DNA of 64,000 nucleotides, taken from assembly GCF_024223415.1 (NCBI RefSeq), contig NZ_CP100502.1, one strand, 5' to 3'. This DNA is from Escherichia coli. GTDB taxonomy: Bacteria; Pseudomonadota; Gammaproteobacteria; Enterobacterales; Enterobacteriaceae. Of this stretch, positions 1-64,000 are shown one piece after another. The notes under the pieces were generated by a model. That model did no database searches. It was not told where the DNA came from and was given only the letters and a program-made list of their open reading frames with translations. Positions within the stretch are counted from its first letter, which is position 1; the number at the start of each line of letters is the position of its first letter. Position numbers and translations under genes: made by a program.

Positions 1-31
1 CCCGACGTTTCCCCGTGGAGTGAACACTGAT

Positions 32-811
32 ATGCAGCACCTGCCGGCACCGATCCACCATGCCCGGGATGCCGCTCAGCTTCCTGTTGCCATCGATTAT
101 CCGGCAGCGCTGGCACTCCGCCAGATGTCGATGGTTCATGATGAACTGCCCAAATACCTGCTGGCCCCTGAAGTGAGCGCCCTGCTCCATTACGTCCCGG
201 ATCTGCGCCGCAAGATGCTGCTGGCCACACTGTGGAACACCGGTGCGCGCATTAATGAAGCACTGGCGCTGACGCGGGGGGATTTTTCGCTCACGCCTCC
301 GTATCCGTTTGTGCAGCTTGCGACCCTGAAACAACGGACCGAAAAAGCCGCCAGGACGGCAGGAAGAACGCCCGCCGGGCAGCAGACTCACCGGCTGGTT
401 CCGCTCTCCGACTCCTGGTACGTCAGCCAGCTGCAGACGATGGTGGCCACACTGAAAATCCCCATGGAACGGCGTAATAAACGAACAGGCAGGACAGAGA
501 AAGCGCGGATCTGGGAAGTGACGGACAGAACGGTCAGGACCTGGATTGGGGAGGCGGTTGCCGCCGCTGCCGCTGATGGAGTGACGTTCTCTGTCCCGGT
601 CACGCCACATACGTTCCGCCATTCCTATGCGATGCATATGCTGTATGCCGGTATACCGCTGAAGGTCCTGCAGAGTCTGATGGGGCATAAGTCCATCAGC
701 TCAACGGAGGTCTACACGAAGGTGTTTGCACTGGATGTGGCTGCACGGCACCGGGTGCAGTTTTCGATGCCTGAGTCCGATGCGGTGTCTATGCTCAAAA
801 GAATTCCATAA
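32..811 (+). CDS. Tyrosine site-specific recombinase, plasmid multimer resolvase (ResD-like)
   Basis: seq: track ORF 20..811 (GTG at 20, ATG at 32; no in-frame stop upstream, so the 5' end may lie outside the window). C-terminal 'TPHTFRHSYAMHMLYAGIPLKVLQSLMGHKSISSTEVYTKV' carries the HxxR...H...Y catalytic signature of tyrosine recombinases. known: ResD-type resolvases sit beside plasmid partition loci. Confidence 0.75.
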   Translation: MQHLPAPIHHARDAAQLPVAIDYPAALALRQMSMVHDELPKYLLAPEVSALLHYVPDLRRKMLLATLWNTGARINEALALTRGDFSLTPPYPFVQLATLKQRTEKAARTAGRTPAGQQTHRLVPLSDSWYVSQLQTMVATLKIPMERRNKRTGRTEKARIWEVTDRTVRTWIGEAVAAAAADGVTFSVPVTPHTFRHSYAMHMLYAGIPLKVLQSLMGHKSISSTEVYTKVFALDVAARHRVQFSMPESDAVSMLKRIP

Positions 812-829
812 GCTCTGACTTTTTTAAAT

Positions 830-990
830 CCCTTTCGGATATCTCATGGATATATTATCGGTATTTCATATTCTGTTGACATGCAGGACCGGTATAGAGT
901 AAAAAAACATCTATTGAGTACCTCTTGGATATCCGAAAGGTGTCTTATGGGGTCTTTATGGGTATTACATGTGGATTCTGGAGATACACT
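830..990. promoter_or_regulatory. Short GGATAT/ATATCC-type repeat cluster upstream of parA (candidate centromere/operator); similar motifs recur at 1636..1721 and 2031..2110
   Basis: seq: repeated 'ggatat', 'gggtatc', 'ggtatcc' motifs flank the parA-parB pair. infer: partition-site or autoregulatory operator. Confidence 0.3.
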
Positions 991-1635
991 ATGCCTGTTA
1001 TTGCTAATACGCATCCCAAAGGTGGTGTGGGTAAGACAACTTCATCCGTAAACATTGTTGGTGAAATGAAGTCTGATACAGTTGATCTGGATACTCATAC
1101 CGGGCTTTCTATCATTCTGGGGCTGAGACCTGAAGGAAAAGAAATTTCCGTGAAAGTACCCAAAACAGTGGATGAGTTAATCGAAATTATGACTCCCTAC
1201 AAGAACAGCGATAAGACGTTACTTATTGACTGTGGGGGATTTGACTCAGATCTTACCCGTACTGCGATTGCCTTTGCAGACTGCGTTATTGTTCCTTCAA
1301 AAGACTCCCTGACTGAACGTATTGGTTTGATGCATTTTGATGGAGTACTGGACGAAATCAGCTCTATCATGGGGACCGATATAACTGCTCACCTGTATCT
1401 CTGTAAAGTTAATCCTAACAAGAAGAAATTCCCTAAGCTTGATGCAATCCTGCCATCGTTCAAACATCTGAAGCTGATGAAGAGCCGCATTTCTGCTCGT
1501 GCAGAATTTGAGGATGTCATTGAGACTGGGATGGGAATCACTGAGTCTGTTCATGGGCGCTATTCGGCAGGAGGTAAGGAAGTTATTGCCCTGATCGAAG
1601 AAATCAATCATCTGATTGAAAATAACAAACAGTAA
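991..1635 (+). CDS. parA: ParA-family partition ATPase
   Basis: seq: deviant Walker A 'KGGVGKTT' right after the start 'MPVIANTHPKGGVGKTTSS'; GGAG RBS 9 nt upstream of ATG 991 (track ORF starts at 925). Confidence 0.8.
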   Translation: MPVIANTHPKGGVGKTTSSVNIVGEMKSDTVDLDTHTGLSIILGLRPEGKEISVKVPKTVDELIEIMTPYKNSDKTLLIDCGGFDSDLTRTAIAFADCVIVPSKDSLTERIGLMHFDGVLDEISSIMGTDITAHLYLCKVNPNKKKFPKLDAILPSFKHLKLMKSRISARAEFEDVIETGMGITESVHGRYSAGGKEVIALIEEINHLIENNKQ

Positions 1636-1721
1636 GGTGTGTCTATTGGGTATCCATATAGTATCCTTTGGGCTTTTAATGGATATCTTTTAAGTATCTA
1701 ACAAACATCCTGGGTTATCTC

Positions 1722-2030
1722 ATGAGCAAAGCGAAATTTAGTGCACAGGCTGAAAAACTGAAAAACCTGGTGGATTCTGCCAGATTACAAACTTCTTCTT
1801 CTGCCGTAACAGCAACAGCCCCGTCTCAGCCAAATGAAGGTGCAGAGGAAGTTTCAGGTCGTCCCGTGGCTGCCAGGACGAAGGCTAAGAATCTTAAGGC
1901 CATACCGCTGTCGTATTTTGAAGCTCATGCGGAACTTAAAGCGACCAGTAAAACATCTCTGGATTTTAGCTCATATATTATTGAGGCTATAAGAGAGAAG
2001 CTTGAACGTGATGGTGCAATAGGTCAATAA
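1722..2030 (+). CDS. Small partition/DNA-binding partner of ParA (ParB/ParG-like)
   Basis: seq: 102-aa ORF immediately downstream of parA, flanked by the GGATA-type repeats. infer: by position only. Confidence 0.4.
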   Translation: MSKAKFSAQAEKLKNLVDSARLQTSSSAVTATAPSQPNEGAEEVSGRPVAARTKAKNLKAIPLSYFEAHAELKATSKTSLDFSSYIIEAIREKLERDGAIGQ

Positions 2031-2443
2031 ACTATCGGATACCTTAAGGGTATCTGATGTGTGTCTTTTAAATGCGTTATGGGGATTCTTCACGTACCTA
2101 AAGAGTCCCCATTAGACATCTTTCTGTTTATGGTGACATGATTCGTCACCGCTTTCCTTTCCTCTCAGTTTCACCATTTCATTCCTTTTCCCTTAACCTG
2201 AACCATGATGTCCACGATGTTTTTATATTGCATTTATGTATCACATATAACCTTCATAATGTTTTTGTATCTATGATTTCCTCTGGTCTTAAAGTTGTGT
2301 GTACAATGTACATGCAATTTATCGTGTTTTTATGTTACATTTGTCCTTTCAAAAAGACCGTTTTTTCATTATAATTGAATATACATTGCATGTATGAAGC
2401 ATGTTTGTTTTTTCTATTTGTTTATGAGCAACGGAGACTGGTT

Positions 2444-3424
2444 ATGAAAATCTTTATTGATGATGGTTCTACCAACATTAAACTTGCCTGGTTGGAGGAT
2501 GGTGACGTGAAAACGTTAATCAGCCCTAACAGCTTTAAACCGGAATGGTCTTTTAGTTTACTGGATGATGCTGCTCCGGCTAATTACGAGATCGACGGCG
2601 AGAAGTTTTCATTTGATCCATTAAGTGCTGATGCTGTCGTAACGACTGAAACACGCTATCAGTACAGTGATGTGAATGTTGTGGCCATTCAGCATGCGCT
2701 ACAGCAGACCGGCCTGAAAGCGCAGCCTGTTGATGTCATCGTCACATTGCCGATCTCTGAATACCTTGACGCCAACAATCAGAAAAATAAGCAAAACATT
2801 GAAAGAAAGAAAAAAAATGTGATGCGTGAAGTACGGGTGCAGGGGAGTGATGCATTTGTTATTCGCAGTGTTTCCGTTCTTCCTGAAAGTATTCCCGCTG
2901 GTTTCAGTGTTCTTGCGGGGCTTGAGGATGATGAATCCCTTTTGATCGTAGATCTCGGTGGTACAACTCTTGATGTGTCGCATGTTCGTAGCAAAATGAC
3001 AGGGATTACAAAAACCTGGTGTGATCCGAATATCGGCGTGTCCCTGATTACATCCGGGGTTAAGGAACAGATGGCTGTACATGCTAATACAAGAGTGAGC
3101 TCATTCCAGGCTGACAATATCATTGTGCACCGTAATGAACCTGACTACCTTTCCCGTCGCATTTATAATGCTGAACAGCGTGAGTCTATCATTAATGTTA
3201 TCAATGAACGGCAGAAGTTGCTTATTAAACGAGTTAATGATGTCATCAGCCGTTTCACCGACTATACACATGTAATGTGTGTTGGTGGTGGGGCTGAAAT
3301 TGTGGCCGAGGCTGTGAAGAACCTGACTAAGGTTCCTGATGAGCGCTTTTATCTGAGCTCATCCCCGCAGTTTGATTTAGTCATGGGAATGATAAAAATG
3401 AAAGGTGGTGTGACTAATGAGTGA
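2444..3424 (+). CDS. parM: ParM/StbA actin-like partition ATPase
   Basis: seq: N-terminus 'MKIFIDDGSTNIKLAW' matches the ParM/StbA phosphate-1 motif; GGAG RBS before ATG 2444 (track ORF from 2375); AT-rich region 2140..2440 upstream. Confidence 0.8.
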   Translation: MKIFIDDGSTNIKLAWLEDGDVKTLISPNSFKPEWSFSLLDDAAPANYEIDGEKFSFDPLSADAVVTTETRYQYSDVNVVAIQHALQQTGLKAQPVDVIVTLPISEYLDANNQKNKQNIERKKKNVMREVRVQGSDAFVIRSVSVLPESIPAGFSVLAGLEDDESLLIVDLGGTTLDVSHVRSKMTGITKTWCDPNIGVSLITSGVKEQMAVHANTRVSSFQADNIIVHRNEPDYLSRRIYNAEQRESIINVINERQKLLIKRVNDVISRFTDYTHVMCVGGGAEIVAEAVKNLTKVPDERFYLSSSPQFDLVMGMIKMKGGVTNE

Positions 3425-3833
3425 TGAAAATAAATCCAGACGCTGCTCATTTGAACTTTTCCCGGATGAACGGACAGGAGATAAGATAGCAGATGAGCTC
3501 ATTGCAAATGAAAAACTGAAGGAGCGGGGACGTTTCATGCGCGCGATGTTAGTTACTGGTGCGGCGTTTGCAGCTATAGATAAACGTCTTCCTTTGCTGA
3601 TATCGGAGTTACTGACAGAAAATACGACTCTGGATGATATTAATAAGGTGATTTCCAGCGTAATACCAGGTGCTTTTTCGGTTGAAAAGAAATTGCTTGA
3701 ATTACTGGAAAAACAATCTGGTCTCCATACGTCTGTGGATTGCAGTACTCCTCTTACAGAGCAGAGTCTGTCGAGAAATGACGGTGAAGACCAGACCAGA
3801 AGAAACGCTGAAAATATGTTCGGAGATGACTGA
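3417..3833 (+). CDS. ParR/StbB-like centromere-binding adaptor
   Basis: seq: 138-aa ORF whose start overlaps the parM stop (translational coupling). infer: by position. Confidence 0.45.
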   Translation: MSDENKSRRCSFELFPDERTGDKIADELIANEKLKERGRFMRAMLVTGAAFAAIDKRLPLLISELLTENTTLDDINKVISSVIPGAFSVEKKLLELLEKQSGLHTSVDCSTPLTEQSLSRNDGEDQTRRNAENMFGDD

Positions 3834-3834
3834 A

Positions 3835-5109
3835 CTAACCCAGCCTGGCCAGGGGAATATCTCGCCATTTAGTTGTATAACACTGACTCAACATTTCCCG
3901 TTTCATTTGCCATTCAGGGGCGGTTCCTCGCCCCGCAAACCACACTTTCCCTTTTCCCGACTGGTTCAGTTCATCGAGTGTTTTCATTAACTTTTCACTG
4001 TTTTTACGGGGCTGGATTTCATCAAATAATCCCGGCTGCGCTATACCCGATGGTGTGAAATCAGCCAGCATGACACCTGCCTTCATATAGCGGTACCCTT
4101 CACGCCAGACATGGTTTAAGGCTCTGCATGCGGCGGCAATAATGTCCCGGCTGTCCTGTGTGGGCAATGGAAGCTTTTCCACAGCGGCATTGCTGTAACA
4201 GGGTTCTTTTACTGCAAAGGGTGATGTCCGTACAAATGTCGTCACCTGCCGGCAATACTGACGCTCCCCACGTAGTTTCTCTGCGGCCCGCTCTGCATAC
4301 TGAACAACAGCCTGGTGCATGGCATCTTTGTCTGTGATTCGTTCACCAAAACTGCGACTACAGACAATCTGCTGTTTTGCCGGTGGTGCTTCTTCCAGGG
4401 ATATGCAGGACTCGCCGTTGAGTTCGCGTACCGTACGCTCAAGAATGACGCTGAAGTTTTTCCGGATGAATGCCGTGTTAGCCTGCGCCAGCTGCAGTGC
4501 TGTGTTAATACCCAGCGCATTCAGCTTTTCCGTCAGTCTGTGTCCTACTCCCCAGACCTCACCAACTGGCTGCAGCCCCAGTAGCTTCAAGATCCGATTA
4601 CGGTTTTCTGCCGTCAGCGCGACCACTCCGGAAAACTGTGGCCATTGCTTTGTTGCCCACTGTGCACTTTTAGCCAGCGTTTTTGTAGGCGCAATGCCCA
4701 CCCCCATGGTGAGTCCTGTCCAGCTCTTTACCTGTTTCCTGAGCTGATGACCAAAAAACTCCGGAGAGATGCAATGATTTATCCCCCGCAAATCAATGAA
4801 CATTTCATCAATTGAGTAGGGCTCAACTGCGGGAGAAAGCGACTCCAGAACAGCCATAACCCGTTGGCTCATGCTGTGGTACAGCGCATAATTGCTGGAA
4901 AATACATGTATTTTCTTCTCCAGGCGCATTTGTCTCACCTGAAACCAGGGCTGCCCCATTCTGATGCCAAGGGCTTTTGCCTCCGGGCTGCGCGCGATCA
5001 CACAGCCATCGTTATTGCTGAGTACGATGACCGGTTCGTTGCGAAGGTCCGGGCGGAAAACTTTTTCACATGAGGCGTAGAAACTGTTGATATCAGCCAG
5101 TGCAAACAT
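3835..5109 (-). CDS. impB: Error-prone translesion polymerase subunit (UmuC family)
   Basis: seq: 424 aa, N-terminus 'MFALADINSFYASCEKVFRPDLRNEPVIVLSNNDGCVIARSPEAKALGI' is the Y-family polymerase signature. known: impCAB is typical of IncI1 plasmids. Confidence 0.9.
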   Translation of the reverse strand: MFALADINSFYASCEKVFRPDLRNEPVIVLSNNDGCVIARSPEAKALGIRMGQPWFQVRQMRLEKKIHVFSSNYALYHSMSQRVMAVLESLSPAVEPYSIDEMFIDLRGINHCISPEFFGHQLRKQVKSWTGLTMGVGIAPTKTLAKSAQWATKQWPQFSGVVALTAENRNRILKLLGLQPVGEVWGVGHRLTEKLNALGINTALQLAQANTAFIRKNFSVILERTVRELNGESCISLEEAPPAKQQIVCSRSFGERITDKDAMHQAVVQYAERAAEKLRGERQYCRQVTTFVRTSPFAVKEPCYSNAAVEKLPLPTQDSRDIIAAACRALNHVWREGYRYMKAGVMLADFTPSGIAQPGLFDEIQPRKNSEKLMKTLDELNQSGKGKVWFAGRGTAPEWQMKREMLSQCYTTKWRDIPLARLG

Positions 5110-5546
5110 CAGCGTAACTCCCGCGTCCTGTGTATCACGTGAGTGACAACACCAAAAATACAGATGTTTTCCGGATACAGTGTGCGGAACTCCGGGCTGT
5201 CTGAAACCGGCTCCAGTGCCGGGCGTGGGCGCAACAGCAGTCGTTTGACGGTGAACTCACCGTCGATCTCAGCGATAACGATGTCCCCGTGTTGTGGTTT
5301 TTCGGCCCTGTCCACTACCAGCAGATCACCATTCTGCACGCCAGCCTGGTTCATCGATTCACCGCTGGCGCGCAGAAAGAAGGTGGCTGCAGGTCTGCTG
5401 ATGCAATAGCTGTTCAGATCCAGTTCCTGCTCAGCATAATCAGTGGCAGGCGAAGGAAAACCGGCCTGGCAACGATCGGCAAACAACGGTCGCACGTAAC
5501 TGTCATCGCCTGAAGGGTCAGCCGGACGGTGATAAACGGTACTCAT
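5109..5546 (-). CDS. impA: UmuD-like LexA-family self-cleaving protein
   Basis: seq: 145 aa with S24-peptidase-like region 'ASGESMNQAGVQNGDLLVVDRAE'; start overlaps the impB region. Confidence 0.85.
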   Translation of the reverse strand: MSTVYHRPADPSGDDSYVRPLFADRCQAGFPSPATDYAEQELDLNSYCISRPAATFFLRASGESMNQAGVQNGDLLVVDRAEKPQHGDIVIAEIDGEFTVKRLLLRPRPALEPVSDSPEFRTLYPENICIFGVVTHVIHRTRELR

Positions 5547-5791
5547 GCTGCAGGCAGCCAGCTGTCGTCCTGCCAGATTTCTTCCAGCAGAGACAGGATA
5601 CGTTCTTTATCCTTGTCGTTGCGGGCTCCTGTGACAGATACAGACGGGGCGCTGCCCTGGTCTATACGCAGCCAGATTTCCGGGTAGTGTGGTTTCAGAC
5701 GTTGTTCGATTTCATTCTGTAGCGCCTGAAGTGTGCCTGATTTGAGGTTTTTTGTGCTCTGGCGGTCGAAAAGAATTTCAATGCGGATCAT
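5543..5791 (-). CDS. impC: ImpC, small first gene of the impCAB operon
   Basis: seq: 82-aa ORF overlapping the impA start. known: size and order match impCAB. Confidence 0.7.
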   Translation of the reverse strand: MIRIEILFDRQSTKNLKSGTLQALQNEIEQRLKPHYPEIWLRIDQGSAPSVSVTGARNDKDKERILSLLEEIWQDDSWLPAA

Positions 5792-5812
5792 GTTCTCATC
5801 TCCCTTTTCTTT

Positions 5813-5832
5813 TGCTGTATGTATATACAGTA
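5813..5832. promoter_or_regulatory. LexA (SOS) box upstream of impC
   Basis: seq: 'tgCTGTatgtatatACAGta' fits CTGT-N8-ACAG about 25 to 40 nt upstream of the impC start. Confidence 0.6.
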
Positions 5833-5959
5833 TTCTAATAACTGAATCCGCACACAGTCAAATGTCATTGTTGTGACTAAAAAACGCTCAATTCTCTGAG
5901 TGTGTGGCTGTATGCCTGCTGTGGGCTGCTGTGTCCAGCTTATCCACAGCATTTTGTGC

Positions 5960-6160
5960 ACGGTTCTGTGGACAAAATACCTGGTTACCCAGGCCGTGCC
6001 GGCACGTTAACCGGGCTGCATCCGATGCAAGTGTGTCGCTGTCGCCGGCCTCCTCACCCGGTCACGTTTCGTCGTTCCTCCTCCACGCGCTGCGGCTTCG
6101 GGGCCGCACCTGCATTCGTATGCGGTCGCCCGGTAACAGGTGCGGCACGGCCTGATGGAG
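5960..6160. repeat. GC-rich structured region with loose similarity to the family-A ssi-like repeat
   Basis: seq: 'gcatccgatgcaagtgtgtcgctgtcgccggcctcctcacccggtcac' resembles the family-A core 'gggatgcaagggtacgcttcgccgctgcggtcacccggtc'; lies directly upstream of the + strand ORF at 6185. Confidence 0.3.
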
Positions 6161-6184
6161 GCCGCATGTGAGAGGAGAATTCCC

Positions 6185-7111
6185 ATGCCAAACTGGTGCT
6201 CGAATCGTATGTATTTTTCTGGTGAACCGGCACAGATCGCTGAGATTAAACGACTGGCCAGCGGTGCAGTTACACCGCTTTATCGCCGCGCCACAAATGA
6301 AGGTATTCAGCTGTTTCTGGCCGGAAGTGCCGGACTTCTGCAGATCACTGAAAATATCCGCTCTGAACAGTGCCCCGGAGTGACGGCTGCCGGACGTGGT
6401 GCTGTATCGACGGAAAATATCGCGTTCACCCGCTGGCTGACACACCTGCAGAACGGTGTACTGCTGGATGAGCAAAACTGCCTGATGCTGCATGAACTCT
6501 GGCTGCAGAGCGGTACTGGACAGCGTCGCTGGGAAGGATTACCGGATGATGTCAGGGAAACCATCACTGTGCATTTCACCGCAAAAAGAGGTGACTGGTG
6601 TGACATCTGGGGTAGCGAGGATGTATCGGTGTGGTGGAACCGTCTGTGTGACAACGTAGTGCCGGAAAAAACCATGCCGTTTGACCTGCTGACGGTTCTG
6701 CCGACCCGCCTGGATGTTGAAGTGAATGGCTTTAATGGTGGTGTTCTGAACGGTGTTCCTTCTGCATATCACTGGTATACAGAACGGTATGGCGTGAAGT
6801 GGCCTTGTGGGTATGACCTGAATATCAGTAGTCAGGGAGACAACTGCATTCAGGTGGATTTCGACACGCCGTGGTGTCAGCCGGAAAGCGACGTTGTTGC
6901 AGCATTAAGCCGCCGTTTCGGCTGCACGCTGGAGCACTGGTACGCCGAACAGGGCTGCAATTTCTGTGGCTGGCAGTTGTATGAGCGCGGAGAGCTCGTT
7001 GATGTGCTCTGGGGGGAACTGGAATGGTCTTCCCCGACAGATGACGATGAGCTGCCGGAAGTCACCGGACCTGCGTGGATAGTCGACAAGGTGGCGCATT
7101 ACGGGGGATGA
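6185..7111 (+). CDS. Hypothetical Cys/Trp-rich protein
   Basis: seq: GAGAGGAG RBS before ATG 6185 (track ORF from 6140); many Cys and Trp ('NWCSNRMYF', 'FGCTLEHWYAEQGCNFCGWQ'); no motif I can name. Confidence 0.5.
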   Translation: MPNWCSNRMYFSGEPAQIAEIKRLASGAVTPLYRRATNEGIQLFLAGSAGLLQITENIRSEQCPGVTAAGRGAVSTENIAFTRWLTHLQNGVLLDEQNCLMLHELWLQSGTGQRRWEGLPDDVRETITVHFTAKRGDWCDIWGSEDVSVWWNRLCDNVVPEKTMPFDLLTVLPTRLDVEVNGFNGGVLNGVPSAYHWYTERYGVKWPCGYDLNISSQGDNCIQVDFDTPWCQPESDVVAALSRRFGCTLEHWYAEQGCNFCGWQLYERGELVDVLWGELEWSSPTDDDELPEVTGPAWIVDKVAHYGG

Positions 7112-7123
7112 AGTATGACGGAG

Positions 7124-7150
7124 ACGGGCGGGCAACCGCCCGTTTCTTTT
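7124..7150 (+). terminator. Rho-independent terminator
   Basis: seq: stem 'acgggcgg'/'ccgcccgt' with loop 'gcaa', then 'ttctttt', 13 nt after the stop of the 6185..7111 ORF. Confidence 0.55.
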
Positions 7151-7490
7151 CCGACAAAGGATGTCGCCGTGCTCCTCTGTTTACTGCGCCGGCTGATGCG
7201 GCGCGGCATAAACGCTGCCTGTGGTCAGTGTCCCGCGTCCGGCGGGCACGGGACGGGCGCTTTTACCGCTCCCGGCTGGCGTCGGTGACAGTGTACGCCA
7301 GCCTGTCGCCCTTTTCTGATGAACGCCCTTCAAGCCGCTTTCGCGGCATATTCTCGCCGTCAAAAAGACGACGGCTGCGATATTCCACGGTCGGCCTGAC
7401 CCGTTACCGGACGCGGTGAACAGCCCACAGGCAGCGGGGAACGGGCACCACAGGGGTGCCCTCCCGGTGCCCTCTGAGAAAGAAGGAGTG
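7150..7490. repeat. GC-rich hairpin-rich non-coding region (possible diverged ssi-like element) upstream of the methyltransferase
   Basis: seq: 340 nt with several hairpins (e.g. 'gggcaccacaggggtgccc') and weak resemblance to family B ('cgctcccggctggcg'). Confidence 0.2.
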
Positions 7491-7495
7491 TTGTT

Positions 7496-8179
7496 ATGTC
7501 CCGTTTTGTCCTCGGTAACTGCATTGATGTTATGGCGCGTATTCCTGATAACGGCATTGATTTCATACTGACTGACCCGCCATACCTCGTCGGTTTTCGT
7601 GACCGACAGGGGCGTACCATCGCCGGCGATAAAACCGATGAATGGCTGCAACCAGCCTGTAATGAAATGTATCGCGTACTCAAAAAAGATGCGCTGATGG
7701 TCAGCTTCTACGGCTGGAACCGCGTCGATCGCTTTATGGCCGCCTGGAAAAATGCGGGATTCAGTGTGGTTGGGCACCTGGTCTTCACCAAAAACTACAC
7801 ATCGAAGGCCGCATATGTGGGTTATCGCCACGAATGCGCCTACGTTCTGGCAAAAGGCCGTCCGGCGCTGCCTCAGAAGCCATTACCCGACGTGCTGGGC
7901 TGGAAATATTCAGGCAATCGTCATCACCCGACGGAAAAGCCTGTTACCAGCCTGCAACCACTGATTGAGAGCTTCACACATCCGAACGCGATTGTGCTGG
8001 ACCCGTTTGCAGGCAGCGGCTCAACCTGCGTGGCTGCCCTTCAGTCCGGACGCCGGTATATCGGTATCGAGCTGCTTGAGCAGTATCACCGTGCCGGACA
8101 GCAACGTCTGGCTGCCGTACAGCGGGCCATGCAGCAGGGGGCCGCAAATGATGACTGGTTTATGCCGGAGGCTGCGTAA
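7496..8179 (+). CDS. Orphan DNA adenine (N6) methyltransferase
   Basis: seq: 227 aa with 'FILTDPPY' (motif IV, DPPY) and 'DPFAGSGST' (AdoMet-binding motif I); GAAGGAG RBS. known: orphan MTases are common in plasmid leading regions. Confidence 0.85.
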   Translation: MSRFVLGNCIDVMARIPDNGIDFILTDPPYLVGFRDRQGRTIAGDKTDEWLQPACNEMYRVLKKDALMVSFYGWNRVDRFMAAWKNAGFSVVGHLVFTKNYTSKAAYVGYRHECAYVLAKGRPALPQKPLPDVLGWKYSGNRHHPTEKPVTSLQPLIESFTHPNAIVLDPFAGSGSTCVAALQSGRRYIGIELLEQYHRAGQQRLAAVQRAMQQGAANDDWFMPEAA

Positions 8180-8401
8180 ATGAACTATGCCGGACATGAA
8201 AAACTTCGCGCCGAAGTGGCGGAGGTGGCCAATGCCATGTGCGACCTGCGTACAACCATGAATGAGATGGAGCGGCGGTACAGCTTTAATGCTGACACCC
8301 TGCCGGAACGTCTGGTGCGTCAGACGTTGTTTCGCGCAAACCGCCTCCTGATGGAGGCATATACCGAAATTCTGGAACTGGATTCCTGCTTCAAAGATTG
8401 A
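8180..8401 (+). CDS. Hypothetical small protein
   Basis: seq: 73-aa ORF whose ATG directly follows the methyltransferase stop codon. Confidence 0.4.
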   Translation: MNYAGHEKLRAEVAEVANAMCDLRTTMNEMERRYSFNADTLPERLVRQTLFRANRLLMEAYTEILELDSCFKD

Positions 8402-8412
8402 GGGGAGAGAGT

Positions 8413-8847
8413 ATGTACGGAACATGCGAAATACTCTGCCGGGAGCTGGCAGCAAAGTATCCGGCAGACACGCCACTGATGCTGGTTGTCTGGTCCCCTG
8501 AAGAGATTCAGGCCCTCGCTGACGGAATGGATATTTCCCTGTCCGATCATGAAATCAGGACCGTCCTGGCGCGCCTGGAGGACATCCCGGAAGACCAGCG
8601 GATTGAGTCCGGTATTTCTTCCGGCGTGGCGATGGAGATTATCAGCAACGTGAGAGAAAACCGCCAGGTGACCGTCCCTGCTGAACTGCTGGCGTCCCTG
8701 ATTCAGACCGCTGAACAGGCACTGTGGAAACGTGAATGGGCCGCCCGTGATAACGGCCTTGCCGTCCCGGAATGTGTTACCCGCCGTCAGGCAGTGATTA
8801 ATCAGGCCCGCACCCTGCTGAAAAACAACACACACGAAAACAACTGA
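8413..8847 (+). CDS. Hypothetical protein, paralog of the 10558..10980 ORF
   Basis: seq: GAGGGGAGAGAG RBS before ATG 8413; 'MYGTCEIL...[14 protein letters not shown]...[17 protein letters not shown]' aligns with 'MYCTVKEI...SDDELETVMQRLDD...RHVTVPAMMLEKVMALA'. Confidence 0.5.
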
Positions 8848-8897
8848 TGTTATCGCCGCCTGCCCTGCGGGCGGCGATACAGGGAGAACGCTTAATC

Positions 8898-9668
8898 ATG
8901 AACAAAACGCTGAATGCACTGGTTTGTCGTCACGCCCGTAACCTGCTGCTGGCGCAGGGCTGGCCGGAAGAGACGGATGTTGACCAGCGAAATCCGAACT
9001 ATCCGGGCTGGATCAGCATTTACGTGCGGCTGGATGCGCCCCGGCTGGCGACGTTACTTATCAACCGTCACGGCGGCGTACTGCCGCCGCTCCTGGCCTC
9101 CGCCATTCAGAGACTGACCGGAACCGGGGCGGAACTGGTACTGTCCGGCAGTCAGTGGCAGTCGCTGCCGGTACTTCCGGCAGACGGAACGCAGGTGTCT
9201 TTCCCGTATGCCGGAGAATGGCTGACCGAAGACGAAATCAGGGCTGTTCTTGATGCGGTGCACGATGCGGTACGAAGCATCTGTTACCAGGTGGCAGAAG
9301 ATGCGCGGCGTATCCGTGCGGCGCTGACCACCACCGGTCAGACGTTGCTGACCCGCCAGACGCGCCGCTTTCGCCTGGTCGTGAAGGAAAGCGATCACCC
9401 CTGCTGGCTCGATGAAGATGACGAAAACCTGCCCGTGGTGCTCGATGCCATCGTGAACCGGGGAGCACGTTTTTCGTCGGTGGAAATGTACCTGGTCAGC
9501 GATTGTATTGAGCATATCCTGTCCTGTGGGCTGGCCTGCGATGTGCTGCGTATACCCGATGAACCGCCCCGCCGCTGGTTTGACCGTGGTGTTCTGCGGG
9601 AGGTGGTCCGGGAAGCCCGGACCGAAATCCGCAGCATGGCGGATGCCCTGGCAAAAATCCGGAAATGA
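8898..9668 (+). CDS. Hypothetical protein
   Basis: seq: GGGAGA RBS before ATG 8898 (track ORF from 8847, overlapping the previous stop); last gene of a four-gene cluster. Confidence 0.45.
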
Positions 9669-9726
9669 TGACACTGGCGGGGTAAATCCCCGCCTTTTTC
9701 CTGCCGGTCCCCGGACAGAGCACAAA

Positions 9727-10057
9727 GGAAGTCGCCGCCGGCTCCGCTTTACCCGGCCATGCGGGGCATGGCCTTGTGGGTTTTCAGTTATGTGGCCACC
9801 GTGTCGTGTGCGGGCTGTGCCGTGCCTCCATCTTAGCCGGGCTGGCAGGGATGCAAGGGTACGCTTCGCCGCTGCGGTCACCCGGTCCCTCCTTCCCGTC
9901 TGCCGTGATTTTCCGGTCGTTCACCCGCTCAGATTTCGCGGTCTCACCCTCCAACTCCCGCCAGCCGTGTGCGTCAGGCTGCGGCTTCCCTTGCGCCCTG
10001 TGCATCCCCGCCTTATCGCCCGGCTTTTATGGAGGCACGGCACCGCCCGGTGTCGCG
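9727..10057 (+). repeat. Family-A ssi/Frpo-like repeat, copy A1
   Basis: seq: about 330 nt nearly identical to 16711..17041, GC-rich and hairpin-rich, ending about 30 nt before a gene start. known: IncI1 and F leading regions carry ssi/Frpo single-strand promoters. Confidence 0.6.
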
Positions 10058-10085
10058 GAATATGTGAACAACGGAGGAATACATC

Positions 10086-10511
10086 ATGCAATATGCGAAA
10101 CCTGTCACTCTGAATGTTGAAGAGTGCGACCGTCTGTTTTTTCTGCCTTACCTGTTTGGCCAGGATTTTCTGTATGTCGAAGCGTCTGTGTACGCGCTGG
10201 CGAAAAAAATGATGCCGGAATATGAAGGCGGATTCTGGCACTTCATCCGCCTGCCGGACGGTGGCGGCTACATGATGCCGGATGGCGACCGTTTCCACAT
10301 AGTGAACGGTGCAAACTGGTTTGACCGTACCGTGAGTGCTGATGCCTGCGGCATCATTCTGACTTCCCTTGTGATTAACCGCCAGTTGTGGCTGTACCAC
10401 GACAGCGGTGATGCAGGACTGACCCAGCTTTACCGGATGCGCGATGCGCAGTTGTGGCGTCACATCGAATTTCACCCTGAATGCAACGCGATTTACGCGG
10501 CTCTGGACTGA
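10086..10511 (+). CDS. klcA: KlcA/ArdB-family antirestriction protein
   Basis: seq: 141 aa, '[51 protein letters not shown]' resembles KlcA/ArdB from memory; GGAGG RBS. Confidence 0.65.
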
Positions 10512-10557
10512 TTAACGGACGGGGCGGCAATGCCGCCCCTGTAAAGGAGACGAGAAA

Positions 10558-10980
10558 ATGTACTGTACTGTTAAAGAAATTATCCGCGAAGTGCTGGATA
10601 CAGACGTGCCGGACAGTGAATGCGTTTTTGCCGTGGTGCTGACCCGTGGGGATGTGCGTCACATAGCCCAGGACTGGAACCTGTCAGACGATGAGCTGGA
10701 AACCGTCATGCAGCGGCTGGACGATGCCTTTGAGCATGGTGCGGATGTCAGCGTTGTTCACGACGTTGTTCGTGAACTGATGGAAGAAAAGCGCGCCAGC
10801 CGTCATGTGACAGTCCCGGCGATGATGCTGGAAAAAGTGATGGCGCTGGCAGGCAGTGAAATGAAGCGCCTGTATGCCGTCGGAAGTGAGAACGGGGGCG
10901 ACGGTGACGCATTCGTCAGGGAGGAACGCGAAGCAATGGACGTTGTGTTACAGGCGCTGGACGGGGAGACGATGTCATGA
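10558..10980 (+). CDS. Hypothetical protein, paralog of the 8413..8847 ORF
   Basis: seq: AAGGAG RBS; shared blocks with the 8413 ORF (see there). Confidence 0.5.
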   Translation: MYCTVKEIIREVLDTDVPDSECVFAVVLTRGDVRHIAQDWNLSDDELETVMQRLDDAFEHGADVSVVHDVVRELMEEKRASRHVTVPAMMLEKVMALAGSEMKRLYAVGSENGGDGDAFVREEREAMDVVLQALDGETMS

Positions 10981-11168
10981 ATATCAGCACAGAAACCCGC
11001 GAAATTCTGCGTAATTACAGGGCCGTGATTAATGCGCGGCGTCGTGAAATGGGGCAGAAACCGCTCACCACCGCGCAGATTGTTGATGAAATCTGCGATT
11101 TTGTGGCGAATCAGCAGGCGGTTTTCCTGGGCGGTCACTACATCTTACAGGGCAGCAGAAACAGGTGA
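10977..11168 (+). CDS. Hypothetical small protein
   Basis: seq: 63-aa ORF overlapping the preceding stop (ATGA). Confidence 0.3.
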   Translation: MNISTETREILRNYRAVINARRREMGQKPLTTAQIVDEICDFVANQQAVFLGGHYILQGSRNR

Positions 11169-11199
11169 TACAGGGGCAGGCGGTGGAGGCCGCCTGTCA

Positions 11200-11905
11200 G
11201 CCCGCGCGAAAACCCCTGGCAGGCTGACGCCTGCCGGAAGGGAAGCGGGCCACGCTGGCGCGTCGCCCGTTACCCTTCCCGTCTGTGATGTGTCTGACTC
11301 AGGAGTGTTTCTTTCTTATGTTATGGAACTGTTCCTGATGTTGTTGTTCCTTTATCTGCTGCTCTGATTCTGACTACTGCAGTGTTGTTCTGTCTGCCGG
11401 GCGCACCTTCGGCTCCCGGCTGCCTGGCGGCATCCGGTCGTCAGGCCCGACTCCGACAGGCAGCTGCTGGCGCACCCGCCAGTCTCCGCCGAACCCGCTG
11501 GCGCGGTTTCGGGCTGTCGCTACGGTCCGATGCGTGAAAACCCGGGCTTGCAGCGACCGTTCCGGTCGCGCCGCCTCTGTCGCGCCGTGACCTGCGCTCC
11601 CTGCACACCTGACGGTGTGTGAGGAAACTGCGCCTGATGGCGCAGCAGTCCTCCCTCCTGCCGCCACCTCTGCGGCCTGTTTCCCGCTGTGGACTTTCCG
11701 GGGGGCAGACGTAACCCCCTCCCGTTCCATCTGTCCAGGGTGAGATGCACCGGCCACAAAATTTTTAGCCATGAACCCGGCAAAAAATTTTGCGTCCGCC
11801 CCCGGACAGCTGTCCCGTGAGGCGGTAAACGGGCCCCCATCGGAAAGGTCCACTGCGGGGAGAAACCCCTGTGAAGTGGACGGCAGGAGGAGCTTTCGCT
11901 CCTCT
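11200..11905 (+). repeat. Family-B ssi/Frpo-like repeat, copy B1
   Basis: seq: long GC-rich repeat shared with 17600..18250 and partly with 20815..21140 (e.g. 'caccttcggctcccggctgcctggcggcatccggtcgtcaggcccgactccgacaggcag'); ends about 70 nt before ssb. Confidence 0.55.
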
Positions 11906-11973
11906 GAAGGGGCACATGAACGTCCCGTCTCCGGTATCCGGTTTATCTCACATCTTTCAGTCAGGAGGTTCTT

Positions 11974-12501
11974 ATGAGTGCACGTGGTATCAACAAGGTC
12001 ATCCTCGTCGGGCGTCTGGGCAATGATCCGGAGGTCCGTTACATCCCCAACGGTGGCGCAGTGGCAAACCTGCAGGTGGCCACGTCAGAAAGCTGGCGCG
12101 ACAAACAGACGGGGGAGATGCGGGAGCAGACGGAATGGCACCGTGTTGTGCTGTTCGGCAAGCTCGCGGAAGTGGCAGGTGAATATCTGCGCAAGGGCGC
12201 GCAGGTCTACATCGAGGGGCAACTCCGTACCCGTAGCTGGGACGACAACGGCATCACCCGCTACATCACTGAAATTCTTGTTAAGACCACGGGCACCATG
12301 CAGATGCTGGGGAGTGCACCACAGCAGAACGCTCAGGCGCAACCGAAGCCTCAGCAGAATGGGCAGCCACAGAGTGCTGACGCGACGAAAAAAGGTGGCG
12401 CGAAAACGAAAGGCCGTGGACGTAAGGCCGCGCAGCCCGAGCCTCAGCCGCAAACGCCGGAGGGGGAGGATTACGGGTTTTCAGACGACATCCCGTTCTG
12501 A
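11974..12501 (+). CDS. ssb: Plasmid single-stranded DNA-binding protein
   Basis: seq: '[48 protein letters not shown]...' is the canonical SSB OB-fold, with Gln/Pro-rich tail ending 'DIPF'; AGGAGG RBS. Confidence 0.95.
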
Positions 12502-12516
12502 TCGGGCTGACTGTGA

Positions 12517-12792
<276 letters not shown>

Positions 12793-12850
12793 GAGAGGTG
12801 CCGGACGCGCGAACGTCCGGCAGGACATAAGCAATTATAAGGGGATGATT

Positions 12851-14809
12851 ATGCCTGTAACGAAGTGTGAACCAGAAACCACCCGCAAAGCAAGCCGTAA
12901 ATCTGCAAAAACGCAGGAAACTGCCCTGTCTGCCCTGCTGGCGCAGACGGAGGAAGTGAGCGTGCCGCTGGCCTCACTGATTAAATCACCGCTGAATGTG
13001 CGCACGGTGCCGTATTCTGTGGAGTCCGTCAGCGAACTGGCTGGGTCCATTAAGGGCGTTGGCCTGTTGCAGAATCTGGTCGTGCATACCCTGCCTGGTG
13101 ACCGTTACGGTGTCGCCGCAGGTGGTCGCCGACTGGCTGCACTCAACATGCTGGCAGAGCGCAACATCCTTCCGGCTGACTGGCCTGTCCGTGTGAAGGT
13201 CATCCCGCAGGAACTGGCGACTGCCGCATCGATGACCGAGAACGGTCATCGTCGGGATATGCACCCTGCCGAACAGATTGCCGGATTCCGCGCATTGGCG
13301 CAGGAAGGCAAAACACCTGCACAGACTGGCGACCTGCTGGGCTATTCACCCCGCCACGTTCAGCGAATGCTGAAACTGGCAGACCTTGCGCCTGTCATCC
13401 TCGATGCGCTGGCAGAGGACCGCATCACCACCGAGCACTGTCAGGCGCTGGCGCTGGAGAGCGACACCGCGCGTCAGGTGCAGGTGTTTGAAGCGGCCTG
13501 CCAGTCAGGATGGGGCGGTAAACCGGATGTGCGGGTTATCCGCAACCTGATTACGGAAAGTGAAGTGGCAGTGAAGGACAACACTAAATTCCGCTTTGTG
13601 GGGGCTGATGCCTTCTCGCCAGACGAATTGCGCACCGATTTGTTCAGCGATGACGGGGACGGTTATGTCGACCGCGTGGCGCTCGATGCCGCCCTGCTGG
13701 AAAAACTCCAGGCTGTTGCAGAGTTCCTTCGGGAAGCCGAAGGCTGGGAATGGTGCGCCGGGCGCATGGAGCCTGTCGGTGAGTGCCGTGAGGATGCCGG
13801 AACATACCGCTGTCTGCCGGAGCCGGAAGCGGTGCTGACGGAGGCGGAAGACGAACGCCTGAACGAACTGATGACGCGTTACGACGCGCTGGAAAACCAG
13901 TGTGAGGAATCCGACCTGCTGGAAGCAGAAATGAAGCTGATGCGCTGCATGGCGAAGGTCAGAGCGTGGACGCCGGAGATACGTGCCGGAAGCGGTGTGG
14001 TGGTGTCCTGGCGTTATGGCAACGTATGTGTCCAGCGTGGTGTGCAGTTGCGCAGTGAAGATGACGCGACTGACGACGCTGACCGCACGGAACAGGTGCA
14101 GGAGAAAGCGTCAGTGGAGGAAATCAGCCTGCCGTTGCTGACGAAAATGTCCTCAGAGCGCACGCTGGCAGTCCAGGCGGCACTCATGCAGCAGCCGGAC
14201 AAATCTCTGGCACTGCTGGCATGGACGCTCTGCCTGAATGTGTTTGGCAGCGGGGCGTACAGTAAACCAGCACAAATCAGCCTGGAATGTGAACATTATT
14301 CGCTGACCAGCGATGCGCCATCGGGGAAGGAAGGTGCCGCATTCATGGCGCTGATGGCAGAAAAATCCCGTCTTGCAGCCCTGCTGCCGGAGGGATGGTC
14401 ACGGGACATGACGACATTCCTGTCCCTCAGTCAGGAGGTGCTGTTATCCCTGCTCAGTTTCTGCACCGCATGCAGCCTTAACGGTGTCCAGACCCGTGAG
14501 TGTGGTCACACGTCACGCAGTCCGCTTGACTCGCTGGAAAGCGCTATCGGATTCCACATGCGCGACTGGTGGCAGCCGACAAAAGCAAACTTCTTCGGAC
14601 ACCTGAAAAAGCCGCAGATTATCGCAGCCCTGAATGAGGCCGGACTGTCCGGTGCCGCACGGGACGCGGAGAAGATGAAGAAAGGTGATGCGGCTGAACA
14701 TGCAGAGCACCATATGAAAGACAACCGCTGGGTTCCAGGCTGGATGTGTGCACCACATCCACAGACAGATGCCACTGAACGCACCGATAACCTGGCTGAT
14801 GCCGCCTGA
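12851..14809 (+). CDS. Large ParB/Sulfiredoxin-domain (ParB-like nuclease) protein
   Basis: seq: N-terminal ParB-like region 'LIKSPLNVRTVPYSVESVSELAGSIKGVGLLQNLVVH...GGRRLAALNML'; AAGGGG RBS before ATG 12851 (track from 12761). known: a large ParB-like gene sits between ssb and psiB in F/IncI leading regions. Confidence 0.7.
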   Translation: MPVTKCEPETTRKASRKSAKTQETALSALLAQTEEVSVPLASLIKSPLNVRTVPYSVESVSELAGSIKGVGLLQNLVVHTLPGDRYGVAAGGRRLAALNMLAERNILPADWPVRVKVIPQELATAASMTENGHRRDMHPAEQIAGFRALAQEGKTPAQTGDLLGYSPRHVQRMLKLADLAPVILDALAEDRITTEHCQALALESDTARQVQVFEAACQSGWGGKPDVRVIRNLITESEVAVKDNTKFRFVGADAFSPDELRTDLFSDDGDGYVDRVALDAALLEKLQAVAEFLREAEGWEWCAGRMEPVGECREDAGTYRCLPEPEAVLTEAEDERLNELMTRYDALENQCEESDLLEAEMKLMRCMAKVRAWTPEIRAGSGVVVSWRYGNVCVQRGVQLRSEDDATDDADRTEQVQEKASVEEISLPLLTKMSSERTLAVQAALMQQPDKSLALLAWTLCLNVFGSGAYSKPAQISLECEHYSLTSDAPSGKEGAAFMALMAEKSRLAALLPEGWSRDMTTFLSLSQEVLLSLLSFCTACSLNGVQTRECGHTSRSPLDSLESAIGFHMRDWWQPTKANFFGHLKKPQIIAALNEAGLSGAARDAEKMKKGDAAEHAEHHMKDNRWVPGWMCAPHPQTDATERTDNLADAA

Positions 14810-14863
14810 TGAACAACCACACCGCCCCGCCGGAGACGGGGCGGCAGCAAGGGAGATACCGTG

Positions 14864-15298
14864 ATGAAAACTGAACTGACCCTGAATGCCCTGCAGTCCA
14901 TGAACGCACAGGAATATGAAGATATCCGTGCTGCGGGAAGCGATATGCGCCGTAATCTCACTCACGAGGTGATGCGTGAAGTGGACGCACCGGCTAACTG
15001 GATGATGAATGGCGAGTATGGCAGTGAGTTCGGGGGCTTTTTCCCCGTCCAGGTTCGTTTCACGCCAGCCCACGAACGTTTCCACCTGGCATTATGTTCG
15101 CCGGGAGACGTCTCTCAGCTCTGGATGCTGGTTCTGGTGAATTGTGGTGGACAGCCTTTCGCCGTCGTTCAGGTGCAACATATCTTCACGCCTGTCGCTA
15201 TCAGTCACACGCTGGCGCTTGCCGCGACACTTGATGCGCAGGGGTACAGTGTTAACGACATCATCCATATCCTGATGGCAGAAGGAGGTCAGGCATGA
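14864..15298 (+). CDS. psiB: Plasmid SOS-inhibition protein B
   Basis: seq: 144 aa '[32 protein letters not shown]...' recognised as PsiB; GGGAGA RBS; overlaps psiA by ATGA. Confidence 0.9.
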
Positions 15299-16014
15299 GC
15301 GCACGTTCACGGGCACTGATCCCCCTCAGCGCAGAGCAACAGGCCGCCATGCAGGCTGTGGCTGTCACCGAACAACGTCGTCGTCAGGGACGCACACTTT
15401 CAGCATGGCCTTATGCCAGCGCTTTCTTTCGCTGCCTGAATGGCAGTCGCCGGATTTCGCTGACCGATCTCCGCTTTTTTGCTCCTGCGCTGACGAAGGA
15501 GGAATTTCATGGCAACCGTCTCCTGTGGCTGGCTGCCGTGGATAAACTGATTGAAAGTTTTGGTGAAGTCTGTGTTCTTCCCCTGCCATCCGATGCGGGG
15601 CATCGTCTGTTCCCGTCCGTTCCTTTTCGTGAAGGTGAGCGGCGTCGTCAGAAAACCACGCTGACAGAGCAGAAATACAGCCGCCAGCGGGAACGTGAGG
15701 CAGAACGACGGGAACTGGAATACCAGACATGTTTTGCTCAGGCGCAGATTGACCTTGCGTTTCATACTCCCGCCACGGTCGGAAGCTGGTTGTCCCGCTG
15801 GTCTGGTGTTGTTGAGGAGCATGATCTGGAAACGATTTTCTGGGGGTGGTGCGGGCGTTTTCCATCACTGTCATCATTTGACCGGTTTTTCTGGCAGGAG
15901 GAACCACTCTGGCGGCTGATTTTTGAAGCCGGTGAGGCCGGTCGTGGTGCACCGGTACAGGTACGTGCACTTGAGCAGTGGATGATCCCGAACAAGCTGG
16001 AGAACGCAATATGA
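15295..16014 (+). CDS. psiA: Plasmid SOS-inhibition protein A
   Basis: seq: 239 aa directly coupled to psiB; size and position match PsiA. Confidence 0.85.
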
Positions 16015-16607
16015 TGAAATCAGACGAACAATATCAGGTTCCCGTGTGGATGCGACCTCTGTTGCCGTTGCTCTGCAATACCGGTGGTAATGATCCGGAG
16101 GAACTGCTGAATGATACAGAAACCACCGCCAGTGCGAATATTGTCCGTTATGTACTGATAGTTGCAGTGCGGTCGCAGATTGATCTGCTGCAGCTACTGT
16201 ACAGGAAAGGACTGTTGCGCACAGAGATACCAGGTGGCTTTTCACCGGAAGAAGCGCAGGAACTCCTGGATAATCTGGTGCGCAGCCATATCAGCAAGGC
16301 GTTGTCGGGTGAGCGAATGGCAGCCCGTGACAGAAATGCCGATCTGACCTGGATTCGCCAGCAACTGGTCGATGCCGCCTGGTTTGTCCGTGCCACACTG
16401 GAAGCGCATGGGATGGGCGTCGGAAATGAGAGTCCCTCTGCTCCGCCGGAGACAATGCCGGACATACAGACACGGGAACTGGTTATGTTGATCAAGCGAC
16501 TGGCATCATCGCTGAAAGCGGTGAAACCCGACAGTAGCGTGGTGCGTGAAGCGCAGGACTGGCTGTGCGACAGAAAACTTGTGGATATCACAGATATTCT
16601 CCGGTGA
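16011..16607 (+). CDS. Hypothetical protein
   Basis: seq: ATG 16011 overlaps the psiA stop (track ORF from 15978). Confidence 0.45.
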   Translation: MMKSDEQYQVPVWMRPLLPLLCNTGGNDPEELLNDTETTASANIVRYVLIVAVRSQIDLLQLLYRKGLLRTEIPGGFSPEEAQELLDNLVRSHISKALSGERMAARDRNADLTWIRQQLVDAAWFVRATLEAHGMGVGNESPSAPPETMPDIQTRELVMLIKRLASSLKAVKPDSSVVREAQDWLCDRKLVDITDILR

Positions 16608-16710
16608 ACCAGACATGTATATTTTACGCAGGGACACGCCGATCATGATCGTTTCATATCAGGGGTGGTCTGGAGGTCATGCGGCGTGTCCTCTGCACTC
16701 GCCGGAATAA

Positions 16711-17041
16711 GGAAGTCGCCGGCGGCTCCGCTTTTACCCGGCCATGCGGGGCATGGCCTTGTGGGTTTTCAGCTCTGTGGCCTCAGCGTCGTGTGCGGGC
16801 TGTGCCGTGCCTCCATCTTAGCCGGGCTGGCAGGGATGCAAGGGTACGCTTCGCCGCTGCGGTCACCCGGTCCCTCCTTCCCGTCTGCCGTGATTTTCCG
16901 GTCGTTCACCCGCTCAGATTTCGCGGTCTCACCCTCCAACTCCCGCCAGCCGTGTGCGTCAGGCTGCGGCTTCCCTTGCGCCCTGTGCATCCCCGCCTTA
17001 TCGCCCGGCTTTTATGGAGGCACGGCACCGCCCGGTGTCGC
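16711..17041 (+). repeat. Family-A ssi/Frpo-like repeat, copy A2
   Basis: seq: near-identical to 9727..10057; ends about 30 nt before ardA. Confidence 0.6.
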
Positions 17042-17069
17042 AGAACATGTGACTATGGAGGATTCGGGA

Positions 17070-17570
17070 ATGTCTGTTGTTGCACCTGCTGTATACGTTG
17101 GAACCTGGCACAAATACAACTGTGGAAGCATCGCTGGCCGCTGGTTTGACCTGGCCACGTTTGATGATGAACGCGACTTTTTCGCCGCCTGCCGCTCTCT
17201 TCACCAGGATGAAGCCGATCCTGAACTGATGTTTCAGGATTATGAGGGATTCCCGGGGAATATGGCCTCAGAATGCCATATCAACTGGGCCTATGTTGAA
17301 GGCTTCCGCCAGGCGCGGGATGAAGGCTGCGAAGAGGCTTATCGTCTCTGGGTGGATGATACCGGTGAGACGGATTTTGACACCTTCCGCGATGCCTGGT
17401 GGGGCGAGGCTGACAGTGAGGAGGCTTTTGCGGTTGAGTTCGCCAGTGATACCGGCCTGCTGGCTGACGTGCCGGAGACGGTGGCGCTCTATTTTGACTA
17501 TGAGGCGTATGCGCGGGATTTATTCCTGGACTCCTTCACCTTTATTGACGGTCATGTGTTCCGTCGGTGA
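17070..17570 (+). CDS. ardA: ArdA antirestriction protein (type I R-M inhibitor, DNA mimic)
   Basis: seq: 166 aa '[28 protein letters not shown]..' recognised as IncI1 ArdA, acidic C-terminal half; GGAGG RBS. Confidence 0.9.
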
Positions 17571-17599
17571 TTTACTCCCCCGCTCCGGCGGGGGTATGG

Positions 17600-18250
17600 C
17601 CTGCCAGGCCGCCGGAAAACCCTGGCAGGCTTACGCCTGCCTGAAATGCAGGAGGGCCGCGCCTGCGGCGCTGCCCTTCCTGCCCGTCATGGTGTGAGGC
17701 ATTTTTCTGTTATGTCGTTTCTGTTGTTCTGATTTCCGGAGGCGGGGACACCTTCGGCTCCCGGCTGCCTGGCGGCATCCGGTCGTCAGGCCCGACTCCG
17801 ACAGGCAGCTGCTGGCGCACCCGCCAGTCTCCGCCGAACCCGCTGGCGCGGTTTCGGGCTGCCGCTACGGTCCGATGTCTGAAAAACCAGGCTTGCAGCG
17901 ACCGTTCCGGTCGCGCCGCCCCTGTCGCGCCGGAAACGGCGCTCCCTGCACACCTTACGGTGTGTAAGGCAACTGCGCCTGATGGCGCAGTCAACCCTTC
18001 CGCCGCCACCCCTGCGGCCTGTTTCCCGCTGTGGACTTTCCGGGGGCTGGAGTAACCACATCCCGTTTCAGCAGTCCAGGGGAAGATATACCGTCCACAA
18101 AATTTTTAGCCATAAACCCGGCAAAAAATTTTGCGTCCGCCCCCGGACAGCTGCCCCGTGACGTGGTGACGGACGCCCCATCGGAAAGGTCCACTGCGGG
18201 GAGAAACCCCGAAGAAGTGGACGGCAGAAGGGGCTTTCGCCCCTCCGGGG
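17600..18250 (+). repeat. Family-B ssi/Frpo-like repeat, copy B2
   Basis: seq: aligns along its length with 11200..11905; starts right after the ardA stop. Confidence 0.55.
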
Positions 18251-18298
18251 AGCAACCGGTCGGCCCGGCGACCTGATTCAGCAGAAGGAGATGTTTTC

Positions 18299-18733
18299 AT
18301 GACAGTCAGCAGCACGATTTCCGTTTTTTGCCGCGACGGGGTGTTCCGTACCGTTTACTGCCACCTGCACGGGGAGCCGACCTGGAACGGTCGCATCCTG
18401 CATACTCACTATGCCACCGGTCAGCAGGCCGAAGCCCTGGTTGAACACGGTGATATCCGTTGCCTCGGTCCCCGTTGTGACAAACCCGCCGGGCATACGC
18501 TTCAGAACCCGGTGGACGGTGTGACGGCTTATTACGGACGTGACAGTGGTTTCCGGATGGACAGTGAGGCGCGTGAGTACCGTTCTTTCAGGGAGGCTAT
18601 TGCCACTGAAAGCACTGAAGAGGTGCGCTTCCATTATGTGTTCATCGACGGCTACTGGAAGGTGATGTACCGCACGCCGGAAGGCTGGAAGATGAAAGCG
18701 CTCGCGCTGGCACTGCGTCGCTGTCCGAAATGA
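18299..18733 (+). CDS. Hypothetical protein
   Basis: seq: 144 aa with strong AGAAGGAG RBS, first gene downstream of copy B2. Confidence 0.5.
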   Translation: MTVSSTISVFCRDGVFRTVYCHLHGEPTWNGRILHTHYATGQQAEALVEHGDIRCLGPRCDKPAGHTLQNPVDGVTAYYGRDSGFRMDSEAREYRSFREAIATESTEEVRFHYVFIDGYWKVMYRTPEGWKMKALALALRRCPK

Positions 18734-18824
18734 AAAAAAGGCAGGGCGATAAACCCTGCCTCTCTCCGCCGTTACTTCCCCGCCAGGAAGAGCGGCAGTC
18801 ATCAACAACATAAGGAGTAATATT

Positions 18825-19091
18825 GTGAGACCATCAATTATCTTCGCAACCGCCGAGTATGTAAAGCGTCTGCGTGAAGAGTGCCTGCGGGAGAATAAAC
18901 CCCTGCACCGCCATACCCGCTTCAGACGTCAGGAGCTGGCACAGGATGAGATTAACCCGGACGTCCTGGCGATGAGCGGCCATATCGCCAGACGCTGCAG
19001 TGAGCAGAAGCGGGTGCGTATCCCCGCTATGAAAGTCAGCGAATGGGGCCACCTGCTCCGCGCGCTTGAAATTGAGCGGGTCTGCCACTGA
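18825..19091 (+). CDS. Hypothetical small basic protein
   Basis: seq: 88 aa, GTG start with AAGGAG RBS. Confidence 0.4.
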   Translation: MRPSIIFATAEYVKRLREECLRENKPLHRHTRFRRQELAQDEINPDVLAMSGHIARRCSEQKRVRIPAMKVSEWGHLLRALEIERVCH

Positions 19092-19155
19092 TTAACCCTT
19101 GCCGTCTGCCTGTGCAGGCGGCAGGATACGTTCAGACATCTCACCAGGAGGAACC

Positions 19156-20097
19156 GTGAGTAAGAAGAAAAACACCACAACGCCCACGCCGCATGATGCC
19201 GCGTTCCGGTCGTTCCTGGCGAATCCCGACGTCGCCAGAGATTTTCTGGAACTGCATCTTCCTGCGGAGTACCGGCAGTTGTGCGACCTGTCCACGCTGA
19301 AGCTGGAACCCGCCACCTTTGTTGAGCCGGACCTGCATCAGTACGCCAGCGATATCCTCTGGAGCGTGAAAACCACCGGGGGTGAAGATGGTTATGTTTA
19401 TACGCTCATCGAGCACCAGAGCACCGAAAATCTGTACATGCCTTTTCGCATGTTACGCTACAGTGTGGCGGCGATGCAGAGACATCTGGAGCAGCACAAA
19501 ACGTTGCCACTGGTCATTCCGGTGCTGTTCTATCACGGTGAGCGCAGCCCGTACCCGTACAGCATGAACTGGCTGGACTGTTTTGAGAATCCGGCGCTTG
19601 CGGCTAAAATATACACAAAGCCGTTTCCGCTGGTTGATATCACTGTCGTTGATGACAATGAAATCATGAACCATCGCCGGATGGCCGCACTGACGCTGCT
19701 GATGAAGCATATCCGTCAGCGGGATATGCTGATGTGTCTGGACAACCTGGTCAGAGCACTGCAGGACATCCAGGATGAAGAGCAGATTACAGTTCTTTTC
19801 AACTATCTGCTTAATGGCAGCGAACATGTAACGGTTGAATTTTTGCAGACGCTGGCGCAGCGACTGCCGCAGCACGAGGACAGCATTATGACACTGGCAG
19901 AACGTCTTAAGCAGGAAGGTATCCAGCAAGGTATCCAGCAGGGTATCCAGCAGGGTATCCAGCAGGGAGTTCAGCAGGGGGCGCTTCAAAAAGCACGGGA
20001 AATCGCCCGGGAGCTCCGGAACGCGGGAATGCCGGCAGCACAAATCTGTCAGCTGACCGGACTTTCTGAAGCTGAACTGAAGAACATCACTCACTGA
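19156..20097 (+). CDS. rpn: Rpn-family (YhgA-like, PD-(D/E)XK) recombination-promoting nuclease
   Basis: seq: GTG 19156 with CAGGAGG RBS (track from 19099); N-terminal 'HDAAFRSFLANPDVARDFLELHLP...YASDILWSV...YTLIEHQSTE' matches the YhgA/Rpn family from memory. Confidence 0.75.
   Translation: MSKKKNTTTPTPHDAAFRSFLANPDVARDFLELHLPAEYRQLCDLSTLKLEPATFVEPDLHQYASDILWSVKTTGGEDGYVYTLIEHQSTENLYMPFRMLRYSVAAMQRHLEQHKTLPLVIPVLFYHGERSPYPYSMNWLDCFENPALAAKIYTKPFPLVDITVVDDNEIMNHRRMAALTLLMKHIRQRDMLMCLDNLVRALQDIQDEEQITVLFNYLLNGSEHVTVEFLQTLAQRLPQHEDSIMTLAERLKQEGIQQGIQQGIQQGIQQGVQQGALQKAREIARELRNAGMPAAQICQLTGLSEAELKNITH
19888..20097 (+). CDS. Candidate intragenic small protein (RpnS-like), in frame with the rpn C-terminus
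   Basis: seq: internal ATG 19888 preceded by GAGGA at 8 nt spacing; would encode 'MTLAERLKQEG(IQQG)n...ALQKAREIARELRNAG...'. infer: by analogy with Rpn/RpnS intragenic pairs. Confidence 0.3.
   Translation: MTLAERLKQEGIQQGIQQGIQQGIQQGVQQGALQKAREIARELRNAGMPAAQICQLTGLSEAELKNITH
19919..19978 (+). repeat. Five tandem 12-bp repeats (ggtatccagcag) encoding (GIQQ)n within rpn
   Basis: seq: ggtatccagcaa, ggtatccagcag x3, ggagttcagcag in tandem. Confidence 0.9.
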
Positions 20098-20109
20098 TGA
20101 GAGCCAAAA

Positions 20110-20134
20110 GGCCCGGCAAAATGCCGGGCCTTTT
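20110..20134 (+). terminator. Rho-independent terminator after rpn
   Basis: seq: perfect 9-bp stem 'ggcccggca'/'tgccgggcc', 3-nt loop, then TTTT. Confidence 0.7.
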
Positions 20135-20158
20135 GCCAGCAGGAGCAGAGAAAACAGT

Positions 20159-20329
20159 ATGACGATTGCAGAACGTCTTATACAGAAAGGTTTTGAAAAA
20201 GGTGCTCTTGAAGTGGCGCGGGAAATAGCCTGCCGGCTTCGGGATATGGGCTGGACGCCGGAACGGATTCAGGAGGCCACGGGACTTTCCGGTGAAGAAC
20301 TGAAAAAACTGTTTCCTGATGAGCAGTAG
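20159..20329 (+). CDS. Free-standing small protein resembling the Rpn C-terminal tail (RpnS-like)
   Basis: seq: 56 aa 'MTIAERLIQKGFEKGALEVAREIACRLRDMGWTPERIQEATGLSGEELKKLFPDEQ' aligns with the rpn tail 'MTLAERLKQEG...GALQKAREIARELRNAGMPAAQICQLTGLSEAELKNITH'; AGGAG upstream; below the track's 60-aa cutoff. Confidence 0.5.
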   Translation: MTIAERLIQKGFEKGALEVAREIACRLRDMGWTPERIQEATGLSGEELKKLFPDEQ

Positions 20330-20359
20330 CCTGGCATTCTGCCAGGCTGTGAACCACGC

Positions 20360-20611
20360 TCACACATCCTCTGCCGTTTCCCCCAGTTCATTTTCCAGAC
20401 GCCTGATGATATCTGCCTTGCGCATCCCCTGCATGTGAGGCAGCAGGTCACGGACTGAAAGTGCCTGGGTGGTCCTCCAGACGGTGACATCCACCTGTTC
20501 CGCATTTTCCCAGGCGTGCCATGTTCTCTGTGTCACGCCAAATTCTCTGGCCGCTTTTTCGCGTGACCAGAGCATGCTTTTTCGCCAGATTCGCAGTTCC
20601 CAGCCGGTCAT
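20360..20611 (-). CDS. Small helix-turn-helix regulator
   Basis: seq: 83 aa; 'REKAAREFGVTQRTWHAWEN' looks like an HTH; one of only two minus-strand genes in the leading region. Confidence 0.5.
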   Translation of the reverse strand: MTGWELRIWRKSMLWSREKAAREFGVTQRTWHAWENAEQVDVTVWRTTQALSVRDLLPHMQGMRKADIIRRLENELGETAEDV

Positions 20612-20625
20612 AAAACACCTTTGAA

Positions 20626-20712
20626 AAAGTGAAAAAACTTCACTTTATTTTATCACCATAACCACCAAATCAGCGCGAAAAATAAGTGTGAAAAAGTGAA
20701 GGAATTTCACTT
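20626..20712. promoter_or_regulatory. Two palindromic operator-like sites AAGTGAA-N5-TTCACTT upstream of the HTH gene
   Basis: seq: palindromes at 20627..20645 and 20694..20712. Confidence 0.4.
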
Positions 20713-20814
20713 TTTTTGATTGTAGGTGTCGTGCTGTTTTCTCTGTTTTCACCTGTGCGGGAGTGGTGTGCCAGTGACCACCACATGCCATTGTTGCGCC
20801 GTCGTTTTTCTTCA

Positions 20815-21140
20815 GTCGCGCCGGATGCGGCGCTCCCTGCACACCTTACGGTGTGTAAGGCCACTGCGCCTGATGGCGCAGCTGTCTCTGCCTGTCTGCC
20901 GCCGCACTGCGGCCTGTTCTCCGCAGATGGACTTTCCGGGGGTACATACACGACCACATCCCGTTTCAGTCGTCCAGGGGAGAGATGTACCAGCCACAAA
21001 ACTTTTTGCCGCAGGCGTCAAAAACTTTTGCGTCTGCCCCCGGACAACTGCCCCGTGACGTGGTGAGCGTCCCCCGTCGGAAAGGTCCACTGCGGGGAAA
21101 TCCCCGAAGACCCGGACGGCAGAAGGAGCTTCGCTCCTCC
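20815..21140 (+). repeat. Family-B ssi/Frpo-like repeat, copy B3 (5'-truncated)
   Basis: seq: matches the 3' two-thirds of B1/B2 from 'ggcgctccctgcacaccttacggtgtgtaagg' onward. Confidence 0.5.
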
Positions 21141-21187
21141 GGGAAATGACCTGGCTGACCCGGCAGTCGTGACGATGAGGAGACAAT

Positions 21188-22039
21188 GTGATGAATCAGA
21201 CTTTACCCACTGCTGACCTGAATACTGCCGGCACGACAGATGTTATTCCGTCTGTGGCCATCGACCGCATCATCGCGCAGCGTAACGAAGGTATTGCACT
21301 GTTCATGCAGGCGATGGAATGCCTGGCGACAGCGCGCAGGATTCTGCTTGATGCGTCAGGTGATATTTTTCTTTACGGTTTTGAAGACTGCGTGACCGAC
21401 TCCGTTCGGTGCATGGATAAACCGGAAGAAGCGAAAAGGAATATCACCCGTCTTGCCGACCGGAAAATCTGGGACCGCCTGATGACGGATACGGGGATGT
21501 ACACCTTCATGAGTTCATGTCAGCGTGATGAGTGGAACAGCCAGCTGATGAGCGACACCTGTCCTGAAATCACCCTGGACAATGTACTGGCAACTTTTCG
21601 CCATCTGAATGCCAGTAAGATGCAGACATTTGAACAGGGACTGATTGATGTCTACCGGAAATTGTCATGGGATTACAGAACCAATAATCCCTGCCGTCTG
21701 GGCAAGAGAATCATTATTGAAAACCTGCTGTACCGCTGGAGTAACGGGCGTGTTACGCTGGACTGCAGCGGACGGGAGGCACTGGATGACCTGGTACGTC
21801 CGTTTTATCTGCTGGAGGGGCGCAACGTTCCTGACTTCCGGAGCAGCATCGGGGCGCAGTACGGTGAATTTATCGGGAACGGCGACAATGTCGGTAAGCT
21901 GTTAGAAGGGGAATATTTTACGGTGCGTGGCTACCAGAAAGGGACCGTACACATTGTCTTTAAGCGTCCTGACCTTGTTGAAAAACTGAATGATATTATT
22001 GCACGGCATTATCCTGGTTCATTGCCGCCACGAGTCTGA
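21188..22039 (+). CDS. Hypothetical protein, oriT-proximal leading-region gene
   Basis: seq: 283 aa with GAGGAG RBS, directly after copy B3. Confidence 0.5.
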   Translation: MMNQTLPTADLNTAGTTDVIPSVAIDRIIAQRNEGIALFMQAMECLATARRILLDASGDIFLYGFEDCVTDSVRCMDKPEEAKRNITRLADRKIWDRLMTDTGMYTFMSSCQRDEWNSQLMSDTCPEITLDNVLATFRHLNASKMQTFEQGLIDVYRKLSWDYRTNNPCRLGKRIIIENLLYRWSNGRVTLDCSGREALDDLVRPFYLLEGRNVPDFRSSIGAQYGEFIGNGDNVGKLLEGEYFTVRGYQKGTVHIVFKRPDLVEKLNDIIARHYPGSLPPRV

Positions 22040-22050
22040 TTAAACAGAAA

Positions 22051-22080
22051 AGCCCTGGTATTTATGCCGGGGCTTTTTTT
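22051..22080 (+). terminator. Rho-independent terminator
   Basis: seq: 'agccc...gggct' stem followed by a T7 run just after the 21188..22039 stop. Confidence 0.5.
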
Positions 22081-22123
22081 CTGTAATCATCATAATATCA
22101 GAACATGATGTGACATTGTCACA

Positions 22124-22459
22124 TCAATTGTTGTTCATATCGATGCCATCTTTCCTGGCTGAATCTGTCTTTTTAGATGCTGTTTTAGAGGAAGAACGGC
22201 GGGATGGCTTTTTCGATTCTGCTTCCCGAATAATGTCACGAAGTGCCTTCTCTCCTACTTCATACCCTGCATTTTTGAGCGTATCACGAACATCTGCCAG
22301 TGTATAACCCTTTGTCCTTACCAGAACAATAATGTCATCACGAATGGCATCAAGAAAATCACGCAATGTTTTCCGTTGAGCGGTGAGATCTGGCAATTCC
22401 GATAAAGCAGCTTTTGCCAGCTGGATGTCATCATCTGAGTAAAATTTTTTAGAAGCCAT
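22124..22459 (-). CDS. Hypothetical protein with Lys/Ser/Arg-rich C-terminal tail
   Basis: seq: ATG 22459 with GGAGAG upstream (track GTG 22465); tail 'KKPSRRSSSKTASKKTDSARK' is histone-like; transcribed divergently from nikA. Confidence 0.4.
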   Translation of the reverse strand: MASKKFYSDDDIQLAKAALSELPDLTAQRKTLRDFLDAIRDDIIVLVRTKGYTLADVRDTLKNAGYEVGEKALRDIIREAESKKPSRRSSSKTASKKTDSARKDGIDMNNN

Positions 22460-22586
22460 TGGCACTTTCTCTCCGTTTCATGTTGAAGTCTGATTTTATC
22501 ATCAAAAACTGACTCCTGGCAGGGCTGCGCCCTGCCTCTGCCGTCTGCATAAGACTATGATGCACAAAAATAACAGGCTATAATGG

Positions 22587-22648
22587 CCTGAAAAACGGGA
22601 CAGGATGTGCAATTGTAATACCGTCACACGCGACGCTATTACAATTGC
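22587..22648 (-). other. oriT: Origin of transfer (oriT) core with 17-bp inverted repeat and nic region
   Basis: seq: minus-strand 'ggtattacaattgcacatcctgtcccgtttttcagg' with arms 22609..22625 and 22632..22648. known: from memory the R64 nic lies in 'CATCCTG|TCCCG'; position upstream of nikA fits. Confidence 0.6.
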
Positions 22649-22692
22649 CATCTGGTCAGGGCTTCGCCCCGACACCCCGTAAGGAGCCTGAA

Positions 22693-23025
22693 GTGAGTGA
22701 TAGTGCGGTAAGAAAGAAAAGTGAGGTACGGCAAAAGACAGTTGTCAGGACACTCAGATTCTCTCCTGTTGAGGATGAAACCATCAGGAAAAAAGCTGAA
22801 GATTCCGGACTTACTGTATCTGCTTACATCCGAAATGCAGCACTGAATAAGCGAATTAACTCCCGTACAGATGATGCTTTTCTGAAGGAGTTAATGAGAC
22901 TGGGAAGGATGCAGAAGCATCTGTTTGTTCAGGGAAAAAGAACCGGTGACAAGGAATACGCAGAAGTGCTTGTTGCCATAACCGAACTTACAAATACATT
23001 GCGTAAACAGTTAATGGAAGGTTGA
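22693..23025 (+). CDS. nikA: Relaxosome accessory protein NikA
   Basis: seq: GTG 22693 with AAGGAG RBS gives 110 aa 'MSDSAVRKKSEVRQKTVVRTLRFSPVEDETIRKKAEDSGLTVSAYIRNAAL', matching R64 NikA in size and sequence from memory. Confidence 0.85.
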   Translation: MSDSAVRKKSEVRQKTVVRTLRFSPVEDETIRKKAEDSGLTVSAYIRNAALNKRINSRTDDAFLKELMRLGRMQKHLFVQGKRTGDKEYAEVLVAITELTNTLRKQLMEG

Positions 23026-23035
23026 GGATTCTCCG

Positions 23036-25735
23036 GTGAATGCAGTCATTCCGAAAAAGAGAAGGGACGGCAAGTCTTCGTTCGAAGACCTGGTATCCTA
23101 CGTCTCTGTCCGGGATGACATGACCGATGAGGAACTGGATTTATCTTCTTCTTCGCAGGCTGAACAACCGCACCGAAGCCGTTTCAGTCGCCTTGTTGAT
23201 TATGCGACACGTCTTCGAAATGAGTCATTCGTGGCGCTGGTTGATGTCATGAAGGACGGCTGCGAATGGGTCAACTTTTATGGTGTCACCTGCTTTCATA
23301 ACTGTACTTCTCTTGAAACTGCCGCTGCAGATATGGAGTACATTGCCCGGCAGGCACACTATGCAAAAGATGACACTGATCCTGTTTTTCACTACATCCT
23401 TTCCTGGCAGTCACATGAAAGCCCGCGTCCGGAACAGATTTATGACAGTGTACGTCATACGCTGAAATCACTCGGCCTTGCCGACCATCAGTATGTCTCT
23501 GCCGTGCATACTGATACAGATAATCTGCACGTCCATGTGGCTGTTAACCGGGTACACCCTGAAACGGGTTATCTGAACCGGTTATCCTGGAGTCAGGAAA
23601 AACTCAGTCGTGCCTGCCGTGAGCTTGAACTGAAGCATGGTTTTGCTCCGGATAACGGTTGCTGGGTCCATGCACCGGGAAATCGTATCGTTCGCAAAAC
23701 CGCCGTTGAACGTGATCGCCAGAACGCGTGGACACGCGGGAAAAAACAAACTTTTCGCGAGTATGTCGCGCAGACAGCGGTCGCTGGTTTACGCAGTGAA
23801 CCTGTAAATGACTGGTTATCCCTGCATCGTCGTCTTGCGGAAGATGGTCTGTACCTGTCTCAGATGGACGGAAAATTTCTGGTGATGGATGGCTGGGATC
23901 GCAACAGGGAAGGTGTACAGCTTGACTCGTTTGGTCCCTCCTGGTGTGCAGAAAAACTCATGAAAAAAATGGGTGACTACACGCCAGTACCAAAAGACAT
24001 TTTCAGCCAGGTGGAAGCACCAGGACGCTATAATCCGGACTTCATTGCCGCTGATGTTCGCCCGGAAAAAATCGCTGAAACAGAAAGTCTGCAGCAGTAT
24101 GCCTGTCGTCATCTTGGAGAACGTCTGCCGGAAATGGCACGGGAAGGACGGCTGGAAAACTGCCAGGCTATTCACCGCACACTGGCTGAAGCGGGATTAT
24201 GGATGCGTGTTCAGCATGGTCACCTGGTTATCTGTGACGGTTATGATCATAACCAGACTCCCGTTCGTGCTGACAGCGTATGGTCGCTGCTGACGCTCGA
24301 CAATGTGAATCAACTCGATGGTGGCTGGCAGCCTGTACCAACAGATATTTTCCGCCAGGTTACGCCAACAGAACGCTTCCGTGGTCGTCGTATGGAGAGC
24401 TGTCCTGCGACCGATAAAGAATGGCACCGTATGCGTACAGGCACGGGGCCGCAGGGGGCTATCAAACGCGAACTGTTTTCTGACAAAGAAAGTCTGTGGG
24501 GATACAGCATCAGCCATTGTAGCCCTCAGATTGAAGAAATGATCACACAGGGTGAGTTTACCTGGCAGCGTTGTCATGAGCTGTTTGCACAACAGGGACT
24601 GATGCTACAGAAACAACATCACGGGCTTGTTGTCGTTGATGCCTTTAATCATGAGCAAACGCCGGTGAAGGCCAGCAGCATTCATCCTGATCTGACACTG
24701 GGGCGTGCAGAGCCACAGGCCGGACCTTTTGTGAGTGCCCCAGCAGATTTGTTTGACAGGGTGCAACCTGAAAGTCGCTATAACCCGGAGCTGGCTGTCA
24801 GTGACAGGTACGGGGTCAGCAGTAAACGTGACCCAATGCTGCGCCGGCAGCGACGTGAAGCCAGAGCTGAGGCCCGTGCTGACCTGCGTGCCCGCTATCT
24901 GGCATGGCGTGAACAATGGCGTAAACCAGATCTGCGTTATGGGGAACGTTGTCGGGAAATTCATCAGGCATGCCGTCTGCGGAAGTCACACATTCGTGCG
25001 CAGTACGATGATCCGGCATTACGTAAGCTGCATTATCACATTGCAGAAGTTCAGCGAATGCAGGCATTGATCAGGCTGAAAGAAGACATCAGGGATGAGC
25101 GACAGAAACTTATTGCTGATGGGAAATGGTATCCACCCTCTTACCGTCAGTGGGTCGAAATTCAGGCTGCTCAGGGAGACAGGGCTGCTGTATCGCAGCT
25201 GAGAGGCTGGGATTATCGCGATCGCCGTAAAGACAGGTCACGCACAACGACGACAGACCGCTGTGTCGTGCTTTGTGAACCGGGCGGAACGCCGGTATAC
25301 GGTAATACCGGTGATCTCGAGGCCCGTCTGCAGAAGAACGGGAGTGTTCGTTTCCGTGACCGTCGGACGGGAGAGTTTGTCTGTACGGATTATGGTGACA
25401 GGGTTGTTTTCCGTAATCACCATGACCGCAATGCGCTGGCAGATAAACTGGATTTGATTGCACCGGTATTATTCGGGCGTGATCCACGCATGGGTTTTGA
25501 ACCAGAAGGAAACGACAAACAATTTAACCAGGTCTTTGCTGAAATGGTTGCCTGGCATAATGTGACAGGCCGTACCGGTCACGAAGACTACAGGATTACG
25601 CGACCGGACGTGGATCATCACCGTGAAGGAAGTGAACGCTACTACCGCGATTATATCGCGGCGAACAGCAACAATGACGCATCACTGCCTCCGCCGGAGC
25701 AGGATAAACGCTGGGAACCGCCTTCTCCAGGTTAA
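23036..25735 (+). CDS. nikB: Relaxase NikB
   Basis: seq: 899 aa right after nikA; His-rich motif 'HTDTDNLHVHVAVNRVHP'; size matches R64 NikB. Confidence 0.9.
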   Translation: MNAVIPKKRRDGKSSFEDLVSYVSVRDDMTDEELDLSSSSQAEQPHRSRFSRLVDYATRLRNESFVALVDVMKDGCEWVNFYGVTCFHNCTSLETAAADMEYIARQAHYAKDDTDPVFHYILSWQSHESPRPEQIYDSVRHTLKSLGLADHQYVSAVHTDTDNLHVHVAVNRVHPETGYLNRLSWSQEKLSRACRELELKHGFAPDNGCWVHAPGNRIVRKTAVERDRQNAWTRGKKQTFREYVAQTAVAGLRSEPVNDWLSLHRRLAEDGLYLSQMDGKFLVMDGWDRNREGVQLDSFGPSWCAEKLMKKMGDYTPVPKDIFSQVEAPGRYNPDFIAADVRPEKIAETESLQQYACRHLGERLPEMAREGRLENCQAIHRTLAEAGLWMRVQHGHLVICDGYDHNQTPVRADSVWSLLTLDNVNQLDGGWQPVPTDIFRQVTPTERFRGRRMESCPATDKEWHRMRTGTGPQGAIKRELFSDKESLWGYSISHCSPQIEEMITQGEFTWQRCHELFAQQGLMLQKQHHGLVVVDAFNHEQTPVKASSIHPDLTLGRAEPQAGPFVSAPADLFDRVQPESRYNPELAVSDRYGVSSKRDPMLRRQRREARAEARADLRARYLAWREQWRKPDLRYGERCREIHQACRLRKSHIRAQYDDPALRKLHYHIAEVQRMQALIRLKEDIRDERQKLIADGKWYPPSYRQWVEIQAAQGDRAAVSQLRGWDYRDRRKDRSRTTTTDRCVVLCEPGGTPVYGNTGDLEARLQKNGSVRFRDRRTGEFVCTDYGDRVVFRNHHDRNALADKLDLIAPVLFGRDPRMGFEPEGNDKQFNQVFAEMVAWHNVTGRTGHEDYRITRPDVDHHREGSERYYRDYIAANSNNDASLPPPEQDKRWEPPSPG

Positions 25736-25741
25736 AAAAAA

Positions 25742-25766
25742 GGCCGCGCCAGAATCCGGCGCGGCC
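25742..25766 (-). terminator. Terminator hairpin between convergent nikB and trbC
   Basis: seq: stem 'ggccgcgcc'/'ggcgcggcc' with an A8 run on the + side (U-run for minus-strand transcripts). Confidence 0.55.
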
Positions 25767-25771
25767 ACTGT

Positions 25772-28063
25772 TCAGTACATTCCGTCCCAGTCCGGACGGT
25801 TGGTTTTTTTATGATGAAACCCGTTTACAGGACGCCCTGTCGGGTGGTTATTGTCCTGTGGAAGCGTTAACAGGTTTATACCTGCTCTTTCTGCTCTCAC
25901 TGATATCTGATTTTCCTCTTTTGTTTCAGGTAGTTCTGGTCTGTTCAGCGTGATATAGCGAATTCGTCGCTCTTCCCGTGTGGTCGTTTTAAGCGTATTC
26001 ACCGCTGTTTCCCACAAGGCACTTTCACGTGCGTTGATATCTGTGTCGTACTCTTCCAGCATTGCCATAGCCGCCTGACGTCCTGCAATGCGTTGCTGGA
26101 ATGTATCCACGATCGTGTGCGGCTCTGTGCGAATTTTTCGTCTTTTTCTGGAGGGTTTTGCAGTCAGGACGCCAATGATGGCACTGACATTTTCCGGTGA
26201 CGGTATTCGACGTTGAGTAGTACGGGGAACAAGACGGCGGAGACGGTCCAGGCGTGGCGCATCCACGCTGATATACCTGTTTATAACAACGGGATCGCTG
26301 CTGCAGCTTTTCTCATCGTCAGGGATGAAGAATGATGCTGATGGTACGGTTTCTCCCCGGAAAATAGAAAAGAACTCGCCAGGATGAAGTTCAATCAACT
26401 CCTGAACATTTATCTTGCTTTCCATCAGGATGCTGATTTGTGGGCTGTCAATCCATGATTCACCAAATATGCCGTCCTGACGCTGCAGGTTGTTCATTCT
26501 CGCCCTGGCTTCTTCACCGGCGGCGCTTTTCAGCGTTCTGGCCGTACTACCCTCGCTGACAATCCTGCCGGCAAATTTTGTCCCCGTGTTCTGCATCAGT
26601 GTTGCAGTATTCGTGGCTGTTGTCTGTCCTTCTATACGTTCCTGGTCCTGTGCCATCAAAATCAGAGCAAAATCCAGTGAACGCACCTGAGTGGCTTCCA
26701 CAGCAATACGGTCCGTATAGTATGCCCCCACTTCATCAAGGAAACACAGATAAGGGAAACGCCCCTTATATTTTTTGACTTCCAGTGCATCGGAATCAGT
26801 TCCTTCGAGGCGGTAGCCCAAATCACGGGCGAGAATCATACTTTTCTGGGTGATAAACATTCGTCCAAGAGCAGACGTTGTATGCGCTGATGTATCCAGA
26901 GCGGGGATCATTACCATCAGAATCCTGTCGCTGTGAATGCTGTCACGGATATCGATATCACCGGAATCTTCAGCAAAAATATCCCCGAATGCTTCCGTGA
27001 ATGTGCTGAAAGTTTCAGAAAACTGCCCGGAGAGATAAGCATGTTGTTTTCTGGGTTCTTCCGTCCAGGCTGATGGTGTCCTGACCAGCGACAGGTCGAA
27101 ACCGGGAACGTCCTGAAGGTAGTTACGTAACGGTGCGATAGCTTCTTCCGGCCACTGATCATCGAGGCCACGACAGTAAAGTTTGGCCATCCCTTCGAGA
27201 GTCATATGTTCACGGAGCATCTGCAGCGACATTGTTTTGCCTTCGCGCACACACCAGAATTTAGTACCAAATACTAGTGCCTTATTCATGGCAATGGCCC
27301 GGGACTGCCACTCGCCCCCCTGGACGTTCTGGGGCAGCATTGACTGCATTGTCTCCGCTGTGAATGCCTCAGTGCTGTAACAGAAGGGATTCCAGGTATT
27401 TGACTGAGGACGCGTTTTTTCACCACTCAGAATGATTTCACTGCGGGATTTTCCTCCGTTCATGAAGTTAATGACTTCCACATCGTCTTCACGTCCAAAG
27501 CGTCTGGCCAGATACCAGATCGTTCTTGCCGTATCATTCTGTGCCTTGCCATCGACAAGGGTGAATCCTCTTGCCCAGCAAAGTGGGTTAATCGCCCAGG
27601 CAAAGATGGTTTCCGTTTTACCGCCACCGGTGGTGGCGAAAAACATTATATGGCGGGTCAGATCGTCCATACTCAGCCATAACTCCCTGCCAATATCCCT
27701 GACGCGTTGATAACCAACATAGAATATGCCGCTGGCCGGTGATTCCAGAATGACCTCATACTGGAACAGGGTTGGCCAGAAGCTGAAAAGACTTCTTTTA
27801 ATCATTCTGTCCTGTGACGGGTCAGCACATTCCAGCGTCATGGGCATACGAAGAGGGCAGCGCCATCGCTGCAGACTAAATACCAGCATTGTTATCAGTG
27901 TGAACAACAGACATGCCGGTAATGCAAGTGGCCAGATAAAACTGGCCACAAGACTTGCCACCAGGCAAAAGCCATAGATATTGAGACTCTGGAGTGCATT
28001 CCAGACAGGATTTCCCCAGGCTGTACGGTGTAAAAGCTCGGGGTTAACGCGATGTTCACTCAT
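25772..28063 (-). CDS. trbC: TrbC, transfer protein with nucleotide-binding motif
   Basis: seq: 763 aa, N-terminal membrane spans, Walker A 'ATTGGGKT'. known: trbABC lies next to nikAB in R64. Confidence 0.75.
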   Translation of the reverse strand: MSEHRVNPELLHRTAWGNPVWNALQSLNIYGFCLVASLVASFIWPLALPACLLFTLITMLVFSLQRWRCPLRMPMTLECADPSQDRMIKRSLFSFWPTLFQYEVILESPASGIFYVGYQRVRDIGRELWLSMDDLTRHIMFFATTGGGKTETIFAWAINPLCWARGFTLVDGKAQNDTARTIWYLARRFGREDDVEVINFMNGGKSRSEIILSGEKTRPQSNTWNPFCYSTEAFTAETMQSMLPQNVQGGEWQSRAIAMNKALVFGTKFWCVREGKTMSLQMLREHMTLEGMAKLYCRGLDDQWPEEAIAPLRNYLQDVPGFDLSLVRTPSAWTEEPRKQHAYLSGQFSETFSTFTEAFGDIFAEDSGDIDIRDSIHSDRILMVMIPALDTSAHTTSALGRMFITQKSMILARDLGYRLEGTDSDALEVKKYKGRFPYLCFLDEVGAYYTDRIAVEATQVRSLDFALILMAQDQERIEGQTTATNTATLMQNTGTKFAGRIVSEGSTARTLKSAAGEEARARMNNLQRQDGIFGESWIDSPQISILMESKINVQELIELHPGEFFSIFRGETVPSASFFIPDDEKSCSSDPVVINRYISVDAPRLDRLRRLVPRTTQRRIPSPENVSAIIGVLTAKPSRKRRKIRTEPHTIVDTFQQRIAGRQAAMAMLEEYDTDINARESALWETAVNTLKTTTREERRIRYITLNRPELPETKEENQISVRAERAGINLLTLPQDNNHPTGRPVNGFHHKKTNRPDWDGMY

Positions 28064-29126
28064 GGCCAGACTCGCTGTCGGTGGTTTTCAGGAATAAATT
28101 AAGCGTGCCAGTTTCCTGCAGAATTCCTGTAGGCAGATGCCAGCCGGTGTCGGACAGCACCCATGGGGTACCGGCAAATCCGAACTTACGGAAGGCGACA
28201 TTGTTAACATCAATCGCAGCTCTGGCTGCTTTCAGGCATGTTTCATCTGCAGGCGTTGTTTCTTCTGATGGCGTCATCATTCCGTTATCTGCGGAATACA
28301 GTCGGTGCCAGCCGGCAGCACGTTTCTGAGCATCTTTTTCACACAGCAGTGGTGCCACACGGTCGGTGGATTCCTCTCCACCAATAACTGAAACCGGGTA
28401 GATAACGACATTGAAGTCGCTGGCCAGGCGTTTTAAGGCCGGCTCCAGAAGTCTGCAGTTAGGACAGGCAGGATCGAGAAATGCGAACAGGGTTCGTTCA
28501 TGACCGGATGACAGGTTGATGGTAAACATGCCCCGATCGGCGTTCCGCTTCAGAACAGTAGCCAGATTATGTCGCGCAGCTGCGGCTTCCGGATTTTTGC
28601 TTGTGATTGTTTTCTCCGGGACCTGGACGTCTTTTTTCGGGGGAACCGGGAGTTGAATGCCTTCATTTAATGGCACAGTGTGATTCAGGTGAGGGGGTAG
28701 CAGTCGTGGCTCACCTGCTGTCTGTACTGCTTCGGGCGTTGTATCATCCCAGAATACACGATCAACATAGCGGAACAGAGAGAAGCCAATCGTTGCCATT
28801 ACGAACAGCACAACGCTGGCGATTATGCCACGGAACAAAGGTGTTCTGCTGAAGCGGCGTTCCATCAGATATTCAAGGCGCAGGCAGGAATCAATAGCTG
28901 TAAGTATCTGGTCAGCGTTATGCTCCTGTTTATCAATCAGGACGGTTTCTCTGTTACGGGTGCCCATGGCGTCAAAGGCTATATGAATCAGTTGATTATT
29001 TCGTGTTACCAGCCCTGACAGGGCATCCCGTGGAAGGACGGCAATAATTTCTGTCCTGCCATCCGGCCAGATTGCCTGCACGGAAATATGTTTTGCAATG
29101 CGTGTTGCAAAGTACTCGATTGTCAT
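28056..29126 (-). CDS. trbB: TrbB, thioredoxin-fold disulfide isomerase-like transfer protein
   Basis: seq: 356 aa with CxxC 'DPACPNC'. Confidence 0.75.
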   Translation of the reverse strand: MTIEYFATRIAKHISVQAIWPDGRTEIIAVLPRDALSGLVTRNNQLIHIAFDAMGTRNRETVLIDKQEHNADQILTAIDSCLRLEYLMERRFSRTPLFRGIIASVVLFVMATIGFSLFRYVDRVFWDDTTPEAVQTAGEPRLLPPHLNHTVPLNEGIQLPVPPKKDVQVPEKTITSKNPEAAAARHNLATVLKRNADRGMFTINLSSGHERTLFAFLDPACPNCRLLEPALKRLASDFNVVIYPVSVIGGEESTDRVAPLLCEKDAQKRAAGWHRLYSADNGMMTPSEETTPADETCLKAARAAIDVNNVAFRKFGFAGTPWVLSDTGWHLPTGILQETGTLNLFLKTTDSESGHE

Positions 29127-29144
29127 TTTCAGTTCTCCGGATAA

Positions 29145-30353
29145 TCAGAATTCGTTGTCTGTAGCAGGTGTGCGGGGCAGGATGTCGTCGGTGAGGGACC
29201 AGTTGGTCAGGATGCGGCGTTTCCGGTCGCGATCTGGTTGTGGTTCATCCCAGATAAGACCGAGACTGAGCATATCCCGCCGTAAGCCTTCCACCGCTTC
29301 ATCAACACAGGGTTCAGGGCAGGGAAGACCAAAACGCATGGCTTCGGCCTCTGCACGTGCAACGGCCACCACGCCAGCGCCTTCAATAAATCCTTTCGTG
29401 GTATTGGCGCGGTGTAATGCATAAAACAGCGTCCTGTCCACGCCTTTCAGCCAAATCCAGTTGGGTGGCGTAAGCCGCAGGTCATGTGCATACAGCCAGA
29501 CCAGCCCACTGCGGACGTAGCGATGTTGTTTCAGCCATTGCTGTGCTCCGTTGCTTTTAATCACTCTCTGGAAAGCTGATTTGGCCAGTGAATAAACAGG
29601 GGTACAGAATTTCCCACTGTCCCGTTTGCTTTTAATTCTGCATGAGAGGTTCAGTGTATCCATGAGCTTTAATGCTGCCTTACGATCATCCAGGAAATAC
29701 TGAAGACCAAATATGGCAAAGAGCGCTTTTTCATGTGGTGCCATGTCTTTCCAGGACGTTAAAGGTTTACCCAACTGGGCCATGAAACATCGTCTTGCAG
29801 CTGCAACATCGAGCTGCATATTGGTGATGAGAGTATGCTGCTCGACAAATGCTTCCGGGGTGAGAGCAACCCGCCGTTCAGGTCGTTTGCCACCATGAAA
29901 GAGTTTTTCCGGATCACCATCTGCCAGTACAGGGGCGATAGCAGGGGACAACGAAGCAAAGATGTGTGGCAGTCGGGTAATATCTACTGGTCTGCGGGTG
30001 AAACGACTTTGTCCCGGATGTTGATACCACTCCCACAAACACCAGAGTGTCACAGGTAAGAGGTACATCCACAGAATACCTATGGTCTGCTCCATGACAT
30101 TAACCCACTGGCTATAGCTTATGTTGGCGGCGTTGTTACCGGTCATGGCAAGCAGGTTGTATCGTGGTGCTGCATAGTTATGAAATGGTCCCCAGTCAAC
30201 CAGTCCCCATAAGGTATGAAGAATCAGGCAGCTGGCGTAAACCACTTCCGGCAAGAATAACCATATAACGAATAGCAGCAGGATAAGAAGGACACCAACA
30301 GCGCCCCATATCTGCATAGGATCTTCTGCGACAGGCTGTCGATTGTAAGACAT
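29145..30353 (-). CDS. trbA: TrbA, membrane transfer protein
   Basis: seq: 402 aa with hydrophobic N-terminus; position in trbCBA. Confidence 0.7.
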   Translation of the reverse strand: MSYNRQPVAEDPMQIWGAVGVLLILLLFVIWLFLPEVVYASCLILHTLWGLVDWGPFHNYAAPRYNLLAMTGNNAANISYSQWVNVMEQTIGILWMYLLPVTLWCLWEWYQHPGQSRFTRRPVDITRLPHIFASLSPAIAPVLADGDPEKLFHGGKRPERRVALTPEAFVEQHTLITNMQLDVAAARRCFMAQLGKPLTSWKDMAPHEKALFAIFGLQYFLDDRKAALKLMDTLNLSCRIKSKRDSGKFCTPVYSLAKSAFQRVIKSNGAQQWLKQHRYVRSGLVWLYAHDLRLTPPNWIWLKGVDRTLFYALHRANTTKGFIEGAGVVAVARAEAEAMRFGLPCPEPCVDEAVEGLRRDMLSLGLIWDEPQPDRDRKRRILTNWSLTDDILPRTPATDNEF

Positions 30354-30505
30354 GACAAAGTCTCCATTTCTGGAATTTAAATCAAACGGAAAGGTTAAAA
30401 ATTTATTTGCAGGCGATAAGAGCTAACCAGAGGAATTAGCCGTGCGATAAAAGGATTGTTGCAGATACGAAAGTCGTTAGAATAGCTGCGGGCGCTTGAG
30501 GCTGT

Positions 30506-30790
30506 ATGCCGAAAGCGTTTTGTGGACGGTATACAGCAGAAAGCCCCTGGAGATTTTTTTATCAATCAACCAAGGGCTCTACTGTAATGCCTAGACAACA
30601 TTATAGTAGCCCGATAACCGCCGTAAGGCAATGGAGGGGCTATGATGCCACAGCGAACGTTTTTAATGATGTTAATCGTCATCTGTGTGACGATTCTGTG
30701 TTTTGTCTGGATGGTGAGGGATTCGCTTTGCGGACTCCGGCTCCAGCAGGGAAACACAGTGCTTGTGGCAACGTTAGCCTACGAAGTTAA
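30506..30790 (+). CDS. pndC: pndC (mok-like) overlapping reading frame
   Basis: seq: ORF overlapping pndA in another frame and ending 7 nt before its stop, as in hok/mok loci. Confidence 0.45.
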   Translation: MPKAFCGRYTAESPWRFFYQSTKGSTVMPRQHYSSPITAVRQWRGYDATANVFNDVNRHLCDDSVFCLDGEGFALRTPAPAGKHSACGNVSLRS

Positions 30791-30797
30791 ACGTTAA
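30645..30797 (+). CDS. pndA: PndA, Hok-family type I toxin
   Basis: seq: 50 aa 'MPQRTFLMMLIVICVTILCFVWMVRDSLCGLRLQQGNTVLVATLAYEVKR' recognised as Hok/PndA; GGAGG RBS 7 nt upstream; below the track cutoff. Confidence 0.85.
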   Translation: MPQRTFLMMLIVICVTILCFVWMVRDSLCGLRLQQGNTVLVATLAYEVKR

Positions 30798-30868
30798 CGG
30801 GCAACACGGCGGCAGGTTTTCTGCCGCCGCTTTGTTGCGAAGGCTGACCTCATTGCGCCCTTTCTTCT

Positions 30869-31120
30869 TCAATGAAGCGTATCCGGTATTGTTTCATTTT
30901 CCCTGAAGCCGATTAGCTCCAGCCGAATGCCTTTGCCATCGGGGGCCACGTTCTGCATTTCGCAGATACCACGTCGGGTCATGAGTGTGAAGGCTGTCAT
31001 TGCCAGCATGGCTAACGCGTTTTCCTCGCTTCCGCTGCGTTTCTCGAGAGCATCGGCAATTTCTTCTATGCTCCCCACCTGAAAGCAAGAGTCGAATTCT
31101 TTACTCCACTTTTCTGACAT
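30869..31120 (-). CDS. Hypothetical protein
   Basis: seq: 83-aa ORF convergent with pndA; weak RBS. Confidence 0.3.
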   Translation of the reverse strand: MSEKWSKEFDSCFQVGSIEEIADALEKRSGSEENALAMLAMTAFTLMTRRGICEMQNVAPDGKGIRLELIGFRENETIPDTLH

Positions 31121-31263
31121 CGGATTTTCTCTCTGTATTTATGGGTAGTTATCGAACTGAATGTGCCAGTTTTTTCAGGAGACGGCAAAGTTGAGATGAT
31201 TGGTTCTGATTCAGAGCATGAGTTTCCTCGGTGTGACGGGCATGTCGGGCGGATTTTGAGAAA

Positions 31264-31294
31264 CAACAGATGTAAAAAAACCGACTGGTGAGGT
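31264..31294. terminator. Bidirectional Rho-independent terminator
   Basis: seq: 'aaaaaaaccgacTGGTGAGgtcggttttttt', 6-bp stem flanked by an A-run and a T-run. Confidence 0.6.
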
Positions 31295-31336
31295 CGGTTT
31301 TTTTACTGTTCCGTTACAGAGTGGGTGGCCCTGACC

Positions 31337-31360
31337 GGAGGAAATCTCTTTTCAACTAAC
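31337..31360 (+). repeat. 24-bp direct repeat copy 1 (ggaggaaatctcttttcaactaac)
   Basis: seq: repeated at 31524..31547 with one mismatch; followed by TATAAT-like hexamers at 31366 and 31403; its first 10 nt are the reverse complement of 31593..31602. Confidence 0.8.
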
Positions 31361-31523
31361 GTTCTTATAATAGCGAGCTGTTCATTTGATAGCAACCATC
31401 CTTATAATCCGCAGGTTAGCTCTGTCTGGCGACACTTCTGCCGTGATATCCATCGGGACTATGGATGCAAGATTTTAAGTCCTGGCTGAACAAACAGGTG
31501 GTGCTGTGTTCAGTGCTCTGGCA

Positions 31524-31547
31524 GGAGGAAGTCTCTTTTCAACTAAC
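31524..31547 (+). repeat. 24-bp direct repeat copy 2 (ggaggaagtctcttttcaactaac)
   Basis: seq: see copy 1; lies about 70 nt upstream of the small hydrophobic ORF. Confidence 0.8.
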
Positions 31548-31618
31548 ACTGAAAGTGCCGTTGTGACAGGCAATGTAAGAGTAAGCAACGGTGATTTCCT
31601 CCAGTGATGGAGAAGCGG

Positions 31619-31714
31619 ATGATTAATCTGTTAATCATCGTTCTCAGGGCAGTAGTTGCCGTTGCAAACGCGCTGATTGCTGTTCTGGAACTGATCCGGG
31701 AACTTGTCGACTGA
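31619..31714 (+). CDS. Candidate type I toxin-like small hydrophobic peptide (DinQ/TisB-like)
   Basis: seq: 31 aa 'MINLLIIVLRAVVAVANALIAVLELIRELVD', GGAG 6 nt upstream, terminator downstream. infer: resembles DinQ/TisB-type helical toxins from memory. Confidence 0.4.
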   Translation: MINLLIIVLRAVVAVANALIAVLELIRELVD

Positions 31715-31735
31715 TAAGCCTGGAAACGTAACTAA

Positions 31736-31763
31736 GGGCAGGGAGTTACCGCTTCCTGCCCTT
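31736..31763 (+). terminator. Rho-independent terminator after the small peptide ORF
   Basis: seq: 'gggcagg...cctgccc' stem followed by TTT. Confidence 0.5.
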
Positions 31764-31778
31764 TAACAAAAAGAGATC

Positions 31779-31952
31779 TCACGTTAAAAATTTGTACCCT
31801 TCTTTAACTTCCAGTGCCTGCTCCTTTGACTCAAACATCAGTCTTGTTTTCCCGGGAACGCCCCATGAAATGTATTCAACATCTATCCACCATTTTCCAT
31901 ATTCTTTATATGGCCCGGATATTACTTTTTTGACAAAGGCGTCTACCAGATT
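31779..31952 (-). CDS. Hypothetical small protein
   Basis: seq: ATG 31952 with AGGA upstream gives 58 aa 'MNLVDAFVKKVISGPYKEYGKWWIDVEY...' (track ORF from 32063). Confidence 0.3.
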   Translation of the reverse strand, partial: NLVDAFVKKVISGPYKEYGKWWIDVEYISWGVPGKTRLMFESKEQALEVKEGYKFLT

Positions 31953-32340
31953 CATTATTTTTTCCTTTTTGTGTTGAAAATAATTAATGCCAGAGCACAG
32001 CGAAAATAATGAATGCGCTGGCTGTGATAATTGCGATTTTCTCCCATATGATATTTTTCTCATGGGGGTTTCTACGGAGATTATTTCTTCGCATTGAGAT
32101 ACCGGTATTCATGTTTTATCTTGGACTTTTGTTTTGTTGTCTGTCTGGCAGGCTGTTCTGCGCCCGTTTGTGACAAGGTTAGCTTATGGGGTTAAATGGT
32201 CACGGACATCATGCGGACGGTTCCCTGTCACATGCCATCTGTTTTTTTCATTCAAATTGAGAGATATTGCTAAGTTGAGTCGCTTGCGATAGTGGACTCC
32301 TGTTTGTAAGTGAGTGCCATTGTTTATTTCATGAAGAGGA

Positions 32341-32556
32341 TTGATTATGAGCATGCCTCCTGCGATAGCTAATACTTTCTTGTTTGAAATGATGAAGAGT
32401 AAATCAAAAGACGTTACACTTGCTGCGATCTATGCATTAGGTGAAGGCCGGTGTCAGGCGGAGAACATTACTCGTGAATTACATAGATTGAGTCAAAGTG
32501 ATGATATGGAAATAAAAATTGCTGCGATTAAAGCACTTGGTCGAATTTATCGGTAA
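32341..32556 (+). CDS. Hypothetical small protein
   Basis: seq: 71-aa ORF; no recognisable motif. Confidence 0.25.
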   Translation: MIMSMPPAIANTFLFEMMKSKSKDVTLAAIYALGEGRCQAENITRELHRLSQSDDMEIKIAAIKALGRIYR

Positions 32557-32627
32557 CGGCATAAGTTATCTGTTGTAATGAACAAAAGCCGGCTCATTTG
32601 AACCGGCTGTTATGGAGGGAGCTTATC

Positions 32628-33278
32628 TTAAAATACTTCGGCTACAGGCATGCCTGCAATCTGCTCCCACTCCTTACGCTTCTCCTGAATTAGGCGAGGA
32701 AAGTCGACAGGGTAATCATATCCTCTTTCTGCCATTGCATGCATTGTATCCGCCATCATTTTGGGATGGATGCATCCTGACGGAATTGAGACCATTGGTA
32801 TATTTATGTATTTTGTATAAATCTCTAGTGTCTTGGCGTCGGTCACAGTGCGTGTGAAGTTGTCAATGTCAAAGCCGATAATATCCATTATATTTCCAGG
32901 GTAAGCACGAGCATACAGCATAGTGCCTTTTTTGGTATCCACGCCAAAATAGACGCCCTGAGTAAAAGACAGTCCCTCATATTCTTTGTCAGGTGAATAA
33001 AAACCGGTGTTTTTTATCTCCGCGACAATTTTTTTTATTTTGTCTTTTCTTGAGCTTGCTCGGGAATACATCAATATTGCAGGGGCAATTAGTAAAAACA
33101 GACAGACGCAAGTATAAATATAATCTTCTTGCGTCACATATCTTGAAGATGTAATGGAGAGCAATCCGAAAAGAATAAAAATGGATAACACTGGTATGCT
33201 TATGAAATATATAAATCTAAGGGCGTAATATAATGTCCACCAAGCAGGATATCTATTGATTGTTTTTACCATTTGCAT
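32628..33278 (-). CDS. excA: Inner-membrane protein, candidate entry-exclusion protein (ExcA-like)
   Basis: seq: ATG 33278 has GGAGGG 7 nt upstream (track from 33302); two hydrophobic spans. known: excA lies between traY and pnd/trbA in R64. Confidence 0.5.
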
Positions 33279-33351
33279 AATAAACCCTCCATAAACACTC
33301 ATCGATATTTTAATGCGATTGAGTGTTTATGGCAAGGTTGTTTTATTAAAT

Positions 33352-35589
33352 TTATCCTTTTATTCCATCTTTATTATCATCCTTTGTGACATTTTTTAGT
33401 CTGTCCTCTCTAACTCCAGGGCTGTGTCTAATATTTCTATTAGAACCTGCAAAAATATCTTTTACTGATGAGGTGAGGTTGCCAAGAGTATTTACACCAT
33501 CTCTACCACCCAAGAAATTGATAACATGGTCAGGAAGATATGCTTGTAAAGCAAATATTGCAGCTACAGACGTTGTACACATACGGGCGTAAATTAGCAG
33601 GAACCCGGCAAGGCTGAATATCCCTGTTAATGATTTTACCTGTACGTTAACTAGTGCTGCGCCAAACAGTGAGTTTAATATTGTGCCGACGGCAATGATG
33701 GCGACAGAGGCAAAAAAGAAACCGAATACCATGAGAGGTGGTCTTATCATGCTGTCAATTAAGTATATATATCCGTAAGCTGCTCGACTTCCTCTGTCCT
33801 CTGATGTTCCTAGATGTGTTGCTGCCCACAGAGGCCCGGCAGTGCATCCTATTAATACGCTTACTATCCAGTTCCCAATGCCTGTCATCCAGAAAATGAA
33901 TGGTATAAATGGTAGGTAAATTGATAAGGAAAAACCCGCACAAAACAACAGGAACAACAAGAAATATATTGGGGGAGCTGCAGCATCCAGCAGAGCAACA
34001 AATCCTTTAGGTAATCCAGAGAACAAATTAACAGCCTTTCCGAAAATAGAGTTATCACCCATTGTCGCGAGAACTCTGACAGTTGTATATCCTGTCCAGA
34101 GAATTTCTGTTGTACCCAATGTATAATCGCCGATGTTTTTCATCTTAATTAATGGGTTAACTTGGTTGCTGGTTGTTCCTGTTCCTGACCATTCAGTAGC
34201 AGCTTGGTTTGTCCATTTTAATATGGTTGGCGCTATACTTTTCATGACCACACTTTGTGGGTCTGTGCTATTAGCTGCATTACTTTCATCTTGAGTTGTT
34301 ATCGTTCCTATCGTTGGAGTATATGTGGAGTTCTGTAATTGAGTCTTGTATGCCCCCATAACAGCACTAAATAAATCAGTATCGCCAACTTCCCCAAGTG
34401 ATGACATTGAAGTTACAGCTGGAGCTCTGTCAGCCAGCTCTGCCAGACGCTGGTTAGCAGTGGCAAAGGTCTGATACCACGCGCCAAGCGTCACCCATCC
34501 ATAGGTTGTGAGATAAGACTTGAGAGCTTCTTTCCTGGATTGTTCTCCGTTATCAATAGGTAGCGATTTTTGTACAGCGCGTTCATACTCGTCGGCTGCT
34601 CTCTGAATCCGTGTCTCGATATCCGGCAATATTCCGTTGCCAGAATTTCTTTTTTCCAGAAATGTTGTCACAAACTCACTGGCAGCGTTGTCCATGTCGC
34701 TAATCATATTATCCATGGCTGCACGTTGTGCTGAGATAACACCGCTGTATTCGTTTTTACTGAAGGGATTAAAGAATTTTCCAATCGTCGATTGATCTGT
34801 TGTTCCGTTTCCTTCTACTGACAGGCTGGCTGAACCACAGATACCGCTGCCATTGGATACCGTGACAGTGTAATTACCACTGGCGGTTTTAGCTGATTCT
34901 GTCATCAGTGAAGTCGAGGATTTGACCGTCTGATTAAAATCATTTAGTCCTGCGTTAACCGCATACTTACACAGTTCCATTTCAAAAATGCCACGCGCTG
35001 CTGTTCGTGTGGATGCCTGAACTGGCTGTACAGTCATTGAATAACCATTTGCGATATTATCAGCGGCAAGTTGCACCATCACATTGGCGGACCCAACCCC
35101 CATTATCGATGCGCCCCATAACATAATGAGCTGAGCGATACTCCAGCCATTTCCGGTTGGAACGATCATCAGAAAACCTGCAACGACACTCAGTGTGCCG
35201 ACGATATCGCGTCCGGTGCTGAATACCTGTCCCTGATGCCCCGAACGCACAACATGACGGATACCAATGAACATAAACCAGACAACGGCAAGTACGGCGA
35301 TGATACTGTTGAACGCCCCGAACATGCTTCCGATCAGAGTGGGGGCGCTGGTTGACAGTGGATTGGTGACTACATCACCGAATATCGTGACCAGCGCCTG
35401 GCGAGACAGATCGTCAGGATTGGTTGCGGCAGACACAATATCCTGATAGGTCACTGAAGCCATTGCCGGCAGTGAGGATATAGCAAGGCCTGCACAGAGT
35501 GCGCGAAGTAAAATTTTCACAGTAACTCCGGAATAGAATTGCGTATGGGCAAAGGCCACACAGGATTTAATTAAGGGGGATGGCGACAT
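33352..35589 (-). CDS. traY: TraY, polytopic membrane protein of the I-type T4SS
   Basis: seq: 745 aa with multiple hydrophobic segments; last gene of the block. Confidence 0.75.
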   Translation of the reverse strand: MSPSPLIKSCVAFAHTQFYSGVTVKILLRALCAGLAISSLPAMASVTYQDIVSAATNPDDLSRQALVTIFGDVVTNPLSTSAPTLIGSMFGAFNSIIAVLAVVWFMFIGIRHVVRSGHQGQVFSTGRDIVGTLSVVAGFLMIVPTGNGWSIAQLIMLWGASIMGVGSANVMVQLAADNIANGYSMTVQPVQASTRTAARGIFEMELCKYAVNAGLNDFNQTVKSSTSLMTESAKTASGNYTVTVSNGSGICGSASLSVEGNGTTDQSTIGKFFNPFSKNEYSGVISAQRAAMDNMISDMDNAASEFVTTFLEKRNSGNGILPDIETRIQRAADEYERAVQKSLPIDNGEQSRKEALKSYLTTYGWVTLGAWYQTFATANQRLAELADRAPAVTSMSSLGEVGDTDLFSAVMGAYKTQLQNSTYTPTIGTITTQDESNAANSTDPQSVVMKSIAPTILKWTNQAATEWSGTGTTSNQVNPLIKMKNIGDYTLGTTEILWTGYTTVRVLATMGDNSIFGKAVNLFSGLPKGFVALLDAAAPPIYFLLFLLFCAGFSLSIYLPFIPFIFWMTGIGNWIVSVLIGCTAGPLWAATHLGTSEDRGSRAAYGYIYLIDSMIRPPLMVFGFFFASVAIIAVGTILNSLFGAALVNVQVKSLTGIFSLAGFLLIYARMCTTSVAAIFALQAYLPDHVINFLGGRDGVNTLGNLTSSVKDIFAGSNRNIRHSPGVREDRLKNVTKDDNKDGIKG

Positions 35590-35616
35590 GCCAGTGGTAC
35601 TGGCATCTGGACGTGA

Positions 35617-36201
35617 TCAGTATTGTTTACTGGTTACGGCAATTAATGTGGCATTGCGCCAGCCATTGCGGTCGTTCAGAAAATCACGGAAAGTCCCCTG
35701 CTCGGGTTCGCTGACTTTTCGTTCATGCAACTGCCAGAGGCGGTATGTAACAATCAGTGCTCTGGAAGCACAAAGAGCGACGCCTGACAGTATCAACACA
35801 AGAGTGCTGATGGCGCGTACCAGAGTCGTAAGAGGTAATGAAGAGGCGGCAAAGAGCATACCACTGAGAAACAAAGCGATGGCCAGCAGACTCCAGCAAC
35901 AGAATCGCCATACTGTTCTGCGCCGGCGGAAACGACGATCCAGATCGTCTACTGACATATGGCTGGCCTGCAGAGCTTCTTCCCACGTGAGGTGGAGTTG
36001 CGCCTTTTTATTATTTACCTGACGAAATCTGTCCAGCCTGCGTTTTTGTTGTTCCAGCATATGCTGTACAGAATTCGTTATCAGGCGAGTCTCCATCAGA
36101 GGAACAAAAATGTTAATAATCCCCCGGGTGGCTATGCGGGTTATGGATGGTGATTTTTTGACGTTTTTCGTCTGGTCTGAATTTTCCGGTAACTTATTCA
36201 T
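35617..36201 (-). CDS. traX: TraX, membrane protein
   Basis: seq: 194 aa; by order in the traL to traY array. Confidence 0.65.
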   Translation of the reverse strand: MNKLPENSDQTKNVKKSPSITRIATRGIINIFVPLMETRLITNSVQHMLEQQKRRLDRFRQVNNKKAQLHLTWEEALQASHMSVDDLDRRFRRRRTVWRFCCWSLLAIALFLSGMLFAASSLPLTTLVRAISTLVLILSGVALCASRALIVTYRLWQLHERKVSEPEQGTFRDFLNDRNGWRNATLIAVTSKQY

Positions 36202-36229
36202 TTTTTCAGTCCTGTTCTGACGTCAGCTT

Positions 36230-37432
36230 TCAACGTGCGTTTGCCTGATTGATTGTTTTCTCAAGGCTACCGAGTTGTTTTTCATAATACTGGCGGGCGG
36301 TCAGAGCCAGTTGCTGTCCAGAGATGACATTACCCTGGCGGATCTGTTCTTTCAGGTCGTTCAGTTGCCAGTTCATTTGCGCAGTGATTCTTACCAGTTC
36401 ACGGAGCAGGTTATCTCCCTGCATTTCCTGTAAATCCACCAGGTATGCTGTGTTGGCGTAGCGCCGGCCAGCCTCAAAAGCTTCAAACTCACGGGTACTC
36501 ATATATCCCCGTGCTTTTGCTTCTGGTGAAGCCACCTGGTCGAAGTAAGCGGCCGCTGAGTCTGACTGCAGTGTTTCAGCCAGTGCTTTACGTGTGCTTT
36601 CATTAGGCGTGCTGTCAGCAATCAGCGTCAGTTGGGGATTCGACGCAGAATCAATGATGCCGTTGTATTCGTTCTGGAGTCCGACGTAGGTTCGCCCACT
36701 CTGGGTATTCACTTCTCCTTTACCCAGAGCACGACCGGCAGAGGGGCGGGAAGTGTTTTTCATGTAAGCCGTCGCTGCATCTATTTGCTTCTGATCCCAT
36801 GTCAGTGCTGCAGGTGTGTCCGCTGTACCTGCGCCGTGGTAAATCGAGCGTACCTGACTGTCTCCACCTGGTATTTCGCCCACAGAAGGACAAACGGCGG
36901 TTCCTCCAAAACGTGCATATTCTGCTTCTGTACAGTAACTGGCGTGTATGGCCGCGCCATCATAAGCTTCCCGCACGGGAGAGTTTGCTGCGCTGGCCAG
37001 ACGGTCGCGGATGCTACGGTTGCTCACACCGCCACCTTTACTGAGTTTTGAGGCTGCGGATGCTGAGGCACTTTTGCTTTCTGTTGCAATCCCTGATGCG
37101 GATTCACTGCAGATGGAGTCTGGCACGGTGAAGCTTTTCCGTGCCTCCTCGAGGCGCTGAGTTTCATTACTGAAAATCATCTGCTGACGTGTCGCCTGTC
37201 CGTTCTGGGCAATGACACTTGCCAGCTTTTCAGAGTTCTGATTGATAGCGGTACCCGTGGCTGTCTGGGTACTCAGTATGTTGCCAAGGACATCTTTGAT
37301 GGCTTCCATTCTGGGGATGACCTGCTCTTCAACAGGCCGGCTGGCGACGACGGTGACTGAATAAGCATGAGCCTGGCATGCCGTTCCACTCAGGGTGGCT
37401 ATAAGGGCTGCGAGTAATGTTTTTCTTTGCAT
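36230..37432 (-). CDS. traW: TraW, secreted/lipoprotein component
   Basis: seq: 400 aa with signal peptide 'MQRKTLLAALIATLSGTACQA'. Confidence 0.7.
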   Translation of the reverse strand: MQRKTLLAALIATLSGTACQAHAYSVTVVASRPVEEQVIPRMEAIKDVLGNILSTQTATGTAINQNSEKLASVIAQNGQATRQQMIFSNETQRLEEARKSFTVPDSICSESASGIATESKSASASAASKLSKGGGVSNRSIRDRLASAANSPVREAYDGAAIHASYCTEAEYARFGGTAVCPSVGEIPGGDSQVRSIYHGAGTADTPAALTWDQKQIDAATAYMKNTSRPSAGRALGKGEVNTQSGRTYVGLQNEYNGIIDSASNPQLTLIADSTPNESTRKALAETLQSDSAAAYFDQVASPEAKARGYMSTREFEAFEAGRRYANTAYLVDLQEMQGDNLLRELVRITAQMNWQLNDLKEQIRQGNVISGQQLALTARQYYEKQLGSLEKTINQANAR

Positions 37433-38013
37433 TTTATTGTCTCCTGCTCGGGATGGAGCACAAGGTCAGGAAGGCTGTCGTATTTTCTGTTTTCAGGTAG
37501 TGGGGCCAGTGGGAAACACTGAAATCGCCTGGTGATATAACCTTTCCTGTTCCGGTTATCGATGATGCTGAAAGAACGACGTCTGACGCGCCGTAAGGTG
37601 GAAGGGTCAGTATCCATAACAGGCCAGTCACCGGCACTCAGTGCCGGCGTTCCGGGAACGGATGGCCATAACCAGGTATCATCGGACATCAGCGAAGCCA
37701 GCGGTGAAGGGAGTATCCACTGGATGACATGCTGAACGTCGAATGGTGCTTCATCCGGGACAGAAACCTGCCATATTGCCGTTGTTATCAGCTCATCTGT
37801 GCTGGACGGCAACAACAACCGCATGCCTGTAACCTTTCCCTGTGTTCTGGCATCCGAGGCGTATATCACTCTGGGATTGGGAGCCGGATGTAACCTGAAG
37901 ACACGTGACGGCAGAGTGAATGAGAAACTGTCACCTTTTACCTCAAGTTTTTTAAGAAATACCTGCCCTCTGGCAGGTCTCCGGCAGCGTGGGGTGATAT
38001 GAATTGTACACAT
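37399..38013 (-). CDS. traV: TraV
   Basis: seq: 204 aa; by order. Confidence 0.65.
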   Translation of the reverse strand: MCTIHITPRCRRPARGQVFLKKLEVKGDSFSFTLPSRVFRLHPAPNPRVIYASDARTQGKVTGMRLLLPSSTDELITTAIWQVSVPDEAPFDVQHVIQWILPSPLASLMSDDTWLWPSVPGTPALSAGDWPVMDTDPSTLRRVRRRSFSIIDNRNRKGYITRRFQCFPLAPLPENRKYDSLPDLVLHPEQETIKCKEKHYSQPL

Positions 38014-41000
38014 CAGAGATTGTATCCCTGTTTTCGGATGAGCTCCGAGGCCAGTTCTTCAATAACATTGTCACTGTTATGTTGGCCCGCCCGGTGCTCA
38101 ATTAATGACGTTGCAGAACCTCTGGGGAAGTTTTCGGCCAGAATCTTACGTGCTCGAACTGAACCTAACTTATTTGTCAGTGTTTTACGCAGGGCACTGT
38201 CTTTTGGCGATGAGTTCAGCGCCCATAGCTCCAGTGGACCGACGGTAAATTTGAGTATTCTCGCAAGCGTGCCACTTTTTACCCTGAATACTCCCAGAAC
38301 AGGAACACCACTACCATCTGGTGCCGGGCCTTCCGGCATTTTCAGGAAGCGTTTCAGCATAAATTCAGGAACGTTGAAGTTATCCCTCAGTACGGGGATA
38401 TCTTCGGGTTTGTAGCGCAGTAACCAGAGAGTATTTGCTGACTTAAGAACGCTTTCCGGGTAGTCCCTCAGATACTGCGTACTCAGAACCGTGCGGATAG
38501 CAAACTTGCGTTGCTCACGCTCCTGGGTATCCAGATTTTCCCAGATGAAGTCAATGCCCCGGGCGTTATGCAGTTCATCATAAACTTTTGTCTTAACCTC
38601 CTGATCAAGTTGGTTAATACGTTTAAGAGCGATTTCATGGTATTCCCGTGGAAGCTGCTTTAACACTTCATCCCTGTATTGTGGCAGGGTGAAGTCACCA
38701 CCGGCGATCTGACCTGCAAGCAGGTACATGATGCCGGTTTTAAGCCTGCCTGCAGGCGTTTTGTCACCGGCAACATTATTCAGATCGACAGCGATGACCC
38801 GGGTTTCCGGGTTGATCATAAACCGGGTATACCCGGATATCATGGGGTAGTCGTTATGTCCCTGCTCCAGGGCGCGGCGGATGTAGTCCAGCAGAAGCTC
38901 GTTTGAACCATCACGCTGAACAGTACCGAAAACATCCCTGAGACTGGTATGGCCCAGCATCGAGGACACTTCGGGAAGCTGGGGCATTGCCTGATAATGT
39001 GCCCGCTGAGCCGCCATGATATACCCGGCATTGTGGAGCATATCCCGGACTTCAAACCAAGTTGATCTGGCCCACCAGGCTGCATCATGTTTTTCATACA
39101 GTCCCGAGTCCTGCAGTGCTGAATCCACCAGTTCTTCCGTTGAGGCGCGATAAAGTCGCGGATTATTTTCACCGTACTCTTTAAAAGCCAGCTCGATAAG
39201 CTGGTTGATAATTTGTCGGGTGTCTCCGGGGTTACAGGGTTGACCGGTACCGGTATCGACACAGAGAGCACACAGCACCGATGACATGAAATTCTTTTCC
39301 GGCGTAATAGGCTTTTTAGCGCCGTACATCACGTCAAAAAGGTTACGGGTGTATTCCGGATCATTGCTCAGAATAATACCGACAGCTTCGTCTTTTCTTT
39401 CCGGAGGAAGACTGTCGCGAATAAGCTGAACCAGTCCCTGAGCACTGTATCCCTTATCGATATAGGCAATGAAGGGCAGGTTTTTCTGAGCAGATGATAT
39501 CTGTATTTCCGACAATGTATTAATCAGAACTGATTTACCCAGTCCCGGATCGCCTGGTGCGAGTTCTGTATGTTTATTTTGTTGGGATGACGCCAGACCA
39601 ACCTCAATTGCGGAACCGTCTTCTGTATGTAACATCAGATTCCCTTTGCCTCGCCAGACAGAGCCTGCCCTGTTAAGCGGGAAAAGCGAGATGGCATGTG
39701 ACAACGGGGGATACAGGGGAACCGGGCCGGAGCCTCCGGATGCCGCGAGAATGGTATTCACCCAGGCGCGTCGGGGATCGCCAAATGTTGTCGTGGTGCC
39801 ACATACGCCCCAGCCTTCAATGGCTGATTTCAGAATGGCCTGGTTTCGTGTGCATATTTCACGTGTTTTTCCCCACGTGGAGGCCATGATGGTCATTATG
39901 CAGACAGGTTCTTTTTCATCCGTTGCCGCCAGGGCCATAACGGATTCATACATTGGACGAACGGCAGAAATGAAACTGCTGTAAGTCAGAAGCGTTTTCT
40001 TCAGATTAAGAGCCTTCATCCCGCCGGGCATCAGATCCATTCTGATGCGCCAGGGGACTGCGCGGGGGACGGCACGGACCAGTTCGTTAAACGTCTGCAG
40101 ATTTTGCGGAGGTAAAGTAATCGATACCATTCCGTGCCAGAGTCCGCCCGCCTGAACCAGGTTGCCCTGTGTGGTCACCTGAGTGTTGAATAACTGCAAA
40201 TGCAATGAAGGAGCATGTAGTACGGATTCATCGTCAGTCCAGCGATATCCCGCTGGCTGGGCATCTTCAGGCAGGTGGGGTTGCCAGTTACGCGGTGTGC
40301 TGTGCCGTTCTGTCTGACGACGTATTTCACGCCCGACCTCGTGTATATCCAGTAGCCGGAGAATCAGGCCATCAGATGAATGTCTCAGTGCCTGTTCCAC
40401 ATTATCAAGAAAAGCTTCGTGGCGGATTTTCAGTGCAGATAAGGTCCACTGCCAGGGGGACTGGGCAAAGCGTGCTTTCGGTACCCGTTCAGCCAGTCTT
40501 CTGACAAGCTCATCATGGGCGGTGCGATCGCTGTTGCTGATAAGGTCGGGTCCACTCCAGATCGCCAGCCAGCAACGCTCCCGGACCAGCCATGGGGACA
40601 GTGTTGTGACTTTCTCATCGACCACATCCTGTAACTGGATACCTGTATTAGCCAGTGAGCGCTTTTGTGGGGCGACCATGTCTTCGATTTCTTCTTTCCC
40701 CATGTCAGGATCACGCTCAAAAACGAAGCTGATTTTATGACCGCTGTTTTTATATGCCGTATTCAGGCTGTCACTCATGCTGGTGATCAGCGATTCCAGT
40801 GAACCTGGGCCAGTCTGGTCGGATGCTTCATCCATTTCCCTGAAAGCACCGCTGACTTCAAAGACAGAGAGATATTCTCCACGCTTTGTGGCTGCAATAT
40901 AGGGCGAATTCAGCCATGGGCGACGTTCACGATCCTGTCTGTCCAGACCTATTACAGTACGTAAATCGCAATACTCAACAAAACTGCTTGCGACAGAGAA

Positions 41001-41057
41001 ACGGGATAGCGTGTTCAGACAGTCTTCGATAGTGAAGATTAAACGGTTTATGTTCAT
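38013..41057 (-). CDS. traU: TraU, VirB4/DotO-like T4SS ATPase
   Basis: seq: Walker A 'GDPGLGKS'; internal Met 41057 gives 1014 aa (track ORF 1045 aa from 41150), matching my recollection of R64 TraU. Confidence 0.8.
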   Translation of the reverse strand: MNINRLIFTIEDCLNTLSRFSVASSFVEYCDLRTVIGLDRQDRERRPWLNSPYIAATKRGEYLSVFEVSGAFREMDEASDQTGPGSLESLITSMSDSLNTAYKNSGHKISFVFERDPDMGKEEIEDMVAPQKRSLANTGIQLQDVVDEKVTTLSPWLVRERCWLAIWSGPDLISNSDRTAHDELVRRLAERVPKARFAQSPWQWTLSALKIRHEAFLDNVEQALRHSSDGLILRLLDIHEVGREIRRQTERHSTPRNWQPHLPEDAQPAGYRWTDDESVLHAPSLHLQLFNTQVTTQGNLVQAGGLWHGMVSITLPPQNLQTFNELVRAVPRAVPWRIRMDLMPGGMKALNLKKTLLTYSSFISAVRPMYESVMALAATDEKEPVCIMTIMASTWGKTREICTRNQAILKSAIEGWGVCGTTTTFGDPRRAWVNTILAASGGSGPVPLYPPLSHAISLFPLNRAGSVWRGKGNLMLHTEDGSAIEVGLASSQQNKHTELAPGDPGLGKSVLINTLSEIQISSAQKNLPFIAYIDKGYSAQGLVQLIRDSLPPERKDEAVGIILSNDPEYTRNLFDVMYGAKKPITPEKNFMSSVLCALCVDTGTGQPCNPGDTRQIINQLIELAFKEYGENNPRLYRASTEELVDSALQDSGLYEKHDAAWWARSTWFEVRDMLHNAGYIMAAQRAHYQAMPQLPEVSSMLGHTSLRDVFGTVQRDGSNELLLDYIRRALEQGHNDYPMISGYTRFMINPETRVIAVDLNNVAGDKTPAGRLKTGIMYLLAGQIAGGDFTLPQYRDEVLKQLPREYHEIALKRINQLDQEVKTKVYDELHNARGIDFIWENLDTQEREQRKFAIRTVLSTQYLRDYPESVLKSANTLWLLRYKPEDIPVLRDNFNVPEFMLKRFLKMPEGPAPDGSGVPVLGVFRVKSGTLARILKFTVGPLELWALNSSPKDSALRKTLTNKLGSVRARKILAENFPRGSATSLIEHRAGQHNSDNVIEELASELIRKQGYNL

Positions 41058-41146
41058 AGGTGAGGGAACTCCGGACTTACAGGAGGGAGGTTTGTGCAGT
41101 TTGATTTTTTTAATGCCACCCCGCGCTGGAGTGGCATGAAGAAAAA

Positions 41147-41947
41147 TCAATCAACGTATTCTTTTTTGATGAATGAATCTGGTGTCAGAATCAGGGCAAT
41201 CCCGTTCATTTTTTCACGCAGGGGCGAACGACCGGAAGGTGGATAGCGACGAAAAACGTCAGCGAAATCGGCCGGGCGGAAACTGCGGAATTTATCCTCA
41301 ACCGCCAGTCTGTTTTGCATCAGTGCAGAGAGCGCTTCCCGTCCCCGCCGGACCCGGAACTTATCATTACTGAAAACTTCCTGTAATGAACGACGGTTAA
41401 GGGCCACGACCGTGGATGGATGAAGGTCGGGTAGCCACACCATAACGCCCTGTGCTGCGGCATAACCATTCAGTGAATGCCAGGCGTGGCAGAAAGCACA
41501 TAAGCTGTAAGGCGGGCCGTCTTCATGAAACAGTTCCTGCTCTTTCTCTGACAACGACTCTGTACTGGTGATTTCAGCTTTCTGTACATGGCGGAGTGAA
41601 AGACGTCTGGCAGACAGACGGGCCTGCTCAAGCGCCCGTTCAGCGGCTTTTACTGCCGTGTTGTACTTTTCCTTTTCGCCGGTTGCGACTGGTTCACCAC
41701 GCTTTTTTAACTTATCCAGATGTTCTGTGGCCTTATTAAGACGAACTCGTGTGTCACTGATTGTGTCGGTAAGCTGTCTGAGTGGCCATGAGTCATCCAG
41801 TCTGAAACGGTGCCTGACGTTTTGCCGGCAGCAGATACATCGACCGGGCGTTGTTAATTCCGGTTCCGGTAACAGTGGCTCCTGTGTATGAACCACATCA
41901 ATTTCTGGAAAGGGATACAACCACAAGTCTTTAATGCTGTGTTGCAT
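41147..41947 (-). CDS. traT: TraT
   Basis: seq: 266 aa; by order. Confidence 0.65.
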   Translation of the reverse strand: MQHSIKDLWLYPFPEIDVVHTQEPLLPEPELTTPGRCICCRQNVRHRFRLDDSWPLRQLTDTISDTRVRLNKATEHLDKLKKRGEPVATGEKEKYNTAVKAAERALEQARLSARRLSLRHVQKAEITSTESLSEKEQELFHEDGPPYSLCAFCHAWHSLNGYAAAQGVMVWLPDLHPSTVVALNRRSLQEVFSNDKFRVRRGREALSALMQNRLAVEDKFRSFRPADFADVFRRYPPSGRSPLREKMNGIALILTPDSFIKKEYVD

Positions 41948-42119
41948 GAGCAGGCTCCGTACTGGTGTAACGTTTCACGGCTTCCAGAATGATGTTTGCG
42001 ATTTCATCGGAACAGCATTCTGCAAAAATGAATTCCTGATCGTCCCGACTGTCGTGGGCAATCACATTGCCGTTTTCTGTTCGTCGTAACGTTATGTGCT
42101 CCGGGCTCCAGGCAGACAT
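41931..42119 (-). CDS. traS: TraS, small protein
   Basis: seq: 62 aa; by order. Confidence 0.45.
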   Translation of the reverse strand: MSAWSPEHITLRRTENGNVIAHDSRDDQEFIFAECCSDEIANIILEAVKRYTSTEPAHATQH

Positions 42120-42182
42120 ATGTGCCTCCTTGTATTGCCGAACAGGAAGGGCACCGGATAAATGCCAGTGCCCTGGACAAGA

Positions 42183-42587
42183 TTAGCCAATGGAAATTGT
42201 GGAAATCCCCAGCTGTTTCTGGCTGCGACTCATCATTTCAGGTCCGGCGGCAAGTAGCGCCCCAATGACGATAGATAGAATGCAACCAGCCAGTCCCATC
42301 CCCCCTTGTTTCCCAACTTTTTTCAGCCCAATCAGGCCCCCGAGAAACGCAATTACGCCGATGAACTGCGCAATAGTCAGTGATGATGACTGTGCTGTTT
42401 TGGCACCTTGTTCGACATTGCGAACCATATCGGCAAGATCTCCATCGGCAAGAACGGCTTTGGGCAGCAACATCATGGGAATGAGCAGCAGGAACTTAGT
42501 CAGTTTGCTCCGGCATGACATTACAAACAGTTGTGCGTGGATAAATGCGGCGTACAGACGGGCCGCTACGACACGAATACGTGACAT
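42183..42587 (-). CDS. traR: TraR, small membrane protein
   Basis: seq: 134 aa with hydrophobic segments. Confidence 0.6.
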   Translation of the reverse strand: MSRIRVVAARLYAAFIHAQLFVMSCRSKLTKFLLLIPMMLLPKAVLADGDLADMVRNVEQGAKTAQSSSLTIAQFIGVIAFLGGLIGLKKVGKQGGMGLAGCILSIVIGALLAAGPEMMSRSQKQLGISTISIG

Positions 42588-42637
42588 AGTTTCTCCTTAA
42601 ATGGATATATCAGTGGTTTATATGAAGGTGAAAAAAA

Positions 42638-43165
42638 TCAGAAGACGATTCCAATGCTTGCCAGCAGGGCATTGAGGACACGATCGATAAAGACCAGCAG
42701 GACGCCGGCAATAAATTTGACGTTTCCCTTACTGACGGATTCACTGGCACTCAGTGCGGTATGTCCATCGAGTCCGGCCTTGCGCCAGATGGATATCCCG
42801 TTCATGACAAATCCCACACCGGCCAGCTTGGCCAGCGACAGAACTGCATTTGCTGCGCCAGCAGCAGCGCCAAACGTCTGAGGTTGCACATATGCAATCG
42901 GGCCAAATGAGTCAGCCCTGAATCCCATTTGTACGCCTCCGGCGTTAATCATTGCCGGGAGTGATACGAGCATGCAGCTGGTTAACATCCCCGCAATAAA
43001 TTTTCCGGGAGACATTTTTACCGGACCGGCTGAACGGGCGCGGGCAAACAGGGTAATCATGCTGATCACCCCGATGAATTCTCCCCAGGTAAACAGGAAA
43101 TCCATTCCGGCACTGAAAATACTGCTGGCAAAGTTCTCAATGGCGGTCAGGGCATCCATGTTCAT
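42638..43165 (-). CDS. traQ: TraQ, membrane protein
   Basis: seq: 175 aa, hydrophobic. Confidence 0.65.
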   Translation of the reverse strand: MNMDALTAIENFASSIFSAGMDFLFTWGEFIGVISMITLFARARSAGPVKMSPGKFIAGMLTSCMLVSLPAMINAGGVQMGFRADSFGPIAYVQPQTFGAAAGAANAVLSLAKLAGVGFVMNGISIWRKAGLDGHTALSASESVSKGNVKFIAGVLLVFIDRVLNALLASIGIVF

Positions 43166-43869
43166 CAGCGTAACGTCCCTGCACTGGTGATGATGGTCCG
43201 GGTAGTCGGATCAATCCGCTGGATCACCACATTGCCCAGCGTCTGACCTTCTCTGACAGCCCAGGTACTACCCTGCCAGCGAATCCAGGCCATACCAGTT
43301 TCCATCGACATGATTTTCATTCCGTTAAGTACAGACGACGTTTTTTTCTTTGCTGGATGCGGTGTGGAAGAGGATTCAGTGACGCTTTTCTGTGTCATTA
43401 TTCCGTTCAGGCGGCTCCGGATATCATCCAGCTGACGGCGTGTTTCCTGTGCGTATTCTTCATCCTTTTTTATAGCTTCGCCCAGCTTGTTAATGCTGTC
43501 GTGAAGCATATTCAGTGTTGCCTGAATTTTTTCATCGCGGTTATCCAGCTCTGTTTTTACATCCCGGGCAAGCTGGCTCATATCTTCTCCTGTCCGGACA
43601 GTCATAGTCTCAGTGGACTGAACGGAAGGTGATGATTCTTGTGTGGTTTGCCAGGTCTGTACGCCAGCATCCGCATCATTAAACGGAGGCATGCCTGTTT
43701 CCGATGGCGCTCTCAGGAACAGATACCATATGGCTGCGAGCAACACGACTGCACATAGCCCCCATGTTGCTACAGATATCCCCCAGACGGAACGTTTCCA
43801 GAAGGGGGCGGGTTTCTCTTCGGGTTCACCGAAGCTGCCGGTTTCATCTATTTCTGTTTCAGGTTTCAT
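43165..43869 (-). CDS. traP: TraP
   Basis: seq: 234 aa with one N-terminal span; coupled to traQ. Confidence 0.65.
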   Translation of the reverse strand: MKPETEIDETGSFGEPEEKPAPFWKRSVWGISVATWGLCAVVLLAAIWYLFLRAPSETGMPPFNDADAGVQTWQTTQESSPSVQSTETMTVRTGEDMSQLARDVKTELDNRDEKIQATLNMLHDSINKLGEAIKKDEEYAQETRRQLDDIRSRLNGIMTQKSVTESSSTPHPAKKKTSSVLNGMKIMSMETGMAWIRWQGSTWAVREGQTLGNVVIQRIDPTTRTIITSAGTLR

Positions 43870-45158
43870 TATGGTGTCTCCGGTTGTTCATCATACCGAC
43901 GTTGCATCACAGCTTTTCTTTGCTCCATGGCTGTCTGCATTCGTGCCTGCGAGCGTTGTTCCGCCTGTGATGTACGATTAACTGAAGGGGAAATGCCACT
44001 GGAAAGGGAAGATGACCTGGCGTCGTTTGTCATTACCGGGTCAACAAACAGAATTGATACGACTTCATGCTGATACACTTCTACCTGTTTATAGGGCTCA
44101 CTTTCTGCCTGGCGGGTTAATATCTGACTTCCTCTTTCCGCCATACCACCGGCAATAACGCCCGCAACAGCTTCACCACTGGGCATTCCCACGCGTCCGG
44201 TAACCGTGCCATAGTTACCCTGAATAACCTGCGTGTTGGCATCTTTATAAAGTGTGCCAATACTGCCCACACCTCCTAACACTGACGGCAGAATGATATG
44301 TTTAAACCAGCGTGTATTCACATTGCTGGCCACGGATGACATCAGGTTGTCTTCCCGTTGAGCATATGCATTGACCTTAAGGTCCATGCCGTTCCAGCTC
44401 ATCCGGTCGAAATGGATCTCCACGCCGTTACCCACCAGTTTGACTCCCGGACTGAACAGCGTTGCCCCTGCCCAGGGGCCAGCGGGAATGGTTGCGATAA
44501 CCTTGGATGACGGGTTATCAGAATCCACTGCAGTATCAATATATGCCGGTATACGGGTCAGGGCAGGTATCAGTTGTATCCCTTTTTCTGCTACAGGCGT
44601 GGACAGGCTGGCATTCTGTAATGCGAATTGCTGCGTACCATTCTGCCCTGTTGTTTCTGCCGGAGATTTATTCCACATAGTCGTTGCTATGGTTGGTGTA
44701 CTACCGGCAGGATGCTGATCTTTTATTCTTACAATCAGCTTTTGCAGCCGTTCCATACGCTTTTCACTGGCTGCTCGATCCTCCTGTGGTGTGCCGGAAG
44801 CCTGGCGATAAGCATAGTTTTCCGGTTTTGCTGCAGGCTGTTGTTGCTTTTCCGGAGTGTCCGGAATATCAAGCCCCTGCGGAAGACTGGCAATGAACGT
44901 CTGATTATTGCGGGCTGCCGCCGCAGCCCCTCGTTCATTATCCGCTCTTAACAGTTCACGATAGTGAGGCGTTTCGGTAACGCTGCGCGTACCGCCACTT
45001 GCAGCACTGTTTATGTTCACGGCTGACTGCATATCGCTGTTACTCCCTGATAGTTTGGAAAACGCGATATAGCTGCCGCCAAATAAGATGATGCTGCTCA
45101 GCCCAAGCAGGGCAGCCAGTTTCTTTCCGGATTTACCGGCATCCTGTTCAGCACTCAT
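43869..45158 (-). CDS. traO: TraO
   Basis: seq: 429 aa with N-terminal span; coupled to traP. Confidence 0.7.
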   Translation of the reverse strand: MSAEQDAGKSGKKLAALLGLSSIILFGGSYIAFSKLSGSNSDMQSAVNINSAASGGTRSVTETPHYRELLRADNERGAAAAARNNQTFIASLPQGLDIPDTPEKQQQPAAKPENYAYRQASGTPQEDRAASEKRMERLQKLIVRIKDQHPAGSTPTIATTMWNKSPAETTGQNGTQQFALQNASLSTPVAEKGIQLIPALTRIPAYIDTAVDSDNPSSKVIATIPAGPWAGATLFSPGVKLVGNGVEIHFDRMSWNGMDLKVNAYAQREDNLMSSVASNVNTRWFKHIILPSVLGGVGSIGTLYKDANTQVIQGNYGTVTGRVGMPSGEAVAGVIAGGMAERGSQILTRQAESEPYKQVEVYQHEVVSILFVDPVMTNDARSSSLSSGISPSVNRTSQAEQRSQARMQTAMEQRKAVMQRRYDEQPETP

Positions 45159-45160
45159 GA

Positions 45161-46144
45161 TTACTCCAGTTCTGGTGTCACGTGAACGGACTGGCCATTC
45201 ACAGAGAAAGTCAGTAGTGGGGTGACGGGAAGCTTCCAGAGATGAGTTCCGTCGGCAGAGGACAAGGTCTGTTCAAATTCATCGCGCAATATCGCCCGGG
45301 AACGAACCAGAAGGTCATCGCCGTGTTGCCAGATCGTTGTATCCGGGACATTACCTGTGAATTTCAGCCTCTTAACTGAAGGGTCCCGGGGAGGAATACC
45401 ATCCAGAAATGCCTGTAATGTTGCGTCATGCAGGGCGATTTTATCCGTCGGGATGGAGACAACCGGGCTGGTTGGTCCCTGCCGTGGTATTCGCAGATCC
45501 AGACGACTGTCCATTTCCTGACTGGATGACGGCGTATCTGTTTCGCCACTGGTTACGTTCAGGATGACCGGTACCGACAGACCTTTCAGGTAGACAGAAA
45601 TGTTTCCGGATGCCCATGGCCGCAATGGTGTGATTGTCACCATGTTCTCGTTGTACTGCACATCAAAGAGTTTTGGTGCCGCGTTATAAGGAGGATCGGA
45701 TTGTGGCCATGGTGAACCGTTGATATCGGTAAATGTCACTACGCTCAGGTTGTTCATGGCTGTGCGAACAAGAGGAAGGCTGGCACCGGGGGACAGATTA
45801 ACTGTCAGAGAGCTGATACGGGGTACAACACTGGTGATGGGCGCATTGATGGCCCGCTCGTTATCCGCCATGAGACTGCGTAGTGAGCGAATCTCATCGG
45901 CGGAGAGCTCAGAATCAAGTCTTGCCGCATCCTGTACCAGCGGGCTGGCCTGCCCGGGGGCAGGCAGCTCACCTTTTACCAGTGTTGCCGGAACACCTCC
46001 GGTGTTTTGGGAGGCGTTCTGAACGTGATCGCTGGCAGAATTTGTCGTTTGTGGTGTGCGTGCGTTCTGCCATCCTGCGTTATCTGCAGACGTGGCGGCG
46101 CTGCACACCAGGAGCAGTGTGCTCAGTAAATAACGTGATTGCAT
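45161..46144 (-). CDS. traN: TraN, secreted component
   Basis: seq: 327 aa with signal peptide 'MQSRYLLSTLLLVCSAATSA'. Confidence 0.7.
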   Translation of the reverse strand: MQSRYLLSTLLLVCSAATSADNAGWQNARTPQTTNSASDHVQNASQNTGGVPATLVKGELPAPGQASPLVQDAARLDSELSADEIRSLRSLMADNERAINAPITSVVPRISSLTVNLSPGASLPLVRTAMNNLSVVTFTDINGSPWPQSDPPYNAAPKLFDVQYNENMVTITPLRPWASGNISVYLKGLSVPVILNVTSGETDTPSSSQEMDSRLDLRIPRQGPTSPVVSIPTDKIALHDATLQAFLDGIPPRDPSVKRLKFTGNVPDTTIWQHGDDLLVRSRAILRDEFEQTLSSADGTHLWKLPVTPLLTFSVNGQSVHVTPELE

Positions 46145-46154
46145 ATTACTTATC

Positions 46155-46847
46155 TCAGGAGTTCGGTCCGGCGTTACGGGAGATCATCTGCCGGATTTCC
46201 ATACCGGATGGTTTCAGTCTGGGGTCAACACGCTGGATGGTGATTTCGAAAACAAAAGACTGTTCTGGCTTGCTGGTTGTCTGGCCGACCAGACGCATAC
46301 GGACAGGATACTGAAATGTCCAGAACCATACGCCGTCGGACATTTGTCCCTGTCGTACCAGAACGCCAGCGCCTGTCGTGGCGGTCAGATTCATCTTCTC
46401 TTTCTTGATCGTCTCCAGAATGTTAGATGCCTGTAATGCATTCACATATCCGGCAAAACCTTCGTCAGAAAAACGCGGAGACAGAGAGGAAATCTGTGAA
46501 CGATAGTGCACAAAATCCAGGTTGAATGCGGTCGCCAGTGCCTGGCTGCCAAAGGCCATTGCGTCATTCTGACTCCATGCTGGCTGATTTGTTGGTGCCA
46601 GCCTGACCAGACGACCATTGTCTGTAGCGAAATATTCGCGCTCCACATTCGTTGAGTGCCAGTACTGAATGGCGTTACCAGTAATACTGATAAGAAGACA
46701 TGTGCCCGTACATAAAAGCGCTTTTATCAGCGCAGGGACATTATTTGCCCGCTGTTCTGACTGCTTCATAGCCCTGATTGTGCTCTTCAGTATTTCCGGG
46801 TCAGGTGCCGGATGTGATGGCGAGGATGGCTCGGTATTTTCGGTCAT
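46155..46847 (-). CDS. traM: TraM
   Basis: seq: 230 aa with N-terminal span. Confidence 0.65.
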   Translation of the reverse strand: MTENTEPSSPSHPAPDPEILKSTIRAMKQSEQRANNVPALIKALLCTGTCLLISITGNAIQYWHSTNVEREYFATDNGRLVRLAPTNQPAWSQNDAMAFGSQALATAFNLDFVHYRSQISSLSPRFSDEGFAGYVNALQASNILETIKKEKMNLTATTGAGVLVRQGQMSDGVWFWTFQYPVRMRLVGQTTSKPEQSFVFEITIQRVDPRLKPSGMEIRQMISRNAGPNS

Positions 46848-47191
46848 AGGTTGTAGTCCTTCCAGGGATCAATATTCCCCGGCAGCTTTTCATTCACCTT
46901 GTCCACGACCGCGTCGCAGACCTGGTTTTCCAGCTGCGACAGAATGTCGTCAAGGCTGGGGAACTGGGGGAGGTTTATGCTGATTTTTTTGATTCGTGAC
47001 AGACAGGACTGCAGGGATGAGGAAACATCGTTTTCACGTTGTGACCATGCATCCGCAGCTGCACGTGCTCGCTCATATCCTGTATTACTACCGGCCTGTG
47101 CCGCGCTACCCGCACGACAGGTTGCAGCACTTGCCGTGGATGAAATCAGGATAAGGCCGAGCACGGCAACCAGAGACTTATGCATGTTCAT
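46844..47191 (-). CDS. traL: TraL, secreted small protein
   Basis: seq: 115 aa with signal peptide 'MNMHKSLVAVLGLILISSTASA'. Confidence 0.6.
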   Translation of the reverse strand: MNMHKSLVAVLGLILISSTASAATCRAGSAAQAGSNTGYERARAAADAWSQRENDVSSSLQSCLSRIKKISINLPQFPSLDDILSQLENQVCDAVVDKVNEKLPGNIDPWKDYNL

Positions 47192-47208
47192 ATGGCTTCC
47201 TTACCGGC

Positions 47209-50200
47209 TCATCGGCCGGGGCTGTGGGAGAGATCCTGATGCAGAGTTTTTTCCTGCCTGTCCTCCGGCTTTTGGCTGTTGGACCACTGCTGCCATGACT
47301 GCTCGAAGCCCAGGTTTCGGTACAACGCATCAGGTTGTTTTTCCGGCGTGTAGACAGCAGCAAAAAGCGGTTCTTCCCGGGTTTTCAGATGAAACTGCAT
47401 AAGCTCCGGTGCGGGGCGATTCGTGCTGTCAGCATCGTGGTTTACCGCTTCACCATAACCTGCAAAGCGTAAACCTTTGTCGGTCAGCGCATTGATAACC
47501 AACTGACTGTTGTCGGCCGATGGGGTGGCCAGTGCCGGATACAATGTGCCGTTCAGCCGGACCACACCCTGCAGATGTTCATCGGCACTCTGGACAAGTA
47601 ACAGGTTGAGTTCACGCGTATCCTTATCCACTGATCCCAGAACAGGTGTCAGCTTGTCAGGGGCTGCGCTGGTTATTTCTGTTACCTGATTCGCGTTCTG
47701 TGGCGCGGAGACCGGATGTCGGTCTTCACCGATAAACAGATGTGAGCCGACGTTTTCTGGCATACGTAACGCTTTCATCTCTTCGGGCCACCCCTGGCTG
47801 ATTTGCGCAGCCACTTTCATAAAGGTTTCGACCGGAATCGCCTGAATACGCTGACCTTTATCCGGATTATCATGTGATACCGAGATCCCGTTGGTAACTG
47901 ACTCCATGGACCACTTATTCCGGAAACGTGCTTTTTGCTCTCCCGGGAGGATGAATTGTTCGCGGTTCTGAAGTGTCAGTGTCACCACGTCACCTTTCTG
48001 ATGGTTTTTGACCAGACTTTCCAGTTGTTCCCCCCAGTAGAGTTTGCTGCCACTGCGGTTTTTAAGCTCAACAAAGAAACTCTCTCCTTTGCCGGGTGCA
48101 TATTCAGCACGACCAAAATTGTGCAGTACGGCAGTCACGCTCTCTCCCGGGCGAAGTTTTCCTGGTGGTTCTTCGTCTGGTGCCACATCTGCCGTTTTGC
48201 CTGGTTCAGCCGGTGATGGTGCAGAGGCGGTGCTGACGGTTGATGCTTCAGGGGCAACAGGGGACGCCGGGGATTGTGTGGCTTCTTTTTCCTGAACGGG
48301 GTCAGGGACAGCCGGTTGTTCTGGGGTATTCCGGTTAAGTTCCGGTGTTGGCTGATGGGTGACAACTGCATCCTTACTGACAGCCATTTCCTTGCGTAAT
48401 TTTTCTAGTTCAGCCCGTTGATCTGGCAATTTCATCCGGACATCGATGTTGTGCTCGATAATCAACTGCATTGCTTTTTGCTTAAAGGCATCACTGCCCG
48501 TCAGCTCTATGACGCCCCCATAAAATTTGGTGGCCACAGCAAGTGCGGCCAGAACGCTGCGATCGTCATTGCTGGCACCGTTGACCATTTCCAGCCGGTT
48601 TACCCGGTCAATGAAGGCAGGTTTGCCATCCAGTTTGTACAGGACGGTTCTGTCTGCTCGTTTTTCCCAGTCAAGCTCTTTAAGAATTTCGTCCATGTTG
48701 AGCGATATCGGTGCATCAGAACGTTCCGGGGCGTAGACAATACTGTCAGGTATCGGTGGAGTCGTCGTGGTTTCCGCTGAGGGCGTGGGATCACTGTTCT
48801 CATGTGCCTGTGAATCCGTTTTTTTACGCGTAAAAAAGCCACGCGCTTTGTCGAGAAACGATGAAGTATTATCAGAAGGTGATGTGCTCTGAACAGGTTG
48901 CTGTGGAGTGGGTTCATCCCGGACAGCCGGTTCTGCAGTATCTGTTGTGGCCTGAAGTTCTGACTCATCTGCCTGAACGTGGTCTGTGTCCGGTTGCGAC
49001 GGCATATCACTGTTTTCCTGCAGATGCTCAGGATTTTCATTGTTCATCAGCTCCTGATATGCGCTGTAGTTTTCGTATTCTTCGGGGCCATCTGACTCAG
49101 GAAGGAACGGCTCTGGCTGAAGGGGAATGTCTTCAGTTACATGGTTGACCGCCTCTTCCCGGGGAGTATCCGGGGATATTCCGGTGCTTTGTTTGTCATC
49201 AGGCTCCGTCATCACGGTCATTTCCTCTTTGACTGCATCAGGGGAAGGTGATGGCTCGGCTGATTCATTCATGGTTTCAGATGAGGGACTGTCTTCAGGG
49301 GATGCGGGGGCGGCAGCAGGGGCCGGTATTTCAGGTGAAGTGCCGGATTCCTGTTGTGACTCGTTTTTTTCCGGTTGTGACAGTTCGGCTTCAAATTCAC
49401 GCCAGTCTTTATCTGTGGCCACCGAGACAACTTTTTCCGGAGGTTCCGCCGGATGAGCGGGTTCATCAGGGGCAGATGCCGTTGTACTTTCCGGGGACGC
49501 CGGTGATTCTGCAGGGGAGTCCTGAACTACAGAGCTTTCCGTTTGCGCCTGAACGTTATCAGCGTGCCGCTCATCTTTGCCGTTATTTTCAGTGGCGTGA
49601 CTGGTAAATGACTGTGTTTCATCAGCAATGTTACTGCTGGAAGCAGCTGGTTGTTCCTGCTGCGTGGCGGACGGCAGAGAAGGTCCCTGGTCATGGCTGT
49701 GCCCTGTATCGGGTGATGTTTCAGGATATTCTGTCGGAGTCATGGTTTTTTCCTCAGTGTGGACCGGTGTAAAAACGAGGTTGCCGATCACCAGTGCCTC
49801 GCGGATTTCCGGGGTGTTACTGTTGGGGGTGGAAACCCCGATGTGTTCTAACTGGGCGTTGATGACATGCTGAAAAGCGGCCCGTCCCCGGCTTGCGTCC
49901 AGGTCATTGAAATCGGTCAGCCCCTGCGCTTTTTCGGCATCGGTGAACGCAGGAAAGATGACCGTTCCTCCTGTCAGTTCTGCGGCTTTTGTTGCACTGA
50001 CGATACCTTTGTTAACCCGGATTGCATGATCGTTGTCGGCACAGAAGATAAAGGGGCTTTGCGTCCACTTTTGCCGGGCATTTTCGGCAACGGCAATCAT
50101 GTTGCCTCCATCCACCGTCATCAGTACCGGAAGGCCCGTGGCTTCGTGCAGGGAGGCCGCAGTGGCATAGCCCTCGGCAAACAGTACCGGCTGACCGTTG

Positions 50201-50976
50201 CGCGGTGTGCCCAGCGCAAACCAGTTACCGGTTTTCTCTGAATCTTTCAGGATGCGGGCATCCTTCCCCCCGGTGACCGGAATACGCTGGTAAGAGCGTA
50301 TCGCGCCGTTACGGTTACTGAAGGGAATAACCAGTTCATTTTTGTTGTTTACCCGCACCCCCGGTGCAGCCTGAATGCCTTTCCGGGTCAGGTATTCATG
50401 TGCTGTGGCCTGCGGCCATTTGTTGACATAGCGGCGGGCATACGCGGCCTGTCGGTTGTACTGTGCTTTCAGTTCCCGCTCCGCGTCCTCCCTGCGTTGC
50501 ATTGAATGCGCTTTCAGGTGGAGTCTTGCGCGGGGATCTGTCTGTTCTCCGCCGGAGAAGGTCCAGGTGATCGGCGAATCATCCGCGCTGCGATAATCCC
50601 TGTACCAGCCGGCAGGTCTGCCGTCCAGGAATCCGCGATATGCGCCACTTTTTTGTCCTTTTTTGTCATCGGCGGTCGGGACACGGTGGATTTTCCCGTC
50701 CATGACCGGCAGTTCTTTCAGAACCAGTCCGGCATTCTCCAGAACCTGGGCAAACTCGGTGACCGGATCACTGCCGTTCATGGAGACGTCCTGTGGCCGG
50801 GGCAGCCAGCGGTCCAGCCTGGACAGGTCCGCCCCCGGGCGGGCGAACCAGAGTTTGTGCTCCTTGTCCCAGATGACGGGCGTGTGCCCGTTCATCGGGG
50901 GATGTGCTTTTTTGAGATCTTCTATTTCATCTGCAGGCACGGCAAGCCAGGTGCGGTAGCGGGATACAGACGGCAT
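47209..50976 (-). CDS. sog: Sog conjugative DNA primase
   Basis: seq: ATG 50976 with GGAG RBS gives 1255 aa 'MPSVSRYRTW...' (track ORF 1301 aa from 51114); acidic/Pro-rich middle region. known: size and position match IncI1 Sog. Confidence 0.85.
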   Translation of the reverse strand: MPSVSRYRTWLAVPADEIEDLKKAHPPMNGHTPVIWDKEHKLWFARPGADLSRLDRWLPRPQDVSMNGSDPVTEFAQVLENAGLVLKELPVMDGKIHRVPTADDKKGQKSGAYRGFLDGRPAGWYRDYRSADDSPITWTFSGGEQTDPRARLHLKAHSMQRREDAERELKAQYNRQAAYARRYVNKWPQATAHEYLTRKGIQAAPGVRVNNKNELVIPFSNRNGAIRSYQRIPVTGGKDARILKDSEKTGNWFALGTPRNGQPVLFAEGYATAASLHEATGLPVLMTVDGGNMIAVAENARQKWTQSPFIFCADNDHAIRVNKGIVSATKAAELTGGTVIFPAFTDAEKAQGLTDFNDLDASRGRAAFQHVINAQLEHIGVSTPNSNTPEIREALVIGNLVFTPVHTEEKTMTPTEYPETSPDTGHSHDQGPSLPSATQQEQPAASSSNIADETQSFTSHATENNGKDERHADNVQAQTESSVVQDSPAESPASPESTTASAPDEPAHPAEPPEKVVSVATDKDWREFEAELSQPEKNESQQESGTSPEIPAPAAAPASPEDSPSSETMNESAEPSPSPDAVKEEMTVMTEPDDKQSTGISPDTPREEAVNHVTEDIPLQPEPFLPESDGPEEYENYSAYQELMNNENPEHLQENSDMPSQPDTDHVQADESELQATTDTAEPAVRDEPTPQQPVQSTSPSDNTSSFLDKARGFFTRKKTDSQAHENSDPTPSAETTTTPPIPDSIVYAPERSDAPISLNMDEILKELDWEKRADRTVLYKLDGKPAFIDRVNRLEMVNGASNDDRSVLAALAVATKFYGGVIELTGSDAFKQKAMQLIIEHNIDVRMKLPDQRAELEKLRKEMAVSKDAVVTHQPTPELNRNTPEQPAVPDPVQEKEATQSPASPVAPEASTVSTASAPSPAEPGKTADVAPDEEPPGKLRPGESVTAVLHNFGRAEYAPGKGESFFVELKNRSGSKLYWGEQLESLVKNHQKGDVVTLTLQNREQFILPGEQKARFRNKWSMESVTNGISVSHDNPDKGQRIQAIPVETFMKVAAQISQGWPEEMKALRMPENVGSHLFIGEDRHPVSAPQNANQVTEITSAAPDKLTPVLGSVDKDTRELNLLLVQSADEHLQGVVRLNGTLYPALATPSADNSQLVINALTDKGLRFAGYGEAVNHDADSTNRPAPELMQFHLKTREEPLFAAVYTPEKQPDALYRNLGFEQSWQQWSNSQKPEDRQEKTLHQDLSHSPGR

Positions 50977-51064
50977 GAGTGCTTCTCCTGAAAAAAGACG
51001 GAAAAAAACCACCGCCGGAAGCCGGGGGGGCTGGGGGGATAGAAAATCGGGGGAGAAATGTTTG

Positions 51065-51616
51065 TCAGGGTTTCCAGTCTGTACCCTTATTCCAGCGATC
51101 CTGCCAGTGTTCAAGATATTGTGCGGCTACATCCGGCATATTCTTGAGCACAACGACATTCTCTGAATTCTTGCGTGCAGCAGCACGAGAGAAGTTATAG
51201 GAGCCAGTTTCAACCGTGTTTCCGTCAACAATGATGACTTTGTCGTGATGGATGGGGAAGGCATCTACAGTCCGGAGAGGAATGTCCAGCAGGTTGATAT
51301 ATTTCATCGCTTCCTGACTTGCCCGGTTCGTATTCCCCTTGTCATCAACAACAATACGGACGTCCACTCCGCGTTTTTTCGCTTTTGCCAGCGCATGCAT
51401 TACATCCGGGTCGGTGAAGGAATATGCCATCATCCTGATGGAGCTTTCCGCACTGTTGATTGTGTCAAGCACCAGAGCGGATGCGCTTCCTTCAGGAGAA
51501 AAGCCGACCTTCACGGATGGCGTGTCGATCATTGCAAACGATGGTGTCGTGAACAGTAACGGGCATGCCAGTAGCGATACCCGGAGCAGAGTAACGATAG
51601 TTTTTTTACCTGACAT
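51065..51616 (-). CDS. nuc: Secreted phospholipase-D-family endonuclease Nuc
   Basis: seq: ATG 51616 with GGAG RBS gives 183 aa 'MSGKKTIVTLLRVSLLACPLLF...'; HKD motif 'IHHDKVIIVDGNTVETGSYNFSRAA' (track ORF 303 aa). Confidence 0.8.
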   Translation of the reverse strand: MSGKKTIVTLLRVSLLACPLLFTTPSFAMIDTPSVKVGFSPEGSASALVLDTINSAESSIRMMAYSFTDPDVMHALAKAKKRGVDVRIVVDDKGNTNRASQEAMKYINLLDIPLRTVDAFPIHHDKVIIVDGNTVETGSYNFSRAAARKNSENVVVLKNMPDVAAQYLEHWQDRWNKGTDWKP

Positions 51617-51630
51617 AAAGACTCCAGAAT

Positions 51631-51921
51631 TTAATCGAGGCCAGTCCAGTCTCGTGGTGATTCCGTATGGTGGCGATACCACCATGGACGACCGGAGGCG
51701 ATGGCCCCTCTCAGAATGCTGAAAATGCGTGTACAGATAGTCCTGACAGTCCAGCCTGAACGGTCGAGAATAACGAAAAATAAAATGATGCCGGTGCAAA
51801 TCCAGAAGGTTGTTTTGGAGGGAAAGGGGCATATAAACAGATAAATCATGGTGAACGGCAGAGGTACGCCCTGGATGTTGACTGGCGGTGTTGCATATCG
51901 CCAGAAACCTTCTCTTTTCAT
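51631..51921 (-). CDS. traK: TraK, small membrane protein
   Basis: seq: 96 aa, hydrophobic core; coupled to traJ. Confidence 0.55.
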   Translation of the reverse strand: MKREGFWRYATPPVNIQGVPLPFTMIYLFICPFPSKTTFWICTGIILFFVILDRSGWTVRTICTRIFSILRGAIASGRPWWYRHHTESPRDWTGLD

Positions 51922-53066
51922 GACCGTAACTCCCCTGGCGGGATAAAAAGAATCGCTTCTCTTCGGTCAACTTCATTCCGGATATACATTTCCAGAATCT
52001 GGTCCCGGATACGGCGCTTCTCCTGCCGGATTATGGCATCAATGTGATGCCCCCACTCTGCATGCGGCATTCCGGAAAGATTGTCGCGAAGCTCATCGTT
52101 AATGACGATATATTCCCGGACGGCTTTACGACCACCGTCATTTGTTCTGACCAGAACCTGAACCAGAATGAACTGCAACAGTGACAGGACAGCCCAGGCC
52201 ATCGAATCCCTGATGACAGGGGGAAACAGCCCAAGAAGACGTGCCAGCGTTTCACCAGGAGATTTCGTATGCATGGTGCTCAGGCAGTAATGCCCGGTGT
52301 TGCCTGCCTGTACCGCTGCGTCGGCGGTTTCGTTATCCCTGATCTCACCAACACCGATAATTTCGGGATTACGTCGTACAGCAGAACGCAGTCCGGCAGC
52401 AAAACTGACCACATCACGCCCGATTTCTGCCTGATGCGGTGGGAGCAGATCGTTTTCATTTCCCAGGATATATTCCACCGGGTCTTCATATGTCACGATT
52501 TTGGCGTCGGGGAAATTGTCCATAATGTAACGGTACAGTGCTGAACACAGCGTTGATTTTCCTGACCCGGTTTCACCACATACAAATCCCAGACCGCTTT
52601 TGCAGACCATTGCTTCAAGCAGGTCTGGTTCAATGTTCATGGAGAGAATGTCCGGTATTTCTGTCGGGATGACACGCATGGTTATTGAGATTGCTTTCTC
52701 CTCCGCACCAGATGTGCCCTGAATGAGGTGAGAGCGTAACCGGATGCGTTCTCCGCGTTTAAGACCATAGCGCCCGGATGCATCCCCGTTAATCTGTATC
52801 GTCCTGTCAACCGGATTGCCTGCCAGAACGCGGGGAATGACTTCCCGACCGAACAGTTCATCAATCAGGGAGGACATGAGTGTGGTTGGTAACGTTGCAC
52901 TGGAACAACGCACCCGTCGGCCAAAGCGACTGACAGATACAGGTGACCCGCCGGTCAGATCCACATCACTGACTTTATGTGCGGCACACCAGACAAAGAA
53001 ATGCCGTAGTTCATCTGCAGTGAAACGCTGAAACGGAAAAAGACCAAACTCATCAGGAATATTCAT
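51918..53066 (-). CDS. traJ: TraJ, PilT/DotB-like T4SS ATPase
   Basis: seq: 382 aa with Walker A 'GETGSGKST'. Confidence 0.85.
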   Translation of the reverse strand: MNIPDEFGLFPFQRFTADELRHFFVWCAAHKVSDVDLTGGSPVSVSRFGRRVRCSSATLPTTLMSSLIDELFGREVIPRVLAGNPVDRTIQINGDASGRYGLKRGERIRLRSHLIQGTSGAEEKAISITMRVIPTEIPDILSMNIEPDLLEAMVCKSGLGFVCGETGSGKSTLCSALYRYIMDNFPDAKIVTYEDPVEYILGNENDLLPPHQAEIGRDVVSFAAGLRSAVRRNPEIIGVGEIRDNETADAAVQAGNTGHYCLSTMHTKSPGETLARLLGLFPPVIRDSMAWAVLSLLQFILVQVLVRTNDGGRKAVREYIVINDELRDNLSGMPHAEWGHHIDAIIRQEKRRIRDQILEMYIRNEVDRREAILFIPPGELRS

Positions 53067-53881
53067 CGGGAGCCTCCTTCAGTGCCTATAAGCGGACGCC
53101 AGTGAGATTTCTGAAGATTGAATTCCGCATGATTTTTAAGGCGACGAACACGATCTCCAGTGACCAGTTTTTTCCCGTCACCTGTAACGGTTTGCATTTG
53201 ATCAGAAACATCCGGACGGGTGATCATGCCCTGACGCCAGAGAAGTGAGTACAGCATCATGCCCCGGTAATCACGGGTGAGGGTTTTCTGGTTGGCTTCA
53301 AGCGTCAGGTCGGCGTTTTGTCTTCCTTCCTGCCATCCCTGCCGTAATGCGGTTTCCCACACTTTTCGTTGCACGCTGTCTTCTGGAACGACGCTGCCTT
53401 CTGTACCCGGAGTGGCTGTTGTTGAAAGCCCCCGGAGAAGCCAGTCACGCCAGCCCGGTGGATTGCTGACAAAGCGTTCAGGGCGAATGATGGTCCAGAC
53501 CCGGGAAGAGGTCCGGATTTGATCTGGCGTGATATGAGCTACGTCCTGTGCTTCATCAATAACCGGTGGTAGCCAGCCTTCCGGGCTAATCAGTGGCCGG
53601 AAATCGTATAAGGCATTAAGTGTGCTTTCCCGGGCGTTGAGCGCCTGAATCAGCTCCCATGAACGCTGAGCCTTGCCACCACGAAATCCAAGCGTTTTAC
53701 CTGCGTCTGTCAGCATTTTCCAGCGTGTTTCTGACAGACTATCCGGCTTTTCACTTCGTGGTTTAAGCCATGCATTAATGTCAGGTGGTGGCGTATTGAC
53801 ACCACCTGGCGAGATGGTAGGGGAAGAAGAACAACCAGTAAGCAGTATTACTGGCAAAAGGAGAGAGGTGAGTGCTTTCAT
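53063..53881 (-). CDS. traI: TraI lipoprotein
   Basis: seq: 272 aa with lipobox 'LLLPVILLTGCSS'. Confidence 0.7.
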   Translation of the reverse strand: MKALTSLLLPVILLTGCSSSPTISPGGVNTPPPDINAWLKPRSEKPDSLSETRWKMLTDAGKTLGFRGGKAQRSWELIQALNARESTLNALYDFRPLISPEGWLPPVIDEAQDVAHITPDQIRTSSRVWTIIRPERFVSNPPGWRDWLLRGLSTTATPGTEGSVVPEDSVQRKVWETALRQGWQEGRQNADLTLEANQKTLTRDYRGMMLYSLLWRQGMITRPDVSDQMQTVTGDGKKLVTGDRVRRLKNHAEFNLQKSHWRPLIGTEGGSR

Positions 53882-54336
53882 TTTTTCCGGTTCTCCGGCT
53901 GCATGAAGCTGACCTGTAACAAGCCCGGATATTGATGGATTGTTGCTCTCCAGGCTGTCTGGGCTTCAATAAGTCTCAACGTATTGGAAAACGTCATATC
54001 CCGGACGTGAAGGTTGACTGGTAACGGCAGGCGGACACCATTGTAGTTAAACTGCATCCCCCTGACTCTGGCCAGTTCGTTCAGTAATTCAATTGCATCA
54101 CCTTCCCAGTCAAAGGAAAGGCGATCGCTGTTAGCTGTCAGAAGATGAGACCCCGTTGAAACCGGAAGTTGGCCGGAAAATACACCTTTGTCCCATAATG
54201 TGTACTGAGTGTGCCGGGTAACCGCCACATCAGAGGCAGCACCGTAGTTACGCGGAACAGGAGTATGCTGAGAAGGGGAGTTGCAGCCAGCCAGAAAAAG
54301 GGCGGCAAGACACCCCGCAGGTATAATACGGTTCAT
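53878..54336 (-). CDS. traH: TraH lipoprotein
   Basis: seq: 152 aa with lipobox 'LAALFLAGCNS'. Confidence 0.7.
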   Translation of the reverse strand: MNRIIPAGCLAALFLAGCNSPSQHTPVPRNYGAASDVAVTRHTQYTLWDKGVFSGQLPVSTGSHLLTANSDRLSFDWEGDAIELLNELARVRGMQFNYNGVRLPLPVNLHVRDMTFSNTLRLIEAQTAWRATIHQYPGLLQVSFMQPENRKK

Positions 54337-54730
54337 AATAATTCCTGAGCAGTTAAATCAGAATGGGATATACCGGTGCTCCGGTACAGACAGGATGATG
54401 TTTGTTTCCGGCTATACTTGCGTTACCGGAAATAAATGCCAGTGTGGCCAGGTAAATAGCCTCATAGTTTACTGAAGGTGATTATTCCTGATACTGGCTG
54501 GTTGATGTGTCGTCAGACATAAAACGAATATGAGCGTAATCTTTAACGCTCCGCGCCGAATCGATCCATGATGGATGACTCGACGATTTATGAATCGAAC
54601 GTACCGGCGCTTGTCCCTGAAACAGTTCCCGGCCCTCGTCCGGATAACCTGCAATTCAGACAGGCACATGTGCCCGTACACTCTTGTATCTTACTGAGTA
54701 TATCAGAATTTATGTAAATTCAAATATCCT

Positions 54731-55315
54731 CTATGCCTCTTTGTTGTATTTTCCGTCAAGTATGAGCCGGGTACCATCGTAATGCATGATCAGGGCATCA
54801 AGGTACGCCGGTTTGAATTTCTTGCCGAGCCTATCTCTGGCCAGAAATGATAAACAATGATTATGTGTCATTATTACTATGTTCCTTTTATGAGATTCTC
54901 TTGCGATTGATTCAAGCGTCTTATAAAGATCATTATTGCAGTCTGATAAACTGTCCATAACGACGGGTTCTTTACCGGAGAAGAATTTTGCAGTTTGTAT
55001 GGTTCTTACCGCATTGCTGGAGTAAATATCATATTCACTGAAGATTGTTGCGAACTTAATACCTTCCTGCTGTGCTTTCTCTGTACCGGTAATAGTGATT
55101 CCGCTTTTATCCGAATAGCATGGCATATCTGAACGGTCGCAACGTTCTCCATGGCGGAAAAGGAAAATAACGGTGTTATCAGCATTAATTTCTTTTGCCT
55201 GTTCCAGGGTGATATCGGGAAGCGAGCTTTTTGCTTTTGTCACTGCCGCTACCAGGAAAACAGAAAATAAAAGAATGAATGCTGTTTTTGAATAAGAAGA
55301 ACGTGGTTTCATCAT
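54731..55315 (-). CDS. Secreted histidine-phosphatase-superfamily protein (possibly traG)
   Basis: seq: 194 aa with signal peptide and RHG motif 'FLFRHGER'. infer: traG naming by position only. Confidence 0.55.
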   Translation of the reverse strand: MMKPRSSYSKTAFILLFSVFLVAAVTKAKSSLPDITLEQAKEINADNTVIFLFRHGERCDRSDMPCYSDKSGITITGTEKAQQEGIKFATIFSEYDIYSSNAVRTIQTAKFFSGKEPVVMDSLSDCNNDLYKTLESIARESHKRNIVIMTHNHCLSFLARDRLGKKFKPAYLDALIMHYDGTRLILDGKYNKEA

Positions 55316-55374
55316 GTTATTTAAACTGAATATAAAAATACCCCCGGGTTTAGTGCCGGGGGCGGGGACAGTAA

Positions 55375-56577
55375 TCAGAAAGTGAACTGAAGTTGTGCCA
55401 TTGCACCGTAATCGTGGTCAGTTCCTACCAGGCCGGAAACATCGATATGTACGACGTCAAATGGAGAGATACCAACGCCAGCGGTGAAGGCGCTTCCGGA
55501 GTTTGATGCCATGTTCTGACGATAACCGGCACGCAATTGCGCCCATTTCCATGCGTTAAATTCAGCACCAACACTTGCAAACTGACGTTTGCTGTCAGAA
55601 GTGAAGCCACTGGCAGGAGTCAGATCAATGTCAAGAGCAGTGGTAAACAGGTCATTATGCCAGGATACACCGGCGGTTGCCTGCGGACGAACTTTGAAGG
55701 TTTCTTTAAAGCCATTGACGACTTTAGTATCAATACTGCGTGGAATGATGTTCTGGGCAACAAGACCGACAGTCCAGTTGTCATTCAGGTCTGTATAAGC
55801 ACCAATATCGGCGTTGAATCCGTTTTTCGTGTTGTGGTACTTGTCACCGTCAAAATCGTCTTTGTCGTAATCACGAACCGTTACGTTGTAGTTAAACAGG
55901 TCCACACGCTGATATTTTGGTGTGACGCCAAGAGACCATTTTTGTCCGGCCGTTTCCAGTTCTTTGGCAAATGAAATTCCGACGTCGGTAATTACAGCTG
56001 CACGCCCGAATGCGCGTGAGGTCAGGGCATTCTTATCGACGTCGGTAATTGTTCCATTGGCAACTTTGTCCAGATAATCCAGGTCTGCATCGTTTACTTT
56101 TCCGTTTACGCTGACAGTTCCGTAAGACTTGACCATAAGGGCAAACGGCAGAGTGTCATTTGCCATGGCTGCTACAGCTGATACACCTACCTGAGCATCT
56201 GCATTGATATTGCGGAATTCCTGCAGACGATGTTTAAGATTTGCCGCTGCCTGTTGTACGCCATGCTGGTTATCTACAGCACTGTCAAACAAATCCCAGT
56301 CATCTTTAACATCATCAGCTTTATTTGATACATCATCAGGATCAGCAACTTGTGCCCCAACAGACGGCAGAAGAAGGCTGAAATCATCATTGCTGTTGTG
56401 CTTTGTCAGTAAAGCCGGGTTTGCCAGAGGTGCCACACCATAATGGGAAGATGCTACCCCGGTACCACCCATTGCATCGTTACGCGCTTCAAAATATGAC
56501 GTCGCTGCTGCAGCGTTAAAGGAAAATAATACAGCAGATGCAATGATGGTGCGGGTAATATGATTTTTCTTCATCAT
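55375..56577 (-). CDS. Outer-membrane beta-barrel-like protein (possibly traF)
   Basis: seq: 400 aa with signal peptide 'MMKKNHITRTIIASAVLFSFNAAAA' and C-terminal 'QLQFTF'. infer: traF naming by position only. Confidence 0.55.
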   Translation of the reverse strand: MMKKNHITRTIIASAVLFSFNAAAATSYFEARNDAMGGTGVASSHYGVAPLANPALLTKHNSNDDFSLLLPSVGAQVADPDDVSNKADDVKDDWDLFDSAVDNQHGVQQAAANLKHRLQEFRNINADAQVGVSAVAAMANDTLPFALMVKSYGTVSVNGKVNDADLDYLDKVANGTITDVDKNALTSRAFGRAAVITDVGISFAKELETAGQKWSLGVTPKYQRVDLFNYNVTVRDYDKDDFDGDKYHNTKNGFNADIGAYTDLNDNWTVGLVAQNIIPRSIDTKVVNGFKETFKVRPQATAGVSWHNDLFTTALDIDLTPASGFTSDSKRQFASVGAEFNAWKWAQLRAGYRQNMASNSGSAFTAGVGISPFDVVHIDVSGLVGTDHDYGAMAQLQFTF

Positions 56578-56661
56578 TTAATTTCCTGTTTATCAGAATT
56601 TAGACAAAACAACGCTATGACACGGATGTGCCGTAATTTTTACTTTGGTACTATCTGGTAT

Positions 56662-56928
56662 TTACCAGGGTAATAAAGACGTATTAAATAAGCTAACAGG
56701 TAGTATTTGCCCTGTAATAAGGTTCCCGGCAAGGCCAGGTCTCAACGTGACGCGTCGCAAAGACATTGTTGTATTCTGCCTGGTTGTATATTCAGTTAAC
56801 CATTTTCTTTTTTCATCGTTCAGAAGTGTTGGTGATAATGATAGTGCCGGATATATTACAGAGCCATTTATTTCTTTTTTCTGTCTCAATATTACCCCGC
56901 AATATTCTCTTTTCGTGTTTCCTGCGAA
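56662..56928 (-). pseudogene. 3' part of a traE-like gene separated from its 5' part by IS2
   Basis: seq: minus-strand frame continues from 58265 across the duplicated GGGGA into 56928..56662 ('...HSFP|FAGNTKREYCGVILRQ...'), reconstructing a 273-aa ORF. Confidence 0.7.
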
Positions 56929-56944
56929 GGGGATGGATTTGCCC

Positions 56945-57850
56945 CTATATTTCCAGACACCTGTTATCACTTAACCCATTACTGGCCTGCTGCCGCAGAT
57001 ATTCCCGTGGCGAGCGATAACCCAGTGCACTATGCGGATGCCATTCGTTATAATGCTCGAACGCCTCTGCAAGGTTCTTTGCTGCCGTTAACCCGTCTGG
57101 TTTAGGCATGATACTGATGTAGTCACGCTTTATCGTTTTCACGAAGCTCTCTGCTATGCCGTTACTCTCCGGACTCCGCACCGCCGTGTTCTTCGGTTCA
57201 AGCCCCAACATCCGGGCAAACTGCCGTGTTTCATTAGCCCGGTAGCATGAACCATTATCCGTCAGCCACTCTACTGGAGACGCCGGAAGCTCGTTGCCGA
57301 AGCGGCGTTCCACCGCTCCCAGCATTACGTCCTGTACTGTTTCACTGTCGAAGCCGCCCGTAGTGACTGCCCAGTGCAGTGCCTCACGGTCACAGCAGTC
57401 CAGCGCGAACGTGACTCGCAGTTTTTCTCCGTTATCACAGCGGAACTCGAACCCGTCAGAGCACCATCGTTGATTGCTTTCTTTCACGGCCACTTTGCCA
57501 GTATGTGCCCGTTTCGATGGCGGTACAGCGGTTTTTCGCTCAAGCAACAGCGCATTCTGGCGCATGATCCGGTAAACACGTTTGGCATTGATCGCAGGCA
57601 TACCATCAAGTTCGGCCTGTCTGCGAAGCAGCGCCCATACCCGACGATAACCATACGTGGGCAGCTCTCCGATAACATGGTGTATACGGAGAAGCACATC
57701 CGTATCATCTGAGTGACGGCTGCGGCGACCATCTTTCCAGTCATCGGTTCGTCTGAGAATGACGTGCAACTGCGCACGCGACACCCGGAGACAACGGCTG
57801 ACTAAGCTTACTCCCCATCCCCGGGCAATAAGGGCGCGTGCGCTATCCAC
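56945..57850 (-). CDS. insD: IS2 transposase orfB (DDE integrase core)
   Basis: seq: 301 aa '...[31 protein letters not shown]...[16 protein letters not shown]'. Confidence 0.9.
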
Positions 57851-58218
57851 TTTTTTGCACGCCCGTATTCAACGGCTTCTTTAAGGAGTTCATTTTCCAT
57901 CGTTTTTTTGCCGAGCAGGCGCTGGAGTTCTTTAATCTGCTTCATGGCAGCAGCAAGTTCAGAGGCAGGAACGACCTGCTCTCCTGCGGCCACAGCAGTA
58001 AGACTTCCCTCCTGGTATTGCTTGCGCCAGAGAAATAACTGGCTGGCTGCCACACCGTGTTGCCGGGCAACAAGGGAGACCGTCATTCCCGGTTCAAAAC
58101 TCTGCTGAACAATAGCGATCTTTTCCTGTGTAGTACGCCGTCTGCGTTTCTCCGGTCCTAAGACATCAATCATCTGCTCTCCAATGACTAGTCTAAAAAC
58201 TAGTATTAAGACTATCAC
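57808..58218 (-). CDS. insC: IS2 transposase orfA (HTH)
   Basis: seq: contains '[56 protein letters not shown]'; true start probably internal to the track ORF. Confidence 0.8.
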
Positions 58219-58264
58219 TTATTTAAGTGATATTGGTTGTCTGGAGATTCAGGGGGCCAGTCTA

Positions 58265-58822
58265 GGGGAAACTATGCCAGAAAATAACTTCAGTGTTGCT
58301 GCTATCACTAATAAGCATTCTGAAATTATCAGCAGTATCTGGCCATTCACCGGACAACGCTATCGGATAGTTTTCATGGCCATTCAGCCAGTCCGGATTG
58401 AGATTAAAACATTCAGCAAGATGTTCGAGAGCGTCAGCTGAAAGATAGTCTGCAAGTCTGGCCGGGTCCTGTATAACCGTGGAGCGGATATTCCATGGCG
58501 ACAGCAATGTTGCCAGTAATGGCGCATTTATATCATGCGACAGCATGATGTATTCAATTCTGCTTATTATGTTTCCTGTGGTGTTATCCGCAGGCATAAA
58601 CATATTATGAAGAGCATCCTCAAGCAGGATTCGGGTTAAATCAGCGGTGGATATGGCTAATTGTTCGCTCATTATCCCCAGAACTTCTCTTACCCCTTGG
58701 GGGTAACGGACCTGCAGAGGTGTCGGGTTTATCTGACGACCGTTGATGAGTTTTTCGCCGATTGCTTTTTTGTCCAGCGAGAGCATCATTCGGGCCGCAA
58801 TACCGGTCGTATTCAGTCTCAT
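58265..58822 (-). pseudogene. 5' part of the traE-like gene (185 codons) truncated by IS2
   Basis: seq: the ORF's stop codon (58262..58264) is supplied by the IS2 terminal 'cta'; see 56662..56928. Confidence 0.7.
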
Positions 58823-58972
58823 TGTTCCTCCGACTGAAAAAGTCTTTTCAGCTCATGTGGTTATTGTATCTTCGGTGTTTTTTCTGGTGAAACGAATAAT
58901 TTCGATCATGCAGATCGAATGTGTTTGGCGAGTTGTTGCAACTCGCCTTTCTGTATGTGTTTTGAATGATGT

Positions 58973-60017
58973 TTACAGCGGGGTGCTGCCCGGGTTCAGA
59001 GGGCAAATCATAATGTAGTCAGGGTCGTTAACAGGTAACGCTCCGGGAGATGGGACACGTTCGCCTTTCTGTGCTGCAATGGCCAGTGTACGCAACAAAA
59101 CCTCACTGGCGCGGTGAACTGCTTCCTCTTTCGTTGTGGCAGTGACGTGAAGGTTATCAAAATCACCGATCTCAATACGATGCGCTTTCTGCCCATTTTC
59201 TTCATCGATGGTCGTGATATGGGCAGGATACGGCACAAACCATGCTGCCACTTTTTGTGTCTGCCGCCGGCGGGCATCAAGCTTACTGACCAGTTGCCAT
59301 GCACGAAGATGAGTATACCGTTTCAGCATATTCATGGAACGATGTCCTGATATTGCAGCAATCTCCATTACATTCAGGCTACCCAGTTCGAAGAAGCGGC
59401 TTATTGCTTCATGCCGTAGATCGTGAAAATGCAGGTCCTCGATGCGAAGTCGTTGTGTGGCTATTCTCCAGGCATTTTTAAAGCCGGATGCGGTGTAATC
59501 AAAAACATTGCCGTGGAGATTAACGGGCATCATCTGAAGAAAGTTACGGGCACGTCTGGACAGAGGAACATCCCGTGAGTGACCGTTTTTGGTTTCAGGT
59601 AAATGAGCCACACCGTGGCGCAAATCAATGTGCTCCCAACGTAAGGCCAGTATTTCGCCCTGCCGCATGGCTGTCTCAAGGGCAAGATGGAAAATGACAT
59701 ACAACATCAGATTTTTTTCGCGGAAATAGCGAGAAAGGCGACGTTCTTCTGAAGACGTTAGCCGGCGATCTCGTCCCGAGGATACTTTCGGCTTGCGAAC
59801 CAGTTCAACCGGGTTAGTACGACAGGTTCCCCATTCAACACGAGCAATATTGAACAGAGATGACAGAAGGGCGAGTTCAAGACGTACAGTATTACCTGTA
59901 ATGGGTTTACCCGTTCGGGGGTTGATTTCTGCTAAACGAACGTCTCTGTATGTAGCAATATCAACGGTTGTTATTTCGTCCATATTCCGAAGGGCAATGG
60001 GATATCGCTTGATAACA
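58973..60017 (-). pseudogene. rci: rci (shufflon-specific tyrosine recombinase), 3' portion downstream of the IS66-family insertion
   Basis: seq: 336-aa ORF with '[40 protein letters not shown]'; joining with 62468..62577 across one TSD copy gives exactly 384 aa '[19 protein letters not shown]...[18 protein letters not shown]...', the size I recall for R64 Rci. Confidence 0.85.
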
Positions 60018-60088
60018 GTAAGCGTACAGCCTGAACCGTCTGGTCAGAATCTGACGAATTAGACAAAGTGGTGTCCACCAAATAAGTA

Positions 60089-60490
60089 GTGGGAACCAAA
60101 GTGTCAGATATGCAGAAAAATGTGACTCCCGGCAGGCGAAAAGGCTGCCCTAATTATCCTCCCGAATTTAAACAGCAGCTCGTTGCTGCCTCCTGTGAAC
60201 CCGGGATATCCATCTCAAAACTTGCTCTTGAAAATGGCATTAACGCCAATCTGTTGTTCAAATGGCGACAACAATGGCGCGAGGGAAAGCTGCTATTACC
60301 TTCTTCAGAGAGCCCCCAGCTACTTCCTGTGACTCTCGATGCAGCTGCCGAACAGCCAGAATCGCTCGCAGAGGACCCGGAAACCCTCAGTATCAGCTGT
60401 GAGGTAACGTTCCGGCACGGGACGCTCCGCTTCAATGGCAATGTCAGCGAAAAGCTCCTGACTCTGCTGATACAGGAACTGAAGCGATGA
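60089..60490 (+). CDS. IS66-family accessory protein TnpA (orfA)
   Basis: seq: 133 aa, first ORF of the element. Confidence 0.75.
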   Translation: MGTKVSDMQKNVTPGRRKGCPNYPPEFKQQLVAASCEPGISISKLALENGINANLLFKWRQQWREGKLLLPSSESPQLLPVTLDAAAEQPESLAEDPETLSISCEVTFRHGTLRFNGNVSEKLLTLLIQELKR

Positions 60491-60834
60491 TCCCTTTACC
60501 TTCCGGGACCAAAATTTGGCTGGTTGCCGGTATCACCGATATGAGAAATGGCTTCAACGGCCTGGCTGCGAAAGTACAGACGGCGCTGAAAGACGATCCC
60601 ATGTCCGGCCATGTTTTCATTTTCCGGGGCCGCAGCGGCAGTCAGGTTAAACTGCTGTGGTCCACCGGTGACGGACTGTGCCTCCTGACCAAACGGCTGG
60701 AGCGTGGGCGCTTCGCCTGGCCGTCAGCCCGTGATGGCAAAGTGTTCCTTACACAGGCGCAGCTGGCGATGCTGCTGGAAGGTATCGACTGGCGACAGCC
60801 TAAGCGGCTGCTGACCTCCCTGACCATGCTGTAA
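60487..60834 (+). CDS. IS66-family TnpB (orfB)
   Basis: seq: 115 aa '[31 protein letters not shown]...' overlapping the orfA stop. Confidence 0.8.
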
Positions 60835-60883
60835 ATCTCTTTATCCTGGTTGTCACAGAATAAGCCCGGTAAAATACGGGCTT

Positions 60884-62422
60884 ATGAACGACATCTCTTC
60901 TGACGACATCTTCCTGCTGAAACAGCGCCTGGCCGAACAGGAAGCGCTGATCCACGCCCTGCAGGAAAAGCTGAGCAACCGGGAGCGCGAAATAGACCAT
61001 CTGCAGGCGCAGCTGGATAAACTCCGCCGGATGAACTTCGGCAGTCGTTCCGAAAAAGTCTCCCGCCGTATCGCACAAATGGAAGCCGATCTGAACCAGC
61101 TTCAGAAAGAGAGCGATACGCTGACTGGTAGGGTGTATGACCCGGCAGTACAGCGTCCGTTGCGTCAGACCCGCATCCGTAAGCCGTTCCCTGAATCACT
61201 ACCCCGTGACGAAAAGCGACTGTTGCCTGCGGCGCCGTGCTGCCCGAACTGCGGCGGTTCACTGAGCTATCTGGGCGAGGATACCGCCGAACAGCTGGAG
61301 TTGATGCGTAGCGCCTTCCGGGTTATCCGGACGGTACGGGAAAAACATGCCTGTACTCAGTGCGATGCCATCGTGCAGGCACCTGCACCTTCGCGGCCCA
61401 TCGAGCGGGGTATCGCCGGACCGGGGCTGCTGGCCCGCGTGCTGACCTCGAAGTATGCAGAGCACACCCCGCTGTATCGCCAGTCAGAAATATACGGCCG
61501 GCAAGGTGTGGAGCTGAGCCGTTCACTGCTGTCGGGCTGGGTGGATGCATGCTGCCGGCTGCTGTCTCCGCTGGAAGAGGCGCTTCATGGCTATGTCATG
61601 ACTGACGGCAAACTCCATGCCGATGATACCCCGGTCCAGGTACTGATGCCGGGTAATAAGAAGACGAAGACCGGGCGGTTGTGGGCGTATGTTCGTGATG
61701 ACCGCAATGCCGGGTCAGCGTTGGCACCTGCAGTGTGGTTCGCTTACAGCCCGGACAGAAAAGGCATCCATCCGCAGACTCATCTTGCTTGCTTCAGCGG
61801 TGTGCTGCAAGCGGATGCGTACGCCGGGTTCAACGAGCTGTATCGCAATGGTGGGATAACGGAAGCTGCCTGCTGGGCTCATGCCCGCCGAAAGATCCAC
61901 GATGTGCACGTCCGCATCCCGTCAGCACTGACGGAAGAAGCCCTGGAGCAGATCGGTCAGTTGTACGCCATAGAGGCGGATATAAGGGGAATGCCGGCAG
62001 AGCAGCGGCTTGCTGAACGTCAGCGAAAAACGAAACCGCTGTTGAAATCCCTGGAAAGCTGGTTGCGTGAAAAGATGAAGACCCTGTCGCGACACTCAGA
62101 GTTGGCGAAGGCGTTCGCGTACGCACTTAACCAGTGGCCGGCACTGACGTACTATGCGAACGATGGCTGGGTGGAAATCGACAACAACATCGCTGAAAAT
62201 GCCCTGCGGGCGGTAAGTCTGGGTCGTAAAAACTTCCTGTTCTTCGGCTCTGGCCATGGTGGTGAGCGGGGAGCGCTACTGTACAGCCTGATAGGGACGT
62301 GCAAACTGAATGACGTGGATCCAGAAAGCTACCTTCGCCATGTGCTTGGCGTCATAGCAGACTGGCCGGTCAACCGGGTCAGCGAACTGCTTCCGTGGCG
62401 CATAGCACTGCCAGCTGAATAA
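60884..62422 (+). CDS. IS66-family transposase TnpC (orfC)
   Basis: seq: 512 aa with N-terminal coiled-coil/leucine-zipper, CxxC pairs and a DDE-like catalytic region. Confidence 0.8.
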
Positions 62423-62467
62423 CACATCCCCGTCAATACGGCCCTCGCTGTACGCTTACTGATAACA

Positions 62468-62577
62468 TTGCTCCGGTAAAACTCCTGTTGATGCCCTTTC
62501 TTGTGAACAGAAACTGTTTTCAGGTACTTATCCAGTGCGCGTGACAGGGACATTTTACGGATGCGTGGAGACGGCAT
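62468..62577 (-). pseudogene. rci: rci 5' fragment (first 39 codons) upstream of the IS66-family insertion
   Basis: seq: ATG at 62577 '[39 protein letters not shown]' runs into the IS inverted repeat. Confidence 0.8.
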
Positions 62578-62628
62578 GCTAACCTCAAAAGAGGCAAAAA
62601 ATAATGCCAACAATCATTCTCTGCAAGC

Positions 62629-62647
62629 GTGCCAATCCGGTACCTGG
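62629..62647 (+). repeat. Shufflon 19-bp recombination site (sfx), direct orientation
   Basis: seq: 'gtgccaatccggtacctgg', encodes CQSGTW in the cassette frame. Confidence 0.8.
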
Positions 62648-62893
62648 GGCGCTCCTAAAATTCAATTCACAACGCAGACCTACAACATAGCTAAAAACAC
62701 TCGTAATTTAAGGCTCGGGGTCCATGCATATTGCTCATGGACTTACCTGAATGGCTCACCCTTTGGTGGTTTTCAACAGGTATATTCCGACCAAAACAAC
62801 GTTTGGTATGTGAGTAATTATGCTTGGGGAAATTATGAGTCTGGTGGGACCATATCAGTCACATGCCTCAATCTTCCTGGTGCTGGAGCTTAA
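62630..62893 (+). CDS. pilV: PilV C-terminal cassette in shufflon segment 1 (no own start; expressed only when fused to pilV)
   Basis: seq: frame begins in the sfx repeat ([13 protein letters not shown]...) and stops at 62893; track ORF 62561..62893 is the same frame with a spurious upstream start. Confidence 0.6.
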
Positions 62894-63120
62894 TTAAAGG
62901 GGCAACAGTAGGCATCGACATGTTCCTCATCAACACCATCACCAATACCGTACATGCGTGTTCCAGTCATAATGTATCCAGTCGGACATTGAATCGGCTT
63001 GTAATAGATCGAACCACCACTCTTACCGCCGATAAAGTGATTCATTGCTACGGATGATTTGTACCAATTACATGCTGAGTAATTAATTTTATTACCCCCT
63101 GACCACCGACCGGATTGGCA
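62890..63120 (-). CDS. pilV: PilV C-terminal cassette in shufflon segment 1, opposite orientation
   Basis: seq: frame begins in the inverted repeat ([19 protein letters not shown]...); stop overlaps the convergent cassette's stop in 'ttaa'. Confidence 0.6.
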
Positions 63121-63121
63121 C
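63103..63121 (-). repeat. Shufflon 19-bp recombination site, inverted orientation
   Basis: seq: 'ccaccgaccggattggcac', reverse complement of the sfx consensus. Confidence 0.8.
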
Positions 63122-63129
63122 TGGCCTAC

Positions 63130-63148
63130 GTGCCAATCCGGTACGTGG
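63130..63148 (+). repeat. Shufflon 19-bp recombination site, direct orientation
   Basis: seq: 'gtgccaatccggtacgtgg', 8 bp from the preceding inverted copy. Confidence 0.8.
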
Positions 63149-63484
63149 AAGACTTCTGGTTCGCTCAATGGTTCTTACACAAACTTAGGTTCACATAGAG
63201 GTTCATTCTCAGGGCGGAATTCAGGGGGCAGTACATTGTTTATTTATGCATCTGGAGGTAATGGAGGATCTGCCGGAGGTGCATGTGCAAATACATCCCG
63301 ACTGCAGGGATATGTTGGTGGGACGCTAATTAGCGTGAATGCCAGCAATAACCCTGCATATGGAAAAACAGCCTTTATCAGCTTTGCTGTACCTGCAGGT
63401 ACTTCCTATCAGATAACATCCTATCCAACAGAAAATACATCATGTGGTGCCGGGGTATTTTCAGTATTTGGATATCAAACTTAA
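63131..63484 (+). CDS. pilV: PilV C-terminal cassette in shufflon segment 2
   Basis: seq: CQSGTWKTSGSLNGS...FGYQT from the repeat at 63130; Gly-rich. Confidence 0.55.
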   Translation, partial: CQSGTWKTSGSLNGSYTNLGSHRGSFSGRNSGGSTLFIYASGGNGGSAGGACANTSRLQGYVGGTLISVNASNNPAYGKTAFISFAVPAGTSYQITSYPTENTSCGAGVFSVFGYQT

Positions 63485-63702
63485 TTGAGCGTTACACACG
63501 ACGCAATACAACCTGTCTTATGCTCGTATTTGTACCATTTGCGTGAACCTGCTGGGCTCTCAACTACCTGGCAGTAGTGGGCATCCTCTGCGTTGCCCAT
63601 TCTGGCAATGGCACAGAAGTCGAATTGCCCCAGATAACCTGTGGTGGAAAGCTGAGTAACTTTGAGTTTTCCACCTATTGTCCCCCACGTACCGGATTGG
63701 CA
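63481..63702 (-). CDS. pilV: PilV C-terminal cassette in shufflon segment 2, opposite orientation
   Basis: seq: my translation from the inverted repeat gives CQSGTWGTIGGKLKVTQL... to a stop overlapping the + cassette stop; not in the track (no Met start). Confidence 0.5.
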   Translation of the reverse strand, partial: CQSGTWGTIGGKLKVTQLSTTGYLGQFDFCAIARMGNAEDAHYCQVVESPAGSRKWYKYEHKTGCIASCVTLN

Positions 63703-63703
63703 C
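63685..63703 (-). repeat. Shufflon 19-bp recombination site, inverted orientation
   Basis: seq: 'ccacgtaccggattggcac'. Confidence 0.8.
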
Positions 63704-63711
63704 TGGCCTAC

Positions 63712-63730
63712 GTGCCAATCCGGTACCTGG
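63712..63730 (+). repeat. Shufflon 19-bp recombination site, direct orientation
   Basis: seq: 'gtgccaatccggtacctgg'. Confidence 0.8.
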
Positions 63731-63976
63731 AGAAAGGTAGGATCTGGTGAGCTTCAAATTGCTACAGCACAGGCCACAGGTTGGCGCTTTCCTGGAGCAA
63801 CAGCTACTTGTCCAACTGGAAAACGTGTTACAGGTGGCGGCGGAATATGCACCTCACGAACTGGTTACATATGGCTTACCAGGTCATTCCCATCAGCCAA
63901 TAACTCATGGTCGGCTGCGTGCGATACAACCGAAGATCAGAATGGTTCAATAACTGTATATGCCATTTGCCAATAA
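63713..63976 (+). CDS. pilV: PilV C-terminal cassette in shufflon segment 3
   Basis: seq: CQSGTWRKVGSGELQIATAQATGW...YAICQ from the repeat at 63712; segment continues past the window end. Confidence 0.55.
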   Translation, partial: CQSGTWRKVGSGELQIATAQATGWRFPGATATCPTGKRVTGGGGICTSRTGYIWLTRSFPSANNSWSAACDTTEDQNGSITVYAICQ

Positions 63977-64000
63977 GCTATTTCAAGCAAGTAATCTTCA

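What the first reader, a model, noticed from the sequence alone, without database searches (positions are those of the whole stretch)
7496..9668. Orphan adenine methyltransferase translationally coupled to three unknown genes
The DPPY methyltransferase (7496..8179) is followed without gaps by ORFs of 73, 144 and 256 aa whose starts abut or overlap the preceding stops (8179/8180, 8401/8413, 8847/8898). Such tight coupling implies a functional unit. Orphan methyltransferases in leading regions are thought to pre-methylate incoming DNA, but the three partners have no obvious function and one has a paralog in the neighbouring klcA operon.
Basis: partly seen in the sequence, partly recalled or inferred. 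Interest (0 to 1): 0.55.

Follow-up and report, generated by a model that had tools for sequence, protein, structure and literature searches.

The report
Known plasmid entry-methylase operon (M.EcoGIX)
This is the already-described four-gene operon that IncI/IncF resistance plasmids switch on as they enter a new cell; its first gene is a studied DNA methylase that shields the plasmid from restriction enzymes, and its three very common companion genes still have no known function.

Summary
The ORFs are real and at the stated coordinates. Only the methylase/73-aa junction abuts (TAAATG); the next two junctions have gaps of 11 and 50 nt.

The window is an IncI-gamma/K1 plasmid. The block is the M.EcoGIX (YfbB/YubD)–YubE–YubF(DUF1380)–YubG(YchA) operon. 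The methylase is 94% identical to M.EcoGIX, a published single-strand-specific, promiscuous m6A enzyme that protects pESBL from restriction in recipients. The upstream 384 nt are 96% identical to pESBL's published single-stranded-DNA promoter region. A terminator-like hairpin with a T run follows YubG.

The block occurs in 58% of complete E. coli genomes. All four genes are intact in five compared plasmids, with dN/dS of 0.07–0.38 wherever dS was measurable.

New here:
- A YubE gene sits on the methylase stop codon in 15/15 canonical loci from different species.
- DUF1380 and YubG are separable modules. YubG is missing in 5 of those 15 loci, and distant YubG relatives stand alone beside ardA/klcA.
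- The 62%-identical, characterised M.BceJIII has unrelated downstream genes.
- YubG gives a confident AlphaFold model with no known structural relative.

Verdict: already known as an operon; partner functions remain open; "obligate functional unit" is not supported except possibly for YubE.

The parts
7112..7495 (-). Structured single-stranded-DNA promoter region (transferred/template strand), the 'class 3' ssDNA promoter of the M.EcoGIX operon
   Evidence: The minus strand folds as ssDNA at -109.4 kcal/mol, z -7.0, with 0 of 100 shuffles as good. RNAalifold over 6 loci gives 104 pairs, 22 with compensatory double changes. The region is 96% identical over 384 nt to pESBL, where 5'RACE mapped a start site (PMC12672017). 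No sigma-70 dsDNA promoter match was found in 6900-10200.
7496..8179 (+). Orphan beta-class N6-adenine DNA methyltransferase, ortholog of M.EcoGIX (YfbB in R64; YfeA in F per PMC4288162)
   Evidence: 94.3% aa identity to pESBL M.EcoGIX. NF010253 at 500 bits. DPPY comes before FxGxG in the sequence. PDB relatives are CcrM, RsrI and DpnA. dN/dS is 0.07-0.10.
8180..8401 (+). YubE family protein (73 aa; Hp9 of pESBL), translationally coupled to the methylase
   Evidence: The stop and start abut (TAAATG). Relatives carry PF27407:YubE. A YubE gene lies at gap 0, -1 or -4 after the MTase in 15/15 canonical loci from different species. dN/dS is 0.11-0.35. Hits phrog_4830, function unknown.
8413..8847 (+). 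DUF1380 protein (YubF/YfcB; Hp10 of pESBL), 144 aa
   Evidence: PF07128 at E 9e-54. Own SD sequence GGGGAGAG, 11-nt gap. The conserved MYGT N-terminus fixes the start. dN/dS is 0.20-0.36. The AlphaFold model is all-helical but low-confidence, pLDDT 66.
8851..8879 (+). Intercistronic GC-rich stem-loop (13 bp, 3-nt loop) without a U tract
   Evidence: -26.2 kcal/mol, z -3.8. A hairpin of different sequence occupies the same spacer in 13/13 distinct DUF1380-YubG spacers.
8898..9668 (+). YubG/YchA family protein (Hp11 of pESBL), 256 aa
9676..9701 (+). Intrinsic-terminator-like site closing the operon
   Evidence: GGCGGGGTAAATCCCCGCC followed by TTTTTCC, 8 nt after the YubG stop.
10558..10980 (+). 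DUF1380 paralog (Hp12) in the neighbouring klcA operon (context, not part of the operon)
   Evidence: 29% identity and E 2e-10 to the 144-aa protein. The region 9669-10085 upstream of klcA is also structured as ssDNA, z -4.5.

Best explanation
This is the M.EcoGIX (yfbB/yubD)-yubE-yubF-yubG operon of the IncI/IncF leading region.

Shown elsewhere for near-identical DNA:
- When the transferred strand enters a recipient, the roughly 380-nt region upstream folds into a branched hairpin that acts as a promoter on single-stranded DNA.
- The operon is transcribed toward oriT, which lies about 15 kb downstream.
- Expression falls with longer conjugation time, and the published model is that transcription ceases once the complementary strand flattens the hairpin.
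- The methylase puts m6A at degenerate SAY sites on single strands, so restriction enzymes in the new host cut the resulting duplex less.

Inferred here:
- YubE is produced by translational coupling to the methylase. It is its specific companion, acting either as a stabilising or targeting subunit or as a brake or antidote for the side effects of promiscuous methylation.
- DUF1380 (YubF) and YubG are separate, fast-evolving, non-enzymatic establishment or anti-defence modules. They share the zygotic promoter but do not need the methylase.
- The conserved hairpin before yubG probably sets different mRNA stability or expression for the first three genes and for yubG.
For: Identity and synteny:
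- MTase 94.3%, YubE 97%, DUF1380 92% and YubG 92% identical to pESBL Hp9-11, in the same order.
- The upstream region is 96% identical to pESBL.

ssDNA promoter and operon limits:
- Fold and covariation support.
- No dsDNA promoter in 6900-10200 and a terminator-like site after YubG.
- Published 5'RACE and RNA-seq induction: PMC12672017.

MTase biochemistry and protection:
- PMC7736820.
- PMC4288162.

Orientation toward oriT/nikA.

Selection:
- All four genes are intact in IncFII, pO157 and two diverged plasmids.
- dN/dS is 0.07-0.38 wherever dS was measurable.

YubE linkage:
- 15/15 canonical loci from different species have YubE at gap 0, -1 or -4 after the MTase.
- Five further loci have a divergent YubE-like ORF (E 4e-8 to 5e-5 against a seven-sequence set, so these are weak).
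- Independent metagenome loci L004, L009 and L015 show the same linkage.

Modularity of the others:
- YubG is absent in 5/15 canonical loci and in L015.
- YubG relatives at 24-30% identity stand alone next to ardA/klcA/DUF1281, behind their own structured spacer.
- A DUF1380 paralog lies in the klcA operon.

Fast evolution:
- The MTase stays at 71-93% identity.
- YubE falls to 33-78%, DUF1380 to 19-56% and YubG to 37-60%.

No enzyme signature:
- No Pfam, NCBIfam, PADLOC or PDB hits for the three partners.
- The YubG fold has no known relative.
Against: - Nothing here or in the literature searched shows what YubE, DUF1380 or YubG do. No paper held two of the three gene names. Samuel 2024 lists DUF1380 only as an uncharacterized family enriched in leading regions.
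- Physical interaction of YubE with the methylase was not modelled.
- The DUF1380 model is poor (pLDDT 66).
- In-frame natural DUF1380-YubG fusions occur on 15 or more contigs. This hints that these two may work together rather than independently.
- The role proposed for the intercistronic hairpin is inference only.
- pESBL Tn-seq marked Hp9-11 as non-essential for plasmid maintenance, and M.EcoGIX was not needed for transfer into a restriction-poor E. coli, so any partner phenotype may be conditional.
Confidence: 0.72

Rival explanations
1. All four proteins form one obligate machine. The three partners would be subunits that the methylase needs in order to recognise or protect the incoming strand.
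For: - One promoter and one terminator.
- The MTase-YubE-DUF1380 order is kept in 15/15 canonical loci.
- Methylase activity is lost on purification unless Pol I is associated or fused. This leaves room for a missing native cofactor (PMC7736820).
- The published knockout was a cassette replacement, with no complementation found in the text.
Against: - The MTase ORF cloned alone methylates SAY on single strands in vivo.
- M.BceJIII, 62% identical and with the same activity, has unrelated downstream genes.
- YubG is missing in 5/15 loci and in L015.
- YubG-like genes stand alone without any MTase.
- DUF1380 also sits in the klcA operon.
Confidence: 0.08
2. The partners deal with the costs of promiscuous m6A rather than with classical restriction. 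One or more of them would block modification-dependent (Type IV, Mrr-like) nucleases. Alternatively, they would confine the methylase to the incoming strand so that the host chromosome is spared.
For: - Plasmids carrying M.EcoGIX alone are restricted 10- to 10,000-fold by EcoKMrr, and survivors carry MTase mutations (PMC7736820).
- In contrast, native pESBL transfers into an MG1655 derivative largely unaffected when EcoGIII is absent.
- YubE sits on the MTase stop codon throughout Enterobacterales.
Against: - No similarity to any known anti-restriction protein.
- None of the partners is strongly acidic or looks like a DNA mimic (YubE net charge -3, YubG -3).
- Transient low expression and hemimethylation might by themselves avoid Mrr.
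- The Mrr status of the recipients used in the cited crosses was not checked here.
Confidence: 0.12
3. The partners act in DNA processing of the incoming strand (priming, Pol I recruitment, timing of complementary-strand synthesis) rather than in anti-defence.
For: - The methylase associates with Pol I.
- Leading-region conversion to duplex is actively delayed in F (bioRxiv 2026.01.09.698686).
- The neighbours are ssb, psiB and a ParB-like gene.
Against: - The F delay is attributed to the ssDNA promoter structure and UvrD, not to a plasmid protein.
- No nucleic-acid-binding domain was detected in any of the three.
- Rapid sequence divergence is unusual for proteins that bind conserved replication factors.
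Confidence: 0.06
4. The three ORFs are non-functional passengers or annotation artefacts.
For: - No known domains beyond DUFs.
- Not required for pESBL maintenance in Tn-seq.
- Truncated or fused variants exist.
Against: - dN/dS is 0.11-0.38 where measurable, and reading frames stay intact at dS above 1.6.
- Tens of thousands of full-length copies are on record.
- The YubG AlphaFold model is confident, pLDDT 91.7.
- The pESBL operon is reported as induced in transconjugants; gene-level data for Hp9-11 were not available.
Confidence: 0.02

Closest known systems
M.EcoGIX operon of pESBL (E. coli O104:H4): M.EcoGIX-Hp9-Hp10-Hp11(YchA); the same genes are YfbB etc. in R64 (the MTase is YfeA in F per PMC4288162)
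   Same: - Gene order, sizes, junctions and upstream ssDNA promoter region are the same.
- Proteins are 92-97% identical and the promoter region is 96% identical.
- The position is the same, between DUF1281 and klcA in the leading region.
   Different: - The host plasmid here is IncI-gamma/K1 (identical over the 2,351-nt queried stretch to p9134dAT) rather than IncI1.
- YubG is 256 aa here against 258 aa in pESBL.
- Otherwise nothing differs.
M.BceJIII of Burkholderia cenocepacia pBCJ2315 (pBCA072)
   Same: - 62% identical beta-class methylase.
- Published as having the same promiscuous SAY single-strand m6A activity.
- Lies near a ParB-like gene on a MOBF conjugative plasmid.
   Different: - The downstream genes (168, 55 and 62 aa) are unrelated to YubE, DUF1380 or YubG.
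- A different 145-169-aa partner family is conserved in Burkholderia and Bordetella.
DpnA, the single-strand methylase of the DpnII system
   Same: - A DpnA-named beta-class adenine methylase is among the solved structural relatives (5hek/5hfj, E 1e-11).
- From my own knowledge, not checked here: the pneumococcal DpnA methylates incoming single-stranded DNA so that unmethylated plasmids can establish.
   Different: - DpnA is sequence-specific (GATC), chromosomal, part of a restriction cassette and competence-induced (own knowledge).
- The enzyme here is an orphan, degenerate in specificity, plasmid-borne and driven by an ssDNA promoter.
klcA (ArdB)-DUF1380-Hp13 operon of the same leading region
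   Same: - Also sits behind a structured ssDNA promoter (z -4.5; class 2 in PMC12672017).
- Also carries a DUF1380 gene directly after a known anti-restriction gene.
   Different: - The lead gene is a restriction inhibitor, not a methylase.
- There is no YubE or YubG.
- The DUF1380 copy is only 29% identical and more acidic (net charge -17).
Uncharacterized leading-region gene families of Samuel et al. 2024 (Nature 635:186)
   Same: DUF1380 is listed there as family 7 (3957 members), enriched in leading regions and labelled uncharacterized.
   Different: That survey gives no function. It does not report the YubE-methylase linkage or the stand-alone YubG subfamily.

Membership tests
M.EcoGIX/M.BceJIII-type single-strand-specific m6A methyltransferases | Beta-class N6/N4 methylase fold with motif IV (DPPY) before motif I (FxGxG) | tested here: met
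   DPPY lies at residues 27-30 and DPFAGSGST at 169-177. NF010253 at 500 bits against a cutoff of 244. PDB relatives are CcrM, RsrI and DpnA.
M.EcoGIX/M.BceJIII-type single-strand-specific m6A methyltransferases | Close sequence identity to a characterised member | tested here: met
   94.3% identical to M.EcoGIX. 62% identical to M.BceJIII.
M.EcoGIX/M.BceJIII-type single-strand-specific m6A methyltransferases | Located in the leading region, coded so that the transferred strand is the template, behind an ssDNA promoter | tested here: met
   The gene is on the + strand and reads toward nikA/oriT about 15 kb away. The T-strand upstream region is structured, with covariation. It is 96% identical to the mapped pESBL promoter region.
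M.EcoGIX/M.BceJIII-type single-strand-specific m6A methyltransferases | Promiscuous SAY methylation of single strands only; Pol I association | not testable with these tools
   Needs SMRT or nanopore methylome data and biochemistry. Published for the 94%-identical enzyme.
Type II restriction-modification system | A cognate restriction endonuclease gene next to the methylase | tested here: not met
   The neighbours are DUF1281, YubE, DUF1380, YubG and KlcA. PADLOC hits only the methylase.
YubE family (PF27407) | About 73-aa protein matching the family profile | tested here: met
   Relatives 96-97% identical carry a precomputed PF27407 hit. L004 and L009 orthologs are labelled PF27407:YubE. The Pfam copy used by profile_search returned no match for this protein. 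phrog_4830 at E 5e-34.
DUF1380 (PF07128) | Full-length match to the Pfam profile | tested here: met
   E 9.1e-54, residues 1-136 against model positions 1-137 of 137.
YubG/YchA family | About 255-270-aa protein with the conserved GWP ... RxPxxPxRxWFDR ... EAR pattern | tested here: met
   The alignment of 16 members has invariant W22, A142, R153 and E164. RefSeq names orthologous genes in a block 93.8% identical at the nucleotide level 'YubG family protein'. AFDB50 top hits are YchA/YubG.
Known anti-restriction / anti-defence protein families (ArdA, ArdB/KlcA, Ocr-like mimics, Acr), considered for the three partners | Sequence or fold similarity to a characterised inhibitor | tested here: not met
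Translationally coupled gene pair | Stop of the upstream gene overlaps or abuts the start of the downstream gene, and this is conserved | tested here: met
   This holds for MTase-YubE only: TAAATG, TAATG, ATGA or GTGATG in 15/15 canonical loci. It does not hold for YubE-DUF1380 (gap 9-48 nt) or DUF1380-YubG (gap 44-67 nt).

The most novel reading that the evidence does not exclude
YubE, alone or with YubF and YubG, may be a new kind of counter-measure that makes promiscuous methylation safe. It would either inhibit m6A-dependent Type IV nucleases such as Mrr or restrain the methylase to the incoming strand. On this reading the operon is a "methylase plus antidote" pair, not a methylase with unrelated passengers. 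YubG would then be a founding member of an anti-defence fold with no solved relative.
Probability: 0.15. Interest if true: 0.7.

Novelty: already known. Interest (0 to 1): 0.3.

Why it matters
The block sits on plasmids in over half of complete E. coli genomes and in many Klebsiella, Salmonella and Shigella resistance plasmids. It is among the first genes expressed when such a plasmid enters a cell.

The methylase part is understood. The three companions are among the most common plasmid genes with no assigned function. They are plausible targets for blocking plasmid establishment.

The practical points from this work are:
- The published knockout may have been polar on all three companions.
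- YubE is the one companion that never leaves the methylase.
- YubG and DUF1380 should be tested as independent factors.

Tried and rejected
- Pfam, NCBIfam, PADLOC and PHROGs on all three partners gave only DUF or unknown families.
- PDB sequence and profile searches gave nothing.
- tblastn of YubG against the phage collection gave no match, despite the PHROG entries.
- The DUF1380 AlphaFold model was too poor to search with (pLDDT 66).
- An MTase-YubE complex was not modelled.
- The 8847 ATG as the YubG start was rejected, because it is out of frame in pO157.
- The 8398 TTG and the longer 184-aa annotations of DUF1380 were rejected, because the MYGT N-terminus is conserved.
- Homology between the Burkholderia/Bordetella downstream proteins and YubE, DUF1380 or YubG was rejected (E > 0.1).
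- An Rfam scan found no family in 7000-10100.
- Literature searches for yubE/yubF/yubG, yfcB/yfdA and DUF1380 found no functional study.
Full report
**Observation.**
The four ORFs exist as stated:
- 7496..8179, 227 aa, with DPPY at residues 27-30 and FAGSGS at 171-176.
- 8180..8401, 73 aa.
- 8413..8847, 144 aa.
- 8898..9668, 256 aa.

The junctions are not all tight. MTase/73-aa is TAA|ATG with gap 0. The second junction has an 11-nt gap with its own GGGGAGAG ribosome-binding site. The third has a 50-nt gap that holds a 13-bp GC stem-loop at 8851-8879 (-26 kcal/mol, z -3.8).

The ATG at 8847 overlaps the DUF1380 stop, but it is not the YubG start. In pO157 a 5-nt indel in the spacer puts it out of frame, and diverged loci lack it. 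The paralogy claim holds. The 144-aa protein is DUF1380 (E 9e-54). It is 29% identical (E 2e-10) to the ORF at 10558..10980 behind klcA.

**What the window is.**
The 2,351-nt stretch queried is 100% identical to Salmonella plasmid p9134dAT (IncI-gamma/K1, MOBP, MPF_I). The gene order there is:
- impCAB
- DUF1281
- methylase, 73 aa, (DUF1380), 256 aa
- klcA, DUF1380, 63 aa
- ssb, DUF905, ParB-like, psiB, psiA
- ardA

nikA lies at about window 22658, so oriT is roughly 15 kb downstream. The operon is transcribed toward it. That orientation is the one expected for genes read from the transferred strand.

**It is a named system.**
The methylase matches NF010253 at 500 bits and is 94.3% identical to M.EcoGIX of pESBL. 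The pESBL re-annotation lists the same four genes as M.EcoGIX, Hp9, Hp10 and Hp11/YchA, followed by KlcA, Hp12 and Hp13. It equates the methylase with YfbB of R64 and YfeA of F (PMC4288162). Current RefSeq annotation calls the partners "YubE family", "DUF1380 family" and "YubG family".

Published work on M.EcoGIX shows the following:
- It makes m6A at degenerate SAY sites on single strands only, is incomplete and strand-asymmetric, and associates with Pol I (PMC7736820).
- Its knockout lowers transfer into EcoRI or EcoGIII recipients by up to 1000-fold.
- Inverting oriT abolishes protection, so the enzyme must be made in the recipient.

A 2025 study mapped six operons of pESBL that are induced in transconjugants. 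It placed a "class 3" ssDNA promoter with a 5'RACE start site upstream of M.EcoGIX (PMC12672017).

**Operon limits in this window.**
- The 384 nt upstream are 96% identical to pESBL.
- The template strand folds at -109 kcal/mol (z -7.0).
- Across six loci, RNAalifold gives 104 pairs, 22 with compensatory double changes.
- No sigma-70-like duplex promoter is found in 6900-10200.
- A terminator-like hairpin with a T run (GGCGGGGTAAATCCCCGCC-TTTTT) sits 8 nt after the YubG stop.
- Rfam has nothing in this region.

**Prevalence and selection.**
- At least 5000 PLSDB plasmids carry the block at 90% nucleotide identity or more, in Escherichia, Klebsiella, Salmonella and Shigella.
- 3772 of 5426 complete E. 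coli genomes have a match, and 3158 have at least 80% of the block.
- All four genes are intact in an IncFII Klebsiella plasmid, in pO157 and in two diverged metagenomic plasmids.
- dN/dS is 0.07-0.10 for the methylase. It is 0.11-0.38 for the partners wherever dS was measurable, including one locus with dS above 1.6; for the partners in L004, dS was saturated.

These are real genes.

**Are the four a unit?**
I scanned one genome per species with a methylase profile (46 loci). I then searched the loci with local HMMs for the three partners.
- In 15 Enterobacterales-type loci the methylase is followed by YubE with gap 0, -1 or -4, in all 15. DUF1380 follows YubE in all 15. YubG follows in 10 of the 15.
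- Five further loci, with methylases 71-78% identical, have a divergent 76-83-aa ORF right after the methylase. These match a broadened YubE profile at E 4e-8 to 5e-5. The search set held only seven sequences, so the matches are weak.
- Methylases 63% identical or less (Burkholderia, Bordetella, Bradyrhizobium, Acidobacteria, Nitrospira) have none of the three partners.
- The characterised M.BceJIII (62% identical) is followed by unrelated 168-, 55- and 62-aa genes.

An exhaustive search with YubG found only 180 representative clusters among 1.84 billion proteins.
- Members at 40-41% identity keep the four-gene order.
- Members at 24-30% identity stand alone in other leading regions beside DUF1281, KlcA, ArdA and a pol III theta homolog, with no methylase. 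One sits behind its own structured spacer (z -6.4).
- L015 has methylase-YubE-DUF1380 and then runs straight into klcA.

So YubE is the methylase's constant companion, while DUF1380 and YubG are separable. The partners also diverge much faster. The methylase keeps 71-93% identity, whereas YubE falls to 33-78%, DUF1380 to 19-56% and YubG to 37-60%.

**What the partners look like.**
No Pfam, NCBIfam, PADLOC or PDB hit gives a function for any of them. PHROGs lists all three as unknown.

YubG:
- It gives a confident AlphaFold2 model from 16 sequences (pLDDT 91.7, pTM 0.84). The model has two alpha/beta halves joined by a 33-residue helix.
- AFDB50 returns only YchA/YubG/NgrC proteins of Enterobacterales.
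- BFVD gives nothing at E 0.001 or better.
- Conserved positions (W22, P23, R153, E164, R218, P220, W227, R241) do not form a recognisable catalytic motif.

DUF1380 is predicted all-helical, but with low confidence (pLDDT 66). None of the three is strongly acidic.

**Mechanism, with status.**

Shown elsewhere for near-identical DNA:
- Zygotic transcription from the ssDNA promoter.
- SAY methylation of single strands.
- Protection from Type II restriction.

Inferred here:
- YubE is made in step with the methylase and acts on or with it.
- DUF1380 and YubG are independent, fast-evolving binding proteins for establishment or anti-defence.
- A GC hairpin of varying sequence is present in 13/13 distinct DUF1380-YubG spacers and lacks a U tract. 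It probably sets differential mRNA stability or expression.

Two facts sharpen the open question.
- The published knockout replaced the first gene of the operon with a gentamicin cassette. I found no complementation in the text, so polarity on Hp9-11 is not excluded.
- Plasmids with M.EcoGIX alone are restricted 10- to 10,000-fold by the m6A-dependent nuclease EcoKMrr, so a co-expressed antidote would make sense. This is the most novel reading; I give it about 15%.

**Verdict.**
The system is already known and named. What remains unknown, and is worth testing with non-polar deletions, is the function of YubE, YubF and YubG.

Noticed in passing
window 8565-8598 (inside the DUF1380 gene); L018 1501-1534: A spacer in a type I-F CRISPR array on the chromosome of E. 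coli STEC299 (from a marmot) matches this stretch 34/34 nt. Some hosts therefore carry CRISPR memory against this leading-region gene. The two bases at the expected PAM position read CG rather than the canonical CC, so interference is unverified.
   Followed up: partly
window 7108-7419: The database annotates a 103-aa 'hypothetical protein' here. It lies entirely inside the structured, covarying ssDNA promoter element upstream of the methylase, so it is probably not a gene.
   Followed up: partly
window 8851-8879; same spacer in L004, L009, L011, L019-L035: A GC-rich stem-loop sits between DUF1380 and YubG. It is present in 13/13 distinct spacers with different sequences and has no U tract. 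Its role (RNA stability, attenuation, or a structure on the ssDNA) is unknown.
   Followed up: partly
proteins P0101, P0070 (375 aa) and P0114 (417 aa): Natural in-frame fusions exist. DUF1380(1-133)+YubG(14-256) is joined at a QAR(T/N)LL microhomology and was seen on 15 or more contigs. YubG(1-226)+SSB was seen on 82 contigs; that deletion removes the whole klcA operon.
   Followed up: partly
L013 23416-23922 (-); L041, L045, L047, L048, L051, L057: Methylases of this family in Burkholderia (including M.BceJIII) and Bordetella are followed, at gaps of -4 to +33 nt, by a different conserved 145-169-aa protein of unknown function. This may be an analogous partner.
   Followed up: partly
L005 3608-4078; L007 6443-6913; L008 5894-6364: Stand-alone YubG-like genes are preceded by a very acidic 156-aa unknown protein (pI 4.1-4.3, net charge -19 to -23). 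This composition is typical of DNA-mimic anti-restriction proteins.
   Followed up: no
window 10977-11168: The 63-aa ORF (Hp13) overlaps the stop of the DUF1380 paralog (ATGA). The klcA operon therefore also has a translationally coupled small gene behind its DUF1380 copy.
   Followed up: no
window 30490-30647 (+) and 31272-31359 (-): Rfam matches to the sok antitoxin RNA (134 bits) and an AgrB-like antisense RNA (55 bits). They lie next to the Hok and DinQ-like toxin genes beyond the relaxase region.
   Followed up: no
L022, L029 (Streptomyces morookaense), L020, L032 (Oscillospiraceae MAGs), L039 (Bacillus pumilus): Near-identical copies of this enterobacterial plasmid block appear in assemblies labelled as Gram-positive organisms. 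This is most likely contamination or mis-binning, not transfer.
   Followed up: no

Follow-up and report, generated by a model that had tools for sequence, protein, structure and literature searches.

Leading regions decide plasmid survival on entry into a new host. Among their products, ArdA is a DNA mimic, and the SOS inhibitor PsiB (145 aa, pI 5.0), which is expressed from an ssDNA promoter, binds RecA. PsiB acts by binding a host protein stoichiometrically, and standard matings reveal no phenotype for it. Anti-defence genes are over-represented in leading regions (PMC11541004). The methyltransferase M.EcoGIX methylates DNA when cloned alone (PMC7736820), and a clone of KlcA by itself confers antirestriction in vivo (PMC9366191). 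Hairpin-forming intergenic regions of the type described below were identified as ssDNA promoters (PMC12672017). In pESBL, an ssDNA promoter was mapped by 5'RACE upstream of M.EcoGIX, and klcA is preceded by a class 2 promoter (PMC12672017). In F, the ArdB homolog yfgB is expressed from the promoter ssp2, which is also a replication roadblock (bioRxiv 10.64898/2026.01.09.698686).

The whole stretch of DNA analysed here (the window, 64,000 nt) is an IncI1 plasmid of the ColIb-P9/R64 type, with a DNA identity of 99.6% to ColIb-P9 and other IncI1 plasmids. The initial annotation had pointed to a paralogous pair of ORFs in two leading-region operons, and both ORFs were recovered at the coordinates it gave, 8413-8847 and 10558-10980. 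They are yfcB (D1) and yfeC (D2), DUF1380 genes (Pfam PF07128, PHROG 9024) previously catalogued on IncI1 and IncF plasmids, and no sequence-level difference separates them from yfcB and yfeC of R64/ColIb-P9. On other plasmids, D1 is named YcgB, YceB or YubF, and D2 is named YcjA, YcgC or YubJ; all of these names except YceB are those of IncF plasmids. RefSeq gives both copies the name "DUF1380 family protein", twice per record, and GenBank and PGAP also assign them to DUF1380. Annotation by Pfam and RefSeq already contains the paralogy, and as a finding of the scan the pair had been known before. In Samuel et al. (2024), both families are given as enriched and rank with the largest and most prevalent of those leading-region families that are uncharacterised, which flagged them as candidates (PMC11541004, supplementary file 3). 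The literature search could not detect a functional study of DUF1380, of yfcB and yfeC, of the genes under the names yubF, yubJ, ycjA and ycgB, or of yffA and yfhA. What is added here are two clades with fixed operon addresses, a facultative and tandem copy number, selection estimates, and the absence of a known fold relative. The features of the two operons are listed in Table 1.

Table 1. Features of the two DUF1380 operons, with positions in the window.
Feature	Coordinates	Strand	Description
Structured intergenic region 5' of the MTase operon; ssDNA-promoter type 'class 3'/ssp3	7112..7495	-	long hairpin, template (transferred) strand
yfbB, M.EcoGIX-type single-strand-specific N6-adenine DNA methyltransferase (MTase)	7496..8179	+	first in operon 1; 'DNA methylase' in matching records
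yfcA, YubE family	8180..8401	+	73 aa; PHROG 4830; PF27407 YubE in homologous loci
yfcB (D1), DUF1380 paralog of the MTase-operon clade	8413..8847	+	144 aa, MYGTCEIL..., pI 4.8
yfdA, YubG family	8898..9668	+	256 aa; last in operon 1; from the ORF list; RefSeq 'YubG family protein'; PHROG 8919
Terminator-like GC hairpin followed by a T-run	9676..9694	+	GGCGGGGTAAATCCCCGCC TTTTT; directly after yfdA, divides the two operons
Structured intergenic region 5' of klcA; ssDNA-promoter type 'class 2'/ssp2	9670..10085	-	long hairpin, template strand
yfeB, KlcA/ArdB antirestriction protein	10086..10511	+	first in operon 2; PHROG 10132 anti-restriction; annotated 'antirestriction protein'
GC-rich stem-loop, conserved	10517..10541	+	GGGGCGGC-AAT-GCCGCCCC; no T-run; between klcA and D2
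yfeC (D2), DUF1380 paralog of the KlcA-operon clade	10558..10980	+	140 aa, MYCTVKEI..., pI 4.4, net charge -17
yffA, small basic protein	10977..11168	+	63 aa, pI 9.8; start overlaps D2 stop (ATGTCATGA)

The pair belongs to DUF1380, with HMM matches over most of the 137 model positions. D1 matched the Pfam model over its full length (positions 1-137, E=9.1e-54), and D2 alone gave a weak match (positions 1-102, E=2e-4). The matches to PHROG 9024 had E-values of 3e-72 for D1 and 1e-5 for D2. Full-length members of the family have 135-144 aa, and a six-frame HMM scan revealed exactly two DUF1380 copies in the window, D1 and D2. BLASTP aligned the two proteins with 29% identity over 116 aa (E=2e-10), and hhalign, using profiles of 14 D1-clade and 13 D2-clade sequences, aligned the clades over 136 columns with 99.8% probability (E=2.2e-27). 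Judged by sequence, D1 and D2 are true paralogs over their whole length. Two of the conserved blocks on which the pair had been recognised, SD[HD]E[IL][RE]TV[LM][AQ]RL[ED]D in the middle and R[QH]VTVPA[EM][LM]L, align in BLASTP exactly as described; the N-terminal block is present with its 'EI' shifted by one residue, a trivial deviation. The similarity is not of low complexity, and it extends beyond the three blocks through the 136-column profile alignment. The clades are about 25-29% identical and stand cleanly apart in the tree, in agreement with the old duplication that had been suggested.

As the initial annotation had it, the two genes lie in separate operons. The MTase operon ends at the hairpin 9676-9694, the klcA operon is separate, and each is found behind a long hairpin-forming intergenic region. 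The minus strand of 7112..7495 folds as DNA with -109.4 kcal/mol (z=-7.0 against shuffles), and the region 9670..10085 folds with -106.7 kcal/mol (z=-5.0). Both DUF1380 genes possess good ribosome-binding sites, GAGGGGAGAG-N3-ATG in D1 and AAAGGAG-N8-ATG in D2. PF01555 was found in loci homologous to that of yfbB, and YfbB of R64 is 94% identical to M.EcoGIX (PMC4288162). The YubE-family gene yfcA always lies between MTase and D1. Long antisense ORFs run over D1 (8320-8835, minus strand). Pfam could not detect a domain in yfdA, for which an alternative upstream ATG exists at 8847.

In the klcA operon, PF03230 was found in loci homologous to yfeB. The stem-loop between klcA and D2 is invariant in five alleles whose coding DNA differs by 5-8%, and it could be an mRNA stabiliser or attenuator. 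The overlap of the D2 stop with the YffA start was also found in loci L013-L016, and in loci without D2, YffA directly follows KlcA or ArdA. No Pfam domain was detected in YffA, and no homology between YubE and YffA.

By their position, their template strand and the hairpin promoter upstream, D1 and D2 have the features of zygotically induced leading-region genes. D1, D2, ssb and psiB are all encoded on the plus strand, and nikA/nikB (22645-25735) lie on the same strand as D1 and D2. No dsDNA sigma-70 consensus was found in 7000-12000. Strong induction of the two operons was seen in pESBL and F transconjugants (PMC12672017; bioRxiv 10.64898/2026.01.09.698686), the induction and 5'RACE data referring to these two plasmids, which are other than the one analysed here. 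According to the published TnSeq of pESBL, neither Hp10 (D1) nor Hp12 (D2) is needed by the plasmid for transfer or maintenance in laboratory E. coli (non-essential, 1.00), and ArdA, KlcA, PsiB and M.EcoGIX score the same.

The AF2 models of D1 (pLDDT 86.5) and D2 (pLDDT 78.5) are all-helical with the same topology, which points to a fold common to both copies. The predicted order is five N-terminal helices in D1 and four in D2, the RxVTVPA hinge, and two long C-terminal helices. The proteins appear to be built from an N-terminal domain of about 80 aa carrying most of the negative charge, followed by the conserved hinge and, over about 55 C-terminal residues, a helical hairpin. Across the family, the pI is 4.3-5.0 and the net charge -7 to -17. 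No related fold outside DUF1380 was detected in PDB or AFDB, and the afdb50 search returned only DUF1380 entries of Enterobacterales, save probable mislabelled records. Searches of PDB by sequence, with phmmer for each protein and with hmmsearch for a 23-sequence profile, gave no meaningful match; the best was a de novo designed helical protein (E=1e-3). Pfam, NCBIfam and PADLOC revealed no enzyme family or catalytic motif in D1 and D2. NCBIfam gave no match, and PADLOC models gave none at E<=0.1 for D1, D2 and four neighbours.

D1 resembles acyl carrier proteins (ACP) in its acidic helical domain and in a helix start, 'S-L-S-D...', similar to the ACP DSL motif, and residues 50-99 of D1 alone matched PP-binding (PF00550) weakly (E=0.014). 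This relationship was rejected because the candidate serine varies (S, T, N, D or P), as in a helix N-cap and not as in an invariant modification site. The match was found in 2/23 family members at E<=0.1 and in 0/23 at E<=0.001, and no ACP was present among the fold matches. D1 and D2 could not be placed in KlcA/ArdB (PF03230) either: Pfam gave only DUF1380, and no KlcA structure was found among the fold or PDB-sequence matches. Nor do they belong to the DNA-mimic antirestriction proteins of the ArdA/Ocr type, which are characterised by a very high negative surface charge that mimics B-DNA and by an ArdA- or Ocr-like fold. DUF1380 does share with ArdA and KlcA/ArdB the leading-region address, the transient zygotic expression from ssDNA promoters, a similar size (140-170 aa), the acidic character (-0.12 charge per residue in D2), and dispensability in laboratory matings. 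PsiB is likewise a leading-region protein, but its sequence is unrelated to DUF1380, with no detectable homology.

We propose, with a probability of roughly 0.45, that D1 and D2 are autonomous, non-enzymatic binders of host factors during plasmid establishment, with a conditional anti-defence or establishment function. According to the literature, both operons are transcribed transiently in the recipient, from hairpins of the entering strand that serve as ssDNA promoters immediately after transfer. D1 and D2 would act stoichiometrically: they would bind, and thereby neutralise, a host protein dangerous to plasmid establishment, in a conditional role akin to that of their neighbours ArdA, KlcA, PsiB and M.EcoGIX. 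Each clade, and each additional tandem copy, would probably be directed at a different host target or target variant. A binder-like nature is suggested by the size of about 140 aa, the acidic character, the all-helical AF2 models and the lack of a catalytic motif. Autonomy is supported by the presence of D1 without KlcA and of D2 without an adjacent MTase, by the clean absence of D2 from some loci, by tandem copies, and by the activity of MTase and KlcA alone. That these proteins are inhibitors tracking variable host targets, as had been suggested, is a reasonable guess, and the putative anti-defence role is drawn by guilt by association. It is tentatively possible, at somewhat less than even odds, that DUF1380 is a new, fold-novel plasmid anti-defence family in which each clade or tandem copy neutralises a different immune or DNA-surveillance protein via the acidic N-terminal domain, in the first minutes after entry.

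Both genes are conserved: D1 was found in 3300/5426 and D2 in 3478/5426 complete E. coli genomes (each about 60%), and the two-operon block is covered to at least 80% in 3126 of the complete genomes. In PLSDB, more than 5000 plasmids match DUF1380, of which 83% are conjugative, with hosts including Klebsiella, Escherichia, Salmonella, Enterobacter, Citrobacter, Yersinia and others. The family is confined to conjugative plasmids of Enterobacterales. No DUF1380 homologs were present in 50,697 phage records, though a PHROG family exists; of a general anti-defence protein, sharing with phages might be expected, and this counts against the host-binder model.

Each clade has a fixed address, MTase-YubE-D1 and KlcA-D2(-YffA). 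This arrangement would fit D1 and D2 as accessory partners of their operon neighbours and not as independent effectors, D1 together with YubE tuning, targeting or restraining the ssDNA methyltransferase, a reading that we consider unlikely. Even where identity falls to about 30%, the order is strictly kept: MTase-YubE-D1 was found in 28/28 D1-clade loci, wherever upstream sequence was present, and D2 directly after KlcA in 17/18 informative loci, both statistics being ascertained through DUF1380 itself because a narrower alignment recovered mostly D1-type loci. For the genome-wide locus scan, a diverse alignment gave no block conserved enough to search with. The strict MTase-YubE-D1 order, which also fits a functional partnership, counts against the host-binder model. 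A partnership is also consistent with the parallel divergence of KlcA and D2 (45/33, 39/38 and 33/33% identity), the overlapping genes of the acidic D2 and the basic YffA, an in-frame D1::YubG fusion in one database protein (P0127), and the unresolved mechanism of KlcA (PMC9366191). However, M.EcoGIX is active alone and KlcA alone gives antirestriction in vivo. D1 is present in plasmids where ArdA replaces KlcA (L010, L036-L041 and L044), and many KlcA-YffA plasmids are cleanly devoid of D2 between the two genes (L029, L035, L042, L043 and L046), with YffA also found after ArdA. The Pantoea plasmid pJZ29-03 possesses the MTase without D1 at its usual position after it, and an IncL/M plasmid (L027) has D2 upstream of KlcA and lacks an MTase within 6 kb. 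In addition, the identities of MTase and D1 are uncoupled in L010 (89% vs 34%).

An establishment role unrelated to immunity, such as modulation of ssDNA-to-dsDNA conversion, interaction with SSB, RecA, UvrD or the replisome, or feedback on the ssDNA promoters, we regard as quite unlikely. It would fit the early expression wave that D1 and D2 share with ssb, psiB and a ParB-like gene (PMC12672017), the klcA promoter ssp2, a replication roadblock resolved by UvrD (bioRxiv 10.64898/2026.01.09.698686), and a Pol III theta homolog just downstream in L018. It would also fit the acidic character of D1 and D2, because of which they are likelier to bind proteins than DNA. Nonetheless, neither gene is required for transfer or maintenance in laboratory matings, and rifampicin experiments indicate that conversion needs host factors only (bioRxiv 10.64898/2026.01.09.698686). 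DUF1380 is present facultatively, with 0 to 4 copies per leading region and tandem duplicates in L018, L028 and L047, a pattern seldom expected of a core establishment function. Fold searches with D1 and D2 gave no DNA-binding protein or regulator.

Pooled dN/dS was 0.31 for D1 and 0.34 for D2 in the plus frame, in agreement with the claim that both copies are kept under selection. These values are roughly three times higher than those of the neighbours MTase (0.11) and KlcA (0.12). The term 'diversifying' in the initial annotation was not borne out, the values being well below 1. Because dN/dS is clearly below 1, there is no gene-level signature of positive selection, which counts against the host-binder model. 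D1 and D2 are under purifying selection of a relaxed kind, which may leave small patches variable; candidates for such patches are residues 14-20 in D1 and 59-73 in D2. Values of distant pairs (the window vs L004, L007 and L010) were not used because synonymous sites are saturated. The deep divergence of D1 in L010 and the copy number of 0 to 4 fit an arms race, and equally cassette shuffling. A reading of D1 and D2 as hitch-hiking ORFs without function, or as mis-called frames of a GC-rich stretch, would agree with the lack of a TnSeq phenotype, the antisense ORFs over D1 and the inconsistent start-codon annotation among RefSeq records, but it is highly improbable given the dN/dS in the plus frame, family conservation to about 25% identity with retained domain architecture, confident AF2 models, proper ribosome-binding sites on both genes and transcription of the operons in transconjugants (PMC12672017), and the data on selection and conservation effectively refute it.

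DUF1380 genes are among the commonest leading-region genes and are expressed in the first wave after transfer. In Enterobacterales, ESBL and carbapenemase genes are carried mainly by IncF, IncI1 and IncL/M plasmids. If D1 and D2 are host-factor binders with an anti-defence function, their targets would add a new inhibitor family and help to explain plasmid host range. DUF1380 would then be among the most widespread uncharacterised plasmid host-range determinants, given its presence in some 60% of complete E. coli genomes and on IncF, IncI and IncL/M resistance plasmids.

The 6000-13000 segment matched thousands of enterobacterial plasmids by megablast, and the best matches (99.6% identity) were IncI1 plasmids, ColIb-P9 (NC_002122) among them. 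These matches and the gene order (Table) identify the segment as an IncI1 leading region. The ORF list confirmed the coordinates and lengths that the initial annotation gave for yfcB (product D1, 144 aa) and yfeC (product D2, 140 aa). RefSeq start codons of D1 disagree, predicting 144, 172 or 184 aa (window 8398-8413; L003 2966-3520; L021, L023 and L024), and the longer forms run into yfcA. The family-wide MYGT N-terminus and the ribosome-binding site GAGGGGAGAG support ATG 8413 as the probable start. Two starts are also possible for yfdA, ATG 8847, overlapping the D1 stop codon, or ATG 8898; database records begin at or near the latter (771-777 nt).

Table. Features of the leading region, with dN/dS (pooled Nei-Gojobori; seven alleles: window, F and five E. 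coli plasmids)
Feature	Position	Strand	dN/dS	Remark
impCAB		-		start of listed gene order
yfaB (DUF1281)				after impCAB, before yfbB
intergenic region	7112-7495			structured
yfbB (methyltransferase, MTase)	7496-8179		0.11
yfcA (YubE)	8180-8401		0.20
yfcB (D1)	8413-8847		0.31
yfdA (YubG)	8898-9668		0.24
intergenic region	9670-10085			structured
terminator-like hairpin	9676-9694			directly 3' of yfdA
klcA/ardB (yfeB)	10086-10511		0.12
stem-loop	10517-10541			between klcA stop codon and yfeC ribosome-binding site
yfeC (D2)	10558-10980		0.34
yfeC stop/yffA start overlap	10977-10980			ATGTCATGA
yffA	10977-11168		0.13
ssb, DUF905, ParB-like gene, psiB				in order after yffA
nikA/nikB	22645-25735			beyond psiB

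D1 and D2 are paralogs, with a similarity well above chance. BLASTP aligned them at 29% identity over 116 residues (E=2e-10), with the conserved blocks described earlier in register. The match to Pfam DUF1380 covered D1 in full (E=9e-54) and was weak in D2, over its first 100 residues (E=2e-4); both proteins matched PHROG 9024. Diverse full-length relatives were gathered by searching 1.84 billion cluster representatives, which returned just 260 matches at E<=1e-3; the family is therefore narrow. In a neighbour-joining tree these relatives formed two clades, one with D1 and one with D2, whose profiles aligned over 136 columns (99.8% probability, E=2e-27), as expected from the old duplication that had been proposed. 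Taken together, BLASTP, Pfam, PHROG, tree and profile alignment establish homology along the full length and rule out a compositional origin in low-complexity segments. When the 64 kb window was scanned with an HMM in all six frames, no DUF1380 copies other than these two were found.

AlphaFold2 models, built with a 23-sequence alignment, were all-helical and confident (pLDDT 86.5 for D1, 78.5 for D2). Both begin with short helices (five in D1, four in D2) that reach to about residue 82; the conserved RxVTVPA segment comes next, and a long hairpin of two helices (residues 90-142 in D1) follows. A flexible hinge between the N-terminal part and the C-terminal hairpin is suggested by pTM values of 0.5-0.6 and by the large rmsd among AFDB models of the family. 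All family members are acidic (pI 4.3-5.0), the D2 clade (net charge -13 to -17) more so than the D1 clade (-7 to -11), and the negative charge lies mostly in the N-terminal domain. Searches of Pfam, NCBIfam and PADLOC detected neither an enzyme family nor a catalytic motif nor any model of a defence system. A PP-binding (ACP) identity for D1 was rejected, as the match was weak and not general in the family and the candidate serine is unconserved.

The two genes lie in two different leading-region operons, as the initial annotation held, separated by the terminator-like hairpin behind yfdA and each preceded by a structured intergenic region. No dsDNA sigma-70 consensus was found in either region, and their template strands form much more stable folds than shuffled sequences do (z=-7.0 for 7112-7495 and z=-5.0 for 9670-10085). 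These folds agree with the 5'RACE-mapped ssDNA promoters of the IncI1 plasmid pESBL, class 3 upstream of M.EcoGIX and class 2 upstream of klcA (Wen et al. 2025, PMC12672017). Both operons are strongly and transiently induced in pESBL and F transconjugants (PMC12672017), and the F klcA-operon promoter ssp2 also stalls complementary-strand synthesis, prolonging early expression (2026 preprint, bioRxiv 10.64898/2026.01.09.698686). By homology with these plasmids, both paralogs would belong to the zygotically induced gene set. Although their coding DNA varies by 5-8%, five alleles share an identical GC-rich stem-loop upstream of yfeC (GGGGCGGC-AAT-GCCGCCCC, with no T-run); this invariance points to a conserved element at the RNA or ssDNA level.

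Neighbours were tabulated by tblastn and clade-specific HMMs in 36 loci, all ascertained via DUF1380 itself, from metagenome and genome contigs with distant members, PLSDB and RefSeq records, and a GTDB-wide scan. A D1-clade gene lies directly behind MTase-YubE in 28/28 loci carrying one (in L032 the contig starts at YubE, with the MTase out of view), even when D1 is about 30% identical to the window copy. D2-clade genes directly follow a KlcA homolog in 17 of the 18 informative loci, also where the identity of KlcA itself falls to 30-45%. Despite this regularity, the DUF1380 genes behave as optional modules, with 0 to 4 copies per leading region. ArdA replaces KlcA in eight D1-bearing plasmids (L010, L036-L041, L044), and five loci (L029, L035, L042, L043, L046) have KlcA and YffA but cleanly lack the D2 between them. 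Four copies, two per operon, occur in L018 (NZ_CP081692.1, 4912-8415) and two D1 copies in L047. The Pantoea plasmid pJZ29-03 (L028) has an MTase, no D1 at the usual place after it, and two tandem DUF1380 genes behind KlcA (6001-6872). The IncL/M, pOXA-48-like pKp_Goe_304-3 (L027, 3741-5159) departs from the usual order: its D2-clade gene precedes klcA, and no MTase is encoded within 6 kb. The N-terminus of this D2-clade protein is divergent, and the protein carries MHGN and RKIEVNA instead of MYGT and RxVTVPA.

D1 and D2 are real genes under purifying selection, as their dN/dS of 0.31 and 0.34 shows, yet every other gene of the block is more tightly constrained. Their variable positions are concentrated at residues 14-20 of D1 and 59-73 of D2. 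In deep comparisons dN/dS is uninformative because synonymous sites are saturated; there, identities are strongly uncoupled (L010: MTase 89% vs D1 34% and YubE 33%), which could reflect fast evolution or cassette exchange.

Of 5426 complete E. coli genomes, 3300 contained D1 DNA and 3478 contained D2 DNA, nearly always on a plasmid, and the whole 3.7 kb block was at least 80% covered in 3126. A distant D2-clade query matched >5000 PLSDB plasmids (83% conjugative), with hosts including Klebsiella, Escherichia, Salmonella, Enterobacter, Citrobacter, Yersinia, Serratia, Raoultella and Pantoea. No phage homologs were found in 50,697 phage records. Five contigs labelled as Oscillibacter, Oscillospiraceae or Collinsella MAGs or Streptomyces morookaense (L029, L032, L033, L034, L037) carry 86-92% identical IncF/IncI-type leading-region genes, and an Acinetobacter idrijaensis contig (L048) just a distant D2-clade fragment (29% identical); these labels most likely reflect contamination or mis-binning and not true hosts. 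Natural CRISPR immunity has sampled yfcB, since a 33-nt spacer (L026 702-734) in a type I-F array beside cas6f on the E. coli STEC299 chromosome (NZ_CP022279.1) is 100% identical to window 8566-8598. The crRNA-sense-side flank of this target is apparently CG, compared with the canonical CC PAM.

The pair is already known as a family, a catalogued domain of unknown function on one of the best-sequenced plasmid backbones. Both genes are labelled "DUF1380 family protein" in GenBank/RefSeq, including on plasmid F and on essentially every E. coli plasmid with the block. Samuel et al. (2024, Supplementary Table 1) list both among the largest uncharacterised leading-region-enriched families, YcgB/YceB/YfcB/YubF (DUF1380) with 3957 members and YcjA/YcgC/YfeC/YubJ (PF07128) with 3145 (PMC11541004). 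A literature search under all gene names found returned no functional study.

The published pESBL TnSeq scored Hp10 (D1) and Hp12 (D2) as fully dispensable, both for plasmid maintenance and for transfer from one laboratory strain to another. The score was the same for ArdA, KlcA, PsiB and M.EcoGIX, whose roles are visible solely when the recipient has a matching barrier. M.EcoGIX cloned by itself methylates DNA (PMC7736820) and KlcA by itself is antirestrictive in vivo (PMC9366191); therefore neither needs a DUF1380 protein for basic activity. Given these self-sufficient neighbours and a distribution that is both facultative and modular, the simplest interpretation, to which we give a probability of about 0.45, is that DUF1380 proteins would act on their own, being expressed early and binding a host factor without enzymatic activity, in a conditional anti-defence or establishment role. 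Instead, D1 might assist the MTase/YubE module and D2 the KlcA/YffA module as accessory partners. The fixed order of the genes, the start/stop overlap between D2 and YffA and one D1::YubG fusion protein favour this reading, but we consider it unlikely, as the same self-sufficiency and distribution speak against it. An establishment function with no relation to immunity seems similarly unlikely, and the possibility that these are not real genes is effectively excluded by purifying selection and conservation.

The overlapping codons mean that yfeC and yffA may be translationally coupled. A D2 stop overlapping a 58-63 aa ORF recurs in the distant loci L013, L014, L015 and L016, and YffA is basic (pI 9.8) whereas D2 is acidic (pI 4.4). 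Plasmids lacking D2 have YffA directly behind KlcA or ArdA. Three collected proteins (P0127, P0137, P0154) join the D1 N-terminus in frame to YubG/YfdA or to unrelated sequence, P0127 (375 aa) to YubG/YfdA at an AR.LL microhomology. Deletions or assembly artefacts probably account for them, and as 'Rosetta stone' evidence the D1::YubG fusion carries little weight at best.

The interpretation offered with the initial annotation is supported in part: an old duplication, maintenance under selection and location in two operons hold, whereas diversifying selection and an inhibitor role against variable host targets are conjectural. The window contributes no unusual variant of the family.

Follow-up and report, generated by a model that had tools for sequence, protein, structure and literature searches.

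Three classes of single-strand promoter have been described in plasmid pESBL-EA11: class 1 comprises the Frpo/ssi elements, class 2 the hairpins before klcA and ardA, and class 3 the hairpin of the M.EcoGIX operon (Wen et al., NAR 2025; PMC12672017). The transcription starts of all six pESBL-EA11 elements were mapped by 5'RACE, and they agreed with the hairpin-promoter predictions. In the class 2 elements, 5'RACE and RNA-seq place the start inside the stem base, only on single-stranded DNA and in new transconjugants. Class 1 is the strongest, and the burst of expression decays as the DNA turns double-stranded (PMC12672017). A class 2-type element has been described independently as Frpo3 (10.1101/2025.04.03.647016). 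In F, the class 2 homologue, ssp2, stalls complementary-strand synthesis; the stalling helps against the type I system EcoKI and is resolved by UvrD (Fraikin, Yamaichi and Lesterlin, bioRxiv 2026; 10.64898/2026.01.09.698686). The roadblock has been demonstrated for F alone, a plasmid with one copy of the element. That klcA and ardA have a promoter class of their own is already known from this work of 2025-2026, and the present result confirms it and does not discover it.

The window, that is, the whole 64,000-nt stretch of Escherichia coli DNA analyzed here, is the leading region of an IncI-type plasmid. The relaxosome genes nikA and nikB (22657..25735, + strand) mark oriT at about 22.1-22.6 kb, and with oriT so placed the - strand of the window is the transferred strand. 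The direction of transfer is taken from Bates 1999, as cited in later papers, and from Wen 2025 (PMC12672017). Six operons, with genes from 6185 to 22039, all lie on the + strand and point to oriT/nikA at 22.6 kb. In a consensus scan, none of the genes of these operons was preceded by a duplex sigma-70 promoter on the + strand. All six repeat elements of the window are present at orthologous positions in pESBL-EA11, with 95-99% identity. We equate family B of the window with class 1, family A with class 2, and a weakly A-like region with class 3 of PMC12672017.

Family A was detected as a direct repeat of 300 nt (9748-10047 and 16733-17032, 98% identity), which gapped blastn widens to 9728..10079 (copy 1) and 16712..17062 (copy 2), with 96.6% identity over 352 nt. 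Both units read from the - strand and are assigned to the class 2, or ssp2-type, promoters. The repeat ends 7 and 8 nt 5' of the ATGs at 10086 and 17070, and an earlier note that had put its two copies (96-98% alike) directly upstream of klcA-like and ardA genes was correct on both position and gene identity. The product of 10086..10511 (+ strand) matches KlcA (PDB 2KMG, E 9.5e-18), ArdB (2WJ9, E 2.6e-6) and an anti-restriction PHROG. A DUF1380 gene and a 63-aa ORF (10558..11168, + strand) make up the remainder of the short operon driven by copy 1. The product of 17070..17570 (+ strand) matches ArdA (2W82, E 1.4e-6) and again an anti-restriction PHROG. KlcA, ArdA, DUF1281, YchA and the small ORFs had no NCBIfam family match. 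The tblastn matches of KlcA listed against plasmids were all at least 90% identical, without distant contexts.

Family A is homologous in sequence to the characterized class 2 elements. The two copies are 95.5% and 96.9% identical to those at orthologous positions in pESBL-EA11, and copy 1 is 98.0% identical to the F element before yfgB. The klcA/yfgB and ardA positions, the hairpin and its transferred-strand orientation are likewise the same. The window plasmid and pESBL have two copies, as against one in F. Identity between the window copies also exceeds that between the two copies of IncK2/Z, which are 89% alike. As expected of class 2, family A is a leading-region element, the downstream gene is templated by the transferred strand, and a long stem-loop on that strand rebuilds -35 and -10 elements.

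The - strand of each copy is predicted to fold, as DNA, into a long imperfect hairpin of 240 nt, at 9810..10049 in copy 1 (-96.6 kcal/mol, z -4.6) and 16795-17034 in copy 2 (-96.7 kcal/mol, z -5.0). Covariation supports the pairing. In an alignment of 13 sequences from six plasmid types, compensatory changes are seen in 28 of the 60 hairpin pairs, as against 4-8 pairs when the partners are slid, and 94.9% of the alignment cells are paired, as against 34-39%. The 13-sequence alignment was used because the variable tip of the hairpin aligns poorly in the larger set; RNAalifold on the 64-sequence MAFFT alignment recovers 32 pairs only.

On the 3' arm the promoter layout is TTGCAT, 15 nt, TAAGAT. 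In copy 1 the -35-like TTGCAT is at 9851..9856 and the -10-like TAAGAT at 9830..9835, both on the non-template arm (- strand), with the latter facing an AAA/AAG internal loop; in copy 2 they are at 16836-16841 and 16815-16820 (- strand). A TAnnnT hexamer is present in all 60 unique elements, though it was absent from the search pattern, and it always lies exactly 3 nt before GGCACGGC. The spacing from TTGCAN to TAnnnT is 15 nt in 54 of them and 20 nt in 6. A spacer of 15 nt is short for sigma-70. The natural 20-nt variant leaves some doubt as to which hexamer is the -35. The transcription start of the klcA operon is predicted at 10034..10038 (+ strand), 7 nt past the -10; we infer the exact +1 by projecting the fold and hexamer coordinates onto the template arm. 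For ardA the predicted start is near 17021. The distance from motif to start codon is constant in family A elements (192-203 nt). On account of such constancy, together with constant orientation, a MITE-like mobile repeat is rejected as the identity of family A.

It is very probable that family A elements are transferred-strand hairpin promoters, giving a burst of klcA and ardA expression while the plasmid is single-stranded. The - strand of the window would enter the recipient first, as single-stranded DNA, and each A element on it would fold back as an imperfect, GC-rich hairpin (about 240 nt) whose stem mimics a duplex promoter. The 3' arm would provide the non-template strand, with TTGCAT, 15 nt and TAAGAT, the -10 lying over the small internal loop. 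Host RNA polymerase would start about 50 nt 5' of the start codon, with the transferred strand as template for klcA or ardA mRNA. Synthesis of the complementary strand would then abolish the hairpin and turn the promoter off, limiting antirestriction synthesis to a short burst. Like its F homologue ssp2, the hairpin probably also holds up complementary-strand synthesis until removed by UvrD, and the stall would keep the downstream genes single-stranded and expressed for longer. By the same analogy, both A copies of the window plasmid would act as roadblocks, and two copies of an element that stalls second-strand synthesis in F may be a new point. The repeat, fold, covariation, conserved -35/-10, strand bias, gene association and orthology come from the present analysis, while the literature supplies the transcription starts, the dependence on single-stranded DNA, the relative strengths and the roadblock activity. 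The action of these promoters on single-stranded DNA had no part in the inference of the earlier note.

Family B is the older, unrelated class 1 and also a source of RNA primers. It comprises three - strand elements: copy 1 (11398..11940) upstream of ssb (11974-12501), copy 2 (17743..18250) upstream of a 144-aa ORF (18299-18733), and the shorter copy 3 (20801..21142) upstream of a DUF4942 gene (21188-22039), bearing out the expectation that B copies precede ssb and other genes. Each A-driven cassette of the window is directly followed by a class 1 element. Family B matches the F Frpo positions before ssb and ygeA, and corresponds to Frpo of F (Masai and Arai 1997) and ssi1-3 of ColIb-P9 (Bates et al. 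1999; Nasim et al. 2004). Class 1, which is active only on single-stranded DNA, has in common with family A a long imperfect transferred-strand hairpin rebuilding the -35 and -10 boxes, its leading-region location and its orientation. However, no similarity of family A to family B was detected, and A lacks the sequence homology that would make it a Frpo/ssi element. Family A works like Frpo, yet is not a member of class 1. Class 1 is reported to be the stronger (PMC12672017) and, in the literature comparing it with ssp2, to prime DNA synthesis and not to block it. The stability of the hairpin is ruled out as a sufficient cause of a roadblock, as family B, reported to prime, is at least as stable (-83 to -86 kcal/mol) as family A (-76 kcal/mol). 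The earlier suggestion of two promoter classes differing in strength or timing is supported by the pESBL-EA11 experiments (PMC12672017) and the ssp2 work (10.64898/2026.01.09.698686).

The weakly A-like region had been noticed upstream of a Cys-rich ORF, and both prove real. Single-sequence nhmmer with family A over the whole window matched 5959-6069 at E 0.008, and a profile made solely of A-like elements from other plasmids, eight in number, matched 5992-6066 at E 3.7e-10. The region is a class 3 (ssp3-type) promoter (5960..6170, - strand), with a hairpin at about 5989-6154, a -35 TTGCAT at 6025-6030 and a -10 TAACGT at 6004-6009 (- strand). The first gene of the operon that it drives is a DUF1281/Api92-like ORF (6185..7111, + strand), acidic (pI 4.6) and with 11 Cys (3.6%); a search for functional literature on DUF1281/Api92 found none. 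The same operon contains an M.EcoGIX-type DNA methyltransferase (7496..8179, + strand; NF010253, E 6.8e-151), the function of which is described in PMC7736820. The YchA gene of the window is at 8847-9668. The non-template arm, GACCGGG..CTTGCAT-15 nt-TAnnnT-3 nt-GGCACGGC, is common to classes 2 and 3, as is a large part of the template arm, with 54-65% identity over about 175 columns. Class 3 lacks the distal part of the hairpin (about 165 vs 240 nt; -50 vs -76 kcal/mol in class 2), and its motif lies 121 nt from the start codon, as against about 197 nt in class 2. In pRJF866-type plasmids, the same methylase stands behind a full-length class 2-like element. The class 3 hairpin has been described as unlike all others (PMC12672017), and ssp3 is reported to lack roadblock activity in F (10.64898/2026.01.09.698686). 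Judged by its promoter arm, which is homologous to that of family A, class 3 is a shortened relative of class 2, which is possibly a new point.

Which genes follow which element was surveyed in 10 plasmid loci and 42 genome loci of other species, with one genome per species. The genome loci were kept from 48 pattern matches; six, in Rhodoferax, Devosia, Sorangium, Brevundimonas, Competibacteraceae and Planotetraspora, were dropped as chance matches, GC-rich and without a profile match or long hairpin. In the 42 genome loci, A-type elements precede ArdA (24), M.EcoGIX-like methylase (13), KlcA (11), YchA (3), DUF1281 (2) and an unknown ORF (1). B-type elements in the surveyed loci precede SSB, DUF905, ParB (or ParB-like) and small unknown ORFs, and in the sampled loci never ardA, klcA or the M.EcoGIX-type methylase. 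No gene family was found behind both types in the 10 plasmid and 42 genome loci, so the interchangeable use of A and B before the same genes, which the earlier note had named as refuting its reading, was not seen. The proposed partition of anti-restriction from other establishment functions stands insofar as the gene sets are separate, but it is not absolute: A-like copies also precede ychA, a gene of unknown function, and methylase-like genes occur in B-driven operons too (DUF4942 in the window and an adenine methylase in locus L003).

The alternative that survives best is that the link between A and antirestriction reflects shared ancestry, a copied A-klcA module, with any single-strand promoter class serving equally well. 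Because the plasmids sampled have related Enterobacterales backbones, the counts lack independence, and in the window the chance of both A copies falling on the two antirestriction-led operons among six is 1 in 15. The methylase-like genes of B-driven operons fit this alternative as well. In F, transfer into a type II R-M recipient was regained when ssp3 took the place of ssp2, but transfer into EcoKI recipients was not (10.64898/2026.01.09.698686). Against mere copying, the link is kept in at least five gene arrangements: klcA alone, klcA-ardA, ardA in the klcA slot, stand-alone ardA after psiA, and a methylase or ychA directly behind an A-like copy. Moreover, A variants have been swapped between the klcA and ardA positions, but no exchange of A for B is seen in about 90 instances. 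We consider shared ancestry alone an unlikely account, though one with some weight.

Much less probable is that A elements are chiefly replication signals, blocking or priming the complementary strand, with transcription a by-product. F ssp2 does halt complementary-strand synthesis at the end of the stem (10.64898/2026.01.09.698686), and Frpo was originally discovered as a single-strand initiation signal. However, neither the -35 hexamer nor the -10 positions on which sigma-70 critically depends (TAnnnT) vary, the constant distance to the start codon implies selection on gene expression, and deletion of ssp2 in F abolishes a protection that depends on yfgB expression (10.64898/2026.01.09.698686).

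Two further explanations are very improbable. One is that the A repeats are duplicated duplex promoter-operators through which a single repressor co-regulates both genes, as with the CUP repeats and ArdK of IncN plasmids. One operator could plausibly co-regulate two antirestriction genes, and IncN plasmids do have dispersed repeats directly before ardA. The CUP repeats of pKM101, an account of which is attributed to Delver and Belogurov (1997), are reportedly dispersed direct repeats that carry the promoters of ardA, ardB and other leading-region genes, and are said to be duplex promoters repressed by ArdK/ArdR. The 141-nt family before ardA in the IncN locus of our sample (L005) is unlike family A; the locus has no A, B or class 3 match, and no inverted repeat was found in it. 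At the window loci, the consensus scan gives no + strand sigma-70 site before klcA or ardA, the conserved -35/-10 are on the opposite strand and would in duplex DNA point away from the genes, what is mainly conserved is the 240-nt hairpin with its compensatory changes, and the published burst decays as the DNA becomes double-stranded (PMC12672017).

The other explanation is that the hairpin works as RNA, as a structured 5' leader, attenuator or small RNA. A covarying hairpin would form equally in a + sense read-through transcript, and a small terminator-like hairpin opens copy 1 (9754-9790, with the terminator-like site at 9760-9778). Covariation alone is silent on which strand folds, and the strand argument is drawn from a difference in folding energy within a set of related sequences: the transferred strand is more stable than its complement in 63 of 64 unique elements, by 7 kcal/mol on average, and 19 G:T pairs as against 7 A:C mismatches show that wobble favors the - strand. 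An Rfam covariance-model scan of the whole window gave no match at the repeats, only sok and AgrB, both elsewhere. With the start predicted in the stem base, only about the last 13 nt of the hairpin would be transcribed, and the published 5'RACE starts fit promoters of folded DNA (PMC12672017).

Transferred-strand promoters of this kind make biological sense, as antirestriction proteins have to be made by the time that the incoming plasmid turns double-stranded and can be cut. Promoters active on single-stranded DNA alone meet this early need and help IncI and IncF resistance plasmids to cross strain barriers. A motif with which the family can be found in other genera and the evidence that class 3 is a shortened relative of class 2 are possible additions to what has been published. 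Tentatively, and with the balance somewhat against it, classes 2 and 3 could be one promoter superfamily kept by Enterobacterales plasmids for anti-restriction cargo, with the IncI pair serving as two separate roadblocks. The cargo in such a superfamily is ArdA, KlcA/ArdB and a single-strand methylase. If there are two roadblocks, the leading region would be split into independently timed single-stranded windows. By our count, the class 2/3 family stands almost solely before antirestriction functions, which yields a short list of anti-defence candidates. If the superfamily is real, its conserved motif would be a beacon for new antirestriction genes, and YchA, DUF1281 and an acidic 153-aa ORF of Citrobacter portucalensis would be candidates.

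The 300-nt segments at 9748-10047 and 16733-17032 were found by repeat search of the window to be direct repeats of 98% identity, and gapped alignment extends the two family A copies to 9728-10079 and 16712-17062 (96.6% over 352 nt). The copies end 7 and 8 nt before the start codons at 10086 and 17070. The first gene (10086-10511) encodes a 141-aa product matching KlcA (2KMG, E 9.5e-18), ArdB (2WJ9) and an anti-restriction PHROG, and the second (17070-17570) a 166-aa product matching ArdA (2W82) and anti-restriction PHROGs. Family B, which has no detectable similarity to family A in sequence comparison, lies upstream of ssb (11398-11940), of a 144-aa ORF (17743-18250) and of a DUF4942 gene (20801-21142). 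Repeats and protein matches agree that family A directly precedes two antirestriction genes, and family B ssb and other genes; all elements of what the earlier note had observed are confirmed. The same region holds a local 54-nt direct repeat of 74% identity spanning the end of the Rpn gene (19879-20203) and an AT-rich 42-nt repeat pair near a helix-turn-helix regulator gene (20612-20720).

The 5.5-21.5 kb region matches IncI-gamma/K1 plasmids such as pESBL-305 at 99.7% identity, and at least 5000 plasmid records from Escherichia, Klebsiella, Salmonella and Shigella contain similar sequence. The starts of nikA (22657) and nikB (23036) place oriT just to their left and make 5.5-22.5 kb the leading region. 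Matches to the sok antitoxin RNA (134 bits) and the AgrB antisense RNA (55 bits) in Rfam, at 30490-30647 and 31272-31359, are on the opposite side of nikA/nikB. The genes of the six operons under study are on the + strand, oriented towards oriT, and a consensus scan found no duplex sigma-70 promoter on that strand upstream of them. By the established direction of IncI1 transfer (Bates et al. 1999; Wen et al. 2025, PMC12672017), it is the - strand that is transferred and that serves as template for the genes of these operons.

Profiling early transconjugants of the IncI1 plasmid pESBL-EA11, Wen et al. (NAR 2025; PMC12672017) saw strong induction of six operons, with a large hairpin before each, and located every one of the six starts by 5'RACE. 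They define three classes: class 1 (ssi1-3 and Frpo, corresponding to family B), which they report as the strongest; class 2, the hairpins before klcA and ardA, corresponding to family A; and class 3, the promoter of M.EcoGIX. All six elements of the window are at the same positions in pESBL-EA11, with identities of 95.5 and 96.9% for the first and second family A copies, 98.6% for the class 3 element and 98.7-99.4% for the three family B copies. In the F plasmid, yfgB (ArdB) has a 98% identical A element upstream, with a class 3 element lying beyond it, and B elements precede ssb and ygeA. This F copy of A was independently found and named Frpo3 (preprint 10.1101/2025.04.03.647016), and named ssp2 by Fraikin, Yamaichi and Lesterlin (bioRxiv 2026; 10.64898/2026.01.09.698686). 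In the latter study, ssp2 stalls complementary-strand synthesis at the stem end and UvrD resolves the stall, while ssp3 is equally strong without roadblock activity; when ssp2 was replaced by ssp3 in F, transfer was restored if the recipient carried a type II R-M system, but not if it carried EcoKI. Family A thus belongs to a recently characterised family and is already known. The earlier note's interpretation, two promoter classes partitioning anti-restriction genes from others, is supported; because the classes have been characterised in pESBL-EA11 and F, it is both correct and already published.

Folded as single-stranded DNA, each family A copy forms one long imperfect hairpin on the - strand (9810-10049 in copy 1), with energies of -96.6 and -96.7 kcal/mol for copies 1 and 2 (z -4.6 and -5.0 against shuffles). 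The transferred strands of 13 elements, from the window and from IncK2/Z, IncFIA, two Klebsiella IncFII, Leclercia, pRJF866 and Mixta plasmids, align to a consensus structure of 60 pairs. Standard pairs occupy 94.9% of the cells, compared with 34-39% after sliding the 3' partners by 1-3 columns, and compensatory changes are seen in 28 pairs, compared with 4-8 in the slid controls. Of 64 unique family members, 63 have a transferred strand that is stabler than its complement (mean 7 kcal/mol), and G:T pairs number 19 against 7 A:C mismatches in the 13-element alignment, figures on strand bias that are supportive but not independent because the sequences are related. Each A unit opens with a small GC hairpin and then a T-rich run (GGCCATGCGGGGCATGGCC TTGTGGGTTTTC; 9754-9790 and 16739-16775). 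This looks like a + strand intrinsic terminator, and may insulate the A promoter from the upstream operon.

The 3' arm, the would-be non-template strand, reads CTTGCAT, 15 nt, TAAGAT, GGA and GGCACGGC. TAnnnT, a hexamer outside the search pattern, stands exactly 3 nt before GGCACGGC in all 60 of 60 unique elements, with T, A and T fixed and the three middle positions variable. The spacer from TTGCAN to TAnnnT is 15 nt in 54 elements and 20 nt in 6. The fixed T, A and T are those on which recognition of a -10 element by sigma-70 depends most, and in the predicted fold the -10 lies over an AAA/AAG internal loop. Counting 7 nt beyond the -10 hexamer and projecting onto the template arm, the predicted transcription starts fall near 10036 and 17021, each about 50 nt upstream of its ATG.

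The pattern GACCGGGYGA-N-CTTGCA-N-GGCACGGC was scanned against one genome per species (GTDB representatives), and 42 of the 48 loci found are true family members; the remaining six are chance matches in GC-rich genomes. The true members all come from Enterobacterales or from contigs likely mis-binned or contaminant, the taxa including Yersinia pestis, Salmonella arizonae, Erwinia, Pantoea, Mixta, Izhakiella, Kosakonia, Cedecea and Lelliottia. A census was taken of the first gene after each element, A-type elements being profile-defined and from genome loci only, and B-type elements including plasmid loci (L002-L010). Behind A-type elements the first gene is ArdA (24), an M.EcoGIX-like methylase (13), KlcA (11), YchA (3), DUF1281 (2) or an unknown 153-aa ORF (1), none of which is first behind a B-type element, and behind B-type elements it is SSB (10), a 76-aa ORF (5), DUF905 (2), ParB-like, the 144-aa ORF orf18299 or DUF4942 (1 each) or other unknown ORFs (5), none of which is first behind an A-type element; five of each type are unresolved (contig end or no ORF called), and the counts are not independent events because the plasmids are related. 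The methylase is counted as antirestriction because M.EcoGIX protects pESBL from restriction on entry (PMC7736820); YchA is a cargo without known function. No gene family stands behind both types at the census loci, and the partition survives a search of the plasmid loci and GTDB representatives for A and B interchanged before the same genes, which found none.

The association of A with its genes holds in at least five arrangements: klcA-DUF1380, klcA-ardA, ardA occupying the klcA slot, ardA alone after psiA, and the methylase or ychA directly after an A-like copy. An A-type element precedes diverged ardA (52-61% protein identity) in five of five non-IncI plasmids, two of which have the klcA-ardA pair downstream of it. 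The A variants do not track the downstream gene: in IncK2/Z, the copy before ardA shares 95.7% identity with a klcA copy from IncFIA but only 89% with the ardA copy of the window, so copies have been exchanged within class 2, not with class 1. The slot behind A behaves as a variable cassette of klcA-DUF1380, klcA-ardA or ardA alone (window 10086-11168; plasmid loci L004, L006 and L007-L009), and after it each annotated locus has an ORF of 63 aa (192 nt). Near ardA of an IncN plasmid (L005, CP055459.1) there is no match to A, B or the class 3 element. Upstream of that gene is a dispersed direct repeat of another kind (1-141, 1214-1354, 2846-2986 and 4187-4327), in which no inverted repeat was found and whose copies are probably the CUP promoter repeats known from pKM101. 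As to class 1, the DUF4942 protein (21188-22039) behind the third B copy matches a DNA methyltransferase PHROG (E 1e-18), and a class 1 promoter may here drive a modification function too; the B-driven operon of plasmid locus L003 ends with an adenine methylase.

The region at 5960-6170, which had been called weakly A-like, is real: it is the promoter of class 3 and lies immediately before the DUF1281 gene, with which the methylase operon begins. Its hairpin was described as unlike all others (PMC12672017). It matches family A in blastn (72% identity over 71 nt) and in a profile built from eight elements outside the window (E 3.7e-10 at 5992-6066, plus a second collinear match). Class 3 and class 2 are 54-65% identical over about 175 aligned columns, and the nearest relative of class 3 is the class 2-like element before the methylase in pRJF866. 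From these alignments we find that the two classes have a promoter arm in common, class 3 being without the distal stem (about 165 versus 240 nt; -50 versus -76 kcal/mol). This kinship, which we did not find stated in the papers cited above, may add modestly to what has been published. ORF 6185-7111 encodes a homologue of DUF1281/Api92 (2IJR, E 1.2e-46) that is acidic (pI 4.6, net charge -20) and contains 11 Cys; we found no functional literature on DUF1281/Api92, and the ORF is an anti-defence candidate by position only. The annotated 103-aa hypothetical protein that follows (7108-7419) has a high content of Arg and Ser and an extremely basic pI (11.7), and may not be a real gene. In the IncK2/Z plasmid p4809.66 (L002, 7906-8459), the class 3 element is shortened to its first ~107 nt and is separated from DUF1281 by an additional copy of the basic 103-aa ORF, a sign that this promoter region has been rearranged.

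By the steps shown here or published, the - strand enters 5' first from oriT, the hairpins form, and RNA polymerase transcribes towards oriT. Complementary-strand synthesis would presumably run in the same direction, and so would meet the first A copy (9.8 kb), re-prime at the first B copy and meet the second A copy (16.7 kb); class 1 elements reportedly supply primers. The A-driven cassettes are short (10086-11168 and 17070-17570), with a class 1 element immediately after each. The arrangement suggests that in this plasmid each antirestriction cassette would be held single-stranded behind its own roadblock. Hairpin stability alone does not explain blocking, because the B hairpins are equally or more stable.

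A full-length A-like hairpin is also present on the minus strand of a Citrobacter portucalensis contig (NZ_MVFY01000016.1, 4117-3869). An acidic 153-aa ORF (pI 4.45, net charge -14) begins 11 nt past it, has no Pfam or NCBIfam match, and is a candidate antirestriction gene by position. What the analysis adds for this promoter family is the relationship of class 2 to class 3, a motif that applies across genera, the census of downstream genes and a small number of genes that are, by position, candidates for new antirestriction functions.

Follow-up and report, generated by a model that had tools for sequence, protein, structure and literature searches.

The closest described relative of the protein considered here is the product of yfjB in the F plasmid. 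The yfjB gene also goes by the names yubM (in UniProt, Q9S4W2), parB2 (in the Christie laboratory) and now herB, with yfhA as the name used in IncI plasmids. The renaming of F YfjB as HerB comes from Virolle et al., in a preprint of 7 July 2026 that is not peer reviewed (PMC13370423). F HerB is not detectable in donors and appears in transconjugants, where it is produced from Frpo2 (PMC13370423). Expression of F YfjB is early and transient and is driven by a single-stranded DNA (ssDNA) promoter, the gene being off in donors that already carry the plasmid. YfjB-sfGFP appears in synchrony with Ssb, YfjA, and PsiB, at a stage when the plasmid has yet to become double-stranded (PMC9849209).

F HerB is a homodimer whose chains consist of a ParB CTP-binding domain (D1, residues 1–136), a helix-turn-helix (HTH) domain (D2, 137–235), D3 (238–417), and D4 (418–652) (PMC13370423). 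The protein forms a clamp-like dimer. A 2.6 Å crystal structure of D1-D2 contains CTPgammaS-Mg, with Box II (G91-A97) and the E130-containing Box III holding the nucleotide, and cryo-EM of D4 at 3.6 Å resolved a new domain-swapped dimerisation core in a V-shaped, sometimes ring-closed, particle (PMC13370423). The protein forms foci on the nucleoid that require R94, E130, the HTH residues R168/R172/K175, and D4, and which form identically without the plasmid (PMC13370423). ChIP-seq identified 156 chromosomal regions when the protein was expressed ectopically but 20 in real matings, which were sampled 1.5 h after mixing; the regions share neither a consensus motif nor a parS-like repeat, and F itself is not enriched (PMC13370423). 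Expression of 866 host genes was changed, although much of the omics data comes from ectopic expression (PMC13370423). Deletion of herB leaves conjugation frequency and plasmid positioning unchanged; the cost of acquisition rises by ~10% and the mutant loses multi-day transfer competitions (PMC13370423). The mechanism of HerB rests on this single non-peer-reviewed preprint, in which direct and indirect transcriptional effects are not separated.

Further information comes from the orthologues of other plasmids. ParB2 of the F-like plasmid pED208 was found in 2021 to be delivered by the type IV secretion system (T4SS) when fused to Cre, with ~1e-3 recombinants per donor, the most efficient of six pED208 maintenance proteins tested (PMC8406263). 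ParB2 differs from F HerB in this respect and resembles it in its mutant phenotype, as deletion of parB2 affects neither transfer nor mating-induced SOS (PMC8406263). An earlier note on this DNA had proposed to check SOS induction in recipients of a deletion mutant. IncI plasmids carry three ssDNA promoters, ssi1-3, of which ssi3 lies upstream of ssb and drives the ssb-yfhA-psiB-psiA operon (PMC10104558). When the IncI-gamma plasmids p1ESBL and p15ESBL were evolved experimentally, yfhA or ssi3 repeatedly acquired loss-of-function mutations in parallel, and deletion of yfhA made transfer more frequent in one clinical strain used as host with no effect in another (Benz & Hall, PNAS 2023, PMC10104558). 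In an IncI1 plasmid, induction of the leading-region operons reaches as much as ~500-fold at 15 min post-transfer, with ssb and psiB named, meaning that the ssb-psiB operon is induced there too (PMC12672017).

The window, the whole 64,000-nt stretch of Escherichia coli DNA analysed here, is an IncI1-type plasmid judging by its sequence. Its first 29.1 kb are 99.8–99.96% identical to pESBL-305 (NC_024979.1), a conjugative plasmid typed as IncI-gamma/K1 (IncI1-like) with MOBP/MPF_I, and this segment is carried by >5000 PLSDB plasmids. The gene of interest is an open reading frame of 652 codons at 12851-14809 on the + strand, the same coordinates and length as given in the earlier note. At its longest the open frame starts at 12761 and encodes 682 aa to 14809. 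However, ATG 12851 is preferred as it is preceded by the Shine-Dalgarno sequence AAGGGG at 12839-12844, 6 nt 5' of the ATG, the RefSeq product WP_021265661.1 is 652 aa, and in the F plasmid the in-frame upstream region is closed by stop codons with the start at the equivalent ATG after GGGAGG. The 682-aa form, starting 30 codons 5', is common in public gene calls. Its extension (12761-12850) runs into the 3' end of the DUF905 gene, and on sequence grounds this version looks like a gene-calling artefact.

Both spacers around the gene contain a GC-rich hairpin. The 5' hairpin (12797-12826) has the form GCCGGACG-N6-CGTCCGGC and is also found in F, while the 3' hairpin (14822-14846) has the form CCGCCCCG-N7-CGGGGCGG. 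No T-run follows either hairpin on the + strand, so neither is an obvious terminator, and they could be mRNA-stability or ssDNA-structure elements.

Comparison with the F yfjB product (NC_002483) gave 606 identities over 652 residues (93%) in a gap-free, full-length BLASTP alignment, which identifies the gene as the IncI1 orthologue (yfhA) of F yfjB/yubM/parB2 (herB). The feature is therefore already known, with the F orthologue solved and characterised and the IncI gene named and studied genetically. The 46 substitutions are densest in the disordered N-terminal tail, with 9 among its 23 residues, and in D3, with 15 among 182, while the last 16 residues (the C-terminal tail, 637-652) are identical. 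The dN/dS ratio against F is 0.16 overall and ≤0.29 in every segment, so the whole protein is under purifying selection, including the unannotated C-terminal two-thirds. All of the residues mutated in the F HerB study are identical here, namely GGRRLAA 91-97, E130, R168, R172, and K175.

The two proteins share the same four domains. D1 (residues 1-136; 12851..13258, + strand) consists of a flexible N-terminal tail and the ParB N-terminal CTP-binding domain, as indicated by Pfam and by similarity to 1vz0, and includes Box II (GGRRLAA, residues 91-97) and Box III (MTENG, residues 128-132). D2 (137-235; 13259..13555, +) is the ParB HTH DNA-binding domain, matched by Pfam HTH_ParB, and contains R168, R172, and K175. 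D3 (238-417; 13562..14101, +) is a family-specific alpha/beta linker domain. D4 (418-652 plus the stop codon; 14102..14809, +) is, from F HerB, the helical dimerisation and nucleoid-association domain with the C-terminal tail. D4 is 95% identical to that of F, with 11 differences over 219 residues, and would probably adopt the V-shaped, domain-swapped dimer known from F data.

Database searches support this layout. Within the 652 aa, Pfam recognises ParB_N at residues 43-131 (E = 1.7e-6) and HTH_ParB at residues 136-222 (E = 2.3e-7), and the ~430 C-terminal residues have no Pfam match and no PDB sequence match. The PDB search returned only the N-terminal and HTH regions of Spo0J, ParB, and Noc, the best being 1vz0 (E = 8e-17, residues 25-202), with Noc structures matching at E = 1e-10, and a weak match to KorB (E = 0.11). 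The NCBIfam partition, Noc, and PRTRC-ParB models cover the first ~240 residues only, and all except Noc stop by residue 214. Every score is under its cut-off, far under except for the generic ParB domain model. Membership in PRTRC_parB or PRK13832 was considered and dropped, as the matches are confined to the N-terminal ~170 residues and fall far below the cut-offs. These searches bear out the description in the earlier note of an N-terminal ParB-like domain followed by about 450 residues without obvious motifs. By contrast, phrog_7783 covers the full length (E = 5e-255). A single-sequence AlphaFold2 model of the full-length protein reached a pLDDT of only 40.6 and was set aside for a D3-D4 monomer model built on an 84-sequence alignment, which is confident. 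The AFDB50 neighbours of D4 are all YubM-family proteins.

The gene is the third of an ssb-DUF905-herB-psiB-psiA operon. It is preceded by ssb (11974..12501, +), which encodes the plasmid single-stranded DNA-binding protein and opens the operon, and by a 77-aa DUF905 gene (12559..12792, +), named yfjA in F and ykfF in IncI and annotated in both pESBL-305 and F, whose product has no NCBIfam match. It is followed by psiB, the conjugation SOS inhibitor (14864..15298, +), and psiA (15295..16014, +), with ssb, psiB, and psiA found as open reading frames here and annotated in pESBL-305. The earlier note had placed the gene between ssb and psiB, which is correct for these flanks except that the DUF905 gene intervenes after ssb. 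F HerB has the same neighbours, ssb, DUF905, psiB, and psiA, and the same kind of ssDNA promoter upstream, although the backbone of the window is IncI1 (MOBP/MPF_I) and that of F is IncF. A 198-aa open reading frame (16011..16607, +) overlaps the psiA stop codon, is hypothetical in pESBL-305, and has no NCBIfam match. It looks translationally coupled to psiA and appears to close the ssi3 operon. Further 3', also on the + strand, lie ardA and then, past oriT, nikA/nikB. In a close IncI relative (NZ_CP053678.1), an IS21-family ISEc12 element is inserted in psiA (window ~15300-16000), just 3' of psiB. An insertion in the ParB-like gene of that plasmid was ruled out, as the gene is intact.

A promoter scan of the + strand from 11300 to 16800 found no sigma-70-like promoter. 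An ssi3/Frpo-type ssDNA-promoter repeat of ~500 nt lies on the − strand at 11398..11904, upstream of ssb. Copies of this repeat occur at 11398-11904, 17743-18245, and 20815-21143; they are ~330–500 nt long and 83–94% identical, and each precedes a block of + strand leading-region genes. Patches of the element are 82–95% identical to F Frpo2 and Frpo1, although the patches in common with Frpo2 are short. Folded as DNA, the − strand at 11480-11860 forms a ~180-nt imperfect hairpin of -119 kcal/mol (z = -8.6), with none of 100 shuffled sequences as stable. The transferred strand serves as template for the + strand genes, and within the ssi3-type repeat it folds into this long imperfect hairpin. 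By sequence, the three repeats fit the ssi1-3/Frpo-type single-stranded promoters of IncI and F.

A second repeat family of 300 nt is present at 9748-10047 and 16733-17032, the copies being 98% identical to each other. A klcA-like antirestriction gene (10086-10511) starts just 3' of one copy, and ardA just 3' of the other. The region holding the first copy (9700-10100) is 97.8% identical to F 4372-4770, and on the − strand the repeat forms a long hairpin of -89.9 kcal/mol (z = -5.6). This repeat may be the second ssDNA-promoter class sought upstream of the KlcA operon in PMC12672017.

The gene therefore shares with F herB full coverage of the four domains, the CTP-pocket motifs, the HTH residues, and a leading-region site 3' of an ssDNA-promoter hairpin, and by analogy with the F and IncI1 papers it would be zygotically induced. 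We consider it likely that the product, IncI1 HerB, is a zygotically induced, CTP-dependent clamp on the recipient chromosome that retunes host transcription and eases plasmid establishment. For this reading, orthology, domain layout, conservation of the tested residues, purifying selection, operon context, and the ssDNA hairpin come from the present analysis, while CTP binding, dimer architecture, chromosome binding, and the transcriptional and fitness effects come from the papers.

Following the F and IncI literature, the ssi3 hairpin would act as a promoter once the transferred strand enters the recipient, and HerB would be produced only briefly, from before the second strand is synthesised until just afterwards. 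The early expression proposed in the earlier note agrees with the F reporter data (PMC9849209) and with early ssb and psiB induction in IncI1 (PMC12672017). As in F, the protein would dimerise via the C-terminal D4, each arm carrying a ParB-type CTP-binding domain and an HTH, and with CTP would assemble in a clamp-like manner on double-stranded DNA. A CTPase or clamp was among the activities suggested in that note, and the GGRRLAA and ENxxR motifs here, together with the clamp-like dimer of the F orthologue crystallised with CTPgammaS (PMC13370423), favour it. By the F precedent, binding would take place on the recipient chromosome rather than on the plasmid, at sites comparable to the ~156 regions in F and lacking a parS-like motif. 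The expression of hundreds of host genes would change, the transient growth cost of plasmid acquisition would drop, and HerB would take no part in plasmid segregation.

An idea to which we assign a low probability is that the clamp is loaded not by a sequence motif but by a product of the same operon, the candidate being the DUF905 protein YfjA/YkfF, or by a DNA structure such as a hairpin or ss-ds junction, e.g., ssi. If true, the plasmid would be touched for a few minutes before the clamp spreads to the chromosome, and the host-strain-specific cost of yfhA would reflect conflict with host factors at the loading points.

The benefit is also not uniform. YfhA of p1ESBL/p15ESBL is encoded by the same gene in the same ssi3 operon and plasmid group, yet its loss was selected and its deletion raised transfer in one host only. 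The repeated loss in evolution and host-dependent transfer gain indicate that yfhA is not uniformly beneficial, which warns that the net effect of the protein depends on the host.

Of the alternatives, the one that survives best, though we regard it as unlikely, is a clamp on the incoming plasmid that coats or marks the new duplex, ss/ds junctions, or ssi hairpins, either as protection against host nucleases or defence systems or as an aid to establishment. The gene lies among anti-restriction and anti-SOS genes (klcA-like, ardA, psiB, ssb) and is already active before the plasmid becomes double-stranded (PMC9849209), evidence for an anti-defence-related function of a yfhA homologue is cited in PMC10104558, and ChIP at 1.5 h could miss binding lasting mere minutes (PMC13370423). 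However, ChIP-seq in transconjugants found host-chromosome sites with no enrichment on F, the foci are identical without the plasmid, and plasmid positioning is unchanged (PMC13370423). Conjugation frequency is likewise unaltered in the F and pED208 deletions (PMC13370423, PMC8406263), the text of the 2024 paper on leading-region anti-defence has no yfjB, yubM, yfhA, or partition proteins, and PADLOC returned nothing meaningful, with E = 0.02–0.03 on the ParB_N part. The action on incoming DNA that the earlier note had favoured is thus contradicted by the available ChIP and imaging of the F protein, leaving aside the first minutes after entry.

It is highly doubtful that the protein acts mainly as an effector that the donor makes and injects by the T4SS instead of being synthesised in the recipient. 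The efficient translocation of Cre-ParB2 (PMC8406263) would agree with injection, as would the tail at 637-652, which is fully conserved between F and IncI1 though variable across the family. Against this, translocation was assayed with an over-expressed Cre fusion, and YfjB is undetectable in donors and accumulates de novo and Frpo2-dependently in transconjugants (PMC9849209, PMC13370423).

A nuclease or nickase of the ParB/sulfiredoxin (Srx) fold, like the ParB-like nucleases and Osa, cutting host or competing DNA is very unlikely. The fold is common to some nucleases and some database entries for relatives read 'ParB-like nuclease'. In ParB/Srx-fold nucleases, however, a catalytic nuclease motif replaces the CTP-binding GxxRxxA and ENxxR motifs. 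Here the Box II GxxRxxA and Box III ENxxR motifs of CTP-binding ParB proteins are present and family-invariant, and the top PDB matches are the Spo0J, ParB, and Noc clamps. Crystals of the F protein contain CTPgammaS-Mg, and no DNA damage or SOS phenotype was reported (PMC13370423, PMC8406263). The nuclease and nickase activities listed in the earlier note find no counterpart in reported activities, and the motifs are of the CTPase type.

The least probable reading, a conventional centromere-binding ParB working with ParA and parS in plasmid segregation, is also very unlikely, as the true ParB CTPase and HTH in the N-terminal 220 residues and the public annotation 'ParB/RepB/Spo0J family partition protein' are outweighed by an orphan context, a C-terminal half unrelated to ParB dimerisation domains, and a gene silent in established donors whose deletion leaves F positioning unaltered (PMC9849209, PMC13370423). 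The neighbours are DUF905 and psiB, and the sole ParA-type gene lies ~11 kb away with its own partner. Restricted to the canonical 16-bp form, a parS search of the 64-kb window gave four matches with three mismatches against 2.2 expected, which is not above chance. The plasmid already has two dedicated systems, which the earlier note had recognised: a ParA-type ATPase (991-1635) with a small partner open reading frame (1722-2030), and ParM (2444-3424) with a stability protein (3417-3833). That note's view that this is no classical partition protein is supported. Between the ParM locus and the leading region lies an impCAB-like cluster (3835-5830, − strand) of a Y-family polymerase, a UmuD-like protein, and a DinI-like protein.

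The proposed IncI1 HerB clamp can also be set against better known ParB proteins. Chromosomal ParB/Spo0J shares the N-terminal CTP-binding domain and HTH with the window protein (1vz0), which lacks the ParA partner, parS, and ParB-type C-terminal domain of those proteins. The N-terminal peptide also differs, being poorly conserved in the HerB family, with a mean column conservation of 0.19–0.26 among 84 representatives. For this reason a reading of the region as a relic ParA-activating peptide ('ALSALL', aligned with 'GLEALL' of Spo0J) was abandoned. KorB of RK2 and Noc of Bacillus offer a closer parallel, in that they use the ParB CTPase and HTH for regulation or nucleoid roles and not for DNA segregation. 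However, KorB and Noc each have specific loading sites on their own replicon (OB sites and NBS) while HerB targets the host chromosome, and the D3-D4 dimerisation module of HerB is much larger than, and unrelated to, theirs.

Beyond F and IncI, a D3-D4 query of 1.84 billion representative proteins matched 2149 clusters at E ≤ 1e-3, and 1070 at the stricter threshold of E ≤ 1e-10. Among the 150 matches listed, almost every full-length protein has 600–720 aa with the module at ~230-650, and the rest are mostly fragments. By sequence, the C-terminal D3-D4 module thus defines a large family of one architecture. Across the 84 representatives G91, R94, and N131 are invariant, E130 is found in 83, and N49 and R51 in 82, making the CTP switch a probable family-wide feature. 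HTH positions 172 and 175 are basic or polar throughout, while the N-terminal 40 and last 12 residues are poorly conserved. A phage search with D3-D4 gave one weak match, indicating an essentially plasmid family.

Distant homologues with ~30% identity occur on Sinorhizobium and Brucella plasmids, where they are also orphans without an adjacent ParA. Their context was read from annotated plasmids, contigs of two distant homologues being just 3–5 kb long and uninformative. In both (L004 and L005) the NHEJ ligase gene ligD adjoins the HerB-family gene and DUF736 is nearby, and the L005 plasmid additionally encodes a thermonuclease and an ArdC-like (zincin-like metallopeptidase) protein near it. 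This recurrent arrangement differs from the enterobacterial ssb/psiB context.

In its biology the analysis goes no further than the 2026 HerB preprint and the 2023 yfhA study, and its practical value lies in a corrected annotation. The gene is present on well over 5000 sequenced enterobacterial resistance plasmids and is called a 'partition protein' almost everywhere in the databases, a label that is misleading. The HerB label would instead direct experiments in IncI1 plasmids, which are major carriers of ESBL genes in poultry and humans.
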